Shown: one piece after another, positions 1-64,000 of the stretch
Layout: each line of letters starts with the position of its first letter
Numbering within the stretch: the stretch's first letter is position 1
Origin: Elusimicrobia bacterium GWA2_69_24
Lineage (GTDB): Bacteria; Elusimicrobiota; Elusimicrobia; UBA1565
Assembly (NCBI GenBank): GCA_001799695.1
Contig: MGTY01000022.1
Span: 4,031-68,030 of the forward strand
Direction: 5' to 3'
Length of the DNA stretch: 64,000 bases
The notes under the pieces: generated by a model
Databases searched by the model: none
Told to the model about the DNA's origin: nothing
Seen by the model: the letters and a program-made list of their open reading frames with translations, nothing else
Translations under genes and position numbers: made by a program

Positions 1-224
1 GGGTCCAGGTGAACGCGATGGCGCCGGGCTGGTTCGTCACCGACATGAACGAGGCGGCTTTCGGCCAGCCGAAGCTCGCCGACCGGCTGCTGCGGGACGT
101 GCCGATGCGGCGCACCGGGCGCCTCGAGGAAATCGGGCCGCTGGCGGTCTACCTGGCGTCGGCCGCGTCGGACTTCATGACGGGCCAGACGATCTTCCTG
201 GACGGGGGGCACTCGGCGGGCTGA
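1..224 (+). CDS. SDR-family oxidoreductase, C-terminal fragment; the 5' end lies outside the window
   Basis: The ORF runs in from the window edge. Its C-terminal sequence ...NAMAPGWFVTDMN...GQTIFLDGGHSAG is typical of a short-chain dehydrogenase C-terminus. Confidence 0.6.
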   Translation, partial: VQVNAMAPGWFVTDMNEAAFGQPKLADRLLRDVPMRRTGRLEEIGPLAVYLASAASDFMTGQTIFLDGGHSAG

Positions 225-298
225 GGGATCGTCGCGGGCACGGAAGGCTAAGCTGTTGGAATACAAAGCTTGCTCCCACTCAGAGCGTCGAGTACAGT

Positions 299-1312
299 GT
301 GCGGCACATGAAGGCCGCCGTGCTCCACGGTCCCCGTGACCTGCGGGTCGAGCCCGCGCGGCAGCCCGCCGTCGGGCCCGAGGAGGTTCTCGTCCGCGTC
401 ACCGCCGCCGGGCTCTGCGGTACCGACTATCGCATCTGGAGCGGCGCCCGACCCGTCGCCTATCCGCGCGTGATGGGGCACGAGGTGGTCGGACGCCTGG
501 AGCAGGTCGGGCGCGACGTCAGCGGCCTCGCTCCGGGCGTGCGGGTCGTCGTGGAGCCCAACTACTCCTGCGGCCAGTGTCACCTCTGCCGCGAGGGCAA
601 CCGCAACCTGTGCCTGGCGCGCACGGCTGTCGGCATCGACGTGGACGGCGGGTTCGCCGAGCTGGTGCGCCTGCCGTCGCGCTGCTGCTGGCCCGCGCCG
701 GCGCACGTCGACGACGAGGACCTCCTGGTGACGGAGCCCCTCGCCGTGGTCGTCCGCGCGGTGAACCGCGGCGCCCCACGGCCCGGTGAGAGCGCCGCGA
801 TCATCGGTGCCGGCACGCTGGGGCTGCTGGCGCTCCAGGTGCTGCGGGCGCGTGGCGTGCGCGTCCTCGTCGTGAGCCGGACGCACCGCCGCTTCGCCCT
901 GGCGCGCGAGCTGGGTGCCGAGCAGACATGGGCGGTCGCCGACGGTGCGCTCGACGCCGCGGCGTGCCGCTTCTCGGGCCGGGAGGGGGTCGACCTGGTC
1001 GTGGAGACTGCCGGCACGGCCGAAGCGGTCGCGCACGCCCTCGAGCTCGTGCGCCCGGGCGGACGGGTCGTGCTGACGGGACTGCCCCACGCGCCCACGC
1101 CCGTCGCCTTCTTCTCCGTCGTCCGCCGCGAGGTGACGATCAGCGGCTCGATGATCTACCAGGACGAGTTTCCCGAGGCGCTCCGGCTGGTCGCCGCGGG
1201 TGTGGTACGGACACGGCCGCTCGTCACCCACCGGTTCGGCCTCGAGAGGATCGCCGACGCCTTCGCCGCGCACGCGGACTCCGCGTCCATCAAGGTAGCG
1301 CTGGAGATCTGA
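299..1312 (+). CDS. Zn-dependent alcohol/polyol dehydrogenase (MDR family)
   Basis: Carries GHEVVG and the structural-zinc motif CGQCHLCREGNRNLC, plus a GAGTLG Rossmann motif. Length is 337 aa. Confidence 0.8.
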   Translation: MRHMKAAVLHGPRDLRVEPARQPAVGPEEVLVRVTAAGLCGTDYRIWSGARPVAYPRVMGHEVVGRLEQVGRDVSGLAPGVRVVVEPNYSCGQCHLCREGNRNLCLARTAVGIDVDGGFAELVRLPSRCCWPAPAHVDDEDLLVTEPLAVVVRAVNRGAPRPGESAAIIGAGTLGLLALQVLRARGVRVLVVSRTHRRFALARELGAEQTWAVADGALDAAACRFSGREGVDLVVETAGTAEAVAHALELVRPGGRVVLTGLPHAPTPVAFFSVVRREVTISGSMIYQDEFPEALRLVAAGVVRTRPLVTHRFGLERIADAFAAHADSASIKVALEI

Positions 1313-2127
1313 TGCCCTACGCGATCATCAACAAGATCCGGATGCACTACGAGGTAAGCGGGGAGGGCGCGCCGCTCCTGCTGATCAACGGGCTCTCGGC
1401 GCCGGCCGCCAACTTCCTCCCGCAGGTGAAGGAGCTCGCGCCTCACTTCCAGGTGATCACGTTCGACAATCGCGGGGTGGGCGAGACCGACCTGCCGCCC
1501 GAGCCTATCTACACGACGGCCCAGATGGCGGACGACGCGGCGGCGCTCCTGCGCCACCTGAGGATCAGGCGGGCCCACGTGCTCGGCACCTCGATGGGCG
1601 GCACGATCGCCCAGGAGCTGGTTCTCCGCCACCCGCGGCTCGTGCGCGCGCTCGTGCTCGCTTGCACCTGGGCGGAGGGGGATGCGCGCTTCCTGCACAC
1701 CATCGAGGCCTGGGTGTCGCTCGCCTACCGCGTGCCGACCGAGGAGCGGTACCGCTACGTTCTCTACCCGTGGATCTTCACGCCGGGGTTCTTCGCGAAG
1801 AAGGAGAACGTCGAGCAGGCGTTCCAGCGCGCGATGGCGTATCCGCACCAGACCAAGGCCGAGGCCATCGAGCGCCAGGCGCGCGGCATCCTCGCCTGGA
1901 ACGGCACGCGCACCAAGCGCCTCCGCGGCATCCGCGTGCCGACGCTCGTGCTCGTCGGCCGGGACGACATCCTGACGCCGCCGGCGCTTTCCCGCGCGCT
2001 CGCCAGGGCGATCGGCCGGCGCGCCCGCCTGAGCGTGCTGCCGGGAGGCCACGGTTTCTTCCTCGAGCAGGCGGACCTGTTCAACCGCGCGGTGCTCCGC
2101 TTCCTGAAGTCGGTCCGCTCGAAGTAG
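1312..2127 (+). CDS. alpha/beta-fold hydrolase
   Basis: ATG at 1312 overlaps the upstream TGA by 1 nt. The HVLGTSMGG nucleophile elbow (GxSxG) is present. The in-frame upstream extension to 928 is R-rich and looks spurious. Confidence 0.75.
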   Translation: MPYAIINKIRMHYEVSGEGAPLLLINGLSAPAANFLPQVKELAPHFQVITFDNRGVGETDLPPEPIYTTAQMADDAAALLRHLRIRRAHVLGTSMGGTIAQELVLRHPRLVRALVLACTWAEGDARFLHTIEAWVSLAYRVPTEERYRYVLYPWIFTPGFFAKKENVEQAFQRAMAYPHQTKAEAIERQARGILAWNGTRTKRLRGIRVPTLVLVGRDDILTPPALSRALARAIGRRARLSVLPGGHGFFLEQADLFNRAVLRFLKSVRSK

Positions 2128-2137
2128 CCGGGGACCC

Positions 2138-2893
2138 ATGAGGCTCGCGGGCAAGCACGCCGTCGTCACGGGCTCGACCAAGGGGATCGGCGCCGGCATC
2201 GCCCGCGCCTTCGTGCGCGAGGGGGCGCTCGTCGTGATCCACTCGCGGAGCGCCGCCGACTGTGCCGCCGTGGCCCGTGAGCTGGGGCCGGCGGCGGTTC
2301 CGATCGCCGCCGACCTGTCGCGCTCGGAGGAGGTACGGCGGCTGGCGCTCGATGCCCTCGGGGCGATGGATGACCGTGTGGATGTCCTGGTCAACAACGC
2401 GGGCCAGCCGCGCGTGGCGCCCTCGGTCGAGCTGCCCGAGGTCGACTACCGCTACACGCTCGACCTGAACCTGAACGCTTACTTCCTGCTGGCCCAGGCG
2501 CTCGGCCGGGGGATGCTCGCGCGGCAGTCGGGCGCGATCATCAACGTGGGCTCGATGAACGGCGCCGTCGCGTTCCCCCAGCGGCTCGCGTACTGCGTGT
2601 CCAAGGCCGGCGTGAACATGCTCACCAGGGTGCTCGCGATCGAGTGGGCGGGGTCGGGCGTGCGCGTGAACTGCATCGCCCCGGGCTACGTCGAGACCCC
2701 GTTCCTGACGGGGCTCTCGGCCAAGGGCATTCTCGACCTCGGGGCGCTCGCGCGCCGGACGCCGCTCGGTCGGCTCGGCACGCCCGAGGAGATCGGCGAG
2801 GCGGCCGTCTTCCTCGCGAGCGACGCGGCGTCGTTCGTCACCGGCGAGGTGCTCACGGTGGACGGCGGCTGGTCCGCCTACGGGTATCTGTAG
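2138..2893 (+). CDS. SDR-family oxidoreductase (3-oxoacyl-ACP reductase-like)
   Basis: TGSTKGIGAGIA Rossmann motif, NNAG, YCVSKAG (YxxxK) catalytic motif. Length 251 aa. Confidence 0.8.
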   Translation: MRLAGKHAVVTGSTKGIGAGIARAFVREGALVVIHSRSAADCAAVARELGPAAVPIAADLSRSEEVRRLALDALGAMDDRVDVLVNNAGQPRVAPSVELPEVDYRYTLDLNLNAYFLLAQALGRGMLARQSGAIINVGSMNGAVAFPQRLAYCVSKAGVNMLTRVLAIEWAGSGVRVNCIAPGYVETPFLTGLSAKGILDLGALARRTPLGRLGTPEEIGEAAVFLASDAASFVTGEVLTVDGGWSAYGYL

Positions 2894-2963
2894 GCCCCGC
2901 GCGGCGGGCCGCTCAGCGGGCGTGAAGGAACCGGGCACACGCGATCCCGTACAGGGGGGTGTC

Positions 2964-2988
2964 GGGGGGAGCGGCGGTCGCTCCCCCC
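2964..2988. terminator. GC-rich hairpin between convergent genes; candidate bidirectional terminator
   Basis: A 10-bp perfect inverted repeat, ggggggagcg and cgctcccccc, with a 5-nt loop, lies between the stop of the SDR (2893) and the stop of the minus-strand gene (2998). Confidence 0.35.
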
Positions 2989-2997
2989 GACGTCGAC

Positions 2998-4629
2998 TCA
3001 GCGGAACGAGCGGGTCAGCTCGACGCGGAGTACTTGATCGAAGCCGTCGTCGCCGGTCCTGAAGCCGCGGTTCTCGACGTGGCCCACGAGGTACTGGGCG
3101 AAGAGCGCATAGCGCTCCCAGAAGCGCCACGACACGTCGGCGCCGCCCCCGATCCGGCGCTGCTGGGGCACGAACTGCCCGGTCGTCGTGCCGATCACCG
3201 CGCGATCGATCTCGAACCCGAGCATCAGATTGTCCCCGAAGCGCTGGGTCAGCCGCGCGTAGTAGTCCGAGCCGTCGTTGCCGATGAAGTGGCCGATGAC
3301 GTGGCCGCGCGTCCAGTAGCCGCTGTAGAACTGGTCGTGCCTGTAGGACAGGCTCGACGTCTTGGCCCACTCGAAGCGCGCGTCGAGGCCTTCCCGGCCG
3401 AACAGGCCGAGCAGGTGCACGCCGAGGAGGCCGCCCGAGGCCTGGCGCTTGGGCAGGATGTTGGCGGTGAACCAGTTGTCGTCGCAGCAGGTGTCGTCCC
3501 AGTAGAACTCGCCGTAGAGACGGAGATCCCGGCTCGGCACGTAGTATCGGTCCACATCGCGGAGCCGGAGGTCGGCGTCGAGGGCGAGGAGGTTGTTGTT
3601 GCGGAAGCGCCGCTCCGGCCCCGTGTGCACATCGCCGGCCGGCGGGTCGAAGAGGATCTTCAGCGTGTCGCCGGCGTCGGGCCGAGGAGGGTCGCTCCCG
3701 CCGAACTGGATCACGCGGCTCAGGCCCAGCTCGAGCCAGCGGAAGGGTGAGGCCGTGGCTCTCATACCCATGAGCTTGGCGTCCGGGTGGTCACGCCGCT
3801 CCTCGTGCTGCCCCAGGAAGAAGAGGAGCTTGGTGGGCCCGACCCACGGGCCGATCCAGGGCACGAGGAAAGGCTCGGCCGCCTGCAGGCGGACCTGATC
3901 GAGCGGGGCGGCGTTGTTCGAGAGGATCAGGGAGCCGCGGAGGCCCGGGCCCCACCAGAGACTGTCGCGACCGACCAGCAGCTCGACGTTCCAGAGCGTG
4001 AGCTTGGCGTAGCCCGTGGCGAGCCGGGCCTGGCCGAAGTCCTCGTTGCGTTGAAGCTCCGGCTGCACGTAGAACGTCAGGAGATCGCCGATCTGCATCC
4101 GGCTCTCGAACGTGCCGAGCGCGTTGGCCCCGTGCTGAAGCGTGTGGCCCTGGTCGTTGATCAGCGAGTAGGTGCGGCTCGCCCAGCCGAAGCCGACCTG
4201 GGCTCGGTCGGCGGGCGTGAACGCGACGAGCGGCGCCGGGGCGGGGGGCGCGGCGGGCTTCACGGCGCCGAGCTGCTCCAGCTCGGGGCGCAGCGCGGTG
4301 ATGAGGCGGTCGAGCACGGGCTCGAGGTCGCGCCGCAGGTTGTAGGCGCCGGCGGCGTCGCCGCGGATCCGCTCGATGGCGCGGGCTACGGTGCGCGCGG
4401 CCTCGATGGGGCTCAGCGGCTTGGTGCTGAGGAGCGTGCGGTCGGCGAAGCCTGCGGTGACGAGCCGCTCGAGGTCGTCGTAGAGCGCATCGCGGTACAC
4501 GGAGAAGCCGCCCCAGTTCTTGAGGGGCACGTTCGCCCGGTCGGCCGCCGCGGCCACGCCCGCACCGGCGAGAGCGCCCTGCGCGAGCGCGACGAGGACG
4601 ACGGCGACGACGGAACGAGCGAGGCGCAT
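2998..4629 (-). CDS. secreted Wzi-like capsule-assembly / outer-membrane protein
   Basis: Internal ATG gives MRLARSVVAVVLVALAQGALAGAG, a signal peptide. The N-terminal region ...LYDDLERLVTAGFADRTLLSTKPLSPIEAARTV resembles the Wzi N-terminus. Roughly 540 aa, aromatic-rich, beta-barrel-like. Confidence 0.5.
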   Translation of the reverse strand: MRLARSVVAVVLVALAQGALAGAGVAAAADRANVPLKNWGGFSVYRDALYDDLERLVTAGFADRTLLSTKPLSPIEAARTVARAIERIRGDAAGAYNLRRDLEPVLDRLITALRPELEQLGAVKPAAPPAPAPLVAFTPADRAQVGFGWASRTYSLINDQGHTLQHGANALGTFESRMQIGDLLTFYVQPELQRNEDFGQARLATGYAKLTLWNVELLVGRDSLWWGPGLRGSLILSNNAAPLDQVRLQAAEPFLVPWIGPWVGPTKLLFFLGQHEERRDHPDAKLMGMRATASPFRWLELGLSRVIQFGGSDPPRPDAGDTLKILFDPPAGDVHTGPERRFRNNNLLALDADLRLRDVDRYYVPSRDLRLYGEFYWDDTCCDDNWFTANILPKRQASGGLLGVHLLGLFGREGLDARFEWAKTSSLSYRHDQFYSGYWTRGHVIGHFIGNDGSDYYARLTQRFGDNLMLGFEIDRAVIGTTTGQFVPQQRRIGGGADVSWRFWERYALFAQYLVGHVENRGFRTGDDGFDQVLRVELTRSFR

Positions 4630-4750
4630 GCGCCTAGGATACGAGCGCGGCGCGCCGCGGCGCGACGGTTTTGGCGACACCCGCCGAGGCCACAGGATGT
4701 GGGCGCCTGGGCGCCGGCCGTGCACAAGGGGTAGGAGGGGCGCTCGCGGG

Positions 4751-5533
4751 TCAGCGCCCGAAGCGGCGCTGGCGCTGCTGGTAGGCGCGCACGGCCCGGA
4801 GGAAATCCACCTGGCGGAACGCGGGCCAGTGGGCGTCGCAGAAGTAGAATTCGCTGTACGCGCTCTGCCAGAGCATGAAACCGGAGAGGCGGATCTCGCC
4901 GCTCGTGCGGATGATCAGGTCCGGGTCGGGCACGTCGGGCGCGTAGAGGTGGCGTGCAATCTCCTCCTGGGTGATCGTGTCGATCAGCGCCGGAACCTCC
5001 TCGCCCTGCTTGAGCTTGTCCCGCAGCATCTCGCGCACGGCGTCGGCGATCTCCTCGCGGCCCCCGTACGCCACGGCGATCAGGAGCGTCATGCCCTGGT
5101 GCTTGGCCGTCGCTGTCTCGGCGGCGCGGATGACGGCGAGCGTCGAGTCCGGCAGCAGCTCGAGCTTGCCGAGCGCTCGCACGCGCACGGCGTGGCGGCG
5201 GATGCGCCCATCCTGGGCGAGGCGCCCGAGCTTCGCCTCGACCGCCGCCAGGATCCCCGAGACCTCGTCGGGCGGGCGCCGGAGGTTCTCCGTCGAAAGC
5301 ACCCAGAGCGAGAGCGTCGGGATGCCCAGCTCGACGCACCAGGCCAGCACCTCGTCGAGCTTGTCGGCGCCGATGCCATAGGCGAGATCGAGGTCGGCCA
5401 GCCCGCGCTCGCGCGCGTAGCGACGGTTGCCGTCCAGGATGATGCCGACGTGGCTGGGCACCGGGCCCCGGCGGATGCGACGAGCCAGGCGCCACGCGTA
5501 GAGGCGGTAGAGCGGGCCCGTCAAGGAAACCAT
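4751..5533 (-). CDS. uppS: undecaprenyl (isoprenyl) diphosphate synthase, cis-prenyltransferase
   Basis: HVGIILDGNRRYA and IRTSGEIRLSGFMLWQSAYSEFYF motifs are characteristic of UppS. Start chosen at MVSLTG; an alternative ATG lies at 5557. Confidence 0.85.
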   Translation of the reverse strand: MVSLTGPLYRLYAWRLARRIRRGPVPSHVGIILDGNRRYARERGLADLDLAYGIGADKLDEVLAWCVELGIPTLSLWVLSTENLRRPPDEVSGILAAVEAKLGRLAQDGRIRRHAVRVRALGKLELLPDSTLAVIRAAETATAKHQGMTLLIAVAYGGREEIADAVREMLRDKLKQGEEVPALIDTITQEEIARHLYAPDVPDPDLIIRTSGEIRLSGFMLWQSAYSEFYFCDAHWPAFRQVDFLRAVRAYQQRQRRFGR

Positions 5534-5574
5534 TGGTGATGTCAGGCAGCTTAACATAAGCTCGGCCGGAACCG

Positions 5575-7131
5575 ATGCAATCGGCCACCCTCGCGGGACT
5601 CGTCGTCCTGGGGCTCGTCTCGGGCGCCGCCGGGATGGTCGGTGTCTACCTCGACACCGCCTGGCACCGCAGCGTCGGCCGCGACTCGTTCTTCATCCTG
5701 CCGCACCTGTTCATCTACGGTGGGGGCCTCGGCGTCTTGGCGGCGGCGCTCGGCGGCATCGCGCTGGCGACGCGCACGCCGGGCGCGGTCGGCGGCCCCG
5801 TCTGGCGGCTCGGGCGCCTCCACCTGCCGGCCGGCTTCAGCGTCACCGCGCTCGGCATCGGCGTCATCATGGCGGCGGCGCCCGTGGACGCCTGGTGGCA
5901 CGCCACCTTCGGCAAGGACGTGCTGATCTGGAGCCCGCCGCACCTGCAGCTCCACCTGGGCGCGGGCATCACGGCGCTCGGGCTCCTCTTCGCCGTCGCC
6001 GCCGAGCGGGGGCGGGGCGTGTTCGCCCGGCCCTGGCTCTGGCGGGCCGCGATGCTCGCCGTGCTCGTGGACCTCGTCCATCGCGGCCACTTCGTGCTCG
6101 CCCACTACACGATGCTCGCGCACTCGCGGACGCCCGACCTCTACCCGTTCCTGGTCGCGCTGCTGGCGCCGGTCGTCCTGGTCGCCGCGGCGCGCGCGGT
6201 CGGCCCGTGGGCGCCGACGCTGGCGTGCCTGGCGTTCCTCGGCGCCGCGTGGCTCATGGATGTGATGCTCCGGCTCATCGACTACGAGCGCTACACGCTC
6301 ACGCCGGTCCTGGCCGTGCCCGCCGCCGCGCTGTCGCTGGTCTTCCAGGTCGCAGGGCGGCGCCGCGGGCGCGCCTGGGTCGCGGTCGGCGCCGCGCTCG
6401 CATTCACCGGCGTCTTCCTCGTGACGGAAGTGGCGTGGATGCGCTGGGGCGTCAGCAGACCGTGGTCGCTCGACCTGCTGCTGGCCGCGCTGCCGCGCAC
6501 GCTCATCGCGGGCGTGGGGAGTGGCTGGGTGGGCTGGGTCGTGGGAGGTTTCCTGCGCGTGGCGGTTGCCCCGACGGGCTCGGGCGCCGCGGCGGCTGAG
6601 TTCGGCGGCCGGGGCCGGGCACGGGCGGCTGCGGCCGGCGCGCTCGCCCTCTCGGTGCTCGGTCTCACGGCGACCTACGCGCCCCAGCGCTACGGCCCGC
6701 CGATGACCGTCGCGGAGCTCAAGCTCGAGCCGGCGCCGGTGTTCCCGTACACGGAGGCGATCTTCTGGAACGCGTTCTTCGCCGCGGGCTGGCCCTTCGC
6801 CGCGGGCGTGGAGGCGCGGAGCGAGGGGATCATCGACGGCCTACCGATGCCCGTGGGCCCCGCGTGGTGCGCGCCCACCGAGGCGGCGCTGGCCACGGCG
6901 CTGCCGGACGTGCGCTTCCGTATGGAGGTGAACGGCACGCCCGTGGACCTCTCGCCGTACCCGCTCGTGCGCCTGCGCTTGCGAGATGGCGCCCACTGTG
7001 CGTGGGTGGGCGTCGCGTCGGCGTCGCAGCGCGCGAGCCAGAACCGCTTCGTCTACACGATCGCGCATCCGGCGGCCGGCGGGCCCGCCACGACGCGGGT
7101 CGAGCTGGGCGTGACCTTCAAAGATCCGTGA
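5575..7131 (+). CDS. polytopic membrane protein with conserved His motifs plus a Cys-containing C-terminal domain; unknown function; paralog A
   Basis: ATG start, about 8 hydrophobic segments. Motifs DTAWHRSVGRDSFF, DAWWH, WSPPHL, HYTML..RTPDLYPFL. The C-terminal roughly 170 aa carries PVGPAWC...NGTPVDL...DGAHCAWVGV. Confidence 0.6.
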   Translation: MQSATLAGLVVLGLVSGAAGMVGVYLDTAWHRSVGRDSFFILPHLFIYGGGLGVLAAALGGIALATRTPGAVGGPVWRLGRLHLPAGFSVTALGIGVIMAAAPVDAWWHATFGKDVLIWSPPHLQLHLGAGITALGLLFAVAAERGRGVFARPWLWRAAMLAVLVDLVHRGHFVLAHYTMLAHSRTPDLYPFLVALLAPVVLVAAARAVGPWAPTLACLAFLGAAWLMDVMLRLIDYERYTLTPVLAVPAAALSLVFQVAGRRRGRAWVAVGAALAFTGVFLVTEVAWMRWGVSRPWSLDLLLAALPRTLIAGVGSGWVGWVVGGFLRVAVAPTGSGAAAAEFGGRGRARAAAAGALALSVLGLTATYAPQRYGPPMTVAELKLEPAPVFPYTEAIFWNAFFAAGWPFAAGVEARSEGIIDGLPMPVGPAWCAPTEAALATALPDVRFRMEVNGTPVDLSPYPLVRLRLRDGAHCAWVGVASASQRASQNRFVYTIAHPAAGGPATTRVELGVTFKDP

Positions 7132-8630
7132 GGGTCCAGGACCCCGTCACGCTCGCCCTGGCGCTCGCGCTCGGCGCGGGCTGGTTCGGGTTTCCCGGCC
7201 TCCTCTGGGACGTCGCCTGGCACCGCTCGATCGGACGGGACACGTTCTTCTCGCCGCCGCACGCCCTCATGTACACGGGCGTCGCCGTGAACGGCCTCGT
7301 CGCGGCGTGGGCCGTGCTGTGGGGCCGGCGTCGCCACGGCGCGCCCGCCGCGTTCGCGCTCGGCGCCGTTGGGTTCCTGCTCGCCCTCGCGGGCGCGGCG
7401 CTCGACGAGTGGTGGCACGGGCACGTCGGCAAGGACGTGAACCTCTGGAGCCCGCCGCACCTGGTCGGCCTCGCCGGCACCGTGCTGATCGCCGTCGGGC
7501 TGATGCTGGCGCTCGCGGCCCACACGCGCTACGCGCGGGGGCCCGGCTGGCTCGTGCCGCGCGTGATCCTGCTCTTCGGCTTCGCCGACCTCGTGCACAA
7601 GGCGATGGTGGCGCTCGACCACTACACGCTCGACCCCTGGGGTCGCACGCCGGACTTCTACCCGTTCCTGCTGGCGCTGCTGTTGCCTGCGGTCTTCCTG
7701 ACGGCTGTGCGTGCCCTGGGCCCCGGCGCCGCCACGGCGGCCGCCGTCGTGTTCACGGCGGAGCACCTCGCGATCAACCTGGTGCTCCAGGCCGCCGGCA
7801 TGCGCACGGCGACGCTGACGCCGATCCCGATCCTGCCCGCGCTGGCCGTGGACCTCGTCGCCGTGGCGTTCGCTGCGCGCGGCGGCGCGGCGCTCGTCGC
7901 GGTGGCGGGCGGACTGGCTTTCGCCCTGACCACGCAGGCGCAGGAGGCGGCGTGGATGGCGTGGGTCGTCGCCCGGCCGTGGCCGCTCGCCGACGTCGTC
8001 GCCGCCGCGCCGCGCGTCGCGCTGGCCGCGACGGGGAGCGCCTGGGCCGGCTGGGCGCTCGGAGGCTTCGTGCGCGGCGCGGGCGCGGGGCGGCCCGCGC
8101 GCGAGGTCTTCGGTAGCGCGGCGCGGGCGAGGGGCGCCGGCGCGGCGATGCTCGTGCTTGCCGCGGCCGGCCTCGCCGCCGCATACCGCCCGTCGCGCGC
8201 CGAGCCCCCGGCGAGCCTGGCCGCGCTCGCGCTCGCGCCCGACACGGGCTTCGACCATCGCGACGCCGTGTTCTGGGAGCCACTCCTGCCCGACGGCTGG
8301 CGCGCGCCCGGCGCGCACGCGGCGTACCAGGAGGCCATCGTCGATGGTCGCGGGATTCCCGTGGGCCCGACCTGGTGCGGGAAGGACGAGGCCGCGCTGG
8401 GCCGCGAGCTGGCGACGGTGCGCGTCGCGCTCGCGATCAACGGCGAGGCCGTGGACCTCCGGCACTACCCGCGCACGCGTCGGCGAACGCGCGACGGCTC
8501 CGTGTGCGAGTGGGTCGGTGTCTCCGTGACGGCGCCGCGCCCGGGCTTCCAGGCGCTCGTCTACACCGTGGAACGCGACGGGGCCGCCCCGTCGCGGGTG
8601 ACGGTGCGGCTCAGGGTGAAGGAGCCCTGA
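7128..8630 (+). CDS. paralog B of the upstream His-motif membrane protein
   Basis: GTG at 7128 overlaps the TGA of paralog A (GTGA). It repeats the same motifs (DVAWHRSIGRDTFF, DEWWH, WSPPHL, HYTL, PDFYPFL) and the C-terminal PVGPTWC...NGEAVDL...DGSVCEWVGV. Confidence 0.6.
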   Translation: MRVQDPVTLALALALGAGWFGFPGLLWDVAWHRSIGRDTFFSPPHALMYTGVAVNGLVAAWAVLWGRRRHGAPAAFALGAVGFLLALAGAALDEWWHGHVGKDVNLWSPPHLVGLAGTVLIAVGLMLALAAHTRYARGPGWLVPRVILLFGFADLVHKAMVALDHYTLDPWGRTPDFYPFLLALLLPAVFLTAVRALGPGAATAAAVVFTAEHLAINLVLQAAGMRTATLTPIPILPALAVDLVAVAFAARGGAALVAVAGGLAFALTTQAQEAAWMAWVVARPWPLADVVAAAPRVALAATGSAWAGWALGGFVRGAGAGRPAREVFGSAARARGAGAAMLVLAAAGLAAAYRPSRAEPPASLAALALAPDTGFDHRDAVFWEPLLPDGWRAPGAHAAYQEAIVDGRGIPVGPTWCGKDEAALGRELATVRVALAINGEAVDLRHYPRTRRRTRDGSVCEWVGVSVTAPRPGFQALVYTVERDGAAPSRVTVRLRVKEP

Positions 8631-8675
8631 CCCGGGGCGGAATTTCTCGGTGCCGGCCGGCGGCGCTGTACGACA

Positions 8676-9074
8676 ATGATCGGCATGGTCAGTCGGGCCG
8701 CCGACTGGTTCAGGCAGGCCGAGCGTGACCTGGCACAGGCGGAGGATTCGCGCCGGGCCGGGCGCCACGAGTGGGTCTGTTTCGCCGCCCACCAGGCGGG
8801 GGAGAAGGCCGTGAAGGCCCTGCATCTGCACCTGGGGCAGGAGGCGTGGGGCCATGTCGTCGCGAAGCTGCTCCGCGATCTTCCGGCTTCGGCAGGAGTT
8901 CCGAGCACGCTGGTCGAGCAGGGGCAAGTGCTCGACACGTTCTACATCCCGTCGCGCTACCCGAACAGTCATCCCGAAGGCGCGCCGTTCGAGCACTACG
9001 GCCCGCTTCAGAGCGAGGAGGCGTTGCGCTTTGCCGGTGCGATCATTGAGTTCGTCCGTCGTCGTCTGGCCTGA
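8676..9074 (+). CDS. HEPN-domain protein (HEPN/MNT module)
   Basis: 132 aa helical protein with AAHQAGEKAVKALHL and a C-terminal YIPSRY motif, typical of HEPN. Confidence 0.7.
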   Translation: MIGMVSRAADWFRQAERDLAQAEDSRRAGRHEWVCFAAHQAGEKAVKALHLHLGQEAWGHVVAKLLRDLPASAGVPSTLVEQGQVLDTFYIPSRYPNSHPEGAPFEHYGPLQSEEALRFAGAIIEFVRRRLA

Positions 9075-9396
9075 CCGGCCGACGGTCGAGTCCGCGCTCC
9101 GTCGCTGGGCCAGGGAAGCGGCTCGGGCTCGGCCAGAGATCCGCCGCGTCGGCTACTTTGGCTCTTACGCGCGCGGCGATTGGGGGGTCGGGAGCGATCT
9201 GGACGTCGTGCTCGTCGTGGCGTACGCCGACCTGCCATTCCGGCGGCGCGCGGCCTTATGGGATCTTACCTCACTGCCGGTGCCTGCCGACGTGCTCGTG
9301 TACACCGAGGAGGAATGGCGGGGCCTCGACCCGCAGAGCCGCTTCGCGCGCGTACTCGCCAAGGAGGTTGTCTGGGTGTGGGTCAGGGGGTCTTGA
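9037..9396 (+). CDS. MNT-type nucleotidyltransferase domain protein, partner of the HEPN protein
   Basis: Pol-beta nucleotidyltransferase motif GYFGSYARGDWGVGSDLDVVLV. No ATG; likely GTG 9037 or TTG 9046. Overlaps the HEPN gene. Confidence 0.6.
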   Translation: MRSLSSSVVVWPDRPTVESALRRWAREAARARPEIRRVGYFGSYARGDWGVGSDLDVVLVVAYADLPFRRRAALWDLTSLPVPADVLVYTEEEWRGLDPQSRFARVLAKEVVWVWVRGS

Positions 9397-9988
9397 GGGA
9401 CGTCACGATCAGCTCGCGCCCGCCGGGTGTCCGGTCGAGCCGGCTCACGGGCACCCTGGCGCGGCGGTAGGCCTCGAGCAGCGCGGCCTCCGTGTAGCGG
9501 AAGGTGTGGACCCGGCCGTCCACCGTCCGCGTCAGCGCGCGCGCGGCCCAGCGCGCGAGCGCCGAGCGCGACTGCGAGAGGTTGCGCACGGGCTCGGCGA
9601 CGACCAGGAGGCGCCCCGCGGCGGCCCAGAGCCGCGCCAGCAGGCTGTCCGCGACGTCGTGGAACTGATATAAGCTTGCTTGCATGATCACGGTCTCCGC
9701 GGTGGGCAGCGGGCGGGCCGCGCGCACGTCGAAGGCGCGGACGTCCACGCCGCGCCGCCGCGCGCTCCGCAGCATCGCCGGCGCCTGCTCGAGGCCGATG
9801 TACGCGCGCACCAGGCCGCGCGCCGCGAGATGCCGGTAGAGCGCGAGGTCGCCCGGGCACACCTCGAGGACGTCGGCCGGGCCGCCGAGCCGGTCGGCGA
9901 CGAGGGCGAGGCGCGCCGCGTAGTCGCCGCCGTAGCCCGCGCGCATCAGGAGTCCGTAGAACGCGGGGCACCCGTAGACGCTCAGCAT
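9383..9988 (-). CDS. small class I SAM-dependent methyltransferase
   Basis: 201 aa. Contains VLEVCPGDLALY (a motif-I-like G-rich loop) and resembles small MTs. Its start codon overlaps the divergent GT2 start (CATG). Confidence 0.55.
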   Translation of the reverse strand: MLSVYGCPAFYGLLMRAGYGGDYAARLALVADRLGGPADVLEVCPGDLALYRHLAARGLVRAYIGLEQAPAMLRSARRRGVDVRAFDVRAARPLPTAETVIMQASLYQFHDVADSLLARLWAAAGRLLVVAEPVRNLSQSRSALARWAARALTRTVDGRVHTFRYTEAALLEAYRRARVPVSRLDRTPGGRELIVTSLKTP

Positions 9989-10982
9989 GGCTCACCATAG
10001 CACCGGCGAGCTGGTCTCGATCGTCGTCCCGGTCTGCAACGAGGAGGCGAACCTCCCGGAGTTGCGCGCGCGCCTCACGGCCGCGCTGGCGGGCCACGAG
10101 TTCGAGTGCATCCTGGTGGACGACGGCAGCACCGACACCACGGCCGCCCTGGCCCGCGACTTCGCCCGCGAGGATCCGCGCTTCAAGCTCGTGAGCCTCT
10201 CGCGCAACTTCGGCCACCAGGCGGCGATCTTCGCGGGCCTCACCTTCGCGCGCGGCGCCTGCGTGGCGGTGATGGACGGCGACCTCCAGGACCCGCCCGA
10301 GCTGCTCCCCGAGATGCTGCGCCTGCGGGCCAAGGGCACCGAGGTCGTCTACGGCGTCCGCAGCGTGCGCAAGGAGCGCTGGCTCACGCGCGCGCTGGCC
10401 GCCGTCTACTACCGGCTCCTGGCTCGGCTGACCGCGACACGCATGCCGCTCGACGCGGGCGACTTCGCCGTCATGGACCGTCGTGTCGTGGACCTGATCG
10501 TCGCCATCGGCGAGCGCCATCCCTACGTGCGGGGCCTCCGGAGCTGGGTGGGCTTCCGCCAGGTCGCGGTGCCCTATGTGCGCGAGCGCCGCGGCAAGGG
10601 CGAGCCCAAGTACACGCTCTGGAAGCTTCTCGACCTCGCCCTCGCGGGGATCGTCGCGTTCTCGGTCGTACCGCTGCGGCTCGTCGCCCTCGGCGGCGCC
10701 GCGCTCGCGGCGCTCTCCGCCGCCGCTGCGCTTGTGCTCCTGCTCCAGCGGCTGGCGGGCGCGAGCCTCGCCGGCCCGCCCGCGGGCTGGCTGGCCTGGG
10801 CCCTGGTGGCTGCGGGGGGCGTGCTGGGCCTCCAGCTTCTGGTCCTCGGCGTGCTCGGCGAGTACGTGGGGCGAGTCCTCGAGGAGGTCCGGCACCGCCC
10901 GGTCTTCGTCGTCGACGAGGTGGTGGGGCTGGACCGGCTGCCGGTCGCGCCCCGGCGGGATCGGCACCCGCCGCCGGACTGA
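9987..10982 (+). CDS. GT2 polyprenyl-phosphate sugar synthase (ArnC/GtrB/DPM1-like)
   Basis: N-terminal SIVVPVCNEEANL, VDDGSTD, DGDLQDPPE catalytic motifs, and C-terminal TM helices typical of lipid-phosphate sugar synthases. Confidence 0.8.
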   Translation: MAHHSTGELVSIVVPVCNEEANLPELRARLTAALAGHEFECILVDDGSTDTTAALARDFAREDPRFKLVSLSRNFGHQAAIFAGLTFARGACVAVMDGDLQDPPELLPEMLRLRAKGTEVVYGVRSVRKERWLTRALAAVYYRLLARLTATRMPLDAGDFAVMDRRVVDLIVAIGERHPYVRGLRSWVGFRQVAVPYVRERRGKGEPKYTLWKLLDLALAGIVAFSVVPLRLVALGGAALAALSAAAALVLLLQRLAGASLAGPPAGWLAWALVAAGGVLGLQLLVLGVLGEYVGRVLEEVRHRPVFVVDEVVGLDRLPVAPRRDRHPPPD

Positions 10983-11005
10983 TCACGTCGCCAGCTTCGG
11001 GGAGT

Positions 11006-11410
11006 TCAGGCTGTCGGCACCACGGTTGCTGAGAGCTCGAGAATGAAGCGGGCGTCCCGCAGAGCCTCGTGCGCGTCCTGCCGCGCGTACAGGCGCTCCG
11101 GCGGCGCTCCCGCCTCCTCATCGCCGTAGAAACTGATTTCGCGCTCCTGCCGCAACCGACGCGAGATCGATACCACGCGATCAAGCTGCTGGGTCAGGGA
11201 CGCGGAGAATCGGTCGGCATGCTCGCGAAGGAAGATCCCGACATCGGGCACGCGTGGGACTTCGACGCCGCCACTCCGGAGGACCGCCTTCAGCGCGAGC
11301 TCCACGGCCTCCTGGCTACGCCGGACGACCAGGTGCCAGGCTTCCGCCTGCTCGTGATGCTCGGCCTCCGTCAAGATTCGTCGAGCTTGGCGGAGGTGGC
11401 TCTGGGCCAT
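11006..11410 (-). CDS. HEPN-domain protein (second HEPN/MNT module)
   Basis: Helical protein with AVELALKAVL and a C-terminal ISFYGDEEAG...RLYARQDA region. An alternative TTG start at 11452 would overlap the MNT gene. Confidence 0.6.
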   Translation of the reverse strand: MAQSHLRQARRILTEAEHHEQAEAWHLVVRRSQEAVELALKAVLRSGGVEVPRVPDVGIFLREHADRFSASLTQQLDRVVSISRRLRQEREISFYGDEEAGAPPERLYARQDAHEALRDARFILELSATVVPTA

Positions 11411-11421
11411 CTGGAGATTCG

Positions 11422-11955
11422 TCAGAGCTCGATAACCTCCCCGGGCTTCCAATCGGGCTTCAAGACCCAGTAACGGATCTGCCCACGGGTCCGCCGCTCG
11501 GCGCCGAGTCGCCTCAGGGAAGTCTCGAGCCGGGCGAGAACGCTGCGGAAAAACGCGTCGCGATCATAGAGGAAGCGCGCGTCCTGGACGAGATCGAGGT
11601 ACACAGGCACCAACCGGGAGGCTTCTTCGCGTGTCTTCAGAAGCGGGGCCACGCGGGGCTCGAGGCTCAACGAGCGCAGCCGGTCGAGCTCGGACTCAAA
11701 GGAGCGTTCCACCTCTTCGAGCTGACGGAGCCGCGCAAAGCGACCGAACGGCAAGTGTTCGGCGACGATCAGGAGGTCGATATCCGAATCGGACCGGGCT
11801 TCGCCGCGCGCGACCGAGCCGAAGAGGACCACGGAGACGAGGTTGTCGCCGAGCGCATCCTTCAGGAGCCCGGTGTAGCGCTCGGCCGCCGCGCGGAAGG
11901 CGCGGCTGATATCGAGGGCGCTGGTCGGTGGCTGCCTGCGCGTTGCCGGGTCCAT
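11422..11955 (-). CDS. MNT-type nucleotidyltransferase, partner of the downstream HEPN protein
   Basis: LFGSVARGEARSDSDIDLLIV nucleotidyltransferase motif. Canonical MNT-then-HEPN gene order. Confidence 0.75.
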   Translation of the reverse strand: MDPATRRQPPTSALDISRAFRAAAERYTGLLKDALGDNLVSVVLFGSVARGEARSDSDIDLLIVAEHLPFGRFARLRQLEEVERSFESELDRLRSLSLEPRVAPLLKTREEASRLVPVYLDLVQDARFLYDRDAFFRSVLARLETSLRRLGAERRTRGQIRYWVLKPDWKPGEVIEL

Positions 11956-11970
11956 TCTACCGCGACACGG

Positions 11971-13707
11971 TCAGCGGTTCGCGTAGAGTCGGCGCGAGCC
12001 GAACTGCCCGAGCGCGCGCACGCTCGTGGCCGGGAGCGCCGCCACCACGCTTCGCGCGGGTGCCTGGCGGATCACCAGGAACACGCGCCGCGGCCCCGCC
12101 CAGAGTCGCCGCAACGCTTGCGTGTCGAGGAACACGCCCTGCGCCTCGGGCAGCTTTGAGGCGAAGGAGAAGTAGCCGACGTCGCCGTTCACGAGGAGCG
12201 CCCGCCGGCCCGTGTAGAAGGGGATGGCCGGACTGTACTCGAGGGAGCCCTCGATCACGATGACGTCGTCCGGCCCGGCCTCGGCCACGATCGCCCGTGA
12301 GACCTCCCGGGCCGAGTGGTGCGGTGCGATCAGCCCGAGGAGCGCGAGCAGGAGACCGGTGATCCCCGCGGCCACCGCCACGAGCGCGCCGAGCGCGCTC
12401 CGGCGCCAGCCGCGCACCCAGCAGAGCGTCGCGATGCCCCAGCCCAGGATCAGCGTCAGCCCCAGCGCCTGCAGGAGCAGGCCGAACGGGCGCGCCGAGG
12501 CGAACGGGAAGGGGACGCCCTGCTCGCGCAGGATGCGGTAGTAGACGTTCAGCTCGGCGAGCCCGGCCATCGCCTGCTCGGGCGTGAGGCCGCCACCGAT
12601 CCAGATCGCTCCGGCGCCGCCCAGCACGGAGCCGACGAGCCCCGCCCCGAGCCAGCGGCCGATGTCGCGTCCGCCGGCCCAGGCCGCGCCGACCAGGATC
12701 GCAAGCGCCGGGAAGGCCGGCAGCGCGTAGTACTCGTGCTTGAAGCGCGAGAGCGAGAAGAGGCCCACGATCACGAGAGCCCAGATGACGATCAGCGGGC
12801 GCCAGCGCGCCTGCGCGGGCGTGCCGGGCGCCAAGCGCGCGAGCACGAAGACGCCCCAGGGGAACGCCCAGAGGAAGCTCGCCACCAGGAAGCCCGCGGT
12901 CGAGATCGGCACGTCGTCCTCGACGAAGCGCCGGGCGTCGAGGAAGCGCAGGAGGTGGTTATCGAGCACGTAGAACCCGAACAGCGTCCCGGAGCGCCAC
13001 GCGGCCAGCGCGTGCCACGGCACCGTGAGCAGCAGGAAGAGCCCGGCGCCGCGCGCTGGGTTCAGGTCGCGCCAGGCGAGCCGGCGCGCCCACGCCATCG
13101 CGAGCCCCACGATCAGCACGGGGAACACGAGCCCGATGAACCCCTTGGCGAGCACGCTGAGAGCGGCGCCGACCCAGAGCCAGAGAAAGCGCGTCCGGCC
13201 GCGATCGGGGCGCTCGGCGTCTCGCACGAAGCCGTAGAGCGCCAGCGTGAGACAGAAGATGAAGAGCTGGTCGGTCGACGCCTTGCGCACGTAGAGCGCG
13301 TTGCCGACGACCGTGGCGACCACGAGCCCCGCCAGGAGCCCCGCCCGGGGGCCGTGGAGGCGCCGCCCGATCCGCCAGGTGAGCAGGGCCGTGCCGAGCG
13401 CCGCCAGCGCCGACCAGAGGCGCGTCGCCCACTCGGACGGACCGGCCACCGCGTAGGTCAGCGCCGTCAGCCAGAAGTAGAGGGGAGGCTTCTCGAGGTA
13501 GGGCAGGCCGTTCACGTGGGGGATGATCCAGTCGCCGCGCGCCAGCATCTCCTGCGCGATCGCGGCGTAGAGGCCTTCGTCGGGGTCGAGCAGGGGCAGC
13601 CGGAGGTCGAAGAAGAGGAAGGGGAGGCTGACGGCTAGCAGCAGGGCAAGGCCGGGGAGACGCGAACCCCCGAGGAGGGCGTCAGCAGCGCTGTCGCTGG
13701 ACCTCAC
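11971..13707 (-). CDS. ArnT/PMT-family GT-C glycosyltransferase (GT83/GT39-like)
   Basis: LDPDEGLYAAIAQEMLARGDWIIPHVNGLPYLEKPPLYFW is the signature of ArnT/PMT_2. About 12 TM segments. GTG start. Confidence 0.8.
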   Translation of the reverse strand: MRSSDSAADALLGGSRLPGLALLLAVSLPFLFFDLRLPLLDPDEGLYAAIAQEMLARGDWIIPHVNGLPYLEKPPLYFWLTALTYAVAGPSEWATRLWSALAALGTALLTWRIGRRLHGPRAGLLAGLVVATVVGNALYVRKASTDQLFIFCLTLALYGFVRDAERPDRGRTRFLWLWVGAALSVLAKGFIGLVFPVLIVGLAMAWARRLAWRDLNPARGAGLFLLLTVPWHALAAWRSGTLFGFYVLDNHLLRFLDARRFVEDDVPISTAGFLVASFLWAFPWGVFVLARLAPGTPAQARWRPLIVIWALVIVGLFSLSRFKHEYYALPAFPALAILVGAAWAGGRDIGRWLGAGLVGSVLGGAGAIWIGGGLTPEQAMAGLAELNVYYRILREQGVPFPFASARPFGLLLQALGLTLILGWGIATLCWVRGWRRSALGALVAVAAGITGLLLALLGLIAPHHSAREVSRAIVAEAGPDDVIVIEGSLEYSPAIPFYTGRRALLVNGDVGYFSFASKLPEAQGVFLDTQALRRLWAGPRRVFLVIRQAPARSVVAALPATSVRALGQFGSRRLYANR

Positions 13708-14258
13708 GAGAGATGTGATCGAATGTCAGGACAGGGCATACATGAACGGCGCGATCGCGCTGGACTGAGCGAAGATCACCGGGAACGCGAAAAGCGGCGG
13801 CACGGAGATCATCGGGGTCAGCCACCACCAGCGACATGAACCGCGCGGATAGTGGCGGGCGTCGTCGTCGTCGTGGAAGTACCATAAGATGCGGAGGATG
13901 CGCATGTCAGCGCGGATCGGAGGGCCGGCGGTCCTGAACTGGCGTCAAACCTGCCGTCGCGCACGCTCCAGGGCGGGTTCGGTCGGGGTCGGCCGGGGTC
14001 GCCGTCCCTTCGGGGTCGCGGGGTTGAGGGCGAGGGGGTCCATCGCGAAGCGGATGACCGGCTCGAACGGCGCGATCACGAGGAAATCGGCGACGCTCAG
14101 CACCCAGCGGGCCTGCGCGTCCCCGAGGCGGCGTCCGAGATGCTGCCTCGCCTGCCAGACGCGACGGTGAAGAGGGAGCTGCGCGGCACTTGACGAACGC
14201 ATTGTCGCCGGGGGGATTATACCGCTCGAGAACACGCGAGGGGGGCCGGTCGCGCGAG

Positions 14259-15353
14259 ATGAAGCGTGCAGTCGTCGTGAGAGCCGCCCTGCTCATCGGG
14301 TCGCTGGCGCTCTCGCTGGCGGCGATCGAGACCGGCCTGCGGCTCGCGTCCCCGCTCGATCCCTTCGGCTCGCGGCTGGCGCTCCGGCCGCGCGTGGACA
14401 TGCGACTCGAGGTGGACCTTCGTGGCGTGTCGCGACAGGGGCGACATTCGACGAACGCGTGGGGGCTTCGAGGCGACGAGCCGCCGCCACCCGACGCCGG
14501 CGATTATCGGATCATCGCGATCGGCGGCAGCACGACGCAGGGCTTCTACCTCGACGACCGCAAGACCTGGCCCTATCGCCTGCAGGAGCGACTGAAGGAG
14601 GCCGGCTGGGAGGCGTGGGTCGGCAACGCGGGGCTCGACGGTCAGTCGACGCGAGGCCACATCATCTTCATGGAGGATGTCGTCGCGAGAGTGCGCCCCG
14701 ACGCGGTGATCGTCCTCGCGGGGATCAACGACCTCTGGTATTCCCTCGACGAGCGGCGACGGCTCCACGGCAGCCGATACGACCGGCCGGACTGGCTGAC
14801 TGTCCTGTATCGCCGCAGCCGACTGGCTCAGGTCCTGTATGCCTGGGGACAGCTGCTGCTCGGCGAGGCGCTGCTCGTCCGGCGCTCCGGCCACGGAAAC
14901 TTCGAGCCGCGCCCGCTGAGCCGCGATGCGGCGGCGGCTCCTGAGGACGTCCGGTTGCTGCTTCCAGGCCTGCCCGAGTATCGACAGAACCTCGAGCGCA
15001 TCGTCGCGCTCGCGAGATCGATGGGTGTGCGCCCGATCCTCATGACCCAGCCGCTGCTCTTCGAGGACTCCGAGTACTGGCAGACGATCGAAGGCGGTTT
15101 CTACTGGATCGAGGCCCGGAAGGCGCCCCTCGCGGCCACGACGTACTGGCGGATGCTGGATGCTTACAATCGCGAAATGCTCGACGTGTGCGCGCGCCAG
15201 AGGGTCGAGTGCCTCGACCTCGCCAGGCAGGTGCCCGCCCGACCCGACTACTTCTACGACGCGGCGCACTTCACGGAGGCCGGCGCGGAGCTCGTGGCCC
15301 GGAGCGTGGCGGGCTTCCTGCTCGACCGGCGGCCGCCGTCGACGATCAGGTGA
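14259..15353 (+). CDS. SGNH/GDSL-family hydrolase (candidate glycan or lipid esterase / acyl-transferase)
   Basis: N-terminal signal/anchor helix MKRAVVVRAALLIGSLALSLAA. Block I IIAIGGSTTQG, block III NAGLDGQST, block V DAAHFTEAG. Confidence 0.7.
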   Translation: MKRAVVVRAALLIGSLALSLAAIETGLRLASPLDPFGSRLALRPRVDMRLEVDLRGVSRQGRHSTNAWGLRGDEPPPPDAGDYRIIAIGGSTTQGFYLDDRKTWPYRLQERLKEAGWEAWVGNAGLDGQSTRGHIIFMEDVVARVRPDAVIVLAGINDLWYSLDERRRLHGSRYDRPDWLTVLYRRSRLAQVLYAWGQLLLGEALLVRRSGHGNFEPRPLSRDAAAAPEDVRLLLPGLPEYRQNLERIVALARSMGVRPILMTQPLLFEDSEYWQTIEGGFYWIEARKAPLAATTYWRMLDAYNREMLDVCARQRVECLDLARQVPARPDYFYDAAHFTEAGAELVARSVAGFLLDRRPPSTIR

Positions 15354-15811
15354 CGGCGTGGCACGCGTGGCATGACACCCCGAAAACCTCGCTCAGGGCG
15401 CGCCCTGCCGCCCGCGGCGTTCAGCCCCTCAGGGCGGCATCCGGGTGGCACGGAGAAGCTTGCCATCCGAAGGCCGTTTCAACTAGACTCGTGACGCTCC
15501 AGGGTTCCGGAAATCGTCGGGGGTGCTTGCCGGGACTGACGGAGCGAAGCTGTGCCTGGCGACCTCGGGACATGCGTTGGCCCCGTTCCGCATCGGCGAT
15601 TGATCGTCGTCCATGTCTGTCTGCATTGCGCGATCGCCGGCGCTCGTCCCGGCACGCGCGACCGCCACGGGACGAACTCGAGGTGAGCACATGTAGTGTC
15701 CCGGGTCGGAGGCGCGGGCCGTATATCGGTTTGGTTTCCTGGACTTCTGGGTTATGATGAACGCCGTTTGCAGGGGCGTCGACAGCCGAAAGGCATCGCT
15801 CGCGCAGTGAA

Positions 15812-15837
15812 CACGCTGAGACGGGCACGCTGAGACG
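15812..15837. repeat. tandem 12-bp direct repeat (cacgctgagacg, twice) immediately upstream of the operon start
   Basis: Two perfect copies separated by 2 nt, ending 3 nt before the GTG at 15841. The local sequence is lower in GC. Confidence 0.4.
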
Positions 15838-15840
15838 AGT

Positions 15841-16347
15841 GTGAAGATTCTCGCGCATCGAGCGAACCTGAACGGGCCCGGCAGCGGCGACAACCGCCCG
15901 GAATCCATCCGGGCGTGCCTCGAGCGGGGCGTCGGTGTGGAGGTCGATGTGCTGGGCGTCAATGGGGAGCTCTGGTTCGGACATGACCGGCCAGAACGGA
16001 GGGCCGATGTCGAGCTGCTCGCCAGGGCCGGCGTCATGTGCCACGCGAAGGACATCCAGGCGGCCTCAATCCTCCGCTCGTTGCCTGTCAGCTTCTTCTG
16101 TCTTGGCAGGGACGAGTTCGCCCTCTGCTCGAACGGGCTCATCTGGTCTAATTATGGGTGCATGCCGACGGCGGCATCCATCATGTGCAGTCCGGAGCTG
16201 GTAGGCGCCCCGGAGAGCATCGAGGAATTCTATCCACGAGTGGCGACCGCTTACGGCGTCTGCACGGATCACCCGCTGACGTACGTGAAGCTCCTCGGAC
16301 GTGAGGCCCTAAACGGAATCCTGCTCGAAAGCAGTCCAGACTGGTGA
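15841..16347 (+). CDS. small glycerophosphodiester-phosphodiesterase-like (GDPD-fold) protein
   Basis: N-terminal ILAHRANLNG...DNRPESIRACLERGVGVEVDV resembles the GDPD HRG...ENT...E.D motif. 168 aa. GC is lower than the surroundings. Confidence 0.4.
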   Translation: MKILAHRANLNGPGSGDNRPESIRACLERGVGVEVDVLGVNGELWFGHDRPERRADVELLARAGVMCHAKDIQAASILRSLPVSFFCLGRDEFALCSNGLIWSNYGCMPTAASIMCSPELVGAPESIEEFYPRVATAYGVCTDHPLTYVKLLGREALNGILLESSPDW

Positions 16348-16351
16348 GGAT

Positions 16352-17476
16352 ATGCTGAAGGCCATCTATGAGCTGAAGTCGCCCGACATCGAAAAGGCCG
16401 CGCACGCGATCGCCGTGGGCCAGTCGGTGGGGAACCCGTACGTGCGGAACTCGCGGGAGACCAAGGCGCTGGTGAAGAAGCACGCGGCGACGGTCGAGTC
16501 GATCGAGGGCGGCAAGGTCACCGTTCGGTTCCCGGCGGTGAACTTCGGACCGCGCGACGGGATTTCGTTCATGATGAGCGTCCTGATGGGCGGCCAGATG
16601 GATATCGACCTCATCGAGGGGTGCAAGCTCCTGGACGTCGAGTTCGGCCCGCTGCTGCGGCGCTTCTCGGGGCCCCGGTTCGGTCTGGAACAGATCCGCC
16701 AGATGACCGGCGCGGTCGACCGGCCGCTCATCGGCGGCATCGTCAAGCCGAAGATCGGGCTCACGCCCGACGGGCTGGCCGAGGTCTGCCGCGAGATGGC
16801 CGAGGGCGGCGTGGACTTCATCAAGGAGGACGAGATCCTCGGTGATCCGTCCTGGTGCCCGCTCCGGAAGCGCGTGCCGGCGGTGGCGGAGGCCTTGAAG
16901 GGCTTCAGGACCGTGTACGCTCCCTGCATCACGGCGGACGGCGACGAGGTCGTCCGACGGGCCAGGCTCGCGAAGTCACTCGGCGCGACGGCTGTCCACG
17001 TGAACCTCTGGTCCGGTCTCGGGAGCTATGCCAGGATCCGTGAGAAGGTCGAAATCCCGATCTTCTTCCAGAAGAGCGGTGACAAGGTGTTCACCACCGG
17101 CCACCACTCGCTGCAGTTCTCGCTTCTGTGCAAGCTCATCCGCCTGATCGGCTGCGACTTCACGCACGTCGGCATGTGGGGCGGCTACATGAGCGAGCCC
17201 GAGGTGGAGCTGCGGGAGCGCCTGTATGCGCTCCAGGGGCCGTGGTGCGAGCTTCCGAGGGTCGTTCCCAGTTTCTCCTGCGGGGCGCACCCCGGGATGG
17301 TCCAGGCCCTCGTCAAGCGCTTCGGAAACGACATCATGGTGACCTCGGGGGGGGCGATCCACGGGCATCCCCTCGGCACCCGCGCGGGCGCCATGGCGTT
17401 CCGCCAGGCGCTCAGCGCGAGCACGCCGCCGCCGGAGCTGGCGGCCGCGATCGAGGAGTGGGGGCTTGTGCGGTGA
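16352..17476 (+). CDS. RuBisCO-like protein (form IV RLP, RuBisCO large-subunit family)
   Basis: IGGIVKPKIGL (the KPK carbamylation motif) and GGVDFIKEDE (the GGLDFTKDDE equivalent). 374 aa, no small subunit nearby. Confidence 0.8.
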   Translation: MLKAIYELKSPDIEKAAHAIAVGQSVGNPYVRNSRETKALVKKHAATVESIEGGKVTVRFPAVNFGPRDGISFMMSVLMGGQMDIDLIEGCKLLDVEFGPLLRRFSGPRFGLEQIRQMTGAVDRPLIGGIVKPKIGLTPDGLAEVCREMAEGGVDFIKEDEILGDPSWCPLRKRVPAVAEALKGFRTVYAPCITADGDEVVRRARLAKSLGATAVHVNLWSGLGSYARIREKVEIPIFFQKSGDKVFTTGHHSLQFSLLCKLIRLIGCDFTHVGMWGGYMSEPEVELRERLYALQGPWCELPRVVPSFSCGAHPGMVQALVKRFGNDIMVTSGGAIHGHPLGTRAGAMAFRQALSASTPPPELAAAIEEWGLVR

Positions 17477-17496
17477 GGCGGTTCCCTTTTGGTGAG

Positions 17497-17793
17497 ATGA
17501 AGGAGGGTTGGTTCGTCGGCGACTTCGAGCCGACGGCCTACCGGACCCCCGCAGCGGAGGTGTGCTTCAAGCACCACGCGAAGGGGGAAGCGTGGGCGAC
17601 GCACTACCACGCCATGGCGACCGAGATCAACCTCGTGGTGAGGGGCACGATGCGCGCCAACGGTCAGGAGTTCCGGGAGGGGGACATCTTCGTCGTGGAT
17701 CCGGGCGAGGTCATCGCGCCGGAGTTTCTCTCGGATTGTGAGCTCGTCGTGGTGAAGGTCCCGTCCCTTCCGGGGGACAAGTACCCCGCATGA
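17497..17793 (+). CDS. cupin-domain protein
   Basis: About 98 aa. HYHAMATEINLVVRGT...GDIFVVDPGEV matches a cupin barrel. An alternative GTG at 17473 would overlap the RLP stop. Confidence 0.6.
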   Translation: MKEGWFVGDFEPTAYRTPAAEVCFKHHAKGEAWATHYHAMATEINLVVRGTMRANGQEFREGDIFVVDPGEVIAPEFLSDCELVVVKVPSLPGDKYPA

Positions 17794-18572
17794 TCAACGT
17801 CGTGTTCCCGATGGCCGGCCGCGGCCAGCGGTTCGCGCAGCAGGGGTTCCACGGGCCGAAGCCGATGATCGAAGTGCTGGGCAAGCCGCTCATCGAGCAC
17901 GCGCTCGACGGATACACCCTGGAAGGCCGGTACATCTTCGTCGTGCTCCGGGAGCACCTGGCGCTGGGGCTCGGCAGCCTGCTCGCCCGCCTGCGGCCCG
18001 GCGCGACGATCGTTCCGATCGACGAGCTGACGGAGGGACCGGTCTGCACGGTACTCAAGGCGAAGTCGGAGATCGACACGGACGATGAGCTGCTCATCGC
18101 GGACTGTGACTCCGTGCTGGTCTGGCCGGATCGATGGGTCCTGGACTGGTTCAAGCGCCGGGGCGCGACCGGGGGTGTGACGACACGCATCACCACCGAC
18201 CCCGCGTGCTCGTTTGCGGCGCTCGACGAGCATGGATGGGTTCTCGAGACGCGGGAGAAGGACCCGTTCACGATGTTCTCGACAACCGGGCCGTACTGGT
18301 GGAGGCGCGGACGGGACTTCGTCGAAGCCGCGGAGCGGATGATCGCCGCGGATCGGCGGGCGAACGGCGAGTTCTACGTCAATCCCGCGTACAACGACCA
18401 CATCGCGGGCGGCGGACGCGTCCTGGCCTATCCGCTCGCCGAGTTCTGGTCGCTCGGAACGCCCGAGGGCGTGACCGCGTTCGTGAGGGAGCGACGCGGC
18501 GCGGGCGGGTTGAGCCCCGCGTCCGGCGATGGGAGCGCCTCGCGCCGGGTGGCCTCGCCCGCGAGAACTTGA
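17790..18572 (+). CDS. nucleotidyltransferase (sugar-phosphate/phospho-alcohol NTP-transferase, LicC/IspD/GlmU-like fold)
   Basis: ATGA overlap with the cupin stop. N-terminal VVFPMAGRGQRF P-loop of the NTP_transferase family. Confidence 0.7.
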   Translation: MINVVFPMAGRGQRFAQQGFHGPKPMIEVLGKPLIEHALDGYTLEGRYIFVVLREHLALGLGSLLARLRPGATIVPIDELTEGPVCTVLKAKSEIDTDDELLIADCDSVLVWPDRWVLDWFKRRGATGGVTTRITTDPACSFAALDEHGWVLETREKDPFTMFSTTGPYWWRRGRDFVEAAERMIAADRRANGEFYVNPAYNDHIAGGGRVLAYPLAEFWSLGTPEGVTAFVRERRGAGGLSPASGDGSASRRVASPART

Positions 18573-18613
18573 GAGAGAGCTTCCGGGGCTGAGCTTCGGC
18601 AGTACCCGCCGGC

Positions 18614-20413
18614 ATGGTTGACCTTCTCAGGAAGCTCCTGGCGCTGCTCTCGGCTCGCGAAAAGCTCGGGTTCCTCGGCGTGCTGGGCGGGATGGTCGTC
18701 GCCGCGGGGCTGGAAGCGGTCGGGCTGGGCATTCTGCTCGCGTTTCTCGTGCTTCTTCGCGGTGAGGGGATCCCATCAGGGTACCCCCAGCTCGCGCGGG
18801 TGCTCGAGGTGGTCGGCGCGCCCTCGGGCCCCGCCGCACTCACCTGGCTGAGCCTGGCGGTGCTCGTCTTCTACGTGACGAAGAACGTCTATCTCGGCTG
18901 GCTCTATCACGTCGAGTTCACTATCGTCTACCGGAAGCAGACGGACCTCTCCAAGCGCGTCCTGCGAGCCTACCTGGACAAGCCGTACACGTTCCACCTC
19001 CAGCGGAACACCGCCGAGCTGCTGAAGAACGTGACCGAGGAGGTCCACGCGACCTGCCACAACGTCCTCGTCCCCTTGCTGCTGCTGACCTCCGAGGCGA
19101 TGGTGATCACCGTGATCGTGGGCGCGCTGATGGCCGTCGACCCGGTCGTCACGCTGTCCGTGCTGGTCCTGACGGCGGCGACCGGCTGGACCGTGGTGTC
19201 GCGCGTGCAGCGGAGGCTGAAGGTCCAGGGGCAGGCCAAGCAGCAGTACTTCGAAGCGATGATCAGGTGGGTGAACCAGAGCTTCGGCAGCCTCAAGGAA
19301 ATCACGATCCTCGGCCGCCAGGGCTGGTTCGTGGAGATCTACGGCAGAAGCGCCGCGGGGTTCGGGCACTCCTTGCGCTTCGTCGCCATGGCCCACCAGC
19401 TCCCCCGGCTCGTCATCGAGGCGATGGCCGTCAGCGTCATCGCGTTGACTGTGCTCCTCGTCCAGTGGCAGGGCGGCGGGATCGAGCGCATCATCCCGGT
19501 CCTGGCGCTCTTCGGTCTCGCGGCGGTGCGCCTGATGCCGTCGGCCGGCCGGGTGGCGAGCATGCTCACGATGCTGCGTTACTTCAAGCCCGCGGTCGAC
19601 GTGGTCCATCGCGACCTGGACCTGGACCGGCCGCGTCCGGGCGCCATGCCGCAGCCGGCCGTGCCGACGCGGTACGGGGCACCAGTCCTCCGGCTCGCGC
19701 ACGAGCTGGCCCTGGACGGCGTCTCGTACCGCTTCCCCGGTGCCGAGGCGTGGGTCCTCAAGGACGTCTCGCTCGTGATCAGGAAGGGGGCCCTGGTCGC
19801 GATCGCGGGGCCCTCGGGGGCCGGCAAGACGACGATCCTCGATCTCATCCTGGGATTGCTGACGCCCGACACCGGGCGAGTGCTCGTGGACGGCCGCGAC
19901 GTCCGCGAGAACCTGCGCGCGTGGCAGGCGAACATCGGGTACGTCCCGCAGGTCGCGTACATCCTCGACGACTCGATCAGGCGCAACGTCGCCCTCGGCG
20001 TGCCGGACGCCGAGATCGACGACGAGAGGGTGTGGTGGGCGCTGTGTGGCGCGCAGCTCGAGTCGTTCGCGCAGGCGCTCCCCGGCCGGCTGGACACGCT
20101 CGTCGGGGAGCGCGGCAGCCGGCTGTCCGGCGGCGAGCGCCAGCGCCTCGGCATCGCGCGGGCGCTGTACCATGACCCCGACGTGCTGGTGATGGACGAG
20201 CCCACGTCCGCCCTGGACTACGCGACGGAGCACGAGGTGATCCGCGTGATCGACGCGATGCGAGGGCAGAAGACCGTGCTCGTCGTGGCGCATCGGCTGT
20301 CGACCGTGCGCTCGTGCGACGAGATCTACATGGTCAGGCAGGGGACGGTGTCCGGGCCTCTCCAGTACGGAGACGTCGTCGCCCTCGCGGGCGCCGCCGG
20401 CGACGTCCCGTGA
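18614..20413 (+). CDS. ABC exporter, fused permease + ATPase (MsbA/PglK-like lipid-linked glycan flippase candidate)
   Basis: Six-TM N-terminal domain, then Walker A GPSGAGKTT, ABC signature LSGGERQRLGIARAL, and Walker B VLVMDEPTSALD. Confidence 0.85.
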   Translation: MVDLLRKLLALLSAREKLGFLGVLGGMVVAAGLEAVGLGILLAFLVLLRGEGIPSGYPQLARVLEVVGAPSGPAALTWLSLAVLVFYVTKNVYLGWLYHVEFTIVYRKQTDLSKRVLRAYLDKPYTFHLQRNTAELLKNVTEEVHATCHNVLVPLLLLTSEAMVITVIVGALMAVDPVVTLSVLVLTAATGWTVVSRVQRRLKVQGQAKQQYFEAMIRWVNQSFGSLKEITILGRQGWFVEIYGRSAAGFGHSLRFVAMAHQLPRLVIEAMAVSVIALTVLLVQWQGGGIERIIPVLALFGLAAVRLMPSAGRVASMLTMLRYFKPAVDVVHRDLDLDRPRPGAMPQPAVPTRYGAPVLRLAHELALDGVSYRFPGAEAWVLKDVSLVIRKGALVAIAGPSGAGKTTILDLILGLLTPDTGRVLVDGRDVRENLRAWQANIGYVPQVAYILDDSIRRNVALGVPDAEIDDERVWWALCGAQLESFAQALPGRLDTLVGERGSRLSGGERQRLGIARALYHDPDVLVMDEPTSALDYATEHEVIRVIDAMRGQKTVLVVAHRLSTVRSCDEIYMVRQGTVSGPLQYGDVVALAGAAGDVP

Positions 20414-21459
20414 CGGCGGCGCGCGACTTCGCGCTCGCGATCAGCGCCGACGAGGAGGTGGACGACGTCCGGTTGCTCGTCGACATCTTCCGGCGCAACT
20501 GGACAGGGAGCTTCCACATCGTCGTGTGCGCCGCGAGCGCGGGCGCCGCGGCCGAGATCGGACGCTGCGACGTCGACAGTGTCGCCATCGGCGAAAGCGT
20601 CCGTCTCGAGGCCGACCCGCGTGAGGCGCTCCAGGAGCACATCGCCGGGGCGCTACGCGCGGTGGACGGGATCCGGAAGGCGTGCGGCCTCGCGGCCGGC
20701 TCGAGCGCGCCCTACACGATGCATCTGGCGGCCGGACGCTACCCGCTGGCGTGGGATCCGGTGCGGGCGCTCGGCGAGGGGATGAGGCGGAGGGGCGCGG
20801 TCCTGGCGGCGCGCGGGCAGGGCTTCGGGCTCTACGCGCACGACACCCCGGTGGGACGGTTCGATCCCGCATTCTTCGTCGTCGACAACGCGTTCGCCCG
20901 GGCGAGGCGCCTGTGGGAGTTTTCGCTGGCCGATTTCCTGCCGCACAAAGTGTCCGCGCCCGGGTTCGTCGCGCTCTGGGCGCTGGGGCGCGTGGGGGTG
21001 CACCGGTTCTGGCGCTATGCAGCGGATGACGGCGGCGAAGGTCCGATCGCGTTCGATCCCGCGCGCGGCTTTCTGCGGGTCGACGCCTCGAGGCTTCCGC
21101 CCGACCTGGCGTCCCGACTGGTGGCATCCTACTTCGCCGAGTACGGTGTCACGCGCGGGCCGGCGATCGAGGCGTTTCACGCCCGCTGGGGAGCGGACGC
21201 GGCCGCGGCGAGGGACGAGGCGCGCGCGGTGGGCCGTGGGGCCGGCCGACGCCCCGGCGCCTGGGCCCGGGGACGGGCGTTCCTCAGGGAGCGGCTGGTC
21301 CGTCGCTGGATCTATCGCTACCGGTATGGCGACATGGTATGGCCCCGCGGGCTGGACGACGTGTATCGAGCGGCGTTCGGAGGCGCCGGGCCCGCGCCCG
21401 CCGAGCTCCGGGACGTCTCGTTCGACATGCCGTCTCCTCGGAGGTCCCGCGCGCCGTGA
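20410..21459 (+). CDS. hypothetical protein, tandem paralog 1 (unknown family, FFVVDNAFAR motif)
   Basis: GTGA overlap with the ABC stop. Shares NW.GS..IVVC, RKACG, G.GFG.YA...PVG.FD..FFVVDNAFAR, FLPHK(V/I)S with the next gene. Confidence 0.55.
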   Translation: MTAARDFALAISADEEVDDVRLLVDIFRRNWTGSFHIVVCAASAGAAAEIGRCDVDSVAIGESVRLEADPREALQEHIAGALRAVDGIRKACGLAAGSSAPYTMHLAAGRYPLAWDPVRALGEGMRRRGAVLAARGQGFGLYAHDTPVGRFDPAFFVVDNAFARARRLWEFSLADFLPHKVSAPGFVALWALGRVGVHRFWRYAADDGGEGPIAFDPARGFLRVDASRLPPDLASRLVASYFAEYGVTRGPAIEAFHARWGADAAAARDEARAVGRGAGRRPGAWARGRAFLRERLVRRWIYRYRYGDMVWPRGLDDVYRAAFGGAGPAPAELRDVSFDMPSPRRSRAP

Positions 21460-22652
21460 AGGATCTCGCGATCGCGATCTCGGTCTACGACAAGTTCCAG
21501 GACGTGAAGCTCCTCAGCGACCTGTTCAGGAAGAACTGGCCCGGAAGCTATGATCTCGTCGTCTGCTCTTCCCATCCGCAGGCGGCGTCCCGTCTCGCGG
21601 ACTGCGACATCGACGAGCTGCTGTCGACGGAGAACCTGCCGATGGACGGCCCGGGATCGAGCGACCCACGGGTGTCGCCACGGGCCCGGCTGTGGGTCCG
21701 GGTCATCGACAGCATCCGGAAGGCGTGTGGGCGGTGCGCCGACCGGGCCGAGGCGCCGTTCACGCTCCATCTCCACGCGGACGCGTGCCCGCTGTCCTGG
21801 CCAAAGCTCAGGCGGCTCGCGGAGCGGATGCAGCGTCACGGCAAGTGGTTCGCGGCGCGCGGCGAGGGCTTCGGCTTCTACGCGGTCAACGAGCCCGTCG
21901 GCGGCTTCGACGACATGTTCTTCGTGGTCGACAACGCCTTCGCGCGGGACACGGGCTTCTGGGACTTCGATCCGTTCGACTTCTTGCCCCACAAGATCTC
22001 GATCCACGGGGTGCTCGCGATCCTGGGGCTGACGAGGGTCGGCATCCGGCGCTTCTATCACTACGGGAGCCACACCCGGGCCGTGTACTGGGACGGCAAG
22101 CCGGTCGTGCTGTATCCGCTGAACTCGGCGCATCCGATGTATTTCGACCCCGAAAACTGCTTCCTCCACATTCACGAGAGCGGTTTCCGCGGCGACCTCG
22201 GCGTCCGCCTCAAGGCGCACTACCTGGCGCGGCACGAGGTGACGCGCGGCCAGCACGTGGAGGAATTCCTCGCGAAGTGGCAGACGCCCGAGCCGGAGCT
22301 CTTCGGTGCCCTGGCGGCGAGCGAGGCGGGGCTCCGTCGCTTCTTCCTGCGCCGAGGGCTCTCGCCCGCGGTCTATGGCCGGAACTTCGACCAGATGGCG
22401 GCGTTGCAGGCGGCGTATCTGGGACTGCCGGCCGCCGGCAAGGGCCGGTGGCTCGGCCGCATGCACGCCCAGCAGGCGAAAGGACTGGTCTCGACGTTGG
22501 TGCGCCGGCGGTTCATGCGCGGCCGGATCTTCCGGGACCGCTACCTGGACACGGTCTGGCCCGATCGCCTGGACGACCTGTACGAGTCCGCCTTCGCCTC
22601 GACGGCGCGCGAAGTGAGGGACTTCTCGCTCGACGGCGCGGAATTTCCTTGA
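21456..22652 (+). CDS. hypothetical protein, tandem paralog 2
   Basis: GTGA overlap with the paralog 1 stop. Homologous to paralog 1 over the N-terminal 230 aa, with a longer C-terminal region. Confidence 0.55.
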   Translation: MKDLAIAISVYDKFQDVKLLSDLFRKNWPGSYDLVVCSSHPQAASRLADCDIDELLSTENLPMDGPGSSDPRVSPRARLWVRVIDSIRKACGRCADRAEAPFTLHLHADACPLSWPKLRRLAERMQRHGKWFAARGEGFGFYAVNEPVGGFDDMFFVVDNAFARDTGFWDFDPFDFLPHKISIHGVLAILGLTRVGIRRFYHYGSHTRAVYWDGKPVVLYPLNSAHPMYFDPENCFLHIHESGFRGDLGVRLKAHYLARHEVTRGQHVEEFLAKWQTPEPELFGALAASEAGLRRFFLRRGLSPAVYGRNFDQMAALQAAYLGLPAAGKGRWLGRMHAQQAKGLVSTLVRRRFMRGRIFRDRYLDTVWPDRLDDLYESAFASTAREVRDFSLDGAEFP

Positions 22653-22653
22653 C

Positions 22654-23295
22654 ATGAGCGCAGCCCGTTCTTTACACGAGAAGACAGGCATGACGGCAGA
22701 CTTCACGGAGCGCGCCAGGGCGTACCTGGCGGACGCCCGCGACACGCTGGACCGCATTCCCGTCCAGGTGGTGGAGAAGATCTTCCACGTCCTGTGCGAT
22801 GCCTACCGCGAGGACCGGCAGGTGATCCTGATGGGCAACGGCGGATCCGCCGCGCTGGCTTCGCACTTCGCCGTGGACCTCGGGAAAGGGACGGCGGCCG
22901 CCGGTCGCCGGCGACTGCGTGCCGTCTCGATCGTGGACAACACGCCGGTGATGACCGCGTACGCCAACGACCTGTCGTACGCCGACGTCTTCTCCGAGCA
23001 GATTCGCGCGCTCGCGAAGCGGGGCGACGTCGTCTTCGGCATCTCGGGCAGCGGCAGCTCGCCGAACATCCTGAAGGGGCTCGCGGCTGCCCGTGAAGTG
23101 GGGGCGACCACCGTGGTCCTGACCGGCTACCAGGGGGGCAAGGCCATCGACATGGCCGACGTGACGTTGGTGGTGCCCTCCGACGACATGCAGCACATCG
23201 AGGACTGCCACCTGGCGCTGACGCACCTGTACATGCAGGCGATGCGCGAGGTCGTTCGCGAGTCGCCGATCACCGAGCCGGGCCGCTGCCAGTAA
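22654..23295 (+). CDS. gmhA: D-sedoheptulose-7-phosphate isomerase (SIS domain, GmhA-like)
   Basis: VILMGNGGSAALASHFAVDL and GISGSGSSPNI SIS motifs, about 200 aa. An alternative start lies at ATG 22690. Confidence 0.8.
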   Translation: MSAARSLHEKTGMTADFTERARAYLADARDTLDRIPVQVVEKIFHVLCDAYREDRQVILMGNGGSAALASHFAVDLGKGTAAAGRRRLRAVSIVDNTPVMTAYANDLSYADVFSEQIRALAKRGDVVFGISGSGSSPNILKGLAAAREVGATTVVLTGYQGGKAIDMADVTLVVPSDDMQHIEDCHLALTHLYMQAMREVVRESPITEPGRCQ

Positions 23296-23371
23296 CGGGG
23301 ATCCTCGCCGCGCCTTTGGCGACGTGCGAACATGGTCGCGTGCGAATGACCGCCGTAACGCTCCGTGCCGT

Positions 23372-24373
23372 ATGAAGACGATCGTCACTGGCGGCGCTGG
23401 GTTCATCGGCAGTCACCTGGTCGACCGCCTCCTCAGCGACGGGCACGACGTGACGGTGCTGGACAACTTCAGCACCGGGCGCCCGCAGAATCTCGCCCAG
23501 CACGGAAACAATCCCCGCTTGCGGGTTGTCGAGGCCGACGTGGGGGACTTCGTCGCGATCCGACCCTGTTTCCACGATGCGGAATGGGTCTTTCATCTGG
23601 CCGCGCTTGCCGACATCGTTCCCTCGATCGAGCACCCGCTCGACTATCACCGCGCCAACGTGGACGGCACCGCGAACGTGCTGGAGGCCGCTCGAGCCGT
23701 CGGCGCCCGGCGTGTCCTCTACACCGCCTCGTCGTCCTGTTACGGGATCGCCGACGTGTACCCGACGCCGGAGACGGCGCCGGTTCGTCCCCAGTACCCG
23801 TACGCGCTCACGAAGTACGTGGGTGAGCAGTATGCGCTCCACTGGGCGCAGGTGTACCGGCTGCCCGTCGCGTCGCTGCGGCTCTTCAACGTGTACGGCC
23901 CACGATCCCGGACGTCGGGCACGTACGGGGCGGTGCTGGGCGTGTTCCTCGCCCAGAAGCTCGCCGGCAAGCCGTTCACCGTCGTCGGCGATGGCACTCA
24001 GGTGCGGGATTTCACCTTTGTGACGGACGTCGCGGATGCGTTCCTCACGGTGGCGACTTCCGACGTCCTGGGAGAGGTGTTCAATGTCGGCTCCGGCCAG
24101 CCGGCGAGCGTCAATCGCCTCGTCGAGCTGCTGGGTGGTGAGGCGGTGCACATCCCGAGGCGCCCCGGCGAGCCCGACCGGACGCACGCCGACATCGGCA
24201 AGATCCAGCGCCAGCTCGGCTGGCGCCCGAAGGTGTCGATCGAGGAGGGCCTAGGCAGGGTCCTCTCCCGCATCCAGGACTGGCGCGAGGCGCCGGTGTG
24301 GACACCGGAGTCGATCGCCGTGGCGACCCACGACTGGTTCCGTTACCTGGGGTCCGCAGTGACGGGGGGATGA
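23372..24373 (+). CDS. NAD-dependent epimerase/dehydratase (UDP-sugar 4-epimerase / UXS-like)
   Basis: MKTIVTGGAGFIGSHL Rossmann motif and YALTKYVGE (YxxxK). Confidence 0.8.
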   Translation: MKTIVTGGAGFIGSHLVDRLLSDGHDVTVLDNFSTGRPQNLAQHGNNPRLRVVEADVGDFVAIRPCFHDAEWVFHLAALADIVPSIEHPLDYHRANVDGTANVLEAARAVGARRVLYTASSSCYGIADVYPTPETAPVRPQYPYALTKYVGEQYALHWAQVYRLPVASLRLFNVYGPRSRTSGTYGAVLGVFLAQKLAGKPFTVVGDGTQVRDFTFVTDVADAFLTVATSDVLGEVFNVGSGQPASVNRLVELLGGEAVHIPRRPGEPDRTHADIGKIQRQLGWRPKVSIEEGLGRVLSRIQDWREAPVWTPESIAVATHDWFRYLGSAVTGG

Positions 24374-24381
24374 CGTGAGTG

Positions 24382-25917
24382 ATGGCGACCAATAGCGTCG
24401 ATCGCAAAGTCTGCGCGTTCGCCGAGTTGCAGGACCGGGTGACGAGCGCGCGAGCCGAGGGCAAGCGAATCGTCCTCTGCCATGGCGTCTTCGACCTGAT
24501 CCATCCGGGCCATGTCCTGCACTTCAAGGCGGCGCGCCAGCACGGCGACCTTCTCGTCGTCACGGTCACGCCGGACCAGTTCGTGAACAAGGGGCCCGGC
24601 CGCCCGGTGTTCAACCAGCGCCTGCGCACGGAGACGATCGCGGCCTTCGAGTTCGTCGACTATGTGGCGCTGAATCTCTGGCCCACCGCCGTCGAGACGA
24701 TCGAGCGGCTGCGGCCGGACGTCTACGTCAAGGGAAGCGAGTACGCCGACCCGGCCCGGGACCTGACGGGCATGATCCTTGCCGAAGAGCGGATGGTCCA
24801 GGCCGTCGGCGGCGCGATCGTGTTCACGACCGAGGAGACCTTCAGCTCAAGCAGTCTCATCAACCGTTACTTCAGCAGTCTGCCGACGCCAACGAACGAA
24901 TACTTACGGGGCTTCCGGCAGCGCCATGGGGCCGAGGAGGTGCTGGGGGCTCTGCGGACGCTCAGCGACCTCGACGTGTTGGTCGTCGGCGAGGCGATCC
25001 TCGACGAGTACTGCTACTGCGTCCCCCTGGGGAAAGCTCCCAAGGACACGATGATCGCCACGAGGTACGTGTCCGAGGACCGGTTCGCCGGCGGGTCGCT
25101 GGCCGTGGCCAATCACCTGGCCGGGGTCTGCCGGTCGGTCACGCTGGTGACGTGCCTCGGCACCGACGATGCCCAGGCGGACTTCGTGCGCTCGAAGCTC
25201 AGTGCGAACGTCACCTTGCTGGCGGCCCGGACGACGGACCGTCCGACGATCGTCAAGCGCCGGTACGTCGAAACGACGTTCCTCGCAAAGCTGTTCGAGG
25301 TCCAGTCGCTCGAGGACCGGCCCATCCAGCCCAAGACCGAGCGCGAGATCGTGGAGGCCCTCGGCGATCGCCTGGCCAAGCACGACTTGGTGGTGGTCAC
25401 CGATTTCGGGCACGGGGTGTTCACCGAAGAGATCCGGAAGCTCCTCTGCTCGTCGACCGCGTTCCTCGCTGTCAACACGCAGACGAACAGCGCGAACCTC
25501 GGATTCAACTCGGTGACGAAGTATCAGCGGGCGGATTACGTCTGCCTGCACGAAGGCGAGCTGAAGCTCGCCCTGCGCGCGCAATACGGTGACGTCCGGG
25601 ACCTCGCGACCCGGATCCGAGCCGAGCTGGCCGCCGGCAGCGTGATGGTTACGCGGGGCCCGAACGGCTCCATGCTGTTCACCGAGGACGGGGCGGTGCA
25701 CGAGACGCCAGCCCTGTCGCTCCGGGTGGTGGATCGCACGGGGGCCGGCGACGCGCTCTTTGCGCTCACCGCCCCGTGCGTGTTCCGTGGTGCCGCGCCC
25801 GAGGTGGTCGGTTTCGTGGCGAACTGCGTCGGCGCCCTCGCCGTCGAGATCATCGGTAACCGGGAGCCGGTCGCGCCCGCGGCGTTGAAGAAGTTCATGG
25901 CCCACCTGCTGATGTGA
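24382..25917 (+). CDS. bifunctional heptose-7-P kinase / heptose-1-P nucleotidyltransferase, with domains in the reverse order to E. coli HldE
   Basis: N-terminal cytidylyltransferase-like domain (CHGVFDLIHPGHVLHF). C-terminal PfkB/ribokinase-family domain (TGAGDALFA). E. coli HldE is kinase-N / transferase-C. Confidence 0.7.
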   Translation: MATNSVDRKVCAFAELQDRVTSARAEGKRIVLCHGVFDLIHPGHVLHFKAARQHGDLLVVTVTPDQFVNKGPGRPVFNQRLRTETIAAFEFVDYVALNLWPTAVETIERLRPDVYVKGSEYADPARDLTGMILAEERMVQAVGGAIVFTTEETFSSSSLINRYFSSLPTPTNEYLRGFRQRHGAEEVLGALRTLSDLDVLVVGEAILDEYCYCVPLGKAPKDTMIATRYVSEDRFAGGSLAVANHLAGVCRSVTLVTCLGTDDAQADFVRSKLSANVTLLAARTTDRPTIVKRRYVETTFLAKLFEVQSLEDRPIQPKTEREIVEALGDRLAKHDLVVVTDFGHGVFTEEIRKLLCSSTAFLAVNTQTNSANLGFNSVTKYQRADYVCLHEGELKLALRAQYGDVRDLATRIRAELAAGSVMVTRGPNGSMLFTEDGAVHETPALSLRVVDRTGAGDALFALTAPCVFRGAAPEVVGFVANCVGALAVEIIGNREPVAPAALKKFMAHLLM

Positions 25918-25957
25918 GCGAGGACGGTCGGTCGGAGCGACCGCGAAGGAGAATAGC

Positions 25958-26959
25958 GTGGTGAGCGACCTGCGGCAGGTGCTGGTGACCGGAGGAGCGG
26001 GCTACGTGGGCTCGGTGCTGGTTCCCCGACTTCTCGAGCGCGGTTTTCGCGTCCGGGTGCTCGATCTGTACCTGTTCGGGGATCACGTCCTCCGGGCGGT
26101 CAAGGATCATCCTGGGCTCGAGGAGATCAAGGGGGACATCCGGGACCAGGCCCTGCGGAGACAAGCGCTGCGAGGCTGTGACGCGGTCATCCACCTGGCC
26201 TGTATCTCGAACGATCCGAGTTTCGCGCTGGACCCGGAGCTGGGCAAGTCCATCAACTACGACGCGTTCATCGACCTCGTGGACGCCGGGCGCGACGCCG
26301 GCGTCCGGCGGTTCATCTACGCCTCATCCTCGAGCGTGTACGGCATCAAGGACGAGCCGAACGTGACCGAGGAGCTGCCGCTGAAGCCACTCACCGACTA
26401 CTCGAAGTACAAGGCGATGTGCGAGGACGTGCTGCTCGCGCGGCGGGCGCCCGGTTTCGAGACCGTCATTTTTCGCCCCGCGACCGTCTGTGGCTACTCG
26501 CCCCGGCTCCGACTCGACCTCACGGTGAACATCCTGACGAACCACGCCGTCCACAACCACGTCATCAAGGTGTTCGGCGGCCAGCAGATGCGTCCCAACA
26601 TCCACATCGACGACATGGCCGACCTCTACGTCGAGGCGCTCGGGTGGCCGGCGGCGAAGGTCGACGGGGCCGTCTACAACGTCGGTTACGAGAACCGTCG
26701 GGTCATCGAGATCGCCGAGATGGTCCGAGGTGTCGTGGGCGGCGACGTGCGCATCGTGACGACGCCGACCGACGACAACCGCTCGTACCACATTTCCTCG
26801 GACCGGATCAAGCGCGCGCTCGGCTTCGAGGCGCGCCGCACGATCACGGACGCGACGCGCGATCTCGTGCGGGCGATGCGCGAGGGCCAGGTCCCCGACG
26901 CGATGTCCGACGAGCGTTACTACAACATCAAGCTGATGCAGCGGGTGAAGCTGCGTTGA
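25958..26959 (+). CDS. NAD-dependent epimerase/dehydratase (possible heptose epimerase)
   Basis: VLVTGGAGYVGS Rossmann motif and YSKYKAMCE (YxxxK). GTG start. Confidence 0.75.
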   Translation: MVSDLRQVLVTGGAGYVGSVLVPRLLERGFRVRVLDLYLFGDHVLRAVKDHPGLEEIKGDIRDQALRRQALRGCDAVIHLACISNDPSFALDPELGKSINYDAFIDLVDAGRDAGVRRFIYASSSSVYGIKDEPNVTEELPLKPLTDYSKYKAMCEDVLLARRAPGFETVIFRPATVCGYSPRLRLDLTVNILTNHAVHNHVIKVFGGQQMRPNIHIDDMADLYVEALGWPAAKVDGAVYNVGYENRRVIEIAEMVRGVVGGDVRIVTTPTDDNRSYHISSDRIKRALGFEARRTITDATRDLVRAMREGQVPDAMSDERYYNIKLMQRVKLR

Positions 26960-27783
26960 GGGACGGCGAGGGTCTCGAAGAGCTCGACCGGATCGCGAGA
27001 GAGATCCGTGGCAGGGTCGTCGAGATGTCGCACCGGGCGAAGACGCCGCACCTCGGGTCGGCCCTCTCCTGCGTGGATATCCTCGTGGCGGTCTACTGGG
27101 CGACGCTCAGAATCGACCCGCGAAACCCGAGGGACCGGGAGCGGGACCGGTTCATCCTGAGCAAGGGCCACGCGGTGAGCGCGCTGTACGCCGCGCTGGC
27201 CTACCGGGGCTTCTTCCCGGTCGCACAACTCGAGACCTTCAACGAGGCGGGGAGCGCTCTGGCGGAGCAACCGAGCCCGGCGTGCGTGGCGGGCCTCGAG
27301 CTGGCGACGGGATCGCTCGGCCACGGGCTCTCGGTGGGGCTGGGCATGGCCTTTGCCGGTCGCCTGGCCGGGCTGCGGCATCGCGTGGTGGTCCTGATGA
27401 GCGATGGCGAGTGCAACGAAGGGTCGGTGTGGGAGGCGGCCCTGCTCGGGGCATCGCTGAAGCTCGGGCAGGTGGCGACGATCGTCGACTACAACAAGTG
27501 GCAGGCCACCGGGCGCAGCAACGAGATCATGGCGCTCGCACCGCTCCGGGAGAAGTGGGAGGCATTCGGATGGAGCGCCTACGAGGTGGATGGTCACGAT
27601 CTCAAGGCGCTCGTCCAGGTCCTCGACAACGTCCCCGACGGCAGCGGCAAGCCGGTGGCCGTCGTGGCGCACACCGTCAAGGGTAAGGGCGTGTCCTTCA
27701 TGGAGGACGACAACAACTGGCACTATCGGAGCCCGACCGCGGAGGAGGTCCGGCAGGCCCGGATCGAGCTCGATCTCGCATGA
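26956..27783 (+). CDS. transketolase, N-terminal (ThDP-binding) subunit of a split transketolase
   Basis: TTGA overlap start. ...HLGSALSCVDILVAVY, GHGLSVGLGMA, and the ThDP motif MSDGECNEGSVWEA. Confidence 0.75.
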   Translation: MRDGEGLEELDRIAREIRGRVVEMSHRAKTPHLGSALSCVDILVAVYWATLRIDPRNPRDRERDRFILSKGHAVSALYAALAYRGFFPVAQLETFNEAGSALAEQPSPACVAGLELATGSLGHGLSVGLGMAFAGRLAGLRHRVVVLMSDGECNEGSVWEAALLGASLKLGQVATIVDYNKWQATGRSNEIMALAPLREKWEAFGWSAYEVDGHDLKALVQVLDNVPDGSGKPVAVVAHTVKGKGVSFMEDDNNWHYRSPTAEEVRQARIELDLA

Positions 27784-28715
27784 GGGACGCGTTTGCGGCC
27801 GAGATCACGGAGCTGGCGACGGAGGACGCGCGCCTCGTCCTGCTTTCGGGCGACATCGGCAACCGGCTCTTCGAGCGCTACAAGCAGCGCCATCCCGACC
27901 GGTTCCTCAACTGCGGCGTCGCCGAGGCCAACATGATCAGCATGGCGGCCGGCATGGCCCTCTCCGGGTTGCGCCCGGTCGCGTACACGATCGCGCCCTT
28001 CGTCACCACGCGCTGCCTGGAGCAGATTCGCGTGGATCTCTGCTACCACAACCTGCCTGTCGTCATCGTTGGCGTGGGCGCTGGCCTCTCCTACGCGTCC
28101 CTGGGGGGTACCCATCACGCGTGTGAGGACATCGCGCTGCTGCGCGTGCTGCCCAACATGAGCATCGTGTGTCCTGGCGACGCGATGGAGGTACGGCTGG
28201 CGATCCGGGCGGCCCTGGGGCAGGAGCGGCCAATCTACATCCGCCTCGGGAAGAAGGGCGAGCCGGCCGTCCACGAGCGCCCGCCGGAGTTCGTGATCGG
28301 CAAGGGGATCGTGCTGCGGCAGGGCAGCGACGTCTGCCTCCTGAGCACGGGCACCGTGCTGCCGCTGGCCCTCGCCGCGGCAACGCGACTCGAGCGCGAC
28401 GGCGTGTCAGCGCAGGTCGTCAGTTTCCACACGGTCAAGCCGCTCGACGAACGCCTGCTGACCGATGTCGCCGGCCGTATTCCGCTCGTCGTCACGATCG
28501 AGGAGCACAGCGTTCTCGGCGGGCTCGGGGGGAGCGTCGCGGAGTGGCTGGCGGATGGGCCGAGCCGCGGCGTGCGCCTCCTCCGCATCGGCACCGCCGA
28601 CGAGTTCATGCACGGCGGAGGTGAGCAGGAGCACGCGCGGGAACACTTCGGGCTCACTGCGGAGAAGGTCGCGGAGCGCACGCTGGCGACGCTGGGCGTG
28701 ATCGGGCGCCGGTAG
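27780..28715 (+). CDS. transketolase, C-terminal (pyrimidine-binding) subunit
   Basis: ATGA overlap. NCGVAEANMISMAAGMA and the C-terminal domain. 311 aa. Confidence 0.8.
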   Translation: MRDAFAAEITELATEDARLVLLSGDIGNRLFERYKQRHPDRFLNCGVAEANMISMAAGMALSGLRPVAYTIAPFVTTRCLEQIRVDLCYHNLPVVIVGVGAGLSYASLGGTHHACEDIALLRVLPNMSIVCPGDAMEVRLAIRAALGQERPIYIRLGKKGEPAVHERPPEFVIGKGIVLRQGSDVCLLSTGTVLPLALAAATRLERDGVSAQVVSFHTVKPLDERLLTDVAGRIPLVVTIEEHSVLGGLGGSVAEWLADGPSRGVRLLRIGTADEFMHGGGEQEHAREHFGLTAEKVAERTLATLGVIGRR

Positions 28716-28718
28716 GGG

Positions 28719-29759
28719 ATGCGGACGCTCGCCGCCGTGCTGGTCGAGACGGGGAGGCCGCTCGTCCTGGCGGAGCTCGAGATACCGCCGCTCAAGCCCG
28801 GGCAGGTGCTGGTCGAGGTCGGCGTCAGCGGCGTGTGCCACACGCAGCTCCTCGAGTGCGACGGGCACCGCGGTGCGGACCCGTTTCTGCCGCATTGCCT
28901 CGGCCACGAAGGGAGCGGCATCGTCCGCGAGGTGGGTCCGGGGGTGGCGAAAGTCGCGCCGGGCGACCGCGTGGTCCTGTCGTGGATGAAGGGCTCCGGC
29001 GCTGACGTGGCGGGCACGGTATACCGCTGGGAAGGGCGTGCCGTCAACGCCGGGGGCATCACCACCTGGAGCCGCCACGCGGTGATCAGCGAAAACCGAC
29101 TCACGCCGCTGCCGGCCGGCGTGCCCCTGCGCGAGGCGGCGCTGCTCGGCTGCGCGGCGCCGACCGGGCTCGGCGCCGTGCTCAACACCGCGCGACCGCG
29201 CCCCGGCGCGACCCTTGCGGTGTTCGGCTGTGGCGGGATCGGCCTCTGTGCCGTCGCCGGCGCAGTGATCGCAGGATGCGCGCGAGTGATCGCCGTGGAT
29301 CTGAACCAGGAGAAGCTCGACCTCGCCAGACAGATGGGCGCGACCGATGCCATCCGGGCCGACCTCACGGAGCCCGTGGCCGAGATCACCCGCTTGTGCG
29401 CGGGAGGTGTCGACGTCGCGATCGAGGCCACGGGCCGTCCGAGCGCCATGGTCCAGGCCTTGCACAGCGTGCGGGGGCAGGGCGGCACAGCCGTGGTCGT
29501 CGGCAACGCGCGCCACGGCGAGCGCGTCGAGATCGACCCGCGCCAGCTCAATCTCGGCAAGCGCCTCCTGGGCACGTGGGGCGGGGACAACTCGCCGGAC
29601 CACGACTTCCCTCGTTATGCCGAGTTGCTGGCCGGCGGCAGGCTCCCCCTCGGCCCGCTTGTCGGGCGGACCTATCGTCTGGCCGACATCAACCAGGCCG
29701 TGGAGGATCTCCGGGCGGGGATCGCCGTGCGGCCGCTCGTCGACCTGGGACTCGGCTGA
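28719..29759 (+). CDS. Zn-dependent alcohol dehydrogenase (MDR family)
   Basis: CLGHEGSGIV zinc ligands, GCGGIGLCAV Rossmann motif. 346 aa. Confidence 0.8.
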   Translation: MRTLAAVLVETGRPLVLAELEIPPLKPGQVLVEVGVSGVCHTQLLECDGHRGADPFLPHCLGHEGSGIVREVGPGVAKVAPGDRVVLSWMKGSGADVAGTVYRWEGRAVNAGGITTWSRHAVISENRLTPLPAGVPLREAALLGCAAPTGLGAVLNTARPRPGATLAVFGCGGIGLCAVAGAVIAGCARVIAVDLNQEKLDLARQMGATDAIRADLTEPVAEITRLCAGGVDVAIEATGRPSAMVQALHSVRGQGGTAVVVGNARHGERVEIDPRQLNLGKRLLGTWGGDNSPDHDFPRYAELLAGGRLPLGPLVGRTYRLADINQAVEDLRAGIAVRPLVDLGLG

Positions 29760-29768
29760 GGGCGGACC

Positions 29769-30392
29769 GTGGTGATCGGGATCGACTTCGACAACACCGT
29801 CGTCTGCTACGACGAGGTCTTCCACCGGACGGCGCGCGGCTGGGGCCTGATCCCCGTGAACGTCCCGACGGGCAAGGGCATGGTCCGCGACTACCTGCGC
29901 GAACGCGGGAGGGAAGACGACTGGACGCGACTTCAGGGCCACGTGTACGGTGCGACGATTCTCGAGGCCCCTGCCTTCCCGGGCGTCCTCGAGTTCCTCG
30001 CGGCCTGCAGAGACCGGCGTATGGCCGTCCACATCATCAGTCACAAGACACTCCGGCCGGTCCTCGGCGAGCCCCGCGATCTGCATCGCGCCGCCCACGA
30101 GTGGCTCGAGGCGCGGGGATTCTACGACACGGCGCGCACGGGGCTGTCACGGGAGGACGTCCACTTCGAGCTGACGAAAGAGGCCAAGCTCGCGCGCATC
30201 GGACGTGTCGGGTGCACGCATTTCGTGGACGATCTGCCGGAGTTCCTCCTCGATCCCGGTTTCCCGGTGGGCGTCCGGCGGATCCTGTTCGACCCGAACG
30301 GTGGCCATGTGGGGCCGGCGGATCTCGATCGCGCCGCGTCCTGGAGCGAGATCGGCGACCTCGTGCTGCGCGCCGGCTCGGCGTCACGGTGA
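29769..30392 (+). CDS. HAD-superfamily hydrolase (candidate sugar-phosphate phosphatase, GmhB-like role)
   Basis: N-terminal VIGIDFDNTVV (DxDxT-type motif I). About 207 aa. GTG start. Confidence 0.5.
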   Translation: MVIGIDFDNTVVCYDEVFHRTARGWGLIPVNVPTGKGMVRDYLRERGREDDWTRLQGHVYGATILEAPAFPGVLEFLAACRDRRMAVHIISHKTLRPVLGEPRDLHRAAHEWLEARGFYDTARTGLSREDVHFELTKEAKLARIGRVGCTHFVDDLPEFLLDPGFPVGVRRILFDPNGGHVGPADLDRAASWSEIGDLVLRAGSASR

Positions 30393-31417
30393 ACCCGGAG
30401 ACGCTGCGAGAGGTGGCCGCGGGGCTCATTGCGCCGCTCGGCCTTCGCGGGGAGACGAGGCTCGAACCGCTGCGGGGCGGCGCCAACAACCGCGTGTTTC
30501 GGCTCGTCGTGGGCGACCGAACGTTACTCTTCAAGGCGTACTTCCAGCACCGGGACGATCCGCGGAACCGGCTCGAGAGCGAGTACGCCTTCACCACATT
30601 CGCGTGGCAGCGCGGGGTACGTCGGGTGCCGCAGCCGCTGGCGCTCGACCCGGTGCACGGTGTGGCGCTTTACGAGTATGTCGAGGGTCGGCCTGTCGCG
30701 CCCGGGGAAGTCAACGAGGCCCTCGTCCGCCAGGCGCTGGACTTCTACCAGGAGTTGAACGGCCACCGGGACCGAGCCGAGGGCGCCGGGCTCCCGCTCG
30801 CCTCGGAGGCGTACTTCACGCTCGCGGCCCATCTGCGCGGCGTGGAAGGGCGAGTGCGGCGGCTGGGGAAGCTGGACGACGCGGGAGACGTGGGCCGCGC
30901 GGCGGCGCGCTTCGTCGCCGCGGACTTGACGGAAGCCTGGGCCCGCATCGCGGCGCTGGTACGCGACGGGGCGAAGAGGCTCGGCCTGCGCCTCGACCGG
31001 GAGCTCGCCCCGGCCGCCCGCTGTCTCTCCCCGTCGGATTTCGGCTTCCACAACGCGATCCTCGGGCGCGACGGCCGCCTCAGATTCGTGGACTTCGAGT
31101 ATGCCGGCTGGGACGACCCGGCGAAGCTGGTCTGCGACTTCTTCTGCCAGGAGGCCGTGCCGGTGCCGGAGACGCACTACGAGTGGTTCGCCGGCGAGGT
31201 GGTCCGCGACCTGCCCGAGCCGGAAGAGCAGCGGGCGCGAGTGGACCTGCTGCGTCCCATCTACAGGATAAAATGGTGCTGCATCCTGCTGAACGAGTTC
31301 CTCCCGCTGGCGCGGGAGCGCCGCCGGTTCACGCGGCGGGCCGAGGATGAGCGCGCGCGGAAGGCGGTGCAGCTGGGGAAGGCCCGCCGAGCACTTCTGC
31401 GTGCGGAGAGCGCATGA
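30389..31417 (+). CDS. aminoglycoside-phosphotransferase/choline-kinase-family kinase (candidate sugar kinase)
   Basis: GTGA overlap start. Brenner-type catalytic loop SPSDFGFHNAI and a FVDFEYAGWDD (DFE) motif. Confidence 0.65.
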   Translation: MNPETLREVAAGLIAPLGLRGETRLEPLRGGANNRVFRLVVGDRTLLFKAYFQHRDDPRNRLESEYAFTTFAWQRGVRRVPQPLALDPVHGVALYEYVEGRPVAPGEVNEALVRQALDFYQELNGHRDRAEGAGLPLASEAYFTLAAHLRGVEGRVRRLGKLDDAGDVGRAAARFVAADLTEAWARIAALVRDGAKRLGLRLDRELAPAARCLSPSDFGFHNAILGRDGRLRFVDFEYAGWDDPAKLVCDFFCQEAVPVPETHYEWFAGEVVRDLPEPEEQRARVDLLRPIYRIKWCCILLNEFLPLARERRRFTRRAEDERARKAVQLGKARRALLRAESA

Positions 31418-32406
31418 GCACGATCGTGGTCCTGGGCGCGAACTCGTTCTCCGGGCAGGATTTCGTCGACCTGCTCCTGGACGATCCGGCGTTGACCGTG
31501 ATCGGGGTGAGCCGCTCGCCGGAGCGATCGGCGCTCTTCCTCCGGTACAAGCTCAGGGAGAACCTCTTGCGGTACCGGTACGTCCAGCTCGACATGAACC
31601 GGCAAATGCCGGCGCTGCTCGATCTGCTCGACGCCGAGCGCCCCGAGGCCGTCGTGAACTTCGCCGCGCAAAGCGAGGTCGCGCCGAGCTGGGAGCACCC
31701 GGAGCACTGGTACCAGACCAACTGTGTCGCGCTGGCCTCGCTGGTGAACCATCTGCGGCAGCGCACGTACCTGCGGCGGTATGTCCACATCTCCTCGCCC
31801 GAAGTCTACGGGACCTGCGTGGGAGAGGTTCGTGAGGATGCCCCGCTGCGACCGAGCACGCCGTACGCTGCTTCGAAGGCGGCGGCCGACCTACTGCTCC
31901 TGGCATACGTCAAGGAGTTCGGGTTCCCCGCCACGTTCGTGCGGGCGACGAACGTGTACGGAGCGCGCCAGCAGCTCTTCAAGATCATCCCGCGATCGGT
32001 GATCTTCGTACGGCTGGGCAAACGGATCGAGCTGCACGGGGGTGGCGCCGCGGTGAAGTCGTACATCCACGTCCGCGACGTCTCCCGTGGCGAGTTGGCG
32101 ATCCTTCGCGAGGGGCGCGCCGGGGAGATCTATCACCTGGCCCCGTCGCAGGGGGTCTCGGTCCGGGAGGTCGTGCGGGCGATCTGCGACCGACTGGGGC
32201 GGCGCCTCGAGGACTGCATAGTCACGGTGGGCGAACGTCCGGGCCAGGATGCGGCGTACGTCATCGACTCGACCCGGGCGCGCACCGAGCTCGGCTGGAA
32301 GCCGCAAGTCGCCCTCGACGAGGGGCTCTCCGACGTCGTCGCGTGGGTCGGCGACTACTGGGACGAGATCGTGCGGCAGCCCCTCACCTACGCGCACAAA
32401 GCCTGA
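31414..32406 (+). CDS. NAD-dependent epimerase/dehydratase (NDP-sugar 4,6-dehydratase-like)
   Basis: ATGA overlap. VLGANSFSGQDFV Rossmann-like motif and YAASKAAAD (YxxxK). Confidence 0.8.
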   Translation: MSTIVVLGANSFSGQDFVDLLLDDPALTVIGVSRSPERSALFLRYKLRENLLRYRYVQLDMNRQMPALLDLLDAERPEAVVNFAAQSEVAPSWEHPEHWYQTNCVALASLVNHLRQRTYLRRYVHISSPEVYGTCVGEVREDAPLRPSTPYAASKAAADLLLLAYVKEFGFPATFVRATNVYGARQQLFKIIPRSVIFVRLGKRIELHGGGAAVKSYIHVRDVSRGELAILREGRAGEIYHLAPSQGVSVREVVRAICDRLGRRLEDCIVTVGERPGQDAAYVIDSTRARTELGWKPQVALDEGLSDVVAWVGDYWDEIVRQPLTYAHKA

Positions 32407-32417
32407 CAGGGGTAACC

Positions 32418-33080
32418 GTGGCGTACGTGGACTTCATCTCGCGGGTGCACAAGAGCACGAAGCGCGATTACCTCGAGCGCGTGTGCGTGCACGACAAGGC
32501 GGAATGCGCGGAGATTGCCGTCAAGTTCGGCAAGGACTACTGGGACGGAGACCGGAAGCACGGCTACGGCGGGTACGGCTACGATGGGCGCTGGCGAGTC
32601 GTGGCGGAAGACATCGTGCGCCACTACAAGCTCCCGGCCGACGCGCGCATCCTCGACGTGGGCTGTGGCAAGGGCTTCCTGCTCTACGAGTTCACTCAGG
32701 TGCTTCCAGGGGCGCGGGTGGCGGGCATCGACATCTCCGACTACGGCGTCAGGAACGCGAAGGAGGAGGTTCGCCCGCTCCTTCAGATCGCGAGCGCGCC
32801 GGCGCTCCCGTTCCGCGACCGATCCTTCGACCTCGTGATCTCCATCCTCACTCTCCACAACCTGTACACCTACGACCTCTGGAAGGCGCTCGAGGAAATC
32901 GAACGGGTGGGCAGGGGTGCGAAGTACGTGGTCGTCGAGACCTACCGGAACGAGCGCGAGAAGGTCAATCTGCTCTACTGGCAGCTGACCTGCCGCGCGT
33001 TCCACACCCCGGCCGAATGGGCGTGGGTGTTCGCGAAGTCGGGGTACACCGGCGACCACTCGTTCATCGTCTTCGAGTAG
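32418..33080 (+). CDS. class I SAM-dependent methyltransferase
   Basis: ILDVGCGKGFLL motif I and DLVISILTLHNL. GTG start, the first start codon after the upstream stop. Confidence 0.65.
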   Translation: MAYVDFISRVHKSTKRDYLERVCVHDKAECAEIAVKFGKDYWDGDRKHGYGGYGYDGRWRVVAEDIVRHYKLPADARILDVGCGKGFLLYEFTQVLPGARVAGIDISDYGVRNAKEEVRPLLQIASAPALPFRDRSFDLVISILTLHNLYTYDLWKALEEIERVGRGAKYVVVETYRNEREKVNLLYWQLTCRAFHTPAEWAWVFAKSGYTGDHSFIVFE

Positions 33081-33104
33081 CCAGCGGGTTCGAGTCGCGT
33101 GCCG

Positions 33105-34349
33105 TCAGACGATCCGGGCTCGCGGCAGCGGAAGGATGAAGTGGCCGCCCTGCTCGAGGTAGCGCTGGTTCTTTGTCAGGATCGGGTCGGCGTACTGCCA
33201 CACCAGGACGATCACGAACTCCGGCCTCCGCTCGTAGAGGACGGCGGGCGACAGCACCGGCAGGTGAAGCCCCGGGCTGAAGAGGGCGTGCCGCGCCGGA
33301 TTGTCGTCCACGAGGTAGTCGAGGAAGGGTCCGAGCTCGAAGTTGTGGATCAGGGTGGTGACTGTCGCCGACGCGCCGTAGCCGGCAATGGCCTTGTTCG
33401 CGGATCGAAGCGGCCGGAGCAAGCGGTGGAGATCGGTCTTGATCGCAAGCAGCTTCGCGGTGAGCTCCCTGAACACGTCGGGACGATCCAGTCCCATCCG
33501 CGTCTCGAGCGCCAGCAGCTCGTCGATGATCGGCGCCGGCCGCCGACGTGCCCCGAGGCGCTGGACGAATCCGCGGATCGAGCCCCCCTTGGTCGGCAGG
33601 CGCATGACGTCGAACAATTCCAGGCCGTGCCGCGAGAAGAACGCGACCAGCGGCTTGATCGAGTGATAGCACAGGTGCTCGTGATAGATCGTGTCGAAGA
33701 GGAGCTTCTCGACGATGTCCACGAGGTAGGAGACCTCGAAGACGAACACGCCCTCCGGCGAGAGGAGCTCGGCGACGCCGTCCGCCATGTCCGGCAGGTT
33801 GTCGGAGTGCGCGAAGACGTTGTTCGCGGTCACGAAGGCGGCCGCCCCGCGCTCCGCCTTGATGCGACGCGCCAGGCTCGAGGTGAAGAACGCGGGCAAG
33901 GTCTCGAGGCCAGCCCTGGTGGCCTGTTCCGCGATGACCGAGGCCGGATCGATGCCGAGGACGCGTAACCCCCTATCACGGAGGATCCGGAGCAGCGTGC
34001 CGTCGTTGCTCCCGATGTCGACCGCCAGAGGGGGTGACGGCGCGGGGAAGCGGTCCAGGAGGTCGTCCACATACTGGCGGAAGTGCTCGACGAGACCGAG
34101 CGAGACCGAGGTGCTGTAGATGTACTCACCGAAGAGCGCCTCGGGATCCACGACGTCGAGTAACTGGACGTGGCCGCAGGATCCGCACAGGTAGAGGTCC
34201 AGCGGATAGGACGCCTGTGTCTGGCTCGTGCGCTCCGCGGGCACGTAGGCGTCGGCGATGGGCGACGGCTTGTACGGGACCACCAGCTCGACGCTGCGGG
34301 AGTCGCAGAGGCGGCATGACGCGCGGTGGGCGACGGGCGCGCGCGTCAC
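33105..34349 (-). CDS. NDP-sugar C-methyltransferase-family protein (Zn-ribbon + MT + C-methyltransferase C-terminal domain; TylC3/NovU-like)
   Basis: N-terminal CRLCDS...CGSCGHVQL zinc ribbon, SAM-binding AVDIGSNDGTLL, conserved C-terminal domain. GTG start overlaps the SDR stop (GTGA). Confidence 0.7.
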   Translation of the reverse strand: MTRAPVAHRASCRLCDSRSVELVVPYKPSPIADAYVPAERTSQTQASYPLDLYLCGSCGHVQLLDVVDPEALFGEYIYSTSVSLGLVEHFRQYVDDLLDRFPAPSPPLAVDIGSNDGTLLRILRDRGLRVLGIDPASVIAEQATRAGLETLPAFFTSSLARRIKAERGAAAFVTANNVFAHSDNLPDMADGVAELLSPEGVFVFEVSYLVDIVEKLLFDTIYHEHLCYHSIKPLVAFFSRHGLELFDVMRLPTKGGSIRGFVQRLGARRRPAPIIDELLALETRMGLDRPDVFRELTAKLLAIKTDLHRLLRPLRSANKAIAGYGASATVTTLIHNFELGPFLDYLVDDNPARHALFSPGLHLPVLSPAVLYERRPEFVIVLVWQYADPILTKNQRYLEQGGHFILPLPRARIV

Positions 34350-35083
34350 AGCCCGGTGAGCTTGCGGGCCAGCGCTTCCTGCGACAGGAGCGAGACGCCG
34401 CCGTCCACGAGGATCTCCTGGCCCGTCACGAACGACGCCTTCTCGCTGCACAGGAAGGCGATCACATTGGCGGTCTCGAGGGCCGTGCCCATCCGTCCCA
34501 GCGGGATGATCTTCTTGAAGAGACTGTTGAGGTCCTGGTTCTTCGAGTAGAAATCACGGTTCTCTTCCTTCACCATCGTGCACGGCGAGACGCAGTTGAC
34601 CCTGATCCCGCGCGGGCCGAGCTCGACCGCGTAGTAGCGCGCCATCTGGCCGAGGGCGGCTTTCGCCACGTGATAACCGACGGGCTGCCCCTCGGCGATG
34701 AAGCGACCGACGACGGAGCTGACGAGGACGATCGAGCGGTCTCCGGTACCGCCGAAGGCACCGGCGAGCGTCTCGACGATCGTCCGGGTCGCGCTCAGGG
34801 ACGTCGCCAGCTCGCCGCCCCAGCGGTCGCCCTCTCCCTTGAAGCGCTGAAGGAGCACGAGGCTGTTCAGCTCGCCGTTGCGGGAGACGATCTCTCCCAG
34901 GAGGCGGACCAGCTCGCGCTCGTCCGTGAGATCGCCCGCCCAGAAGTGGGTGCCCGGGAGACGTCGATCGGCGTCGGCGGGAGCCCGTCGGCCCATCACC
35001 GAGACGGTGTGCCCCTGCGCCGAGAAGAGGCGCACGACCTCGCGCCCGATCCCGCGGGTACCGCCGACGATCACGCTGTGCAT
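34346..35083 (-). CDS. SDR-family oxidoreductase
   Basis: VIVGGTRGIGREV Rossmann motif and YHVAKAAL (YxxxK). 245 aa. Confidence 0.8.
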   Translation of the reverse strand: MHSVIVGGTRGIGREVVRLFSAQGHTVSVMGRRAPADADRRLPGTHFWAGDLTDERELVRLLGEIVSRNGELNSLVLLQRFKGEGDRWGGELATSLSATRTIVETLAGAFGGTGDRSIVLVSSVVGRFIAEGQPVGYHVAKAALGQMARYYAVELGPRGIRVNCVSPCTMVKEENRDFYSKNQDLNSLFKKIIPLGRMGTALETANVIAFLCSEKASFVTGQEILVDGGVSLLSQEALARKLTGL

Positions 35084-35114
35084 GGCCCGTGCTGGTTCCT
35101 GGACGGTGGCTCGC

Positions 35115-36317
35115 TCACGGCACGAGGGAATTGGGCCGTCCCGGGAAGATGGACGCGAAGGTCCCGCCGCTCTCGAGGAAGCCCTGGCTGTGTGCGATCA
35201 CTCGCGCCTCGCTCTCCTGGCTGAGGCTCAGAAGGCACAGCTTGATTCCCCGCTCGACGAGCTCGGCCGAGGCGAGGATCGGCAGGCGCGAGCCAGGCAT
35301 GAACAGGCCGCGCTTCCGGGGATCGTCGTCCGCGACGAAGTCGATGTGGTCTCGCGCACCCAGGAAGTTGATCCAGGCGCAGCTCAAGTGACCGGCGCCG
35401 AAGACGGCGATCCCGCCGCGCGCGCGCCGGAACTCGGTCAGGGCGTCGTTGGCCCGGCGGCGGTACGCCGGGAAGCGCCGAGCATACGTCTGGCCCAGGG
35501 CCCTGGTGCTCTCGGCGATGCTCGAGTCCGGCACCTGCGACCGGGCCGCCGGCGTCGAGCGGACGATCGCCACGAGGGAATTCTCGTGCGAGTACGGATA
35601 GAGCGCGTACCCGACGGCCGAGAGCCCCCAACACCCCACGGCCTGCCGGAGCAGGTCCTCGGTGAAATAGAGCACGTGCTCTTCCCAGGGCATCGTGTAG
35701 TCGGCGCGGCGCAGCGCCGGACCGCAGTCGGGAGCCTCGAGCACGACGTAGCCGTCCGCCTTGACGAGCCGCCGCAGGGCGGCGACGAACGTCGCGGGCT
35801 CGTGGGCATGCTCGACGACGTGCCGGGCGACCAGAACATCCGCGGCGCCGCGCCGCTCGGCGATGGCGCCGGCCGTTTCCGGGGTGAGGTAGCGCTGAAC
35901 GGTCTCCGGGCCGGCCCCGTGGTCGTCTGCGCCCAGGTCGTGCTCGACGTCGATGCGCCAGGTGTGCGAGAGTCCACGCTTGCGAAAGCGCTCCAGGGTC
36001 GAATCGTCCTTCATGCTGATGCCACCCACGACCGAGGTCGGGCTCACCCCGGGGAGTCTGCAGAGTCCGTCCACCAGGTCGTCCAGGTGTCCCTCGGGCT
36101 CGCGGTAGACGATCCAGTCGAACCGCGGCTTGAGCTCGTGCGCCGCGACTGGCGCCAGGAGCTGAACGACGCCGCACGCCCCGCACTGCCCAAGGGTGAA
36201 CGGGAACGCGGCCTCGTCGGCGGTCGGGCTGGACAAAAAGCGGTTGCAGAGCGCATGCTCGCCCAGGTCGAGTAGCGGCTCGACGCGGGCGAGGTGACAC
36301 AATCGGCAAGTGCTCAT
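35115..36317 (-). CDS. second C-methyltransferase-family protein (Zn-ribbon + MT + C-MT domain), paralog of 33105..34349
   Basis: N-terminal CRLCHL...CGACGVVQL zinc ribbon, MT core, and a C-terminal domain with IAVFGAGH. Confidence 0.7.
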   Translation of the reverse strand: MSTCRLCHLARVEPLLDLGEHALCNRFLSSPTADEAAFPFTLGQCGACGVVQLLAPVAAHELKPRFDWIVYREPEGHLDDLVDGLCRLPGVSPTSVVGGISMKDDSTLERFRKRGLSHTWRIDVEHDLGADDHGAGPETVQRYLTPETAGAIAERRGAADVLVARHVVEHAHEPATFVAALRRLVKADGYVVLEAPDCGPALRRADYTMPWEEHVLYFTEDLLRQAVGCWGLSAVGYALYPYSHENSLVAIVRSTPAARSQVPDSSIAESTRALGQTYARRFPAYRRRANDALTEFRRARGGIAVFGAGHLSCAWINFLGARDHIDFVADDDPRKRGLFMPGSRLPILASAELVERGIKLCLLSLSQESEARVIAHSQGFLESGGTFASIFPGRPNSLVP

Positions 36318-36339
36318 GCGACTCGGGTGCCGCTCGTGC

Positions 36340-37227
36340 CTAGCGCGGAGGCGACACCGGCTGCGTGACGCCTCGGCGGATGTTCTCGACGAGCACCGGG
36401 ATCTTCTCGCGGACGAGCAGGGCGGGCTCCCAGCCCGTCAGGCGATTGGCCTTGCCGATGTCGAAGGCGAAGCCGTAGTCGCCGCCGGGCGCCTTCTCGA
36501 TCTTCACCCGGGGGTTCGCCAGGCGCACGAACTCCAGGAGCGAGATCATATTGCGTCGCCCGCCGCCGGCGTGGATGCGCTCCCCGAACGCCTTGTTCTC
36601 GTGCAGCGCCAGCATGAGCCGTCCCAGGTCATCGCTGTGAAGCGGGTCTCTGAACTGCAGTCCGCCCTGCGTCAGCGATACGGGCTTGCCCTGGGCCGCA
36701 GCCCTGATCAGGGAGACCACCCAGTTGCCGCCCGGATGGTCGAAATCGGTGTAGCAGGTGGTCAAGCGGATCACGATGCTCCTCGGATGGGACTCCGAGA
36801 CGAACTCCGCCACGATTTTCGACTTGCCGTAGAAGTTTTGCGGGGCGTAGGGGTACTCCTCGTCGACGAGGAACCTGGGCCGGTAGCCGACCTTGGTCTT
36901 GCGGATGTCCTTCGGGCCGTAGACCGGTCCCAGGACCTCGCGCGTGGACATCTGGATCCAGGCGATGTCGCTGCCCTTGAGGATCTTGGCGAGATGGCGC
37001 GCCCCGCCCACGTTGATCTCGTCGGTCGGCGCACCGGCCTGGAACACCCTGGACTGTCGGTCCGCCGTGACGGAGAGGTTGATGAGGAGCTCGATGTTGT
37101 GTCGCGCGAGCATGGCGGCGTCGAGAGTGAAGAGGTCTTCCTTCTTGTCCCAGCCGAGGACAGCGTGCTCGCGGCTGAGGAACGCGTGCAGGCCGCGTCC
37201 CAGGTATCCTTCGTGTCCGATCAGCAA
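36340..37227 (-). CDS. NAD-dependent epimerase/dehydratase family protein
   Basis: TTG start 14 nt downstream of GGAGG. N-terminal LIGHEGYLGRG (GxxGxxG) and YGKSKIVAE (YxxxK). Confidence 0.65.
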   Translation of the reverse strand: MLIGHEGYLGRGLHAFLSREHAVLGWDKKEDLFTLDAAMLARHNIELLINLSVTADRQSRVFQAGAPTDEINVGGARHLAKILKGSDIAWIQMSTREVLGPVYGPKDIRKTKVGYRPRFLVDEEYPYAPQNFYGKSKIVAEFVSESHPRSIVIRLTTCYTDFDHPGGNWVVSLIRAAAQGKPVSLTQGGLQFRDPLHSDDLGRLMLALHENKAFGERIHAGGGRRNMISLLEFVRLANPRVKIEKAPGGDYGFAFDIGKANRLTGWEPALLVREKIPVLVENIRRGVTQPVSPPR

Positions 37228-37236
37228 GATATTGAT

Positions 37237-37992
37237 TTACGTTCCTCCCCCGTCGATACCGACGATCGACCCCGCCATGAAGGACACCTGCTCCGAGCAC
37301 AGGAAGGCGACGACCGGTGCGATCTCCTCGGCGCGACCCAGGCGTCTGATCGGCAGGTGGTTCTTGAAGTAGTCCTCGAGGGCCGCGGGATTCTCCCTCT
37401 GGAGCTTGGCGAAGAAGCGCCCTTCCGAGTAGATGGCGCCCGGCGCGACCGCCGACATGATCACGTTGTCCTTCGAGACCTCGCGGTTCACGGACTTGAC
37501 GTAACCGTCCAGGGCGCACTTGGCCGAGACATAGGCGGCGTACCCGTTGTGCGTGACCGTCGAGAGCGTGGACAGGTGGACGACCCGCCCCCAGCGTCTC
37601 TGGACCATGCGCGGAATGAAGACGCGGTTGAGCTCGTGCGCGACGCCCACGTTGAACTGCCAGACCTTGCGCCAGTCCTCGGAGGGTGCGAACGTCTGGA
37701 AGACGCCGTGGGAGCCGCCCAGGTTGTGGACCATGATTTCGAGGTCGCCGGTTCTTTCGACGGCTTCGGCAAGCTCGCGCACGCCGTTCTCGGCCATCAG
37801 ATCGACCGCAACGCAGCGGTGGGCCTCCGCGGGCCCCGCCAGCTCGCGCCTGACGGCGTCCAGCTGATCCTGGGACCTCGCGGCGAGGATCAGCCGGGCC
37901 CCTTCGCGGGCCAGTTCGAGGGCAATGGCGCGACCGATACCGCGGCTGGCGCCGGTGACCAGCGCGAGGCGACCGCTGATTCGAAGATCCAT
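37237..37992 (-). CDS. SDR-family oxidoreductase
   Basis: Start at MDLRISGRLALVTGASRGIGRA. YVSAKCAL catalytic motif. The upstream in-frame extension is S/T-rich and looks spurious. Confidence 0.75.
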   Translation of the reverse strand: MDLRISGRLALVTGASRGIGRAIALELAREGARLILAARSQDQLDAVRRELAGPAEAHRCVAVDLMAENGVRELAEAVERTGDLEIMVHNLGGSHGVFQTFAPSEDWRKVWQFNVGVAHELNRVFIPRMVQRRWGRVVHLSTLSTVTHNGYAAYVSAKCALDGYVKSVNREVSKDNVIMSAVAPGAIYSEGRFFAKLQRENPAALEDYFKNHLPIRRLGRAEEIAPVVAFLCSEQVSFMAGSIVGIDGGGT

Positions 37993-38068
37993 GCTGGAGG
38001 ACTGTAGCATATACCACGGAATTATCGGGCGGAAGTGAGGTGGTATATCCTTCCGTCGGGGCCTTGCG

Positions 38069-38674
38069 ATGCTGCTGAGGGAGATCAGCGCAGAAGTGCT
38101 CGTGGCCGACGCGCCCATCGTCGCGCTGACGCGGGACGACGTGGCGGCGCTCAAGGTGCGCGCGGCAAAGAACCCGCGACGCCGGATACGGGTCTGCGCG
38201 CACCGGAGCGTCGACGACGCCGTCCACGAGATGCTGATCGTGATGGCGCAGGGATGCTATATCAGGCCGCACAAGCACCTCGAGAAGAGCGAATCGTTCC
38301 ACGTCGTCGAGGGGGCGCTCGACGTCGTGATCTTCGACGACGAGGGGCAGGTGACGCAGGTCCTGCCGCTCGGTGACTACGTCTCGGGAGCCGGGTTCTA
38401 CTACAGGAGCGACGCGGCGCTGTACCACACGGTGTTCATCCGGTCCGCCGTCGTCGTGTTCCACGAGACCACGAGGGGGCCGTTCCGTCCCTCGGATAGC
38501 ATCCCGGCGCCCTGGTCTCCCGACGAGACGGACGCAGTGGCCGTCTCGGGTTTTCTCGCCAAGCTCGGTGAGGCGACCGCTACTTGGCGTCCTCCGGCAA
38601 TACGCGGACCGGAACGTGGTCGTATTCCTCACGATGGCGGAGATAGACGTCGTAGACGAGCAGCAAGTAGTTGA
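38069..38674 (+). CDS. WbuC-family cupin-fold metalloprotein
   Basis: RRRIRVCAHRSVDDAVHEMLIV...YIRPHKH matches the WbuC cupin signature found in O-antigen clusters. The 3' end overlaps the convergent GT2 gene. Confidence 0.6.
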   Translation: MLLREISAEVLVADAPIVALTRDDVAALKVRAAKNPRRRIRVCAHRSVDDAVHEMLIVMAQGCYIRPHKHLEKSESFHVVEGALDVVIFDDEGQVTQVLPLGDYVSGAGFYYRSDAALYHTVFIRSAVVVFHETTRGPFRPSDSIPAPWSPDETDAVAVSGFLAKLGEATATWRPPAIRGPERGRIPHDGGDRRRRRAASS

Positions 38675-39368
38675 GGACGGCTTCCGCCAGGTTTCTGATC
38701 CGAAGCGCTGAGCTCTTGCGGGCGCCGGGGTTCATGAAGCCCTGGATCTCCATGAAGCTGCAGCCCCCCCGGAGCAGGCGCACCGTGGTCTCGGACGGAA
38801 AGCTGTAGCGCCGGGAGCGCAGGGTCATCGCGCGTAGCGGCGCGACAGGGTACACCGGCGTGGCATTGATGTAGCGCAGGTGGATGTTGAACGTGCTCGC
38901 GTAGACGAAGGAGAAGACGGCGGAGAGGATGTTGCGCAGTCGGCTGCGGCACTCCGTGTTGACCGTGTAGGCGCACACGAGGTCCGCCTTGATGCAGTTT
39001 CTGAGCATGTTCCTCAGGGTCGAGACCGAGATCACGTTGTCCCCCGGAAACAGGGTGATCCTCTCGTATTCGGCCGTCTCTAGGCCGCTCAGGAAGCAGG
39101 CGCCAAACCCCCTGTTCCGTTCGTGGTGGATGGTACGGACGACGGGGCATTGTGCCTTGATCTCCTCGATGAGCGCGGCGGTGCCGTCCGTGCTGCCGTC
39201 GTTGACGATGATGATCTCGATCGTGACGTTCCCAGCGGCCTTGGCCGCCTCGATCACGCTGCAGACGGCGGCCCGCAGGTTCTTCTCCTCGTTGAGCGCG
39301 GGCACGACTACAGAGACGCGGGGGACGTCCGGGTCGGGAATCTCCACGTTGTTGGGAAGCGAGCACAT
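38580..39368 (-). CDS. GT2-family glycosyltransferase
   Basis: VSVVVPALNEEKNL, IIVNDGSTDGT, FPGDNV(ISV) motifs. Lies in a lower-GC segment. Confidence 0.8.
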   Translation of the reverse strand: MCSLPNNVEIPDPDVPRVSVVVPALNEEKNLRAAVCSVIEAAKAAGNVTIEIIIVNDGSTDGTAALIEEIKAQCPVVRTIHHERNRGFGACFLSGLETAEYERITLFPGDNVISVSTLRNMLRNCIKADLVCAYTVNTECRSRLRNILSAVFSFVYASTFNIHLRYINATPVYPVAPLRAMTLRSRRYSFPSETTVRLLRGGCSFMEIQGFMNPGARKSSALRIRNLAEAVLNYLLLVYDVYLRHREEYDHVPVRVLPEDAK

Positions 39369-39792
39369 GTTCTGTAGAACGGGGCCTTCGCCTATTGCGC
39401 CGTCGGATGACCCGTTCGAGCGTCCATCCTTACAGCATCGTGGGCCGCTCTGGCAAGGTTTTTCTCTCGCCGCTGACGTGGGGGAGCAGCGCGGTGACCT
39501 ATTTTCTGTTCGTAAGAATTCGCCCGTGCTATCTTACTGTGTCCGGGTGATCGGGACTCTGTCGCGCCTGAGGCCGACGTGCGCGCCACTCTAGCCGACG
39601 AGCTGATGCGGCGCCGCGTTGACTGCCTCTTGAACTGAGATACTCGGAGTTTGGTTGCTGGTGCGCACCGTAGCGACATTCGACGCGGGCGTCGCCGTCG
39701 CTCCGTGTCGGGTCATACGACGGCGCGTGATACGTGCCTGTAAGTGACGAGGCGTGAGCCTGCCCGAATGTTGATTGCGGATAGACCCGGCG
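39369..39792. promoter_or_regulatory. 424-bp lower-GC divergent intergenic region (candidate promoters/regulatory region)
   Basis: Non-coding stretch between the divergent GT2 (-) and methyltransferase (+) genes. AT-richer than the surrounding DNA. Confidence 0.3.
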
Positions 39793-40785
39793 ATGACGGT
39801 CATGTTGCCGAATCATAGCTCCTCCGTGGCGGAACCATCAATCCGTATAACCACGGTCCCGTGTCCGGTCTGCGGCTCGACCGATCGAGAACTCCTGGCC
39901 GTGTCGCTCAATGACGTTGAAGACAGGGTTCCAGGGTCGTATGACATCTCCCGCTGTGCTGCGTGCGGACAAGTCTATCTCTCGCGGCGGCCGGACGACG
40001 CATCCTTACCGGCATGCTATCCGCTCGACTACCACACGAGAACCGGCAGGAAGAACCCGATTCTTCGATGGCTTTTTGGCATCTATCACCGTCTCCGAAT
40101 GAGAGAACTTGGAGGAAGCACGGCGGCCGGTCCCCGGTCACTCCTTGAGATCGGGTGCGGCGACGCGCAGTTCCTCGTGTTCCTGGAACGGAGGTGGGAC
40201 CGTGCGGCCCGTCTAGCCGGGCTCGACTTCGCCGTTGATCGAACTCAGCTTCCGGCGGGCTCTCGGATCAGGCTAGTGGCAGGCGCTATCGAGGATGCCG
40301 ATTTCGGCGACACCTTCGACATCGTTGTTGCGCACAACGTTTTGGAGCACCTACCCAAGCCCGTAGAGGCCCTCCGTCGCATCGCGAGCTACATGAGGAG
40401 CGGTGCCGTGCTCGCCGGTCAGGTGCCAGATTGGAATTCGCCGTGGCGCCGGATCTTTCCGCGACACTGGAACGGTCTACACGTTCCCAGACACATGGCC
40501 TTCTTCGATGAGCGTAGCCTGACTAACACGCTTGAGAAGGCTGGTTTCTCGGTTGACCGGATTCGAAGGGTTTATGATCCCGGAGACGCCGCGGTCTCTC
40601 TGTGCAACTGGGTGACCGATGTTCTTGGCCTCCAAACACGGCCCCGGAACGCTTGGTTCTTTTTCCCTGTCACGTTGCTTTTCGCGCCCCTAGGCCTCGT
40701 GCATACGATCGTTCTACGCGGTCGCTGCGCATTGCGGTTTGTCGCTACTAGAAAAGGTGACTGCAAGCGGAGTCCGGGTTCCTGA
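39793..40785 (+). CDS. class I SAM-dependent methyltransferase with N-terminal Zn-ribbon
   Basis: CPVCGS...CAACGQVYL zinc ribbon, LLEIGCGDAQFL motif I, and VVAHNVLEHL. Confidence 0.65.
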   Translation: MTVMLPNHSSSVAEPSIRITTVPCPVCGSTDRELLAVSLNDVEDRVPGSYDISRCAACGQVYLSRRPDDASLPACYPLDYHTRTGRKNPILRWLFGIYHRLRMRELGGSTAAGPRSLLEIGCGDAQFLVFLERRWDRAARLAGLDFAVDRTQLPAGSRIRLVAGAIEDADFGDTFDIVVAHNVLEHLPKPVEALRRIASYMRSGAVLAGQVPDWNSPWRRIFPRHWNGLHVPRHMAFFDERSLTNTLEKAGFSVDRIRRVYDPGDAAVSLCNWVTDVLGLQTRPRNAWFFFPVTLLFAPLGLVHTIVLRGRCALRFVATRKGDCKRSPGS

Positions 40786-40941
40786 ACCGCACCTCCCGCA
40801 TGTCGCGCCCGCGATTTTCCGACCTCACCCGCCGATGTGGCGTCGGATGTCGGTGAACACTTTGGGGGAGATCCCAAGGACTGAACCGTAGAGGAATCGT
40901 TGAAAGCTGACGCAGCGGCTTACGACAGTGCAGGTCGTGTG

Positions 40942-42891
40942 ATGGCGACGATGGGGCCGTTGATTCCGTGGATACTCGTCTTCATCGCTGCAATGCGGCT
41001 CGTTCACCTGGACGCCGACCCGGGCCTCGTCAAGTCCATCCTCAACAACGCCGCCGACGTCGGCGACGAGGCCTACTGGGCCTTCGGCGCGAGGAACCTG
41101 ATCCTGTTTGGGACGCTGGCCTCCGACGACTATCTCCAGGCCGCCACCTCGCCCTTCTACACCGTCATCACGTACACGGCGTACTGGTTGTTCGGCGTCA
41201 GCATGTACACCACGCGATTGCCGAATGCCCTGCTGGGCATCGCGGCGGTCGTGCTCGCCTATCGGCTGATCCGGCCGTACAGCAAGCCCGCGGCGGTGGT
41301 CGCGGGCCTCACGCTGGCGCTGGAGAACAATTTCTTCATCCACACGCGCATGGGGCAGGTAGAGGCGACGAACGGGTTTTTCGCCCTGCTGGCGTTCTAC
41401 CTCCTGGTCCGGTCGAAGGCTCCGGGCCTCGCCGGGGTGGCCCTCGGGCTGAGCGTCGCCTCGAAGATCGTCGCTCTCCTGATGCTGCCGGCCTTCGCGC
41501 TGTTCTTCCTGCTCCAGTGGATCCGCGGGGTGGCCCGTGCGAGGGAGATGCTGCGGTTCTGCGCCGGTCTGGCGGCGGTCGGCGGCCTGCTCGTCGGCTT
41601 CGTCCTCTACTATCACGGCGTCTCGGCGCAGACGCAGGGGCTCTCCCTCCTGCGAAATCCCCTCCGCGCCGTGGTCGACTTCGTGACCGGGTACGATCTG
41701 GCGAATCCGCTGCGCTACGACGACGTCTTCATGAAGAACCTCGTGATGCAGTCGCAGGGGGTGGCGCTCGTGCGGAACCCCGCCCGGGTCCTCATCGATT
41801 TCGTCACCGGATTCTACATGTCGTATCCGTCGACCGTCTTGCTCGTCGTGCTGCTCGGCGGCTACGCGTGGCGGGCGCGAGTGGCGCTCTGGGTGGGCAG
41901 GGGCGCGCGCGAGCGACTCGCTCGGCTCACGGACATCGAGATCATGGTGGTCGCGTGGCTGGCCGGCTATGCGGTGAGCATGATCCTCCTGTCCGACATG
42001 CACAACCGTCGGATGAACCTGTTCACGATTCCGCTCGCGCTCGTGCCGGGGCTGCTTGTCCTGCGCGCGGAGGACGAGCCGATGACGGAGCGCCCCCGCG
42101 GACTCCAGGTGGCGCTGCTCTGCGCTCCTCCAGTGTTCGTGGGGATGCTTCTCGGGAGAAGGGTCCTCGAGGCGCTCACGGGACTCGGCACGGGATCGAG
42201 CCTGCTGGCCGCCGGGCTGATCACGGTCGCCGCGACGAGCGCCCTCGTGGTCTGGGCCCGTCCGTCGGCGCGATGGTGGGAGCGGGCCGGGTGGGTCACG
42301 CTGATGGCATGGGTCGCCCTCGCCTCGATGTCGCTCGGGTTCTCGTTGGTCACACGCATCCTGCCGAACCTCGGGGTGGCCAGCCGTCTGACCAAGGTCG
42401 GCATCGTGATCGTGTTCCTCACGGCGATGATCGTCCTCGGGATCCTGGCCCGGAAGAGCGCGCCGGCGGTCATCGTGGCGATGCTGCTGCTCAGCGCGTC
42501 GCTCGACGCGTACGACATCCTCGGCAGCTCGTTCAGCGCCCGCGACGCCTCGCTCCAGGTGCGGGCCGTGACGACGTCGGACGACTGGGGCATCGGCGAC
42601 GGCGCCCACGTCTTGAGCCTGAACGCGCCCTACCGTCCCGTGCAGGCCTATCCCGGCCGAGGCGTCAATCGCGACTTCGCGGCGACGGTCAGGCCGAGGT
42701 TCCTCTTCCGCGAGGTGGACCACCGGGACAAACGGTTCAACGATCCGAAGTGGACGGAGTTCAGCGTGAGGGAAGAGGACCTGTACGCGATCGGTGCGTC
42801 GAGGGTCGAGGCGATCGCCGAGTTCCCTCTGTACCCGGTGCTGAGCATGCCGGGCGAGGTGACCTATCGCCTCTACCGCGTGACGTATTGA
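40942..42891 (+). CDS. second ArnT/PMT-family GT-C glycosyltransferase
   Basis: N-terminal VHLDADPG...DEAYWAFGARNLILFG (GT-C DE motif). More than 10 TM helices, then a roughly 200-aa C-terminal soluble domain. Confidence 0.7.
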   Translation: MATMGPLIPWILVFIAAMRLVHLDADPGLVKSILNNAADVGDEAYWAFGARNLILFGTLASDDYLQAATSPFYTVITYTAYWLFGVSMYTTRLPNALLGIAAVVLAYRLIRPYSKPAAVVAGLTLALENNFFIHTRMGQVEATNGFFALLAFYLLVRSKAPGLAGVALGLSVASKIVALLMLPAFALFFLLQWIRGVARAREMLRFCAGLAAVGGLLVGFVLYYHGVSAQTQGLSLLRNPLRAVVDFVTGYDLANPLRYDDVFMKNLVMQSQGVALVRNPARVLIDFVTGFYMSYPSTVLLVVLLGGYAWRARVALWVGRGARERLARLTDIEIMVVAWLAGYAVSMILLSDMHNRRMNLFTIPLALVPGLLVLRAEDEPMTERPRGLQVALLCAPPVFVGMLLGRRVLEALTGLGTGSSLLAAGLITVAATSALVVWARPSARWWERAGWVTLMAWVALASMSLGFSLVTRILPNLGVASRLTKVGIVIVFLTAMIVLGILARKSAPAVIVAMLLLSASLDAYDILGSSFSARDASLQVRAVTTSDDWGIGDGAHVLSLNAPYRPVQAYPGRGVNRDFAATVRPRFLFREVDHRDKRFNDPKWTEFSVREEDLYAIGASRVEAIAEFPLYPVLSMPGEVTYRLYRVTY

Positions 42892-42920
42892 GGACCCGCG
42901 TTCTGGCGCGCCTGCGGGCG

Positions 42921-43907
42921 ATGTCGGTCGAGAAGCGGACGGCGGTCGCCGTGTCTCTCGTCCGGGTGGCCGTGGGCGGGGTGGCAGTTGCTCGGACCGT
43001 CGGCGGGCTGGTCGGCGGCCTCGACCGGGGCTGGTCCATGCTCCCGGTCGTTCTCGAGGGCGTGACGGGCGCGGGCGTCCTGCTCGGCGTCTTCTTCCGT
43101 CCGTGTCTGGCGCTCCTGGCGCTGAGCCTGCTCGTCGGGACGGTCGGCGCGTCCGACGGGGCGATCACGCTCGGGGCCGCGCCCTACGCCGCGCAGAGCC
43201 TCGGCGTCCTGGCGGCGCTCGCGCTCGTGGGGCCCGGCCGGTACACGCTGGGCTGGGTGGTCCGGCGGTTCCGGGGCGCGGCGATCAGCTATCCGGTGAC
43301 GCGACAGCCCACCGACATCTTCGGGCTGAAATACCTGCCGACGCTCGCGCCACGCCACAGCGACGACGCCGACTTCATCGTCGGCAAGCCGGTGGACGCG
43401 GAGGTCACGCCGCGAAATCTGCGAAAGCTCGAGGAGATCGTCCTGGCGACGAGGCAGAGCGGCAAGCTCATCGTCGAGATCGGCGTGTGCCGGAACGCCG
43501 AGGGCTCGTTCACCCACGTGCTGCTGCGGCACAAGCCGCGTGACGCCGTTTATCTCGGGATCGACATGGACGACAAGTCCTTCCTCGACGATCCGGCGAG
43601 GAGCATCCACACGCTGCGGACGGATTCGCGGGACCAGGATCTGGTGCGCGCCAAGATCAAGGAGCTCGGCGGCCCGCCGATCGGCATCCTGTTCATCGAC
43701 GGATGGCATTCCGTCAACGTCGCGGTGAACGACTGGAAGTACGCGGACCTGCTCGCCGAGGACGGCGTCGTGGTGCTCCACGACACGAACTGCCATCCCG
43801 GCCCCGTGTGCCTGTTCGACGCGGTGGACGAGCGACTCTTCCACAAGGAGAAGTTCTTCGAGCGCGAGCGGGACTGGGGGATGGCGGTGTTTCGAAGGCG
43901 TCGATGA
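42921..43907 (+). CDS. fusion of a DoxX-like four-TM domain with a class I SAM-dependent methyltransferase domain (Methyltransf_24/TylF-CmcI-like)
   Basis: The N-terminal 110 aa are hydrophobic and DoxX-like. The C-terminal region has LIVEIGVCRN, ILFIDGWHS, VVVLHDT. Confidence 0.6.
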   Translation: MSVEKRTAVAVSLVRVAVGGVAVARTVGGLVGGLDRGWSMLPVVLEGVTGAGVLLGVFFRPCLALLALSLLVGTVGASDGAITLGAAPYAAQSLGVLAALALVGPGRYTLGWVVRRFRGAAISYPVTRQPTDIFGLKYLPTLAPRHSDDADFIVGKPVDAEVTPRNLRKLEEIVLATRQSGKLIVEIGVCRNAEGSFTHVLLRHKPRDAVYLGIDMDDKSFLDDPARSIHTLRTDSRDQDLVRAKIKELGGPPIGILFIDGWHSVNVAVNDWKYADLLAEDGVVVLHDTNCHPGPVCLFDAVDERLFHKEKFFERERDWGMAVFRRRR

Positions 43908-43910
43908 GCC

Positions 43911-44906
43911 GTGAAGGCGCTCATCGTCGGGCTCGGCGGCATCGGACGGCGCCACGCAAGGAACCTCAAGGCGATCGACGGGTCGGCGCGGATCTGCGCC
44001 TGGCGCCCGCAGTCGGCGGACGACGGACTCGGCGACCTCGCCCCGCTGGTCGAGCGCGTCGTCCGCACCGCGGACGAGGCGCTCGCGTGGGGACCCGACC
44101 TGGCCGTGCTGGCGACTCCGGCTTCGATGCACGTGGAGGCGGCCGTGCCGCTGGCGCGCGCGGGGATTCACCTGCTCGTGGAGAAGCCGCTGTCGGACCG
44201 GCTCGACGCCGTGGATGGCCTGCTGGCGCTCTGTGAGGCGCGGGCGCTGGTGCTGATGGTCGGCTACAACCTGCGGTTCGCGCACTCGCTGGCGCGCCTG
44301 CGCGCCGCGCTGGCCGACGGCGCCATCGGGCGGGTGCTCGCGCTCCGCGCGGAGGTCGGTCAGTTCCTGCCCGACTGGCGCCAGGGGCGGGACTACCGGC
44401 GGTCGGCGAGCGCGCAGCGGGCGCTCGGCGGAGGCGCGGTCCTCGAGATGAGCCACGAGCTGGACTACGCGCGGTGGCTCCTGGGCGAGGTGACCGCGGT
44501 CAGCGCGCGGACCGCGCGCCTGGGTGACCTCGATGTCGACGTCGAGGACGCCGCGGAGATCACGCTCGAGTTCGCGAGCGGGGCGCTCGGGAACATCCAC
44601 GTGGACATGCTCGACCGCGCGAGGACGCGCGGGTGCCGGGTGGTGGGGACCGAAGGGACGCTCGTGTGGGATGGTGTCGAGCACCGGACGGAGCTGTTCA
44701 CGGCGTCGACGGGGACGTGGAGCGAGCTCTACTCCGGCGTCGGGGAGGATCGGAACGCGATGTACGTGGCGGAGCTGGAGCACTTCCTCGGGTGTGTCGC
44801 CGCGGGGCGCCCCGCGGCGATCACCGGCGCGGACGGCAAGCGGGTCGTCGAGATCGCGCTCGCCGCTCACCGGTCCGCCGCCACCCGCCAGGTGGTGTCG
44901 CTCTGA
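43911..44906 (+). CDS. Gfo/Idh/MocA-family oxidoreductase
   Basis: ALIVGLGGIGRRHA Rossmann motif and EKPLS. Confidence 0.8.
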   Translation: MKALIVGLGGIGRRHARNLKAIDGSARICAWRPQSADDGLGDLAPLVERVVRTADEALAWGPDLAVLATPASMHVEAAVPLARAGIHLLVEKPLSDRLDAVDGLLALCEARALVLMVGYNLRFAHSLARLRAALADGAIGRVLALRAEVGQFLPDWRQGRDYRRSASAQRALGGGAVLEMSHELDYARWLLGEVTAVSARTARLGDLDVDVEDAAEITLEFASGALGNIHVDMLDRARTRGCRVVGTEGTLVWDGVEHRTELFTASTGTWSELYSGVGEDRNAMYVAELEHFLGCVAAGRPAAITGADGKRVVEIALAAHRSAATRQVVSL

Positions 44907-44917
44907 ACCCGTACGTC

Positions 44918-45613
44918 GTGGGTGCGATCTTCGCCCGTGGGGGCTCCAAGGGCATTCCGCGGAAGAACCTCCGGCCGCTGGCCGGCCGTCCGCTGCTCGC
45001 GCACGCGATCGCCGCGGCGAGGTCGGCGAGGCACGTCCAGCGGGTCATCGTGTCCACCGACGATCCCGAGATCGCCGAGGTGGCGCGGCGGTACGGCGCC
45101 GAGATTCCGTTCATGCGGCCGGCCGAGCTGGCCGCGGACGACTCGCCGGAGTGGCTGGCGTGGCAGCACGCGATTCGCGCCCTGGAGGCGGCCGACGGCC
45201 GGACACTCGACGTGCTGGTGTCGGTGCCCACCACCTCGCCGCTGCGCGTCGCCGGGGACGTCGACGCGTGCGTCGAGGCCCTGCTGGACAGTGATGCCGA
45301 CGTCGTGATCACCGTGACGCCGGCCGACCGGAGCCCGTACTTCAACATGGTGGTGCTCGAGGGGGGGTACGCGCGGCCCGTGGTTCGCCCGGCCGGGCCG
45401 GTGCACCGCCGGCAAGACGCGCCGGCCATCTTCGACATGACGACGGTGGCCTACGCGGCCCGCGGCGGGTTCGTCATGCGCGCCTGCGAGCTGTTCGAGG
45501 GAAAGGTCCGGGCGGTGGTGGTGCCGCGCGAGCGCGCGCTCGACATCGACACGGAGCTCGACCTCGAAGTGGCGGAGTTCCTGGTCCAGCGGTCGCGAGC
45601 GCGGCGCCCGTGA
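44918..45613 (+). CDS. CMP-nonulosonic acid synthetase (acylneuraminate cytidylyltransferase family, NeuA/LegF/PtmB-like)
   Basis: AIFARGGSKGIPRKN P-loop signature. GTG start. Confidence 0.75.
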   Translation: MGAIFARGGSKGIPRKNLRPLAGRPLLAHAIAAARSARHVQRVIVSTDDPEIAEVARRYGAEIPFMRPAELAADDSPEWLAWQHAIRALEAADGRTLDVLVSVPTTSPLRVAGDVDACVEALLDSDADVVITVTPADRSPYFNMVVLEGGYARPVVRPAGPVHRRQDAPAIFDMTTVAYAARGGFVMRACELFEGKVRAVVVPRERALDIDTELDLEVAEFLVQRSRARRP

Positions 45614-46413
45614 GGTCGCTCAAGGAGCTGATGAGCCTCGCGGGACGCGTCGCGGTCATCACCGGCGGCGCGGGCCACCTCGGGCGCGCGATGGCCGAGA
45701 GCCTGGGCGAACTGGGGGCCACCGTGGTGCTGGTCGACATCGCGGGCGGCGCCGCCGCGAAGGTCGCGTCGGAGGTCCGGGCCAGCCACGGCGTCGAGGC
45801 GCTCCCGCTTGAGGTCGACCTCGCCGACGAGCCGGCGGTCCGCGGCGTGCCGCCCACCGTGCTGGGCCGGTTGGGCCGGCTCGACATCCTCATCAACAAC
45901 GCCGCACTGGTCGGGACGTCCGCGCTGGCCGGGTGGGCGGTCCCGTTCGCCGAGCAGTCCTCCGCGACCTGGCGGGCGGCTCTCGAGGTGAACCTCACCG
46001 CGGCCTTCGTGCTCGCGCAGGCGGCGGCGCCGGCGCTCAGCGCCTCGGGCCACGGCGCGGTGATCAACGTGGGGTCGACGTACGGCGTCGTGGGCCCCCA
46101 GATGACCCTCTACGCGGGGACGCCCCTCGGGAACCCCGCCGCCTACGCCGCGAGCAAGGGCGGCCTGCTGCAGCTCACGCGGTGGATGGCGACGGTGCTG
46201 GCGCCCGCGGTGCGGGTCAACGCGATCACGCCGGGCGGGATCTGGCGGCAGCAGCCCGACAGCTTCGTCCGGCGGTACGAGGCGCTGACGCCGCTCGGGC
46301 GGATGGCGAGCGAGGAGGATTTCAAGGGCGCGGTGGCCTACCTGGCGAGCGATCTCTCGCGCTACGTGACCGGGCACAACCTCGTGGTCGACGGCGGCTG
46401 GACGGCGTGGTGA
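45610..46413 (+). CDS. SDR-family oxidoreductase (PtmA-like position)
   Basis: GTGA overlap. VITGGAGHLGRAMA Rossmann motif and YAASKGGL (YxxxK). Confidence 0.8.
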   Translation: MRSLKELMSLAGRVAVITGGAGHLGRAMAESLGELGATVVLVDIAGGAAAKVASEVRASHGVEALPLEVDLADEPAVRGVPPTVLGRLGRLDILINNAALVGTSALAGWAVPFAEQSSATWRAALEVNLTAAFVLAQAAAPALSASGHGAVINVGSTYGVVGPQMTLYAGTPLGNPAAYAASKGGLLQLTRWMATVLAPAVRVNAITPGGIWRQQPDSFVRRYEALTPLGRMASEEDFKGAVAYLASDLSRYVTGHNLVVDGGWTAW

Positions 46414-47273
46414 GGGTCATCCCGCGCCTCGACATCAAGGGACCGAACCTGGTGAAGGGCGTGCACCTGGAGGGCCTGCGGGTCCTCGGGAAGCCCGAGC
46501 GGTTCGCGCGCCACTACTACGAGGCCGGCGCCGACGAGCTGCTGTACATGGACGTCGTCGCCAGCCTCTACGGGCGCAACAGCCTGCTCGACATCGTCGA
46601 GCAGACGGCCCGGGAGATCTTCATCCCGCTCACGGTCGGGGGCGGGCTCAGGAGCCTCGACGACATCCGGACGGTGCTGCGCGCCGGCGCCGACAAGGTC
46701 GCGCTCAACACCGCGGCGGTCCGGAGCCCCGAGCTGGTGCGGGAGGCCGCGCGGAAGTTCGGGTCGTCCACGATCGTGGTGTCGATCGAGGTGATCCGCC
46801 GTCCCGACGGGTCGTACGAGGCCTACACCGACAACGGCCGGGAGCGCACGGGGATCGACGCCTTCGAGTGGGCGCTGCGGGCCGCGGAGCTGGGCGCGGG
46901 CGAGCTCCTGGTCACCTCGATCGACCGGGAGGGCACCGGCCGGGGCTTCGACGTCGCGCTGACGCGGCGGATCTCCGAGGCGGTGTCGATCCCCGTCATC
47001 GCCTGCGGCGGCGCCGGCCTGCTCCAGCACATCCACGAGGCGGTGGCCGAGGGCAAGGCGCAGGCGGTGTGTGTCGCCTCGATCCTGCACTACGGTGTGG
47101 TCCGCAGCGTCGGCGCCCAGGACAGCTTCGACGAGGGGATCAACACGGTCCATCTGCTGCGCCGGCAGGGCTTCGAGAAGATCGAGGACACGACGCTGCC
47201 GGCCATCAAGCGCTACCTGCTCGACCGCGGCACCCCCTGCCGGCCGGTGGCGACGGGAGGGGGGCATGGCTAG
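46410..47273 (+). CDS. HisF-like cyclase subunit (WbuZ-type, glycan acetamidino formation)
   Basis: GTGA overlap. IPRLDIKGPNLVKGVHLEG and the (beta/alpha)8 motifs of imidazole-glycerol-phosphate synthase HisF. Confidence 0.8.
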   Translation: MRVIPRLDIKGPNLVKGVHLEGLRVLGKPERFARHYYEAGADELLYMDVVASLYGRNSLLDIVEQTAREIFIPLTVGGGLRSLDDIRTVLRAGADKVALNTAAVRSPELVREAARKFGSSTIVVSIEVIRRPDGSYEAYTDNGRERTGIDAFEWALRAAELGAGELLVTSIDREGTGRGFDVALTRRISEAVSIPVIACGGAGLLQHIHEAVAEGKAQAVCVASILHYGVVRSVGAQDSFDEGINTVHLLRRQGFEKIEDTTLPAIKRYLLDRGTPCRPVATGGGHG

Positions 47274-47919
47274 CCCGCTCGTGGCGATCGTAGACTTCGG
47301 CATGGGAAACCTCCACAGCGTCCGCCAGGCCTGCGCGCACGCGGGCCTGGACGGCCGCATCACCGCCTCGCCGTCGGACCTGGCGCGCGCCGATGCGATC
47401 ATCCTCCCCGGGGTGGGTGCGTACGCCGACGCGATGGCGACCCTCCGCCGGACGGGGATGGCGGACGCCCTTCGCGGGGCAGCCGAGTCCGGCAAGCCGC
47501 TCGTCGGCATCTGCCTGGGGCTCCAGCTCCTGATGAGCGAGAGCCTCGAGTTCGGCCGCCACGAAGGGCTCGGGCTGATCGCCGGGGACGTGGTGTACCT
47601 GGAGCCGGGTGCAGGCGCGGCAGCCGTGAAGGTCCCGCAGGTCGGCTGGAACCAGATCCACCGCACCGGGAGCTGGGAGGGCACGCTCCTCGACGGACTG
47701 CCGGACGGTGGGTTCATGTACTTCGTCCACTCCCTGCACGTGCGGCCGCGCGACCCGAGCGTCGTGCTGAGCACCACCCGCTACGGAGCCGTCGAGTTCT
47801 GCTCGAGCCTGCGTCAGCACAACGTGTTCGGCTGCCAGTTCCACCCCGAGCGCAGCGGCCCGGAGGGGCTTCACATGTACGCCACCCTCGCAACCACGCT
47901 GATGGCCGCCCATGCCTGA
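47266..47919 (+). CDS. HisH-like glutamine amidotransferase subunit (WbuY-type)
   Basis: VAIVDFGMGNLHS and GICLGLQLL (catalytic Cys), with FHPE further on. Confidence 0.8.
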   Translation: MASPLVAIVDFGMGNLHSVRQACAHAGLDGRITASPSDLARADAIILPGVGAYADAMATLRRTGMADALRGAAESGKPLVGICLGLQLLMSESLEFGRHEGLGLIAGDVVYLEPGAGAAAVKVPQVGWNQIHRTGSWEGTLLDGLPDGGFMYFVHSLHVRPRDPSVVLSTTRYGAVEFCSSLRQHNVFGCQFHPERSGPEGLHMYATLATTLMAAHA

Positions 47920-49183
47920 GCCGCTCGAAGCCAAGTACGGCCTGCCGCACGAGGTGGTCTTCTGCAAGAAGTGCGTGATCTCCAACCAGCGCCCGACCTC
48001 GAGCGTCGAATACGCGCACACGCGCGACTCCAAGAAGGGCACGATCTACTTCGACACCGAGGGCGTGTGCGACGCCTGCCGCTACACGGAGCTGAAACGG
48101 CACACCATCGACTGGGACGAGCGCGAGCGCGCGCTCCGCGACCTGTGTGACCGCTACCGAAGGCGCGACGGCGGCTACGACTGCATCGTGCCGGGCTCCG
48201 GGGGCAAGGACAGCTTCTACGCGGCCCACGTACTCAAGTACCGGTACGGCATGCACCCGCTCACCGTCACCTGGGCGCCGCACATCTACACCGACTGGGG
48301 CTGGAAGAACCACCAGGCGTGGATCCACGCCGGCTTCGACAACTACCTGTGCACGCCCAACGGCCAGGTGCATCGCCTGCTGACCCGGCTGGCGGTGCAG
48401 AACCTCTTCCACCCGTTCCAGGCGTTCATCATCGGGCAGAAGGCGCTGGCCCCGAAGATGGCGCGGCTGTTCGGGGTGCCGCTGGTGTTCTACGGCGAGA
48501 ACGAGGCGGAGTACGGCAATCCGATCCGGGACACGACGAGCGCCCAGCGCGACTGGGCGTACTTCACGGCGGTCGACCAGTCCGAGATCTATCTGGGCGG
48601 TACGTCGGTCGCCGAGCTGAAGGCGCGCTACGGCCTCGAGCAGAACGACCTGCAGCCGTACCTCCCCGCCGATCCGGACGAGCTGGCGAAGCTCCGGATG
48701 CAGGTGCACTACCTCGGCTACTACCTGCGGTGGCACCCGCAGAGCAACTACTACCACGCGGTCGAGCACGGCGGGTTCCAGGCGTCGCCCGAACGGACGC
48801 CGGGCACCTACAGCAAGTACAACAGCATCGACGACCGCATCGACGACTTCCACTACTGGACCACGCACGTCAAGTTCGGCATCGGCCGGGCCACCTACGA
48901 CGCCGCCCAGGAGATCCGGTCGGGCGACATCACGCGCGAGGAGGGAGTGGCCCTCGTCAAGCGGTTCGACGGCGAGTGGCCGGAGCGCTTCGCCGAGCAG
49001 ATCTTCGACTACCTGAGCATCGGCCCGAAGGTGCTGCCGGCGGCGTCGAAGGCGCTGGAGCGGCCGCGGATGACGCGCGAGGACTTCCTGGAGCTGGCCG
49101 ACGAGTTCCGCTCCCCGCACCTCTGGAAGCGGGAGGGCGGTCAGTGGATACTCCGTCACGCGGTCTGGCACGACGCCGCTTGA
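47912..49183 (+). CDS. N-acetyl sugar amidotransferase (WbuX/PseA/PtmG family, PP-loop ATPase)
   Basis: PP-loop CIVPGSGGKDS and the conserved N-terminal CKKCVISNQRP...CDAC zinc ribbon. Confidence 0.8.
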   Translation: MPEPLEAKYGLPHEVVFCKKCVISNQRPTSSVEYAHTRDSKKGTIYFDTEGVCDACRYTELKRHTIDWDERERALRDLCDRYRRRDGGYDCIVPGSGGKDSFYAAHVLKYRYGMHPLTVTWAPHIYTDWGWKNHQAWIHAGFDNYLCTPNGQVHRLLTRLAVQNLFHPFQAFIIGQKALAPKMARLFGVPLVFYGENEAEYGNPIRDTTSAQRDWAYFTAVDQSEIYLGGTSVAELKARYGLEQNDLQPYLPADPDELAKLRMQVHYLGYYLRWHPQSNYYHAVEHGGFQASPERTPGTYSKYNSIDDRIDDFHYWTTHVKFGIGRATYDAAQEIRSGDITREEGVALVKRFDGEWPERFAEQIFDYLSIGPKVLPAASKALERPRMTREDFLELADEFRSPHLWKREGGQWILRHAVWHDAA

Positions 49184-49196
49184 GGCGCGACGCGAG

Positions 49197-50180
49197 GTGA
49201 CCGTGGACAACGCCGTTCGCAGGGTTCTCGTGACCGGTGGCGCCGGGTACGTCGGCTCGGTCCTCGTGCCTCAGCTGCTGCACCGCGGCTACGCCGTGCG
49301 GGTGCTCGACAACCTCCGGTGGGAGGGGACGGCGCTCCTGGGGGTGGCCGCCGCCCCGGCCTTCGAGTTCCAGGCCGGCGACGTCCGGGACCGGGACGAC
49401 GTCGCCCGCGCGGTGCGGGACGTGGATGCGGTGGTGCACCTGGCCGCGATCGTGGGCGACCCCGCGTGCCGCCTCGAGCCGGCGCTGGCCGAGGAGATCA
49501 ACCTGACGGCCTCGCTCCGGCTGCTGGACGCGGCGCGGGCGGCGCGCGTCGGGCGCTTCGTGTTCGCGTCCACGTGCAGCAACTACGGCAGGATGGCGGA
49601 CGCGGCCGGATACTGCGACGAGACGACGCCGCTCCGGCCCGTGTCCCTGTACGCGGAGCTGAAGGTCAAGTTCGAGGAGCACCTGCTCGGCACCGCGGAC
49701 GGCCCGTGTGCCACCTCGCTCCGGTTCGCGACGGCGTACGGCCTGTCCTCCCGGATGCGGTTCGATCTCACGCTGAACGAGTTCACACGCGACGCCACGG
49801 CGGGCAAGGAGCTGATCGTGTACGGCGAGCAGTTCTGGCGCCCCTACGCCCACACCACGGATCTCGCCCGCGCCTGTCTCCACGTCCTCGAGCGGCCCGA
49901 GCGGGACGTGCACCGTCAGGCCTTCAACGTCGGCGACGACGCGGAGAACTACCAGAAGGCGATGCTGGTCCAGGAGATCACGAAGCAGATCCCCGGGCTC
50001 CGCTTCCGCTACGTCCACAAGGACGAGGATCCGCGGGACTACCGGGTCAGCTTCGAGAAGATCCGGGCGCTCGGCTTCCGTATCGCCCGGCGGATCCCCG
50101 ACGGGATCCGGGAGATCAGCGCGGCGATCCGGACCGGCCTGATCCGCGACCCCTACGACAAGAAGTACGTGAACGCCTAG
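49197..50180 (+). CDS. NAD-dependent NDP-sugar dehydratase/epimerase (LegB/PseB-like position)
   Basis: VLVTGGAGYVGS Rossmann motif and YAELKVKFE (YxxxK). Confidence 0.75.
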   Translation: MTVDNAVRRVLVTGGAGYVGSVLVPQLLHRGYAVRVLDNLRWEGTALLGVAAAPAFEFQAGDVRDRDDVARAVRDVDAVVHLAAIVGDPACRLEPALAEEINLTASLRLLDAARAARVGRFVFASTCSNYGRMADAAGYCDETTPLRPVSLYAELKVKFEEHLLGTADGPCATSLRFATAYGLSSRMRFDLTLNEFTRDATAGKELIVYGEQFWRPYAHTTDLARACLHVLERPERDVHRQAFNVGDDAENYQKAMLVQEITKQIPGLRFRYVHKDEDPRDYRVSFEKIRALGFRIARRIPDGIREISAAIRTGLIRDPYDKKYVNA

Positions 50181-50183
50181 CCC

Positions 50184-51341
50184 ATGATCCCGCTCTCGGT
50201 TCCCTCGCTGAAAGGCAACGAGCTCAAGTACGTCACCGAGTGCATCGAGACCGAGTGGGTTTCCTCGGCCGGCCCCTTCGTCACGCGCTTCGAGCGCGAC
50301 GTGGCGCGCTACCTGGAGATCCCGTCCGCGGTCGCGTGCATCAACGGCACCGCGGCGCTGCACACCGCGCTGCTGCTGACCGGCGTCGGCCCGGAGGACG
50401 AGGTGGTGGTGCCGACGCTGACGTTCATCGCCCCGGTGAACGCGGTCCGGTACGTCGGCGCGCATCCCGTCTTCATGGACTGCGACGACTGGCTGAACCT
50501 GGACGCGGAGAAGCTCGCCGAGTTCCTCGCGCGGGAGTGCGAGCCCGGCGACCGGGGGCTGGTCAATCGCGCGTCCGGGCGCCGCGTCGCGGCCGTGCTC
50601 GTCGTCCACGTGTTCGGGCATCCGGCCCGGCTCGCGCCGCTCCTCGGCCTGGCGCGACAGTTCCGGCTGCCGCTGATCGAGGACGCCACGGAGGCGCTCG
50701 GCTCGACCTACGAGGGCTGGGACGGCGCCCGGCGCTACGCGGGCACGCTCGGCGACGTCGGGTGTCTGTCCTTCAACGGCAACAAGCTCGTCACCACGGG
50801 GGGCGGCGGGATGCTCCTGACCCGCGACGCCGCGGTGGCGGAGCGGGCCAGGTACTTGACGACGCAAGCCAAGGACGACGGCGAGCGCTTCGTCCACCAC
50901 GAAGTCGGCTACAACTATCGGCTCACCAACGTGCAGGCGGCGATCGGGTGCGCGCAGCTCGAGCGGGTCGAGGAGTTCATCCGGATCAAGCGCGAGAACT
51001 TCGCCGCCTACCGCCGGTGCCTCGCCGACGTCCCCGGGCTCCGGCTGATCGAGGAGCCCCCGGGGACCCGCTCGAACTACTGGCACTACACGCTGGTCGT
51101 CGACGAGGACCGCTACGGCCAGAGCGCCGACACCCTCCGCCGGCGACTCGCCGAGCGCGCGATCGAGACGCGGCCGATCTGGGAGCTGAACCACCGGCAG
51201 CGGCCGTACCGGGACTGCCACGCGTACCGGATCGAGAAGGCGGTGCGCTACCACGCGCGGAGCGTGAACCTGCCGTGCAGCGTGGGCCTGGACCCGGAGC
51301 TGGTTCCCGAGGTCGCCCGGGTGATCAGGGAACGGGCGTGA
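50184..51341 (+). CDS. DegT/DnrJ/EryC1/StrS-family PLP-dependent sugar aminotransferase (LegC/PseC-like)
   Basis: GTAALHTAL, the conserved CLSFNGNKLVTTGGGG lysine region, and YNYRLTNVQAAIG. Confidence 0.85.
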   Translation: MIPLSVPSLKGNELKYVTECIETEWVSSAGPFVTRFERDVARYLEIPSAVACINGTAALHTALLLTGVGPEDEVVVPTLTFIAPVNAVRYVGAHPVFMDCDDWLNLDAEKLAEFLARECEPGDRGLVNRASGRRVAAVLVVHVFGHPARLAPLLGLARQFRLPLIEDATEALGSTYEGWDGARRYAGTLGDVGCLSFNGNKLVTTGGGGMLLTRDAAVAERARYLTTQAKDDGERFVHHEVGYNYRLTNVQAAIGCAQLERVEEFIRIKRENFAAYRRCLADVPGLRLIEEPPGTRSNYWHYTLVVDEDRYGQSADTLRRRLAERAIETRPIWELNHRQRPYRDCHAYRIEKAVRYHARSVNLPCSVGLDPELVPEVARVIRERA

Positions 51342-51976
51342 CGAAGACGCTGATCGTGGTCGGGGGCGGCGGACATGCCAAGGTGCTGATCGACGCGATC
51401 CGGTCGGGCGCCGAGTACGACCTCGTCGGCATCGTGGACGCGCGCCTGCCCGTGGGCCACCGGGTGCTCGACGTTCCCGTCATCGGGAGCGACGACCTCC
51501 TGCTGCGCGGGGAGCCTCCCCGCAGCGTCCTGGCGCTCGGGGTCGGCTCGATCAGGGGCGGGGACCGGCGCAAGCGGCTGCATGATCGGTTCCGGGAGCT
51601 GGCCTACGAGTTCCCGGTCATCCGCCACGCGCGGGCGACGGTCGGTCCCGGCGTGCGGCTGGGCGACGGCACCCAGGTCATGGCGGGCGCCGTCGTCCAG
51701 CCCGACACGTCCCTCGGCCCGAACTGCATCGTCAACACCGCCGCCGTCATCGAGCACGACTGCACGATCGCCGGCCACTGCCAGGCGGCGCCGGGTGCGG
51801 TGCTGGGCGGCGGCGTCGTCGTCGGCGAGTGCAGCTTCATCGGTCTGGGCGCCCGCGTCCTGCCCGGGATCAGGATCGGCTGTCACGTGACGGTGGGCGC
51901 CGGGGCGGTGGTCGTGCACGACGTGGAGGACGGCGCCACGGTCGTCGGGGTGCCGGCGCGGCGGATCGCGGGCTGA
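51338..51976 (+). CDS. hexapeptide-repeat N-acetyltransferase (PglD/NeuD/LegH-like)
   Basis: GTGA overlap. N-terminal LIVVGGGGHAKV, then a left-handed beta-helix with hexapeptide repeats. Confidence 0.75.
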   Translation: MTKTLIVVGGGGHAKVLIDAIRSGAEYDLVGIVDARLPVGHRVLDVPVIGSDDLLLRGEPPRSVLALGVGSIRGGDRRKRLHDRFRELAYEFPVIRHARATVGPGVRLGDGTQVMAGAVVQPDTSLGPNCIVNTAAVIEHDCTIAGHCQAAPGAVLGGGVVVGECSFIGLGARVLPGIRIGCHVTVGAGAVVVHDVEDGATVVGVPARRIAG

Positions 51977-51981
51977 GCACC

Positions 51982-53151
51982 GTGCGGACCATCTGCGTCG
52001 TCACGGGGACCCGGGCCGAGTACGGCATCCTCTACTGGCTCCTGCGGGAGATCGCGGACGATCCCGCGCTTCGCCTCCAGGTCGTCGCCACCGGGATGCA
52101 CCTGTCGCCGGAGTTCGGCCTCACCTACCGTCTGATCGAGGAGGACGGCTTCGGGCTTGCGGCCAAGGTGGAGATGCTGACCTCGAGCGACACACCGGTC
52201 GGCATCGCTAAGTCGATCGGGCTCGGCACGATCGGCTTCGCGGACACGCTCGATCGGCTGCGGCCGGACATCCTGGTCGTGCTCGGCGACCGGTTCGAGA
52301 TCCTCGCGGCGGTCACGGCGGCGGCGGTCGCGCGCGTGTGCATCGCCCATCTCCACGGCGGGGAGTCGTCGGAAGGCGTGGTGGACGAGGCGTTCCGCCA
52401 CGCGATCACCAAGATGTCGCACCTGCACTTCACCGCGGCGGAGGCGTACCGGCAGCGGGTGATCCAGATGGGGGAGGCGCCGGAGCGCGTCTTCAACGTC
52501 GGCGCGCCCGGGCTGGACAACCTCCGCCGGCTCCGGCTGCTCGAGCGCGGGGAGCTGGCGGACACCCTCGGGCTCGCGCCCGGCCGCCGGTTCCTGCTTG
52601 TCACCTATCACCCGGTCACGCTCGAGAACGACACGGCGGGCGACCAGGTGGTGAAGCTCCTGAAGGCACTGGATGCCTTCCCCGACCACGGTATCGTCTT
52701 CACCAAGTCGAACGCGGATGCCGGGGGACGGGTCATCGTGCGCCTGCTCGATGCCTACGTGGAGCGGAACCCGGGTCGCGCGGTGGCGCACACCTCGCTG
52801 GGGCAGCAGCGGTACCTGAGCGCGCTCAAGCACGCCGACGCCGTCGTCGGCAACTCGTCGAGCGGCCTGATCGAGGCGCCGTCGCTCCACACGCCGACCG
52901 TCGACGTCGGCGACCGGCAGCGCGGCCGCCTGGTCGCGGGCTCGGTCGTCCGGTGCGGCAACGAGGTCGAGGAGATCCGCGCGGCCATCGAGCGCGCGCT
53001 GAGCCCGGCGTTCCGGGCGGCGCTGCCCGGCGTCCGGAACCCGTACGGCGAGCCCGGCGCGTCCGGCCGGATCAAGGAGGTGCTGAAATCCGTCGCCCTG
53101 GACGCGCGTATGCTCAAGAAGCGCTTCCACGTGGCCGGAGCGCCGCGGTGA
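51982..53151 (+). CDS. UDP/GDP-N-acetylhexosamine 2-epimerase (hydrolysing), NeuC/LegG-like
   Basis: ICVVTGTRAEYGILYWLL and HLHGGE motifs. GTG start. Confidence 0.8.
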   Translation: MRTICVVTGTRAEYGILYWLLREIADDPALRLQVVATGMHLSPEFGLTYRLIEEDGFGLAAKVEMLTSSDTPVGIAKSIGLGTIGFADTLDRLRPDILVVLGDRFEILAAVTAAAVARVCIAHLHGGESSEGVVDEAFRHAITKMSHLHFTAAEAYRQRVIQMGEAPERVFNVGAPGLDNLRRLRLLERGELADTLGLAPGRRFLLVTYHPVTLENDTAGDQVVKLLKALDAFPDHGIVFTKSNADAGGRVIVRLLDAYVERNPGRAVAHTSLGQQRYLSALKHADAVVGNSSSGLIEAPSLHTPTVDVGDRQRGRLVAGSVVRCGNEVEEIRAAIERALSPAFRAALPGVRNPYGEPGASGRIKEVLKSVALDARMLKKRFHVAGAPR

Positions 53152-54176
53152 GCGCCGGCGCGCGCCACACGTACGTCATCGCCGAGGCCGGCGTGAACCA
53201 CAACGGCCGCCTGGCGACCGCGACCCGGCTGATCGACGTCGCGGTCGAGGCCGGCGCCGACGCCGTGAAGTTCCAGACGTTCAGGACCGAGAGCCTGGTC
53301 ACGAGCGAGGCCGAGACGCCGGAGTACCAGAAGAACGTGCCGGGCGGGGGCGAGCACCAGTGGAAGGTCCTGAAACAGCTCGAGCTGTCCTTCGAGGACT
53401 TCGCCCGCCTGCGGACCCACTGCGACACGCGCGGCATCGAGTTCCTGTCCACCCCCTTCGACCCCGAGAGCGCGCGGTTCCTCGTCGAGGAGCTGGGCGT
53501 CAGGCGGGTGAAGATCCCGTCGGGTGAGGTCGCGAACCTGCCCTTCCTCAGAGACCTGGCGGCGTTCGGACGCCCGCTGATCCTCTCGACGGGGATGAGC
53601 GACCTCGCGGAGGTGGAGCAGGCCGTCGGCGCCATCCGGGGCGCGGCCGCCACGGTCCCGCTGACGCTGCTCCACTGCACGACGAACTACCCGTGCCCGT
53701 TCGAGGACGTCAATCTGAGGGCGATGGTCACGCTGAGGGAGCGCTTCGGGCTCCCGGTGGGCTACTCCGACCACACGATGGGTATCGAGGTCGCCGTGGC
53801 GGCGACGGCGCTGGGCGCCGAGGTCATCGAGAAGCACTTCACGCTGGACCGGACGCTGCCAGGGCCCGATCACCGGTGCTCCCTCGAGCCCGACGAGCTG
53901 GCGCAGATGGTGCGCTCGATCCGGAACATCGAGCGGGCGCTCGGGGACGGCGAGAAGCGGCCGACGCCCGCCGAGCTGCAGATCAGGCAGCAGGTCCGGC
54001 GGAGCCTCGTGCTGACGCGGGCGCTGGTCGCCGGCGCCCGCCTGGCGGCGACCGACGTGATGGCCAAGCGGCCGGCGGGCGGGATCGAGCCCGGCGCCGT
54101 CGATCGCGTGCTGGGCCGGCGGCTCCGCGTCGGCAAGGCCGCGGACGAGATCCTGCGATGGGACGATCTTGATTGA
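53148..54176 (+). CDS. nonulosonic acid synthase (NeuB/LegI/PseI family) with C-terminal SAF domain
   Basis: GTGA overlap. YVIAEAGVNHNG, FDPESARFL, and a C-terminal SAF (antifreeze-like) domain. Confidence 0.85.
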   Translation: MSAGARHTYVIAEAGVNHNGRLATATRLIDVAVEAGADAVKFQTFRTESLVTSEAETPEYQKNVPGGGEHQWKVLKQLELSFEDFARLRTHCDTRGIEFLSTPFDPESARFLVEELGVRRVKIPSGEVANLPFLRDLAAFGRPLILSTGMSDLAEVEQAVGAIRGAAATVPLTLLHCTTNYPCPFEDVNLRAMVTLRERFGLPVGYSDHTMGIEVAVAATALGAEVIEKHFTLDRTLPGPDHRCSLEPDELAQMVRSIRNIERALGDGEKRPTPAELQIRQQVRRSLVLTRALVAGARLAATDVMAKRPAGGIEPGAVDRVLGRRLRVGKAADEILRWDDLD

Positions 54177-54227
54177 CCGGTGGCCGGTCGAGGCGCCGAT
54201 CACGCCGCGGCCTGTCGGAGCACGCCG

Positions 54228-55304
54228 ATGATGCCGAGCGAGGTCGCCAAGCTGCTCGTCCAGGAGCATCTCCCGGTGCGGGAGGCGCTGAAGCAGATGG
54301 ATCTGGCCGGCGCCAAGATCCTCTTCGTCGTGGACGAGCGCCAGCGGCTGCGCGGGGCGCTCACGGACGGCGACATCCGGCGGTGGATCCTCGGCGAGGG
54401 CTCGCTGCACGAGCCCGTGGACCGGGTGTGCAACCGGCAGCCGAAGGCGGTGCGAAAGGGCACCGACTCGGCCGCGATCCGGGAGCTCATGCTGCACCAG
54501 AAGATCGAGGCGGTGCCGGTCCTCGACCAGGACGACGCCGTGCTGGACGTGCTGCTGTGGACGGACGTCTTCTCCGGCGAGTCCGCGCCGGCGCAGCCCG
54601 GCCTGGGCCTGCCGGTCGTGGTCATGGCCGGCGGGCGGGGCACGCGGCTCGAGCCCTTCACCAAGATCCTGCCGAAGCCGCTCATCCCGGTCGGCGACAA
54701 GCCGATCATCGAGCTGATCATGGACCGCTTCGCCGAGCACGGGTGCCGCGAGTTCTACCTGACGCTGAACTACAAGGGCAAGATGATCCAGTCCTACTTC
54801 GATCACGCCGATTGCCCGCACAGCGTGAAGTTCGTCTGGGAGGACGAGTTCCTCGGCACCGCCGGCAGCCTGCGGCTCACGGCGCCGCTGATCGAGGCGC
54901 CCCACCTGTTCGTGTCGAACTGCGACATCCTGATCCTGGCCGACTACGCCGACATCTACAGCTTCCACCTCCAGCGGGGCAACGACGTCACCGTGGTTGG
55001 CTCGATGCAGCACGTCTCGGTGCCCTTTGGCGTGCTGCAGGTGAAGAACGGGGGGTATCTCGACGCCATCGTGGAGAAGCCGGAGTTCGACTTCCTCGCC
55101 AACACCGGGATGTACCTGCTCCGGGCCGGCGTGATCGACCTGATCCCGCCCGACACGAAGACGGATTTCCCCGAGCTGCTGGCGCGCGTCAAGGCGACCG
55201 GCGGCAAGGTCGGCGTGTACCCGGTCAGCGCGCAGTCCTGGACCGACATCGGCCAGTGGCAGGAGTACCGGACCGCGCTCAAGAAGCTGGAGCAGCAGAG
55301 CTGA
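54228..55304 (+). CDS. CBS-pair + nucleotidyltransferase (PtmE-like hexosamine-1-P guanylyl/nucleotidyltransferase)
   Basis: The N-terminal roughly 120 aa carry two CBS motifs. The NTP_transferase P-loop is VVMAGGRGTRLEP. Confidence 0.75.
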   Translation: MMPSEVAKLLVQEHLPVREALKQMDLAGAKILFVVDERQRLRGALTDGDIRRWILGEGSLHEPVDRVCNRQPKAVRKGTDSAAIRELMLHQKIEAVPVLDQDDAVLDVLLWTDVFSGESAPAQPGLGLPVVVMAGGRGTRLEPFTKILPKPLIPVGDKPIIELIMDRFAEHGCREFYLTLNYKGKMIQSYFDHADCPHSVKFVWEDEFLGTAGSLRLTAPLIEAPHLFVSNCDILILADYADIYSFHLQRGNDVTVVGSMQHVSVPFGVLQVKNGGYLDAIVEKPEFDFLANTGMYLLRAGVIDLIPPDTKTDFPELLARVKATGGKVGVYPVSAQSWTDIGQWQEYRTALKKLEQQS

Positions 55305-55315
55305 GCGTGTCGAGC

Positions 55316-56722
55316 ATGTCTGACATCGAGCGACTCGTAAGGGCGTTCCTCGCCTTCGAGACGCGATACGACGTGTTCTCGCTGCAGGTCCGCGGGCATT
55401 GTTTCTGGGACTACATCCGCTACGCGGTGTTCTACGAGTGCGTGTACTCGACGCACAACTACCGCGATCCTCGGATGCTCAGACCTCAGCACTATGTCAG
55501 GGAGACATGGCCACTGGCCCGATCATTCATCGGCGAGCTGCTCACCCCGGCGCGTCCGTACGACATCCTCGTCGTCAACTACGACCGGACGGTTCTGATT
55601 GATGGCAAGCACCGCAACGCCCACATGTACCCGTTCATCTACGAGCTCGCGGAAGCGTACTCAATCCTCCTGGTTGATGCGTCGCTGCTCCGGCAGATCG
55701 ATGACGGGGCGTACCCGTGCCGGATCCTCCGGTTCCGGCCGTTCCACCTCCTGGATCGCCTCAAGGCGATGCGAGTGCGCTGGGATGGGCGTGAGCGCGC
55801 CCTCATGGCGTCGCTCGCCGCGACGATCCGGCAGGAACTCGGGGTAGCCGTGGACGTACACGGCTTGGCCAGGAGCGTGTTCGCGCTGCAGCTCGAGAAG
55901 TACCGGCGATACCTGCGTTTATTCAGGAAATATAGGCCCCGGATGCTCGTCTACACCGACTCGGGGGACATGAAGGGTGCGATTGCCGCTGCCCGAGAGA
56001 TGGGAATCCGGACGGTGGATCTGCAGCACTCGCTGGTTTCGTTCCTGAACATTCTCTACAACTATCCCGACGATCCCAAGGCGCATGCGGTCTCGCTGAG
56101 ATCGGATTATATTTTTTCGTACGGCGACTATTGGACGCCCGAATACCGGTTACCGGCAAAGGTTGTGCCGGTTGGCTACCCGTACCTTGAAGCGCGACTT
56201 GCGACCACGCCTCGGTCCGAATGTGATCGCGGACGGAATATCATCGTCATCGGGATGTTGTTCGAGAAGGACATCCTCGTCCAAATCGCGATTGAGTTGG
56301 CGCGCTTGCTCCCGAACTACCGAATCTTCTACAAGTTACGTATCGAGGACTATCCGGACTGGCGGAGTCGATACCCGAGAGAGTTGCAGACGGCGTCGAA
56401 CATCACGGTCATCGACAGTAATGCGGTCTCGCTGTTCGAGTACTTCTCGATGTGCGCCTACCAGATCGGCACGAACTCAGGAGGGCTCTTCGAGGGATTG
56501 GCCTTCGATCTCACCACGTTCGTCGTCGAGGCGGGATGGTATGCGGAGATGAACGGACTGATAGAGGGTGACCATGCGTTCTTGGTGTCAACGGCTGCGG
56601 AGATCGCTGAGAAGATTCGCGCCAACACCCGACCGCTTCGTACCTTGAGCCCGGACAAACTGTTCAAGAGCGACAGCTTGAGGAACATGCGCCGGGCTGT
56701 CGACACCGTGGCATCGCTGTAG
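55316..56722 (+). CDS. hypothetical protein, candidate nonulosonic-acid or capsule glycosyltransferase
   Basis: 468 aa with no recognised motif. Lower GC. Sits between the PtmE-like gene and two methyltransferases. Confidence 0.45.
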   Translation: MSDIERLVRAFLAFETRYDVFSLQVRGHCFWDYIRYAVFYECVYSTHNYRDPRMLRPQHYVRETWPLARSFIGELLTPARPYDILVVNYDRTVLIDGKHRNAHMYPFIYELAEAYSILLVDASLLRQIDDGAYPCRILRFRPFHLLDRLKAMRVRWDGRERALMASLAATIRQELGVAVDVHGLARSVFALQLEKYRRYLRLFRKYRPRMLVYTDSGDMKGAIAAAREMGIRTVDLQHSLVSFLNILYNYPDDPKAHAVSLRSDYIFSYGDYWTPEYRLPAKVVPVGYPYLEARLATTPRSECDRGRNIIVIGMLFEKDILVQIAIELARLLPNYRIFYKLRIEDYPDWRSRYPRELQTASNITVIDSNAVSLFEYFSMCAYQIGTNSGGLFEGLAFDLTTFVVEAGWYAEMNGLIEGDHAFLVSTAAEIAEKIRANTRPLRTLSPDKLFKSDSLRNMRRAVDTVASL

Positions 56723-56731
56723 GAGTCAGCG

Positions 56732-57541
56732 ATGATCGAGCGGATCCACAGCAAGATCTCACGTGAGATTCGCAAGCGATATCGGCGGGGTGTCCCTCTT
56801 CAGGACGAGACGACGTTCCGCGAACGCGGCACGAACTGGTACGAGCCGAATCTCGCAGGCCCCGCAACATTCGCTGAGAGGTGTTCATCGGCGGAGACGG
56901 TCTCGGGCGTGATGGGAATCCTGAAGATGCTCACAGCTGACAAGTTCATAGACTTCACGCTTGAGTATTACCAGGCCGGACTGGATCGTTTTCGGGCGCG
57001 CTGGAAGTACGCCGACATCCTGACAGTGCTGCTCGCGATCTGCCAGTCGATCAAGGTCGAATCCTACCTGGAAATCGGTGTGCGTCGAGGTCGGAGCATG
57101 GCTGTAGTGGCAGCGACGCACCCCCGGGCCGAGCTCGTGGGTTTCGATGCCTGGATTGCCGACTACGTCGGAATTGAAAATCCGGGGCCCGAGTTCGTTC
57201 AAGAAGAGCTCAAGAAGGTCGGCTACGCGGGGACCGTGGAGCTCATCAGCGGGGACTCCCGCCGGACAGTGCCACAGTATTTTCGACGACACCCGAATGC
57301 CTTCTTCGATCTCATTACTGTCGATGGAGATCACTCGGCCGGCGGTGCGCGCATCGATGTTCTCAACGTGATCCCCCGATTGAAGGTCGGCGGTTTCCTG
57401 GTTTTCGACGACATCCGTAATCCGTATCACCCGCGCTTGCGCAAGGTCTGGGAACGGTATCTGCAGAGGAGCAGACGGTTCATGACTGCAACGTTCGAAG
57501 AGCTGGGCTACGGCGTCGGCTTCGCAATCAAGCGATACTAG
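56732..57541 (+). CDS. class I SAM-dependent methyltransferase (Methyltransf_24/TylF-CmcI-like)
   Basis: LEIGVRRGRS, DLITVDGDHS, GGFLVFDDI. Similar to the C-terminal domain of 42921..43907. Confidence 0.7.
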   Translation: MIERIHSKISREIRKRYRRGVPLQDETTFRERGTNWYEPNLAGPATFAERCSSAETVSGVMGILKMLTADKFIDFTLEYYQAGLDRFRARWKYADILTVLLAICQSIKVESYLEIGVRRGRSMAVVAATHPRAELVGFDAWIADYVGIENPGPEFVQEELKKVGYAGTVELISGDSRRTVPQYFRRHPNAFFDLITVDGDHSAGGARIDVLNVIPRLKVGGFLVFDDIRNPYHPRLRKVWERYLQRSRRFMTATFEELGYGVGFAIKRY

Positions 57542-57559
57542 CGGACGATAGCGGTCGCT

Positions 57560-58264
57560 ATGATCGAGCGTCTGTTCGACTGGACTCTGGCAGCGATCAA
57601 GCACCTTAAGTATCTGTACTTGCGGATTCGGATCCACGCGCGGATCAGGCGGAGTGCTATGCGACGCGGATCGATGCAAGACTTGGCCGTCTATTCGACT
57701 CCTGAATTCGCGGCGAGCGTGGGCGTGTGGGGCGTCGGGAGCGTCTGGAACGAGATCCAATTCTTGCTGATCAATTGCCGGGGGCGGATTCTCGATATTG
57801 CCTGCGGGCCGTGCGAATCGCTGGTCACGGCGCGATCTCGTCTCGAGCGCGATGTGTATGGTTGCGACATCTCCGCATATTTGATTCGCAGGGCGGTGGA
57901 GGCAGGCGCGCCTGCCTCGCGATTGACGATATGCGATGCGACGGCGATTCCGTACTGCGACGATGCGTTCGATTACTCCTACTCGATCGGTTCGCTCGAG
58001 CATTTCACCGAAGAAGGGATCACCGCCGTGGTGAGAGAGACGCATCGAATCACTCGAAACGCGTCATTTCACCAGGTGCCGACGTCTCGAAGCGGCAGGG
58101 ATGAGGGATGGATCGTCCTTAATCAGAGCTATTTCAATAATTCGCTTGAGTGGTGGCTGCTAAAGTTCCGGGAGACGTATGCGACGGTCTACGTCCTGGA
58201 TTCAAGCTGGGAAGATCCTTTGTCCCTGGGTAAGTGGTTCGTGTGCGTCAGGAAGGGCGCGTAA
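57560..58264 (+). CDS. class I SAM-dependent methyltransferase
   Basis: ILDIACGPCESL motif I and DYSYSIGSLEHF. Confidence 0.65.
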   Translation: MIERLFDWTLAAIKHLKYLYLRIRIHARIRRSAMRRGSMQDLAVYSTPEFAASVGVWGVGSVWNEIQFLLINCRGRILDIACGPCESLVTARSRLERDVYGCDISAYLIRRAVEAGAPASRLTICDATAIPYCDDAFDYSYSIGSLEHFTEEGITAVVRETHRITRNASFHQVPTSRSGRDEGWIVLNQSYFNNSLEWWLLKFRETYATVYVLDSSWEDPLSLGKWFVCVRKGA

Positions 58265-58269
58265 CGCGA

Positions 58270-59259
58270 ATGCGACATGTGCTGATCACCGGCGGTATGG
58301 GATTCATCGGAACCGCCATCGTGAAGCGATTCGCAGCCACCGATCGTGTCACGGTCGCGGACCGACTCGACTTCGGGACGTCCCCTGACGTCGACGCTCT
58401 GTGCGCGAACGGCTCCGTCGAGCTGGTGAAGACGGATCTGGCCGAGCTGTCCCCCCTGCACCGGCGGGTGAGGGAAGGGGAGTTCGAGGCGATCATCCAC
58501 CTGGCCTCGCTGACGCACATCCCGCTCTGCGAGGAGTACCCGCATATTGCGTACCAGTCCAACGTCATCTCGGCCCTCAACTTGGTATCGCGGATCCCCG
58601 GGGAGTGCCGTTTCGTCAACTTCTCGACCTCGTCGGTCTATGCCCCCGAGTCGCGGCCGCACGTGGAGGAGGCCTCGCCGCTTGGCGCGTGCGACTTCTA
58701 CGGCCTGACGAAGAAACACGTCGAGGACCTGGCCCAGTACTACGCGGAGCGAAACGGCCTGCGGATCCTGAACATCCGGCCGGCTAACGCGGCGGGGGTT
58801 GGCGAGACCAACCCGAAGCTGCTCGGCACGATCCTCCAGCAGGTCGGCAGCGGCGCGCCGGCGCTCGAACTGGGGAGCCTGACACCACGGCGCGACTTCA
58901 TCCATGTCGACGACATCGCGTGGGCGATCGCACGGCTGGTGGATCTCTGGCCGATCGAACGCGGCCGGGTGGAGACCGTCAACGTGGGCACGGGGCACGC
59001 GCCCGTGTCGGTGGAAGAGGTCGCCCGGAAGATCCTGGCCCTTGCCGGGCGCAGTATCGAGATCTGCAGTGTCGCGAGCCGGCGTCGCCGGCTCGAGCGT
59101 GAGCTGCTGGCGGTCGACGTCACGAAGCTCCGGCGCCTCCTCCCCGACTACCGCCCACGGCGCGTCGACGAGTGGCTCCCCGCGGTCGTGCGGGACCCGC
59201 GGTTGCGTGTCGAGAACCGGCTCGAGCAGGAACTGAAGGAGCGGACCCCTGACGCGTAG
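58270..59259 (+). CDS. NAD-dependent epimerase/dehydratase
   Basis: VLITGGMGFIGTAI Rossmann motif and YGLTKKHVE (YxxxK). Confidence 0.75.
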   Translation: MRHVLITGGMGFIGTAIVKRFAATDRVTVADRLDFGTSPDVDALCANGSVELVKTDLAELSPLHRRVREGEFEAIIHLASLTHIPLCEEYPHIAYQSNVISALNLVSRIPGECRFVNFSTSSVYAPESRPHVEEASPLGACDFYGLTKKHVEDLAQYYAERNGLRILNIRPANAAGVGETNPKLLGTILQQVGSGAPALELGSLTPRRDFIHVDDIAWAIARLVDLWPIERGRVETVNVGTGHAPVSVEEVARKILALAGRSIEICSVASRRRRLERELLAVDVTKLRRLLPDYRPRRVDEWLPAVVRDPRLRVENRLEQELKERTPDA

Positions 59260-59269
59260 GAAGTATCTG

Positions 59270-60460
59270 GTGGTCAGCCCGGCGTACCCGCCGCCCTTCG
59301 TGGGCGGGTCGAAGGTCTGGACCTACAACATGGTCGAGAACTGCCCGGAGCCGTTCGACGTCTTGACGGGTGCCCTGAAGCCCGGGTGCGCGGAGGTCAT
59401 CGGCCCGCGCCACGGCGTCTTCCGGAGCCGCTTCCTGTGGGACTCGAACACCAGCAATCCGACTCACCTCGACCTCCTCGTCTCGTACGGGTACATGCTT
59501 GGCTGGTGCGCGCTCCGACTCCTGCGCGTGCGCTACACCGCGGTGGTCGCGGGGGCGTTCGACTTCGCCAACGGCTGGCTGTTCCTCCTCGGCGCGATCA
59601 TGAGGGTGCCCGTCATCGGCCTCGGCAACGCCGAGGAGTTCACCCTCACCCTGCACGGCAAGGGATGGCGCAACTCCGTCAAGCGGCAGTGGTTGAAGCT
59701 CACGCACCGTCGGGCGGCCGGATTCGTCGTCGTCTGCGATTTTTGCAAGGATGTGCTGACCTCGATCGGAGTCGACCCGCGGCGGATTCACGTCGTGCCC
59801 TCGAGCATCAACCCGATCCGGCTACGACCGCGCACGGTGTGGCGGCGGAACGGGCGTCACGTCCTGAGTGTCGGCCGGCTCGTCGAGCGAAAGGGCTTCC
59901 ACCATCTCATCGACGCGGTGGCGCTCTTGCGGCGGGAGCTGCCTGACATCCGGCTCAGCATCGTGGGCGATGGCCCGTGGCGACAGCGGCTGGAGGAGAC
60001 GGTGGCGCGTGAGGGCCTCGCCGAGCACGTCGCGATTCGTGGCGGCCTGGGCGAGGAGGAGGTCGCCGATCTCTACGGCCAGTGCGATGTTTTCGTGCTC
60101 GCGCACATGATGCTGGAGAATGGGGACACCGAGGGGTGCCCGACCGTCTTCTCGGAGGCGGCCGGCAACGGCCTGCCGGTGATCGGCGGGACGGGGGGCG
60201 GCGCCGAGACCGCGATCGTGCACGGCATGACGGGCTACATCGTCGATTCGCGCAATACCCGGGAATTGGCCGAGAGGATCGGCTCTCTTCTCAAGGATCC
60301 GGCGCTCGTGGAGAGGATGGGCCGCGCGGGCATGGAGAAGGTCCGGCGCGATCACGATGCCGGCAAGGCCGGCGCGCGGTTTCACGAGAGCATCCGCCGG
60401 GTCGTCGAGGGCGATCTGCGCGCGGTCGGGCCCGGCGAAGAAGTGCCCCTCCAGGCATGA
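59270..60460 (+). CDS. GT4-family (GT-B) glycosyltransferase
   Basis: C-terminal E-x7-E region FSEAAGNGLPVIGG...G.IV and an overall glycos_transf_1 pattern. GTG start. Confidence 0.8.
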   Translation: MVSPAYPPPFVGGSKVWTYNMVENCPEPFDVLTGALKPGCAEVIGPRHGVFRSRFLWDSNTSNPTHLDLLVSYGYMLGWCALRLLRVRYTAVVAGAFDFANGWLFLLGAIMRVPVIGLGNAEEFTLTLHGKGWRNSVKRQWLKLTHRRAAGFVVVCDFCKDVLTSIGVDPRRIHVVPSSINPIRLRPRTVWRRNGRHVLSVGRLVERKGFHHLIDAVALLRRELPDIRLSIVGDGPWRQRLEETVAREGLAEHVAIRGGLGEEEVADLYGQCDVFVLAHMMLENGDTEGCPTVFSEAAGNGLPVIGGTGGGAETAIVHGMTGYIVDSRNTRELAERIGSLLKDPALVERMGRAGMEKVRRDHDAGKAGARFHESIRRVVEGDLRAVGPGEEVPLQA

Positions 60461-60483
60461 CGCCAGGAGACGAGGGAGGAGCG

Positions 60484-61794
60484 ATGGTCAGAGACGATGT
60501 GCCGGAGGTCGTCGTGGTCGGCGCCGGCTACGTCGGTCTCACCCTGGCGGTCCACATGGCTTCGAGCGGCGTGTCCGTGCTCGCCGTCGACATCGACGAG
60601 CGGAAGATCGACGAGCTGCGCCGAGGCGAAACCGCGATGTTCGAGAACGGGATCCGCGACGCGCTCAGACGGTGCGTCACCGCTGGCAGACTGCGCGTGT
60701 CCACCGTCTGCCCGGCGGGCGCGCCGGCATGGATCATCGCAATCTCCTACTTCCCCGGGGACACCGACGGCTTCCTGGCCGTCCTGGACCAGGTGCAGGG
60801 CGTGGGCGGCGAGCCACCGATGGTGATGATTCGAGGGACCGTGCCCGTCGGGTACACGCGTTCCTACGTGAAGCCGGTTCTCGAGAAGCGGTTCGGGGGC
60901 GAGGTCGACGAGGCGTTCTTTCTCGTCAACGCGCCTGAGAGGACGCTCTCCGGCGCGGCGCTCGAGGAGCTGGCGCGGCTGCCGCAGCTCGTCGGTGGCC
61001 CCCCTCGATCGCTCGACAGGGCCCTCGCGCTGTTCCGAGCGGCGCGTATGCCCTGCCTGACGTTGCCGAGTTTCGAGGCGACAGAGATCGCCAAGACCTT
61101 CACTAACTTCGCCCGCCTCGTGCAGTTCAATCTGGCGAACTTCCTCGGAGTGCTGTGCCACGAGTGGAATCTGAGCGAGGAGCGCGTGATCGAGGCCATC
61201 ACGGCCGAGTACCCGCGGCTCGGATTCCTGAGCGCTCCCGGGCCCGGCGTGGGCGGCTTCTGCCTCCCGAAGGACTGCCTGGTCCTCCACGACGGGCTGC
61301 ACGCGAGTCTCGGACGGCCTGGGCTGGCCGACTATCCCGCGCAGCAGTACGCCCTGAACGACGAGATCATCCAGTTCCAGGAGCGTCACGTGCTCGAGCT
61401 CGTCGCTGACGCGCGGCGCGTCCTGGCGGTTGGCGTGGCCTTCAAGGGACTTCCGCAGACGGACGACACGCGAGGATCCGTCGGCGTGCGCATCGTGCAG
61501 ATCCTGATGAAGGCGGGCGCAGACGTCCTGGTTCACGACCGGACCGTGAGCCCGCGCGTCCTTCAGGCGTTGGGGTTATCCCTCGCCCACACGCCGCTCG
61601 ATCTCCGGGGTTTCGATGCGGTGCTGCTCCTCAACAACGATCCCGAGTACCGGCGCATCCTCGCCGCGGCTCTGCCGGAGCACGACGACGTGCGGGTGCG
61701 GCTCTACGATCCCTGGCGCACCGTAGTGCGACCAGGCGAGCGGGTCTTCCAGCGCGACTATCCGCTGGGCACGCTGCTGAGGGAGACGACCTGA
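60484..61794 (+). CDS. NDP-sugar 6-dehydrogenase (UDP-glucose/GDP-mannose dehydrogenase family)
   Basis: GGGAGGAG RBS. VVVGAGYVGL Rossmann motif and the catalytic-Cys motif GGFCLPKD. Confidence 0.85.
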   Translation: MVRDDVPEVVVVGAGYVGLTLAVHMASSGVSVLAVDIDERKIDELRRGETAMFENGIRDALRRCVTAGRLRVSTVCPAGAPAWIIAISYFPGDTDGFLAVLDQVQGVGGEPPMVMIRGTVPVGYTRSYVKPVLEKRFGGEVDEAFFLVNAPERTLSGAALEELARLPQLVGGPPRSLDRALALFRAARMPCLTLPSFEATEIAKTFTNFARLVQFNLANFLGVLCHEWNLSEERVIEAITAEYPRLGFLSAPGPGVGGFCLPKDCLVLHDGLHASLGRPGLADYPAQQYALNDEIIQFQERHVLELVADARRVLAVGVAFKGLPQTDDTRGSVGVRIVQILMKAGADVLVHDRTVSPRVLQALGLSLAHTPLDLRGFDAVLLLNNDPEYRRILAAALPEHDDVRVRLYDPWRTVVRPGERVFQRDYPLGTLLRETT

Positions 61795-61796
61795 GC

Positions 61797-63650
61797 ATGT
61801 GCGGCTTCTTCAGTGCCTTCGGCGATGGCCCGGATCTCCGGCAAGGGACTCGAGACGCCCGCTTCGCTGCCGCCCTGGCTCACCGCGGCCCCGATGACTA
61901 CCAAACGCTTCGGCGCGCGCGCTACGAGGTCATGTTCTGGCGGCTCTCGATCGTCGACCAGGCCGGCGGCAAGCAGCCGATGATGTCCGCCGACGGTGCG
62001 GTCGCCGTGCTCTTCAACGGGGAGATCTACAACTACCGCGCGCTCCGAAGCGAGCTCGCGACCCGCGGATACGCCTTCCGCAGCAGCAGCGACACCGAGG
62101 TGATCCTCGCGGCGTACGAAACATGGGGCCGGGAGTGCTTCGAGCGGCTCGAAGGGATGTTCGCGGTCTGTGTCATCGACGAGCGGGCGAACCGGATCGT
62201 CCTCGCGCGCGACCGCCTCGGAGTGAAGCCACTCTACTTCCAGCGCGACGCAGCGGGCCTACGGGTCGCCTCGGAGCAGAAGGCGCTGCTGGCATGGAGC
62301 GGCGCGTCCCCCCAGATCGATCGCGGAAGCGTCCTCCGCTATCTGGTCTTCCAGACGATTCTCGGCACGCGGACGCTGTTCCGGGGCGTCGCGAAAGTGC
62401 CCGCCGGGCACGTCCTCGAGTTCGACTTCCACACGCGCCTGCTCGTCGGCGCCCATCGGATCGCGCCGACCCGGACGCAGCTGCCCGGGCACGACTACGA
62501 CGAGTACGCGGAAGCCGTTCGCCAGTGCGTGACGGAGCATGTACGGCTGGCGCTCGACACGGAACATCCGTGGTGCATGCACCTCAGCGGCGGGCTTGAC
62601 TCGAACCTGCTCCTCGGTCTGGCGCGGCGGCTCGATCCGGCGAGGGAGATCGTGTGCGTGTCGAGCCTCGTCGGAGGCGAGACGGACCCGGAGTGGCCGC
62701 TCATTCGTGAATCGGCGGAGCGCCAGCGCGTCCGGCTGCGCGTCGCGACGATCGACGAAGCGGCGTTCTTCGGCGTGCTGGACGAGGCGATCTTCTACCT
62801 GGACGAGCCCGTGGGCGACCCCGGCGTCGTCGCCCAGTTCATCGTGGACCGCATGGCGGCCGAGGAATCGAAGGTCGTGTTCTCCGGACAGGGCGCGGAC
62901 GAGATGTTCTTCGGCTATGTGCGCAATCTCGCGGCGTATCTGCTGGCGATCGGGGCGCTGCGCCCTGGCGGACCCGGTCTTCACGAGAACGCCCGGGAGT
63001 TCCTGCGCGGCTGGGAGGGTTTCCTCGACGCGATGATGGCCACGGGGGACGCCTCGGTCGAGTTCGCCTACTTCCGGAAGCTCTGCCGCTTCGACCCGTT
63101 CGCGCCCGCGGACGACGCGAGCCCCGAATTCGTGGACGGGCTCCGCGAGCTGGCCCTGGAGACGTACCTGGAGCTCCTCGCGCAGTCCGACTCGCTGCAC
63201 GACTTCATGCTCCGTGCGGAGACCCGCATCCAGCTTCCGGCGCTACTGCAGATGGAGGACCGCGCGTCCATGCGGTACTCCCTGGAGGCGCGCGTGCCGC
63301 TGTGCACGACGTCGGTGCTGGACCTCGCGAGCGCGGCGCAGCTCGACTGGAAGTTCCGTGACGGCTGCCCGAAGGGCGTGCTGCGCGACGTGTTTCGCGA
63401 CGTCGTCCCGGAACATGTGCTGCGGCGCAAGGCGAAGGTGGGGCGGCCGATTCCCCTCGGCGCGTGGTTGCGGGGCGCTCGGGCGGACGCCTACCTCGAG
63501 CCGCTCCGGGACAAGAAGGAGCTGTTCGCCGAGCTGACCGGCATGGACTTCGTCGGGTATGCGCTCGGCCGCCGCGGTCCCTACGACCGTTCCGCGTGGG
63601 CCGCGCTGAGTCTGGCCAAGTGGATCGATCTCTATCGTGTGAGCGTCTGA
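61797..63650 (+). CDS. asparagine-synthetase-B-family glutamine amidotransferase (WbpS-like, candidate uronamide formation)
   Basis: N-terminal MCGF (the Ntn nucleophile Cys2), SGGLDS PP-loop in the synthetase domain. 617 aa. Confidence 0.85.
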   Translation: MCGFFSAFGDGPDLRQGTRDARFAAALAHRGPDDYQTLRRARYEVMFWRLSIVDQAGGKQPMMSADGAVAVLFNGEIYNYRALRSELATRGYAFRSSSDTEVILAAYETWGRECFERLEGMFAVCVIDERANRIVLARDRLGVKPLYFQRDAAGLRVASEQKALLAWSGASPQIDRGSVLRYLVFQTILGTRTLFRGVAKVPAGHVLEFDFHTRLLVGAHRIAPTRTQLPGHDYDEYAEAVRQCVTEHVRLALDTEHPWCMHLSGGLDSNLLLGLARRLDPAREIVCVSSLVGGETDPEWPLIRESAERQRVRLRVATIDEAAFFGVLDEAIFYLDEPVGDPGVVAQFIVDRMAAEESKVVFSGQGADEMFFGYVRNLAAYLLAIGALRPGGPGLHENAREFLRGWEGFLDAMMATGDASVEFAYFRKLCRFDPFAPADDASPEFVDGLRELALETYLELLAQSDSLHDFMLRAETRIQLPALLQMEDRASMRYSLEARVPLCTTSVLDLASAAQLDWKFRDGCPKGVLRDVFRDVVPEHVLRRKAKVGRPIPLGAWLRGARADAYLEPLRDKKELFAELTGMDFVGYALGRRGPYDRSAWAALSLAKWIDLYRVSV

Positions 63651-63666
63651 CGACCAGGTCATCGCG

Positions 63667-64000
63667 TTGTACACGATTTCGAACCTCCTCGCGCCGTTCT
63701 TTCTCCCCGCCGGGCTGGTCGCCCTCGGCTTGCTCGGGTGCATCGTCCTCGCGCTCCGGCAGCGGGCGCGCGCGGTGGCGGGCGCGTTGATCGGGGTGTT
63801 CGCCGTCTACTACCTGGCCGCGACCTGGCCTCTGGGGAGCCTGCTCGTCGACGCGCTGGAGCGCCAGGCTCCCGCGGCGGACAAGGCAGTGCGGCCGGAC
63901 GGCGCCAGCGCGATCGTCGTCCTGGCAGGAGCGGCCAGCGACGCGCCCCCCGAGCGGGCCGAGCTCAACGGCCCCGGATGGCGGCGGCTGTGGAGGGGTG
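63667..64000 (+). CDS. membrane-anchored DUF218/YdcF-like protein, N-terminal fragment running off the window
   Basis: Open frame from TTG 63667 with a TM helix (ISNLLAPFFLPAGLVALGLLGCIVLAL) followed by ...ASAIVVLAG. No stop within the window. Confidence 0.35.
   Translation, partial: MYTISNLLAPFFLPAGLVALGLLGCIVLALRQRARAVAGALIGVFAVYYLAATWPLGSLLVDALERQAPAADKAVRPDGASAIVVLAGAASDAPPERAELNGPGWRRLWRG

Follow-up and report, generated by a model that had tools for sequence, protein, structure and literature searches.

The 12 genes at positions 43911-55304 of the window (the whole 64-kb stretch of Elusimicrobia bacterium GWA2_69_24 DNA analysed here) form a real, largely ordinary operon for a legionaminic-acid-like, acetamidino-modified nine-carbon surface sugar, and its sole unusual feature is that the LegB dehydratase, the usual first enzyme, is swapped for an uncharacterised enzyme family. 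On balance we lean towards a non-orthologous replacement of LegB that still gives a CMP-Leg5Am7Ac-like sugar. The genes were assigned with Pfam and NCBIfam models scored against curated cutoffs, and lie in a single co-directional run in the following order:

43911-44906, + strand: GFO/IDH/MocA oxidoreductase, PtmF-like (Pfam PF01408, PF22725, PF02894)
44918-45613, + strand: CMP-nonulosonate synthetase, LegF/NeuA-like (PF02348 CTP_transf_3)
45610-46413, + strand: classical SDR, PtmA-like (adh_short_C2, 157 bits; NF006619/PRK09186, 166 bits, below the cutoff of 255)
46410-47273, + strand: HisF-like cyclase subunit, WbuZ (TIGR03572 WbuZ, 270.6 bits, below 299.7; HisF, 271 bits, below 294.6)
47266-47919, + strand: HisH-like glutaminase subunit, WbuY (TIGR01855, 185 bits, above 105; GICLG nucleophile elbow, HPE motif)
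47912-49183, + strand: WbuX-family N-acetyl sugar amidotransferase, PP-loop (TIGR03573, 383.5 bits, above 203.2; SGGKDS at residue 96)
49197-50180, + strand: extended SDR of the invariant STCSNYG (T-C-S) family, in the LegB position (epimerase/dehydratase superfamily)
50184-51341, + strand: LegC-family 4-aminotransferase (TIGR04181, 470.2 bits, above 420; PseC, 203.8, below 423.5)
51338-51976, + strand: NeuD/PglD-type N-acetyltransferase, LegH role (PglD_N and Hexapep; TIGR03570, 210 bits, above 160.8)
51982-53151, + strand: hydrolysing NDP-sugar 2-epimerase, LegG-like (NeuC_NnaA TIGR03568, 461.6 bits, above 235.9)
53148-54176, + strand: nonulosonate synthase, LegI/NeuB-like, with SAF domain (NeuB_NnaB TIGR03569, 447.5, above 399.65; PseI, 272.5, below 340.25)
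54180-55304, + strand: CBS-pair and sugar-1-phosphate nucleotidyltransferase, PtmE-like (PF00571 and PF00483, NTP_transferase)

The first-pass annotation had described these genes as contiguous and largely start/stop-overlapped, and coordinates and strand were verified for all that it listed; junctions range from -8 to +19 nt, with five overlaps of 4 or 8 nt, and the reading frames are backed by codon-position GC (GC3 0.82-0.97).

A legionaminic-type 5,7-diamino nonulosonic acid, activated with CMP, is the predicted product, and it most likely bears an acetamidino group (Leg5Am7Ac-like). LegC, NeuC/LegG, NeuB/LegI, NeuD/PglD, WbuX and HisH all score above curated cutoffs, and the earlier assignment to the legionaminic class stands, with the PseC and PseI models at 204 and 272 bits against cutoffs of 424 and 340 and both the 2-epimerase and the synthase closest to Leg forms. 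The synthase shares 49-54% identity with the LegI proteins from canonical Leg clusters versus 36% with Neisseria meningitidis NeuB, and the 2-epimerase matches Acinetobacter baumannii LegG (5XVS, a GDP/UDP-diNAcBac 2-epimerase) at 49% identity and 355 bits versus 184 bits for human GNE; the top PDB matches of the aminotransferase are GDP-perosamine synthase and PglE. A pseudaminic route is ruled out by the family scores, and plain sialic acid by the presence of the aminotransferase/acetyltransferase pair.

The GDP-dependent CMP-legionaminic acid pathway of Campylobacter jejuni comprises LegB, C, H, G, I and F together with PtmE, F and A. The window shares with it the LegC-family aminotransferase, PglD/NeuD-type acetyltransferase, hydrolysing 2-epimerase, NeuB-type synthase, cytidylyltransferase and CBS-nucleotidyltransferase, as well as a GFO oxidoreductase and SDR in the PtmF/LegF/PtmA arrangement, but has no LegB orthologue, its first enzyme being the T-C-S SDR. 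Tannerella forsythia (PMC5378307) has been shown to have the same pathway, as has Plesiomonas shigelloides, whose Leg locus lists PtmF as a 326-aa oxidoreductase (PMC4481668). The trio of GFO oxidoreductase, CMP-synthetase and SDR recurs in canonical Leg clusters (L005, L006, L090), and identities to the counterparts in L005 and L006 are 37-40% for the oxidoreductase, 38-47% for the cytidylyltransferase, 40-42% for the SDR directly after it, and 30-34% for the PtmE-like gene. The CMP-synthetase falls below the PseF cutoff (141.6 against 205.7) and has the N-terminal motif ARGGSKGIPRKN. The likeness of the CBS-pair nucleotidyltransferase to PtmE had been pointed out previously, and we concur: the PtmE architecture is present and the nearest solved relatives are guanylyltransferases, the top NCBIfam and PDB matches being nucleotidyl/guanylyltransferases of the mannose-1-P, heptose-1-P and GlcN-1-P types.

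All 12 gene families also occur in an annotated Leg and WbuXYZ cluster on the Rhizobium sp. WL3 plasmid NZ_CP042825 (L006), with identities to the window of 73% for WbuX (annotated there as N-acetyl sugar amidotransferase), 65% for HisF (its annotated WbuZ), 49% for LegI, 46% for LegG and 42% for LegC. The Rhizobium cluster differs in placing the Leg core first and the amidotransferase set last, and in having a canonical LegB with a T-S-E motif. That these 12 families were already annotated on this plasmid, and that replicons of Bradyrhizobium, Azospirillum, Rhizobium and Streptomyces carry LegC-type clusters, removes the grounds for regarding such a cluster as notable in a genome of about 70% GC.

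Acetamidino-forming relatives include C. jejuni PseA and PtmG, together with HisH/HisF homologues, and the Legionella Leg5Am7Ac O-antigen. As in WbuX/WbuY/WbuZ-type systems, the PP-loop WbuX (above its cutoff), the HisH glutaminase and the HisF-like subunit are all adjacent; the last of these differs in scoring just under both the WbuZ and the HisF cutoffs, and the slight shortfall for WbuZ is a point against the Leg5Am7Ac-like reading. It is conceivable, but very unlikely, that the nonulosonic acid is Leg-type but di-N-acetylated and that the amidotransferase set amidinates another N-acetyl sugar in the polysaccharide that contains it, such as a 6-deoxy-HexNAc or HexNAc uronate, since the operon holds further sugar-modifying genes (an SDR at 58234, a UDP-sugar dehydrogenase and AsnB) and WbuX-family enzymes use other sugars elsewhere, for example FucNAm in Escherichia coli O145. 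Against this, the three genes sit between the CMP-synthetase/SDR and SDR/LegC genes, WbuX shares 73% identity with the copy from a canonical Leg cluster (L006), and the set lies inside nonulosonic acid clusters in three other arrangements (after PtmA in L006, split around LegC in L068, and also in L087), so that the earlier view of the WbuXYZ set as part of the cluster is upheld.

The gene at 49197 (database protein P0001, with its start at 49203) had been called the dehydratase of a complete pathway, and both descriptions require revision. Its product is a member of the epimerase/dehydratase superfamily without the dehydratase acid/base residues, and because it is not recognisable as a 4,6-dehydratase or LegB, completeness hangs on a putative non-orthologous enzyme at the first step. 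Orthology to LegB was rejected: the LegB model gives 72.6 bits against a cutoff of 475, over the N-terminal half only, and identity to three PGAP-annotated LegB proteins (motif TSTSE(V/T)YG) is 24-27%. A family-model search of the whole 64-kb window found no LegB-model members, which counts against the replacement reading. The T-C-S motif is kept in 120 of 120 homologues, whereas 4,6-dehydratases have T-D-E, T-S-E or T-D-K; the described 4,6-dehydratase classes all have a Glu/Lys base (review PMC8987622, Table 1), and the lack of this base is a point against a dehydratase role.

The top PDB match of the SDR is 6VO6, the GDP-heptose C4-dehydrogenase Cj1427 (198-205 bits, 38% identity over ~305 residues), far exceeding any dehydratase. 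This closest characterised relative oxidises C4 without dehydration, which also counts against a dehydratase role, and alpha-ketoglutarate is a co-substrate in its assay (PMC10680097). The two proteins share a Ser at the dehydratase-base position, neither T-C-S nor T-N-S containing the base residue, and an SPRMR(F/L)DL region. They differ in that Cj1427 has Asn in place of the invariant Cys, acts on a heptose rather than the presumed HexNAc, and is paired with an epimerase/reductase pair rather than an aminotransferase. A Cj1427-like C4-dehydrogenase would leave C6 oxygenated and yield an acetamidino 5,7-diamino-3,5,7-trideoxy (9-hydroxy) nonulosonic acid, and alpha-ketoglutarate from the neighbouring aminotransferase may re-oxidise the NADH that the enzyme binds. 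We consider this rather unlikely: the invariant Cys at the acid position suggests, from sequence comparison, acid/base chemistry beyond simple dehydrogenation, and few known glycans contain 4-amino-4-deoxy hexoses with the 6-OH retained. We know of no description of the resulting class of nonulosonic acid.

Among 80 genome loci with a T-C-S SDR, 59 have a DegT/LegC-like aminotransferase immediately downstream and 32 a PtmE-like nucleotidyltransferase nearby, and Tellurirhabdus has a self-contained island of GT4, SDR, DegT and nucleotidyltransferase genes; together these associations point to the SDR as a keto-sugar generator for the aminotransferase. The pairing would also suit a coupled redox/transamination pair involving a C4-dehydrogenase, for which WbpB/WbpE is a precedent. 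LegB and the T-C-S SDR stand in tandem in L029 and L031, which suggests distinct activities; the L029 series of canonical LegB (508 bits), T-C-S SDR and LegC (538 bits) would be odd if the two were equivalent, and this counts against replacement. The series could instead be a linear one of dehydratase, epimerase and aminotransferase, with the SDR oxidising C4 and using its Cys to epimerise C3 or C5, whether or not it also dehydrates the sugar, to give a legionaminic acid stereoisomer. The Cys next to the catalytic Thr is invariant, and in SDR epimerases, GDP-mannose 3,5-epimerase and GDP-fucose synthase among them, Cys serves as acid/base. We nevertheless find epimerisation highly doubtful, as neither the window nor at least eight other loci, from other phyla, with full nonulosonic acid sets and a T-C-S SDR (L059, L065, L068, L070, L076, L084, L048, L087) have a LegB to provide the 4-keto substrate, LegC exceeds its family cutoff, and the LegG-like enzyme is close to a true LegG.

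Non-orthologous replacement is favoured because trees mix the downstream enzymes of LegB-type clusters with those of T-C-S-type ones, which argues for the same intermediate and against a C4-dehydrogenase. The loci named above, which have a full nonulosonic acid set and a T-C-S SDR but lack LegB, also speak for it, as does the co-occurrence of all 12 families with canonical LegB in the Rhizobium cluster. In small neighbor-joining (NJ) trees with five canonical references, LegI, LegG, LegC, LegH, PtmE and LegF split cleanly by cluster type in just 0-16 of 100 bootstrap replicates, and, L087 aside, the nearest neighbour of the window LegG, LegH and LegF is the LegB-type cluster of Azospirillum thermophilum. 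From gene content, family membership and synteny we infer each chemical step of a route in which the PtmE-like enzyme would supply a dedicated, probably GDP-linked HexN(Ac), and the T-C-S SDR would convert it to an NDP-4-keto sugar, still a 4-keto-6-deoxy intermediate, with the Cys perhaps as general acid/base. C4 amination by LegC, N-acetylation by the PglD/NeuD-type transferase, nucleotide removal and C2 epimerisation by the LegG-like enzyme, condensation with PEP by the LegI-like synthase and activation by the cytidylyltransferase would follow, and WbuX would convert one N-acetyl, at N5 or N7, to N-acetimidoyl with ammonia from glutamine delivered via HisH/HisF.

The operon is larger than this cluster, extending from ~40900 to at least 63650, and includes:

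40900-43907, + strand: PMT_2-type membrane glycosyltransferase and Methyltransf_24 protein (Pfam; upstream operon genes, adjoining 43911 with a 3-nt gap)
55316-56722, + strand: orphan GT-B-fold protein, candidate glycosyl (possibly nonulosonic acid) transferase (AF2 and Foldseek)
56732-60460, + strand: two methyltransferases, SDR (T-S-S motif) and GT4 glycosyltransferase (Pfam; downstream operon genes)

Unlike in C. jejuni, no flagellin or Maf genes lie near the cluster, and the context is that of a polysaccharide, with Wzi here and Wzx and Wzy_C in the related L087 cluster; the sugar probably ends up in a surface polysaccharide of the Wzx/Wzy type. Gene order across 56732-60460 is kept in L087 at 71-82% identity. 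The orphan, which has no match in Pfam or NCBIfam and just 13 homologues in a set of 5.8 billion proteins, is syntenic in L087, where it comes after a Wzx gene. Foldseek pairs its AF2 model (pLDDT 89) with GT-B glycosyltransferases, 2-epimerases and a polysialyltransferase (E ~1e-9 to 1e-10), and the predicted fold makes it a candidate glycosyltransferase, possibly with the nonulosonic acid as donor sugar.

The window has a GC content of about 70%, and the genes flagged at 43911-55304 form part of a single plus-strand series, as judged by third-position GC content (GC3 0.82-0.97). There are twelve genes in this interval, with junctions ranging from -8 to +19 nt, five of which are overlaps of 4 or 8 nt, although the real extent of the series is larger, from approximately 40900 to at least 63650. 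Genes were assigned with Pfam and NCBIfam models, comparing bit scores with the model cutoffs, and on these assignments the gene inventory of the first-pass annotation is correct.

Genes of the cluster at 43911-55304, assigned by Pfam/NCBIfam; bit scores and model cutoffs in parentheses.
43911-44906, plus strand, GFO/IDH/MocA oxidoreductase
44918-45613, plus strand, acylneuraminate-type cytidylyltransferase
45610-46413, plus strand, classical SDR
46410-47273, plus strand, HisF/WbuZ-like protein (WbuZ 270.6, cutoff 299.7; HisF 271, cutoff 294.6; just under both)
47266-47919, plus strand, HisH (185 bits, cutoff 105)
47912-49183, plus strand, WbuX amidotransferase (TIGR03573 383.5 bits, cutoff 203.2; PP-loop SGGKDS)
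49197-50180, plus strand, extended SDR
50184-51341, plus strand, LegC-family aminotransferase (TIGR04181 470.2 bits, cutoff 420)
51338-51976, plus strand, NeuD/PglD acetyltransferase (TIGR03570 210.2 bits, cutoff 160.8; PglD_N and Hexapep domains)
51982-53151, plus strand, NeuC-type hydrolysing 2-epimerase (TIGR03568 461.6 bits, cutoff 235.9)
53148-54176, plus strand, NeuB-type synthase with SAF domain (NeuB_NnaB 447.5 bits, cutoff 399.65)
54180-55304, plus strand, CBS-domain nucleotidyltransferase

The pathway is of the legionaminic (Leg) type rather than the pseudaminic (Pse) or sialic (Neu) type, as the first-pass annotation had proposed: the Pse models score below cutoff, an amination module is present, and the 2-epimerase is LegG-like. 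Specifically, the Pse pathway is rejected by scores of 47.7 for PseB (cutoff 407.75), 203.8 for PseC (423.5), 272.5 for PseI (340.25) and 141.6 for PseF (205.7). What excludes a plain Neu5Ac route through NeuABC is the module for amination and acetylation: its SDR, LegC and acetyltransferase genes are intercalated with the genes for the NeuC- and NeuB-like enzymes, overlap them and are in translational coupling with them. The 2-epimerase is a hydrolysing enzyme of the LegG type rather than a PseG hydrolase, on the strength of its TIGR03568 match and its similarity to Acinetobacter baumannii LegG (5XVS, a GDP/UDP-diNAcBac 2-epimerase; 355 bits, 49% identity, versus 184 bits for human GNE). The synthase shares 49-54% identity with PGAP-annotated Leg cluster synthases as against 36% with Neisseria meningitidis NeuB, and it sits among the canonical Leg cluster synthases in a neighbor-joining (NJ) tree that used a narrow reference set and was rooted on N. 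meningitidis NeuB. The oxidoreductase, cytidylyltransferase and classical SDR correspond to PtmF, LegF and PtmA, the trio of described Leg loci (PMC4481668), and are also found together in three canonical clusters (L005, L006 and L090). The original interpretation of the region stands as to a Leg-type cluster, but not in its plain naming of the gene at 49197 as a dehydratase, nor in regarding the high GC content as notable.

The protein encoded at 49197-50180 occupies the position of LegB, yet its score on TIGR04180, the LegB model, is just 72.6 bits (cutoff 475), and the match is confined to the N-terminal half. It was compared with three LegB proteins, annotated by PGAP, that belong to Leg clusters on plasmids; these carry TSTSE(V/T)YG where the window protein has ASTCSNYG, and their identity to it is 24-27%. 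The T-S-E signature of LegB is common to GDP-mannose 4,6-dehydratase, and all of the 4,6-dehydratase classes listed in a review have T-D-E, T-D-K or T-S-E, with T-C-E the motif of the TunA 5,6-dehydratase (PMC8987622). The base residue is absent from T-C-S, a motif that is kept in 120 of the 120 best homologues (55-100% identity), and we refer to the protein as the T-C-S SDR. None of the remaining SDRs in the 64-kb window reaches the LegB cutoff of 475 either, their scores being 82-181 bits. Those at 58234 (T-S-S), 23324 (S-S-S) and 25958 (S-S-S) were rejected as the missing dehydratase, being below the LegB cutoff and without the acid/base pair. A further SDR, at 31414, is also below this cutoff; it keeps the Glu in an S-P-E motif and scores 210 bits on the dTDP-glucose dehydratase model (cutoff 365), but it is 17 kb upstream in a putative C-methyl deoxysugar sub-cluster.

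The nearest solved relative of the T-C-S SDR is 6VO6/6VO8 (198 bits, 38% identity), which we take to be Cj1427, in agreement with the depositor title. In the literature, Cj1427 is employed to oxidize GDP-heptose at C4, as a C4-dehydrogenase for which alpha-ketoglutarate is the co-substrate (PMC10680097). Both proteins have Ser at the base position, whereas at the acid position there is an invariant Cys in the T-C-S SDR and Asn in Cj1427 (T-N-S). This kinship with an enzyme that oxidizes C4 without dehydration, along with the lack of a base residue in the motif, raises the alternative that the T-C-S SDR is itself a C4-dehydrogenase and that the cluster product is a 9-hydroxy diamino nonulosonic acid (NulO), a reading we regard as unlikely; a combined oxidation and epimerisation, which the missing base would likewise accommodate, seems more improbable still.

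The genomic company of the T-C-S SDR bears on its role. When the family alignment was run against species-representative genomes in a pattern-limited scan, it gave at least 575 confirmed stretches; 80 loci were kept, and their gene neighbors were scored by tblastn with the window proteins. A DegT/LegC-like aminotransferase is present in 59 of the 80, directly downstream of the T-C-S SDR in every locus inspected, while PtmE-like nucleotidyltransferases and NeuB-like synthases are present in 32 and 14 loci, respectively. Its settings include a self-contained GT4/SDR/DegT/NTase island in Tellurirhabdus rosea and a PglD/SDR/DegT/Bac_transf module. From the aminotransferase association and these module contexts we infer that the T-C-S SDR supplies the keto sugar to the aminotransferase. 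Such tight pairing with an enzyme that releases alpha-ketoglutarate is also what a C4-dehydrogenase might show, which could recycle its redox cofactor together with the adjoining aminotransferase. Full NulO gene sets with a T-C-S SDR and without LegB are found at L048, L059, L065, L068, L070, L076 and L084, in metagenome-assembled genomes (MAGs) labelled Desulfovibrionales, Myxococcales, Acidobacteria, Pseudomonadota and others; L068 also carries WbuX, HisF and HisH (59-65% identity). The close relative L087 has such a set as well. In two further loci, L029 and L031, a canonical LegB lies immediately upstream of the T-C-S SDR. The order at L029 (7226-11707) is nucleotidyltransferase, LegB (508 bits), T-C-S SDR, LegC (538 bits) and GNAT, with no NulO synthase on its 15-kb contig, and the L031 tandem is at 8742-10981. 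These tandems suggest that LegB and the T-C-S SDR are not always redundant, and to that extent favor a function other than dehydration.

The phylogenies of the surrounding genes point the other way. NJ trees (100 bootstraps) were constructed for LegI, LegG, LegC, LegH, PtmE and LegF from five LegB-type and 14-15 T-C-S-type clusters, and a clean split of the two types was recovered in only 0, 9, 0, 9, 16 and 0 of 100 replicates, respectively. Leaving L087 aside, the window LegG, LegH and LegF have their nearest neighbor in Azospirillum thermophilum, whose cluster is of the LegB type. Because the trees are intermixed, LegB and the T-C-S SDR have been exchanged within otherwise ordinary Leg clusters, and the simplest explanation is that both deliver the same intermediate. 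This exchange and the Cys that is invariant where the general acid would be lead us to favor a 4,6-dehydratase non-orthologous to LegB as the reading of the T-C-S SDR, one that we hold to be probable but by no means secure, and the same two observations weigh against the C4-dehydrogenase alternative. The broader proposal is that the family represents C4-oxidising enzymes of a new class, acting on NDP-HexNAc and distinct from 4,6-dehydratases, and that the Leg-like clusters using it, the present one included, make 9-hydroxy 5,7-diamino(acetamidino) NulOs, which would be a class as yet undescribed; we consider this unlikely. Our literature searches found no account of a T-C-S SDR standing in for LegB.

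Within the predicted amidination set, WbuX has 73% and the HisF-like protein 65% identity to their equivalents in Rhizobium sp. WL3 (L006), a canonical Leg cluster in which the latter is annotated as wbuZ. Other N-acetyl sugars are the substrates of WbuX-family enzymes in other systems; here, the occurrence of WbuX, HisH and HisF inside NulO clusters in three arrangements (L006, L068 and L087) supports a NulO as the probable substrate. The CBS-nucleotidyltransferase has the architecture of PtmE and is 30-34% identical to the equivalent gene product of canonical clusters; among curated models and solved structures, those nearest to it are guanylyltransferases. The Campylobacter jejuni PtmE is reported to be GTP-specific, as cited in PMC5378307. 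The resemblances of the T-C-S SDR to a GDP-sugar enzyme and of LegC to GDP-perosamine synthase would fit a putative GDP-linked route.

There are no flagellin or Maf genes in the window, and the most likely target of the NulO is a surface polysaccharide built by Wzx/Wzy. At L087 a Wzx flippase precedes the homologue of the gene at 55316-56722, and the same methyltransferases, SDR, GT4, UDP-sugar dehydrogenase, AsnB, DUF218 and Wzy_C polymerase follow it; the window further carries genes for Wzi, UppS, an ABC exporter and several glycosyltransferases. The 55316-56722 product, a 468-residue protein directly downstream of the CBS-nucleotidyltransferase gene, has no Pfam or NCBIfam match and belongs to an extremely rare family, with 13 homologues in ∼5.8 billion proteins, one distant member of which has a Pfam entry, PF27859. 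Its AlphaFold model (pLDDT 89) has a GT-B fold that matches glycosyltransferases, 2-epimerases and a bacterial polysialyltransferase (E ∼1e-9 to 1e-10), and Q237-H238, Y339-K340-L341 and E393 are invariant in the family. By its position, it is a candidate NulO transferase. We note that GC content falls from ∼0.70-0.74 to 0.58-0.67, and GC3 to ∼0.7-0.85, at 55300-58260, spanning this gene and two methyltransferases, as is characteristic of glycan genes that are specific to a serotype or exchanged horizontally. Farther along, the stretch 60480-63650 encodes a UDP-glucose/GDP-mannose dehydrogenase and, next to it on the downstream side, AsnB, an asparagine synthase of the glutamine-hydrolysing kind, a pairing kept in L087 that suggests an amidated uronic acid in the same polysaccharide.

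Deposited proteins identical to the T-C-S SDR and to the GT-B protein come from two groundwater/sediment MAGs, labelled 'Elusimicrobia bacterium GWA2_69_24' and 'Candidatus Rokubacteria bacterium RBG_16_73_20', and we found no paper linking NulOs to Elusimicrobia. Such a cluster was initially thought notable in a genome of ∼70% GC, but high-GC plasmid and chromid examples exist, with LegC-type clusters on replicons of Bradyrhizobium, Azospirillum, Rhizobium, Sinorhizobium and Streptomyces, and the same twelve families are already present and annotated on the Rhizobium sp. WL3 plasmid (NZ_CP042825). For these reasons the cluster belongs to a type of system already known, from which it truly departs in one respect, the replacement of LegB by the T-C-S SDR. 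As a Leg-type cluster with an amidotransferase set it is only one more environmental example, its source being a groundwater MAG of a candidate phylum. The lead worth following is narrower: an SDR family, widespread and uncharacterised, that repeatedly replaces LegB in Leg-like and bacillosamine-like modules. Should it be a dehydratase, it would represent a new catalytic solution, with Cys and without a Glu/Lys base, and would mend a systematic gap in annotation that leaves pathways scored as 'incomplete'; should it be a dehydrogenase, a new family of surface sugars is predicted.

Several other genes of the glycan island deserve mention. A RuBisCO-like protein with the RuBisCO_large catalytic domain is encoded at 16352-17476 (plus strand; type III model 188 bits, cutoff 497; DK-MTP-1-P enolase 172; OiaX decarboxylase 149), adjoining a MobA-like nucleotidyltransferase (17790-18572) and an ABC exporter (18614-20413), an unusual context for such proteins. 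A heptose module at 22654-26959 (plus strand) comprises GmhA, two S-S-S SDRs and a bifunctional HldE-like protein whose domains are swapped, the adenylyl/cytidylyltransferase lying at the N terminus and the PfkB kinase at the C terminus. The second of the SDRs (25958-26959) has 39% identity to the T-C-S SDR and 34% to Cj1427. Between the heptose-pathway and deoxysugar genes are a split transketolase (26419-28715, plus strand), its N-terminal TPP-binding part preceding the Pyr/C-terminal part, and a zinc alcohol dehydrogenase (28719-29759); the transketolase could transfer two carbons onto a sugar, in branched or higher-carbon sugar synthesis. Genes at 31414-33080 (plus strand), 33105-36317 and 36340-37227 (both minus strand) form a possible deoxysugar sub-cluster with two NDP-hexose C-methyltransferase-like proteins (Methyltransf_13/14), an RmlD-like reductase, SDRs, a methyltransferase and the S-P-E dTDP-glucose-4,6-dehydratase-like SDR, and look like a pathway of their own for a C-methylated deoxysugar. 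At 5575-8630, 20314-22652 and 29769-30392 there are five ORFs of 207-588 aa, supported by GC3, that have no Pfam or NCBIfam match and may serve the island as membrane polymerase, ligase or export components. Finally, HEPN-domain and minimal nucleotidyltransferase genes that resemble HEPN/MNT toxin-antitoxin systems are located among the polysaccharide genes at 8676-9074 (plus strand), 11006-11452 and 11422-11955 (both minus strand).
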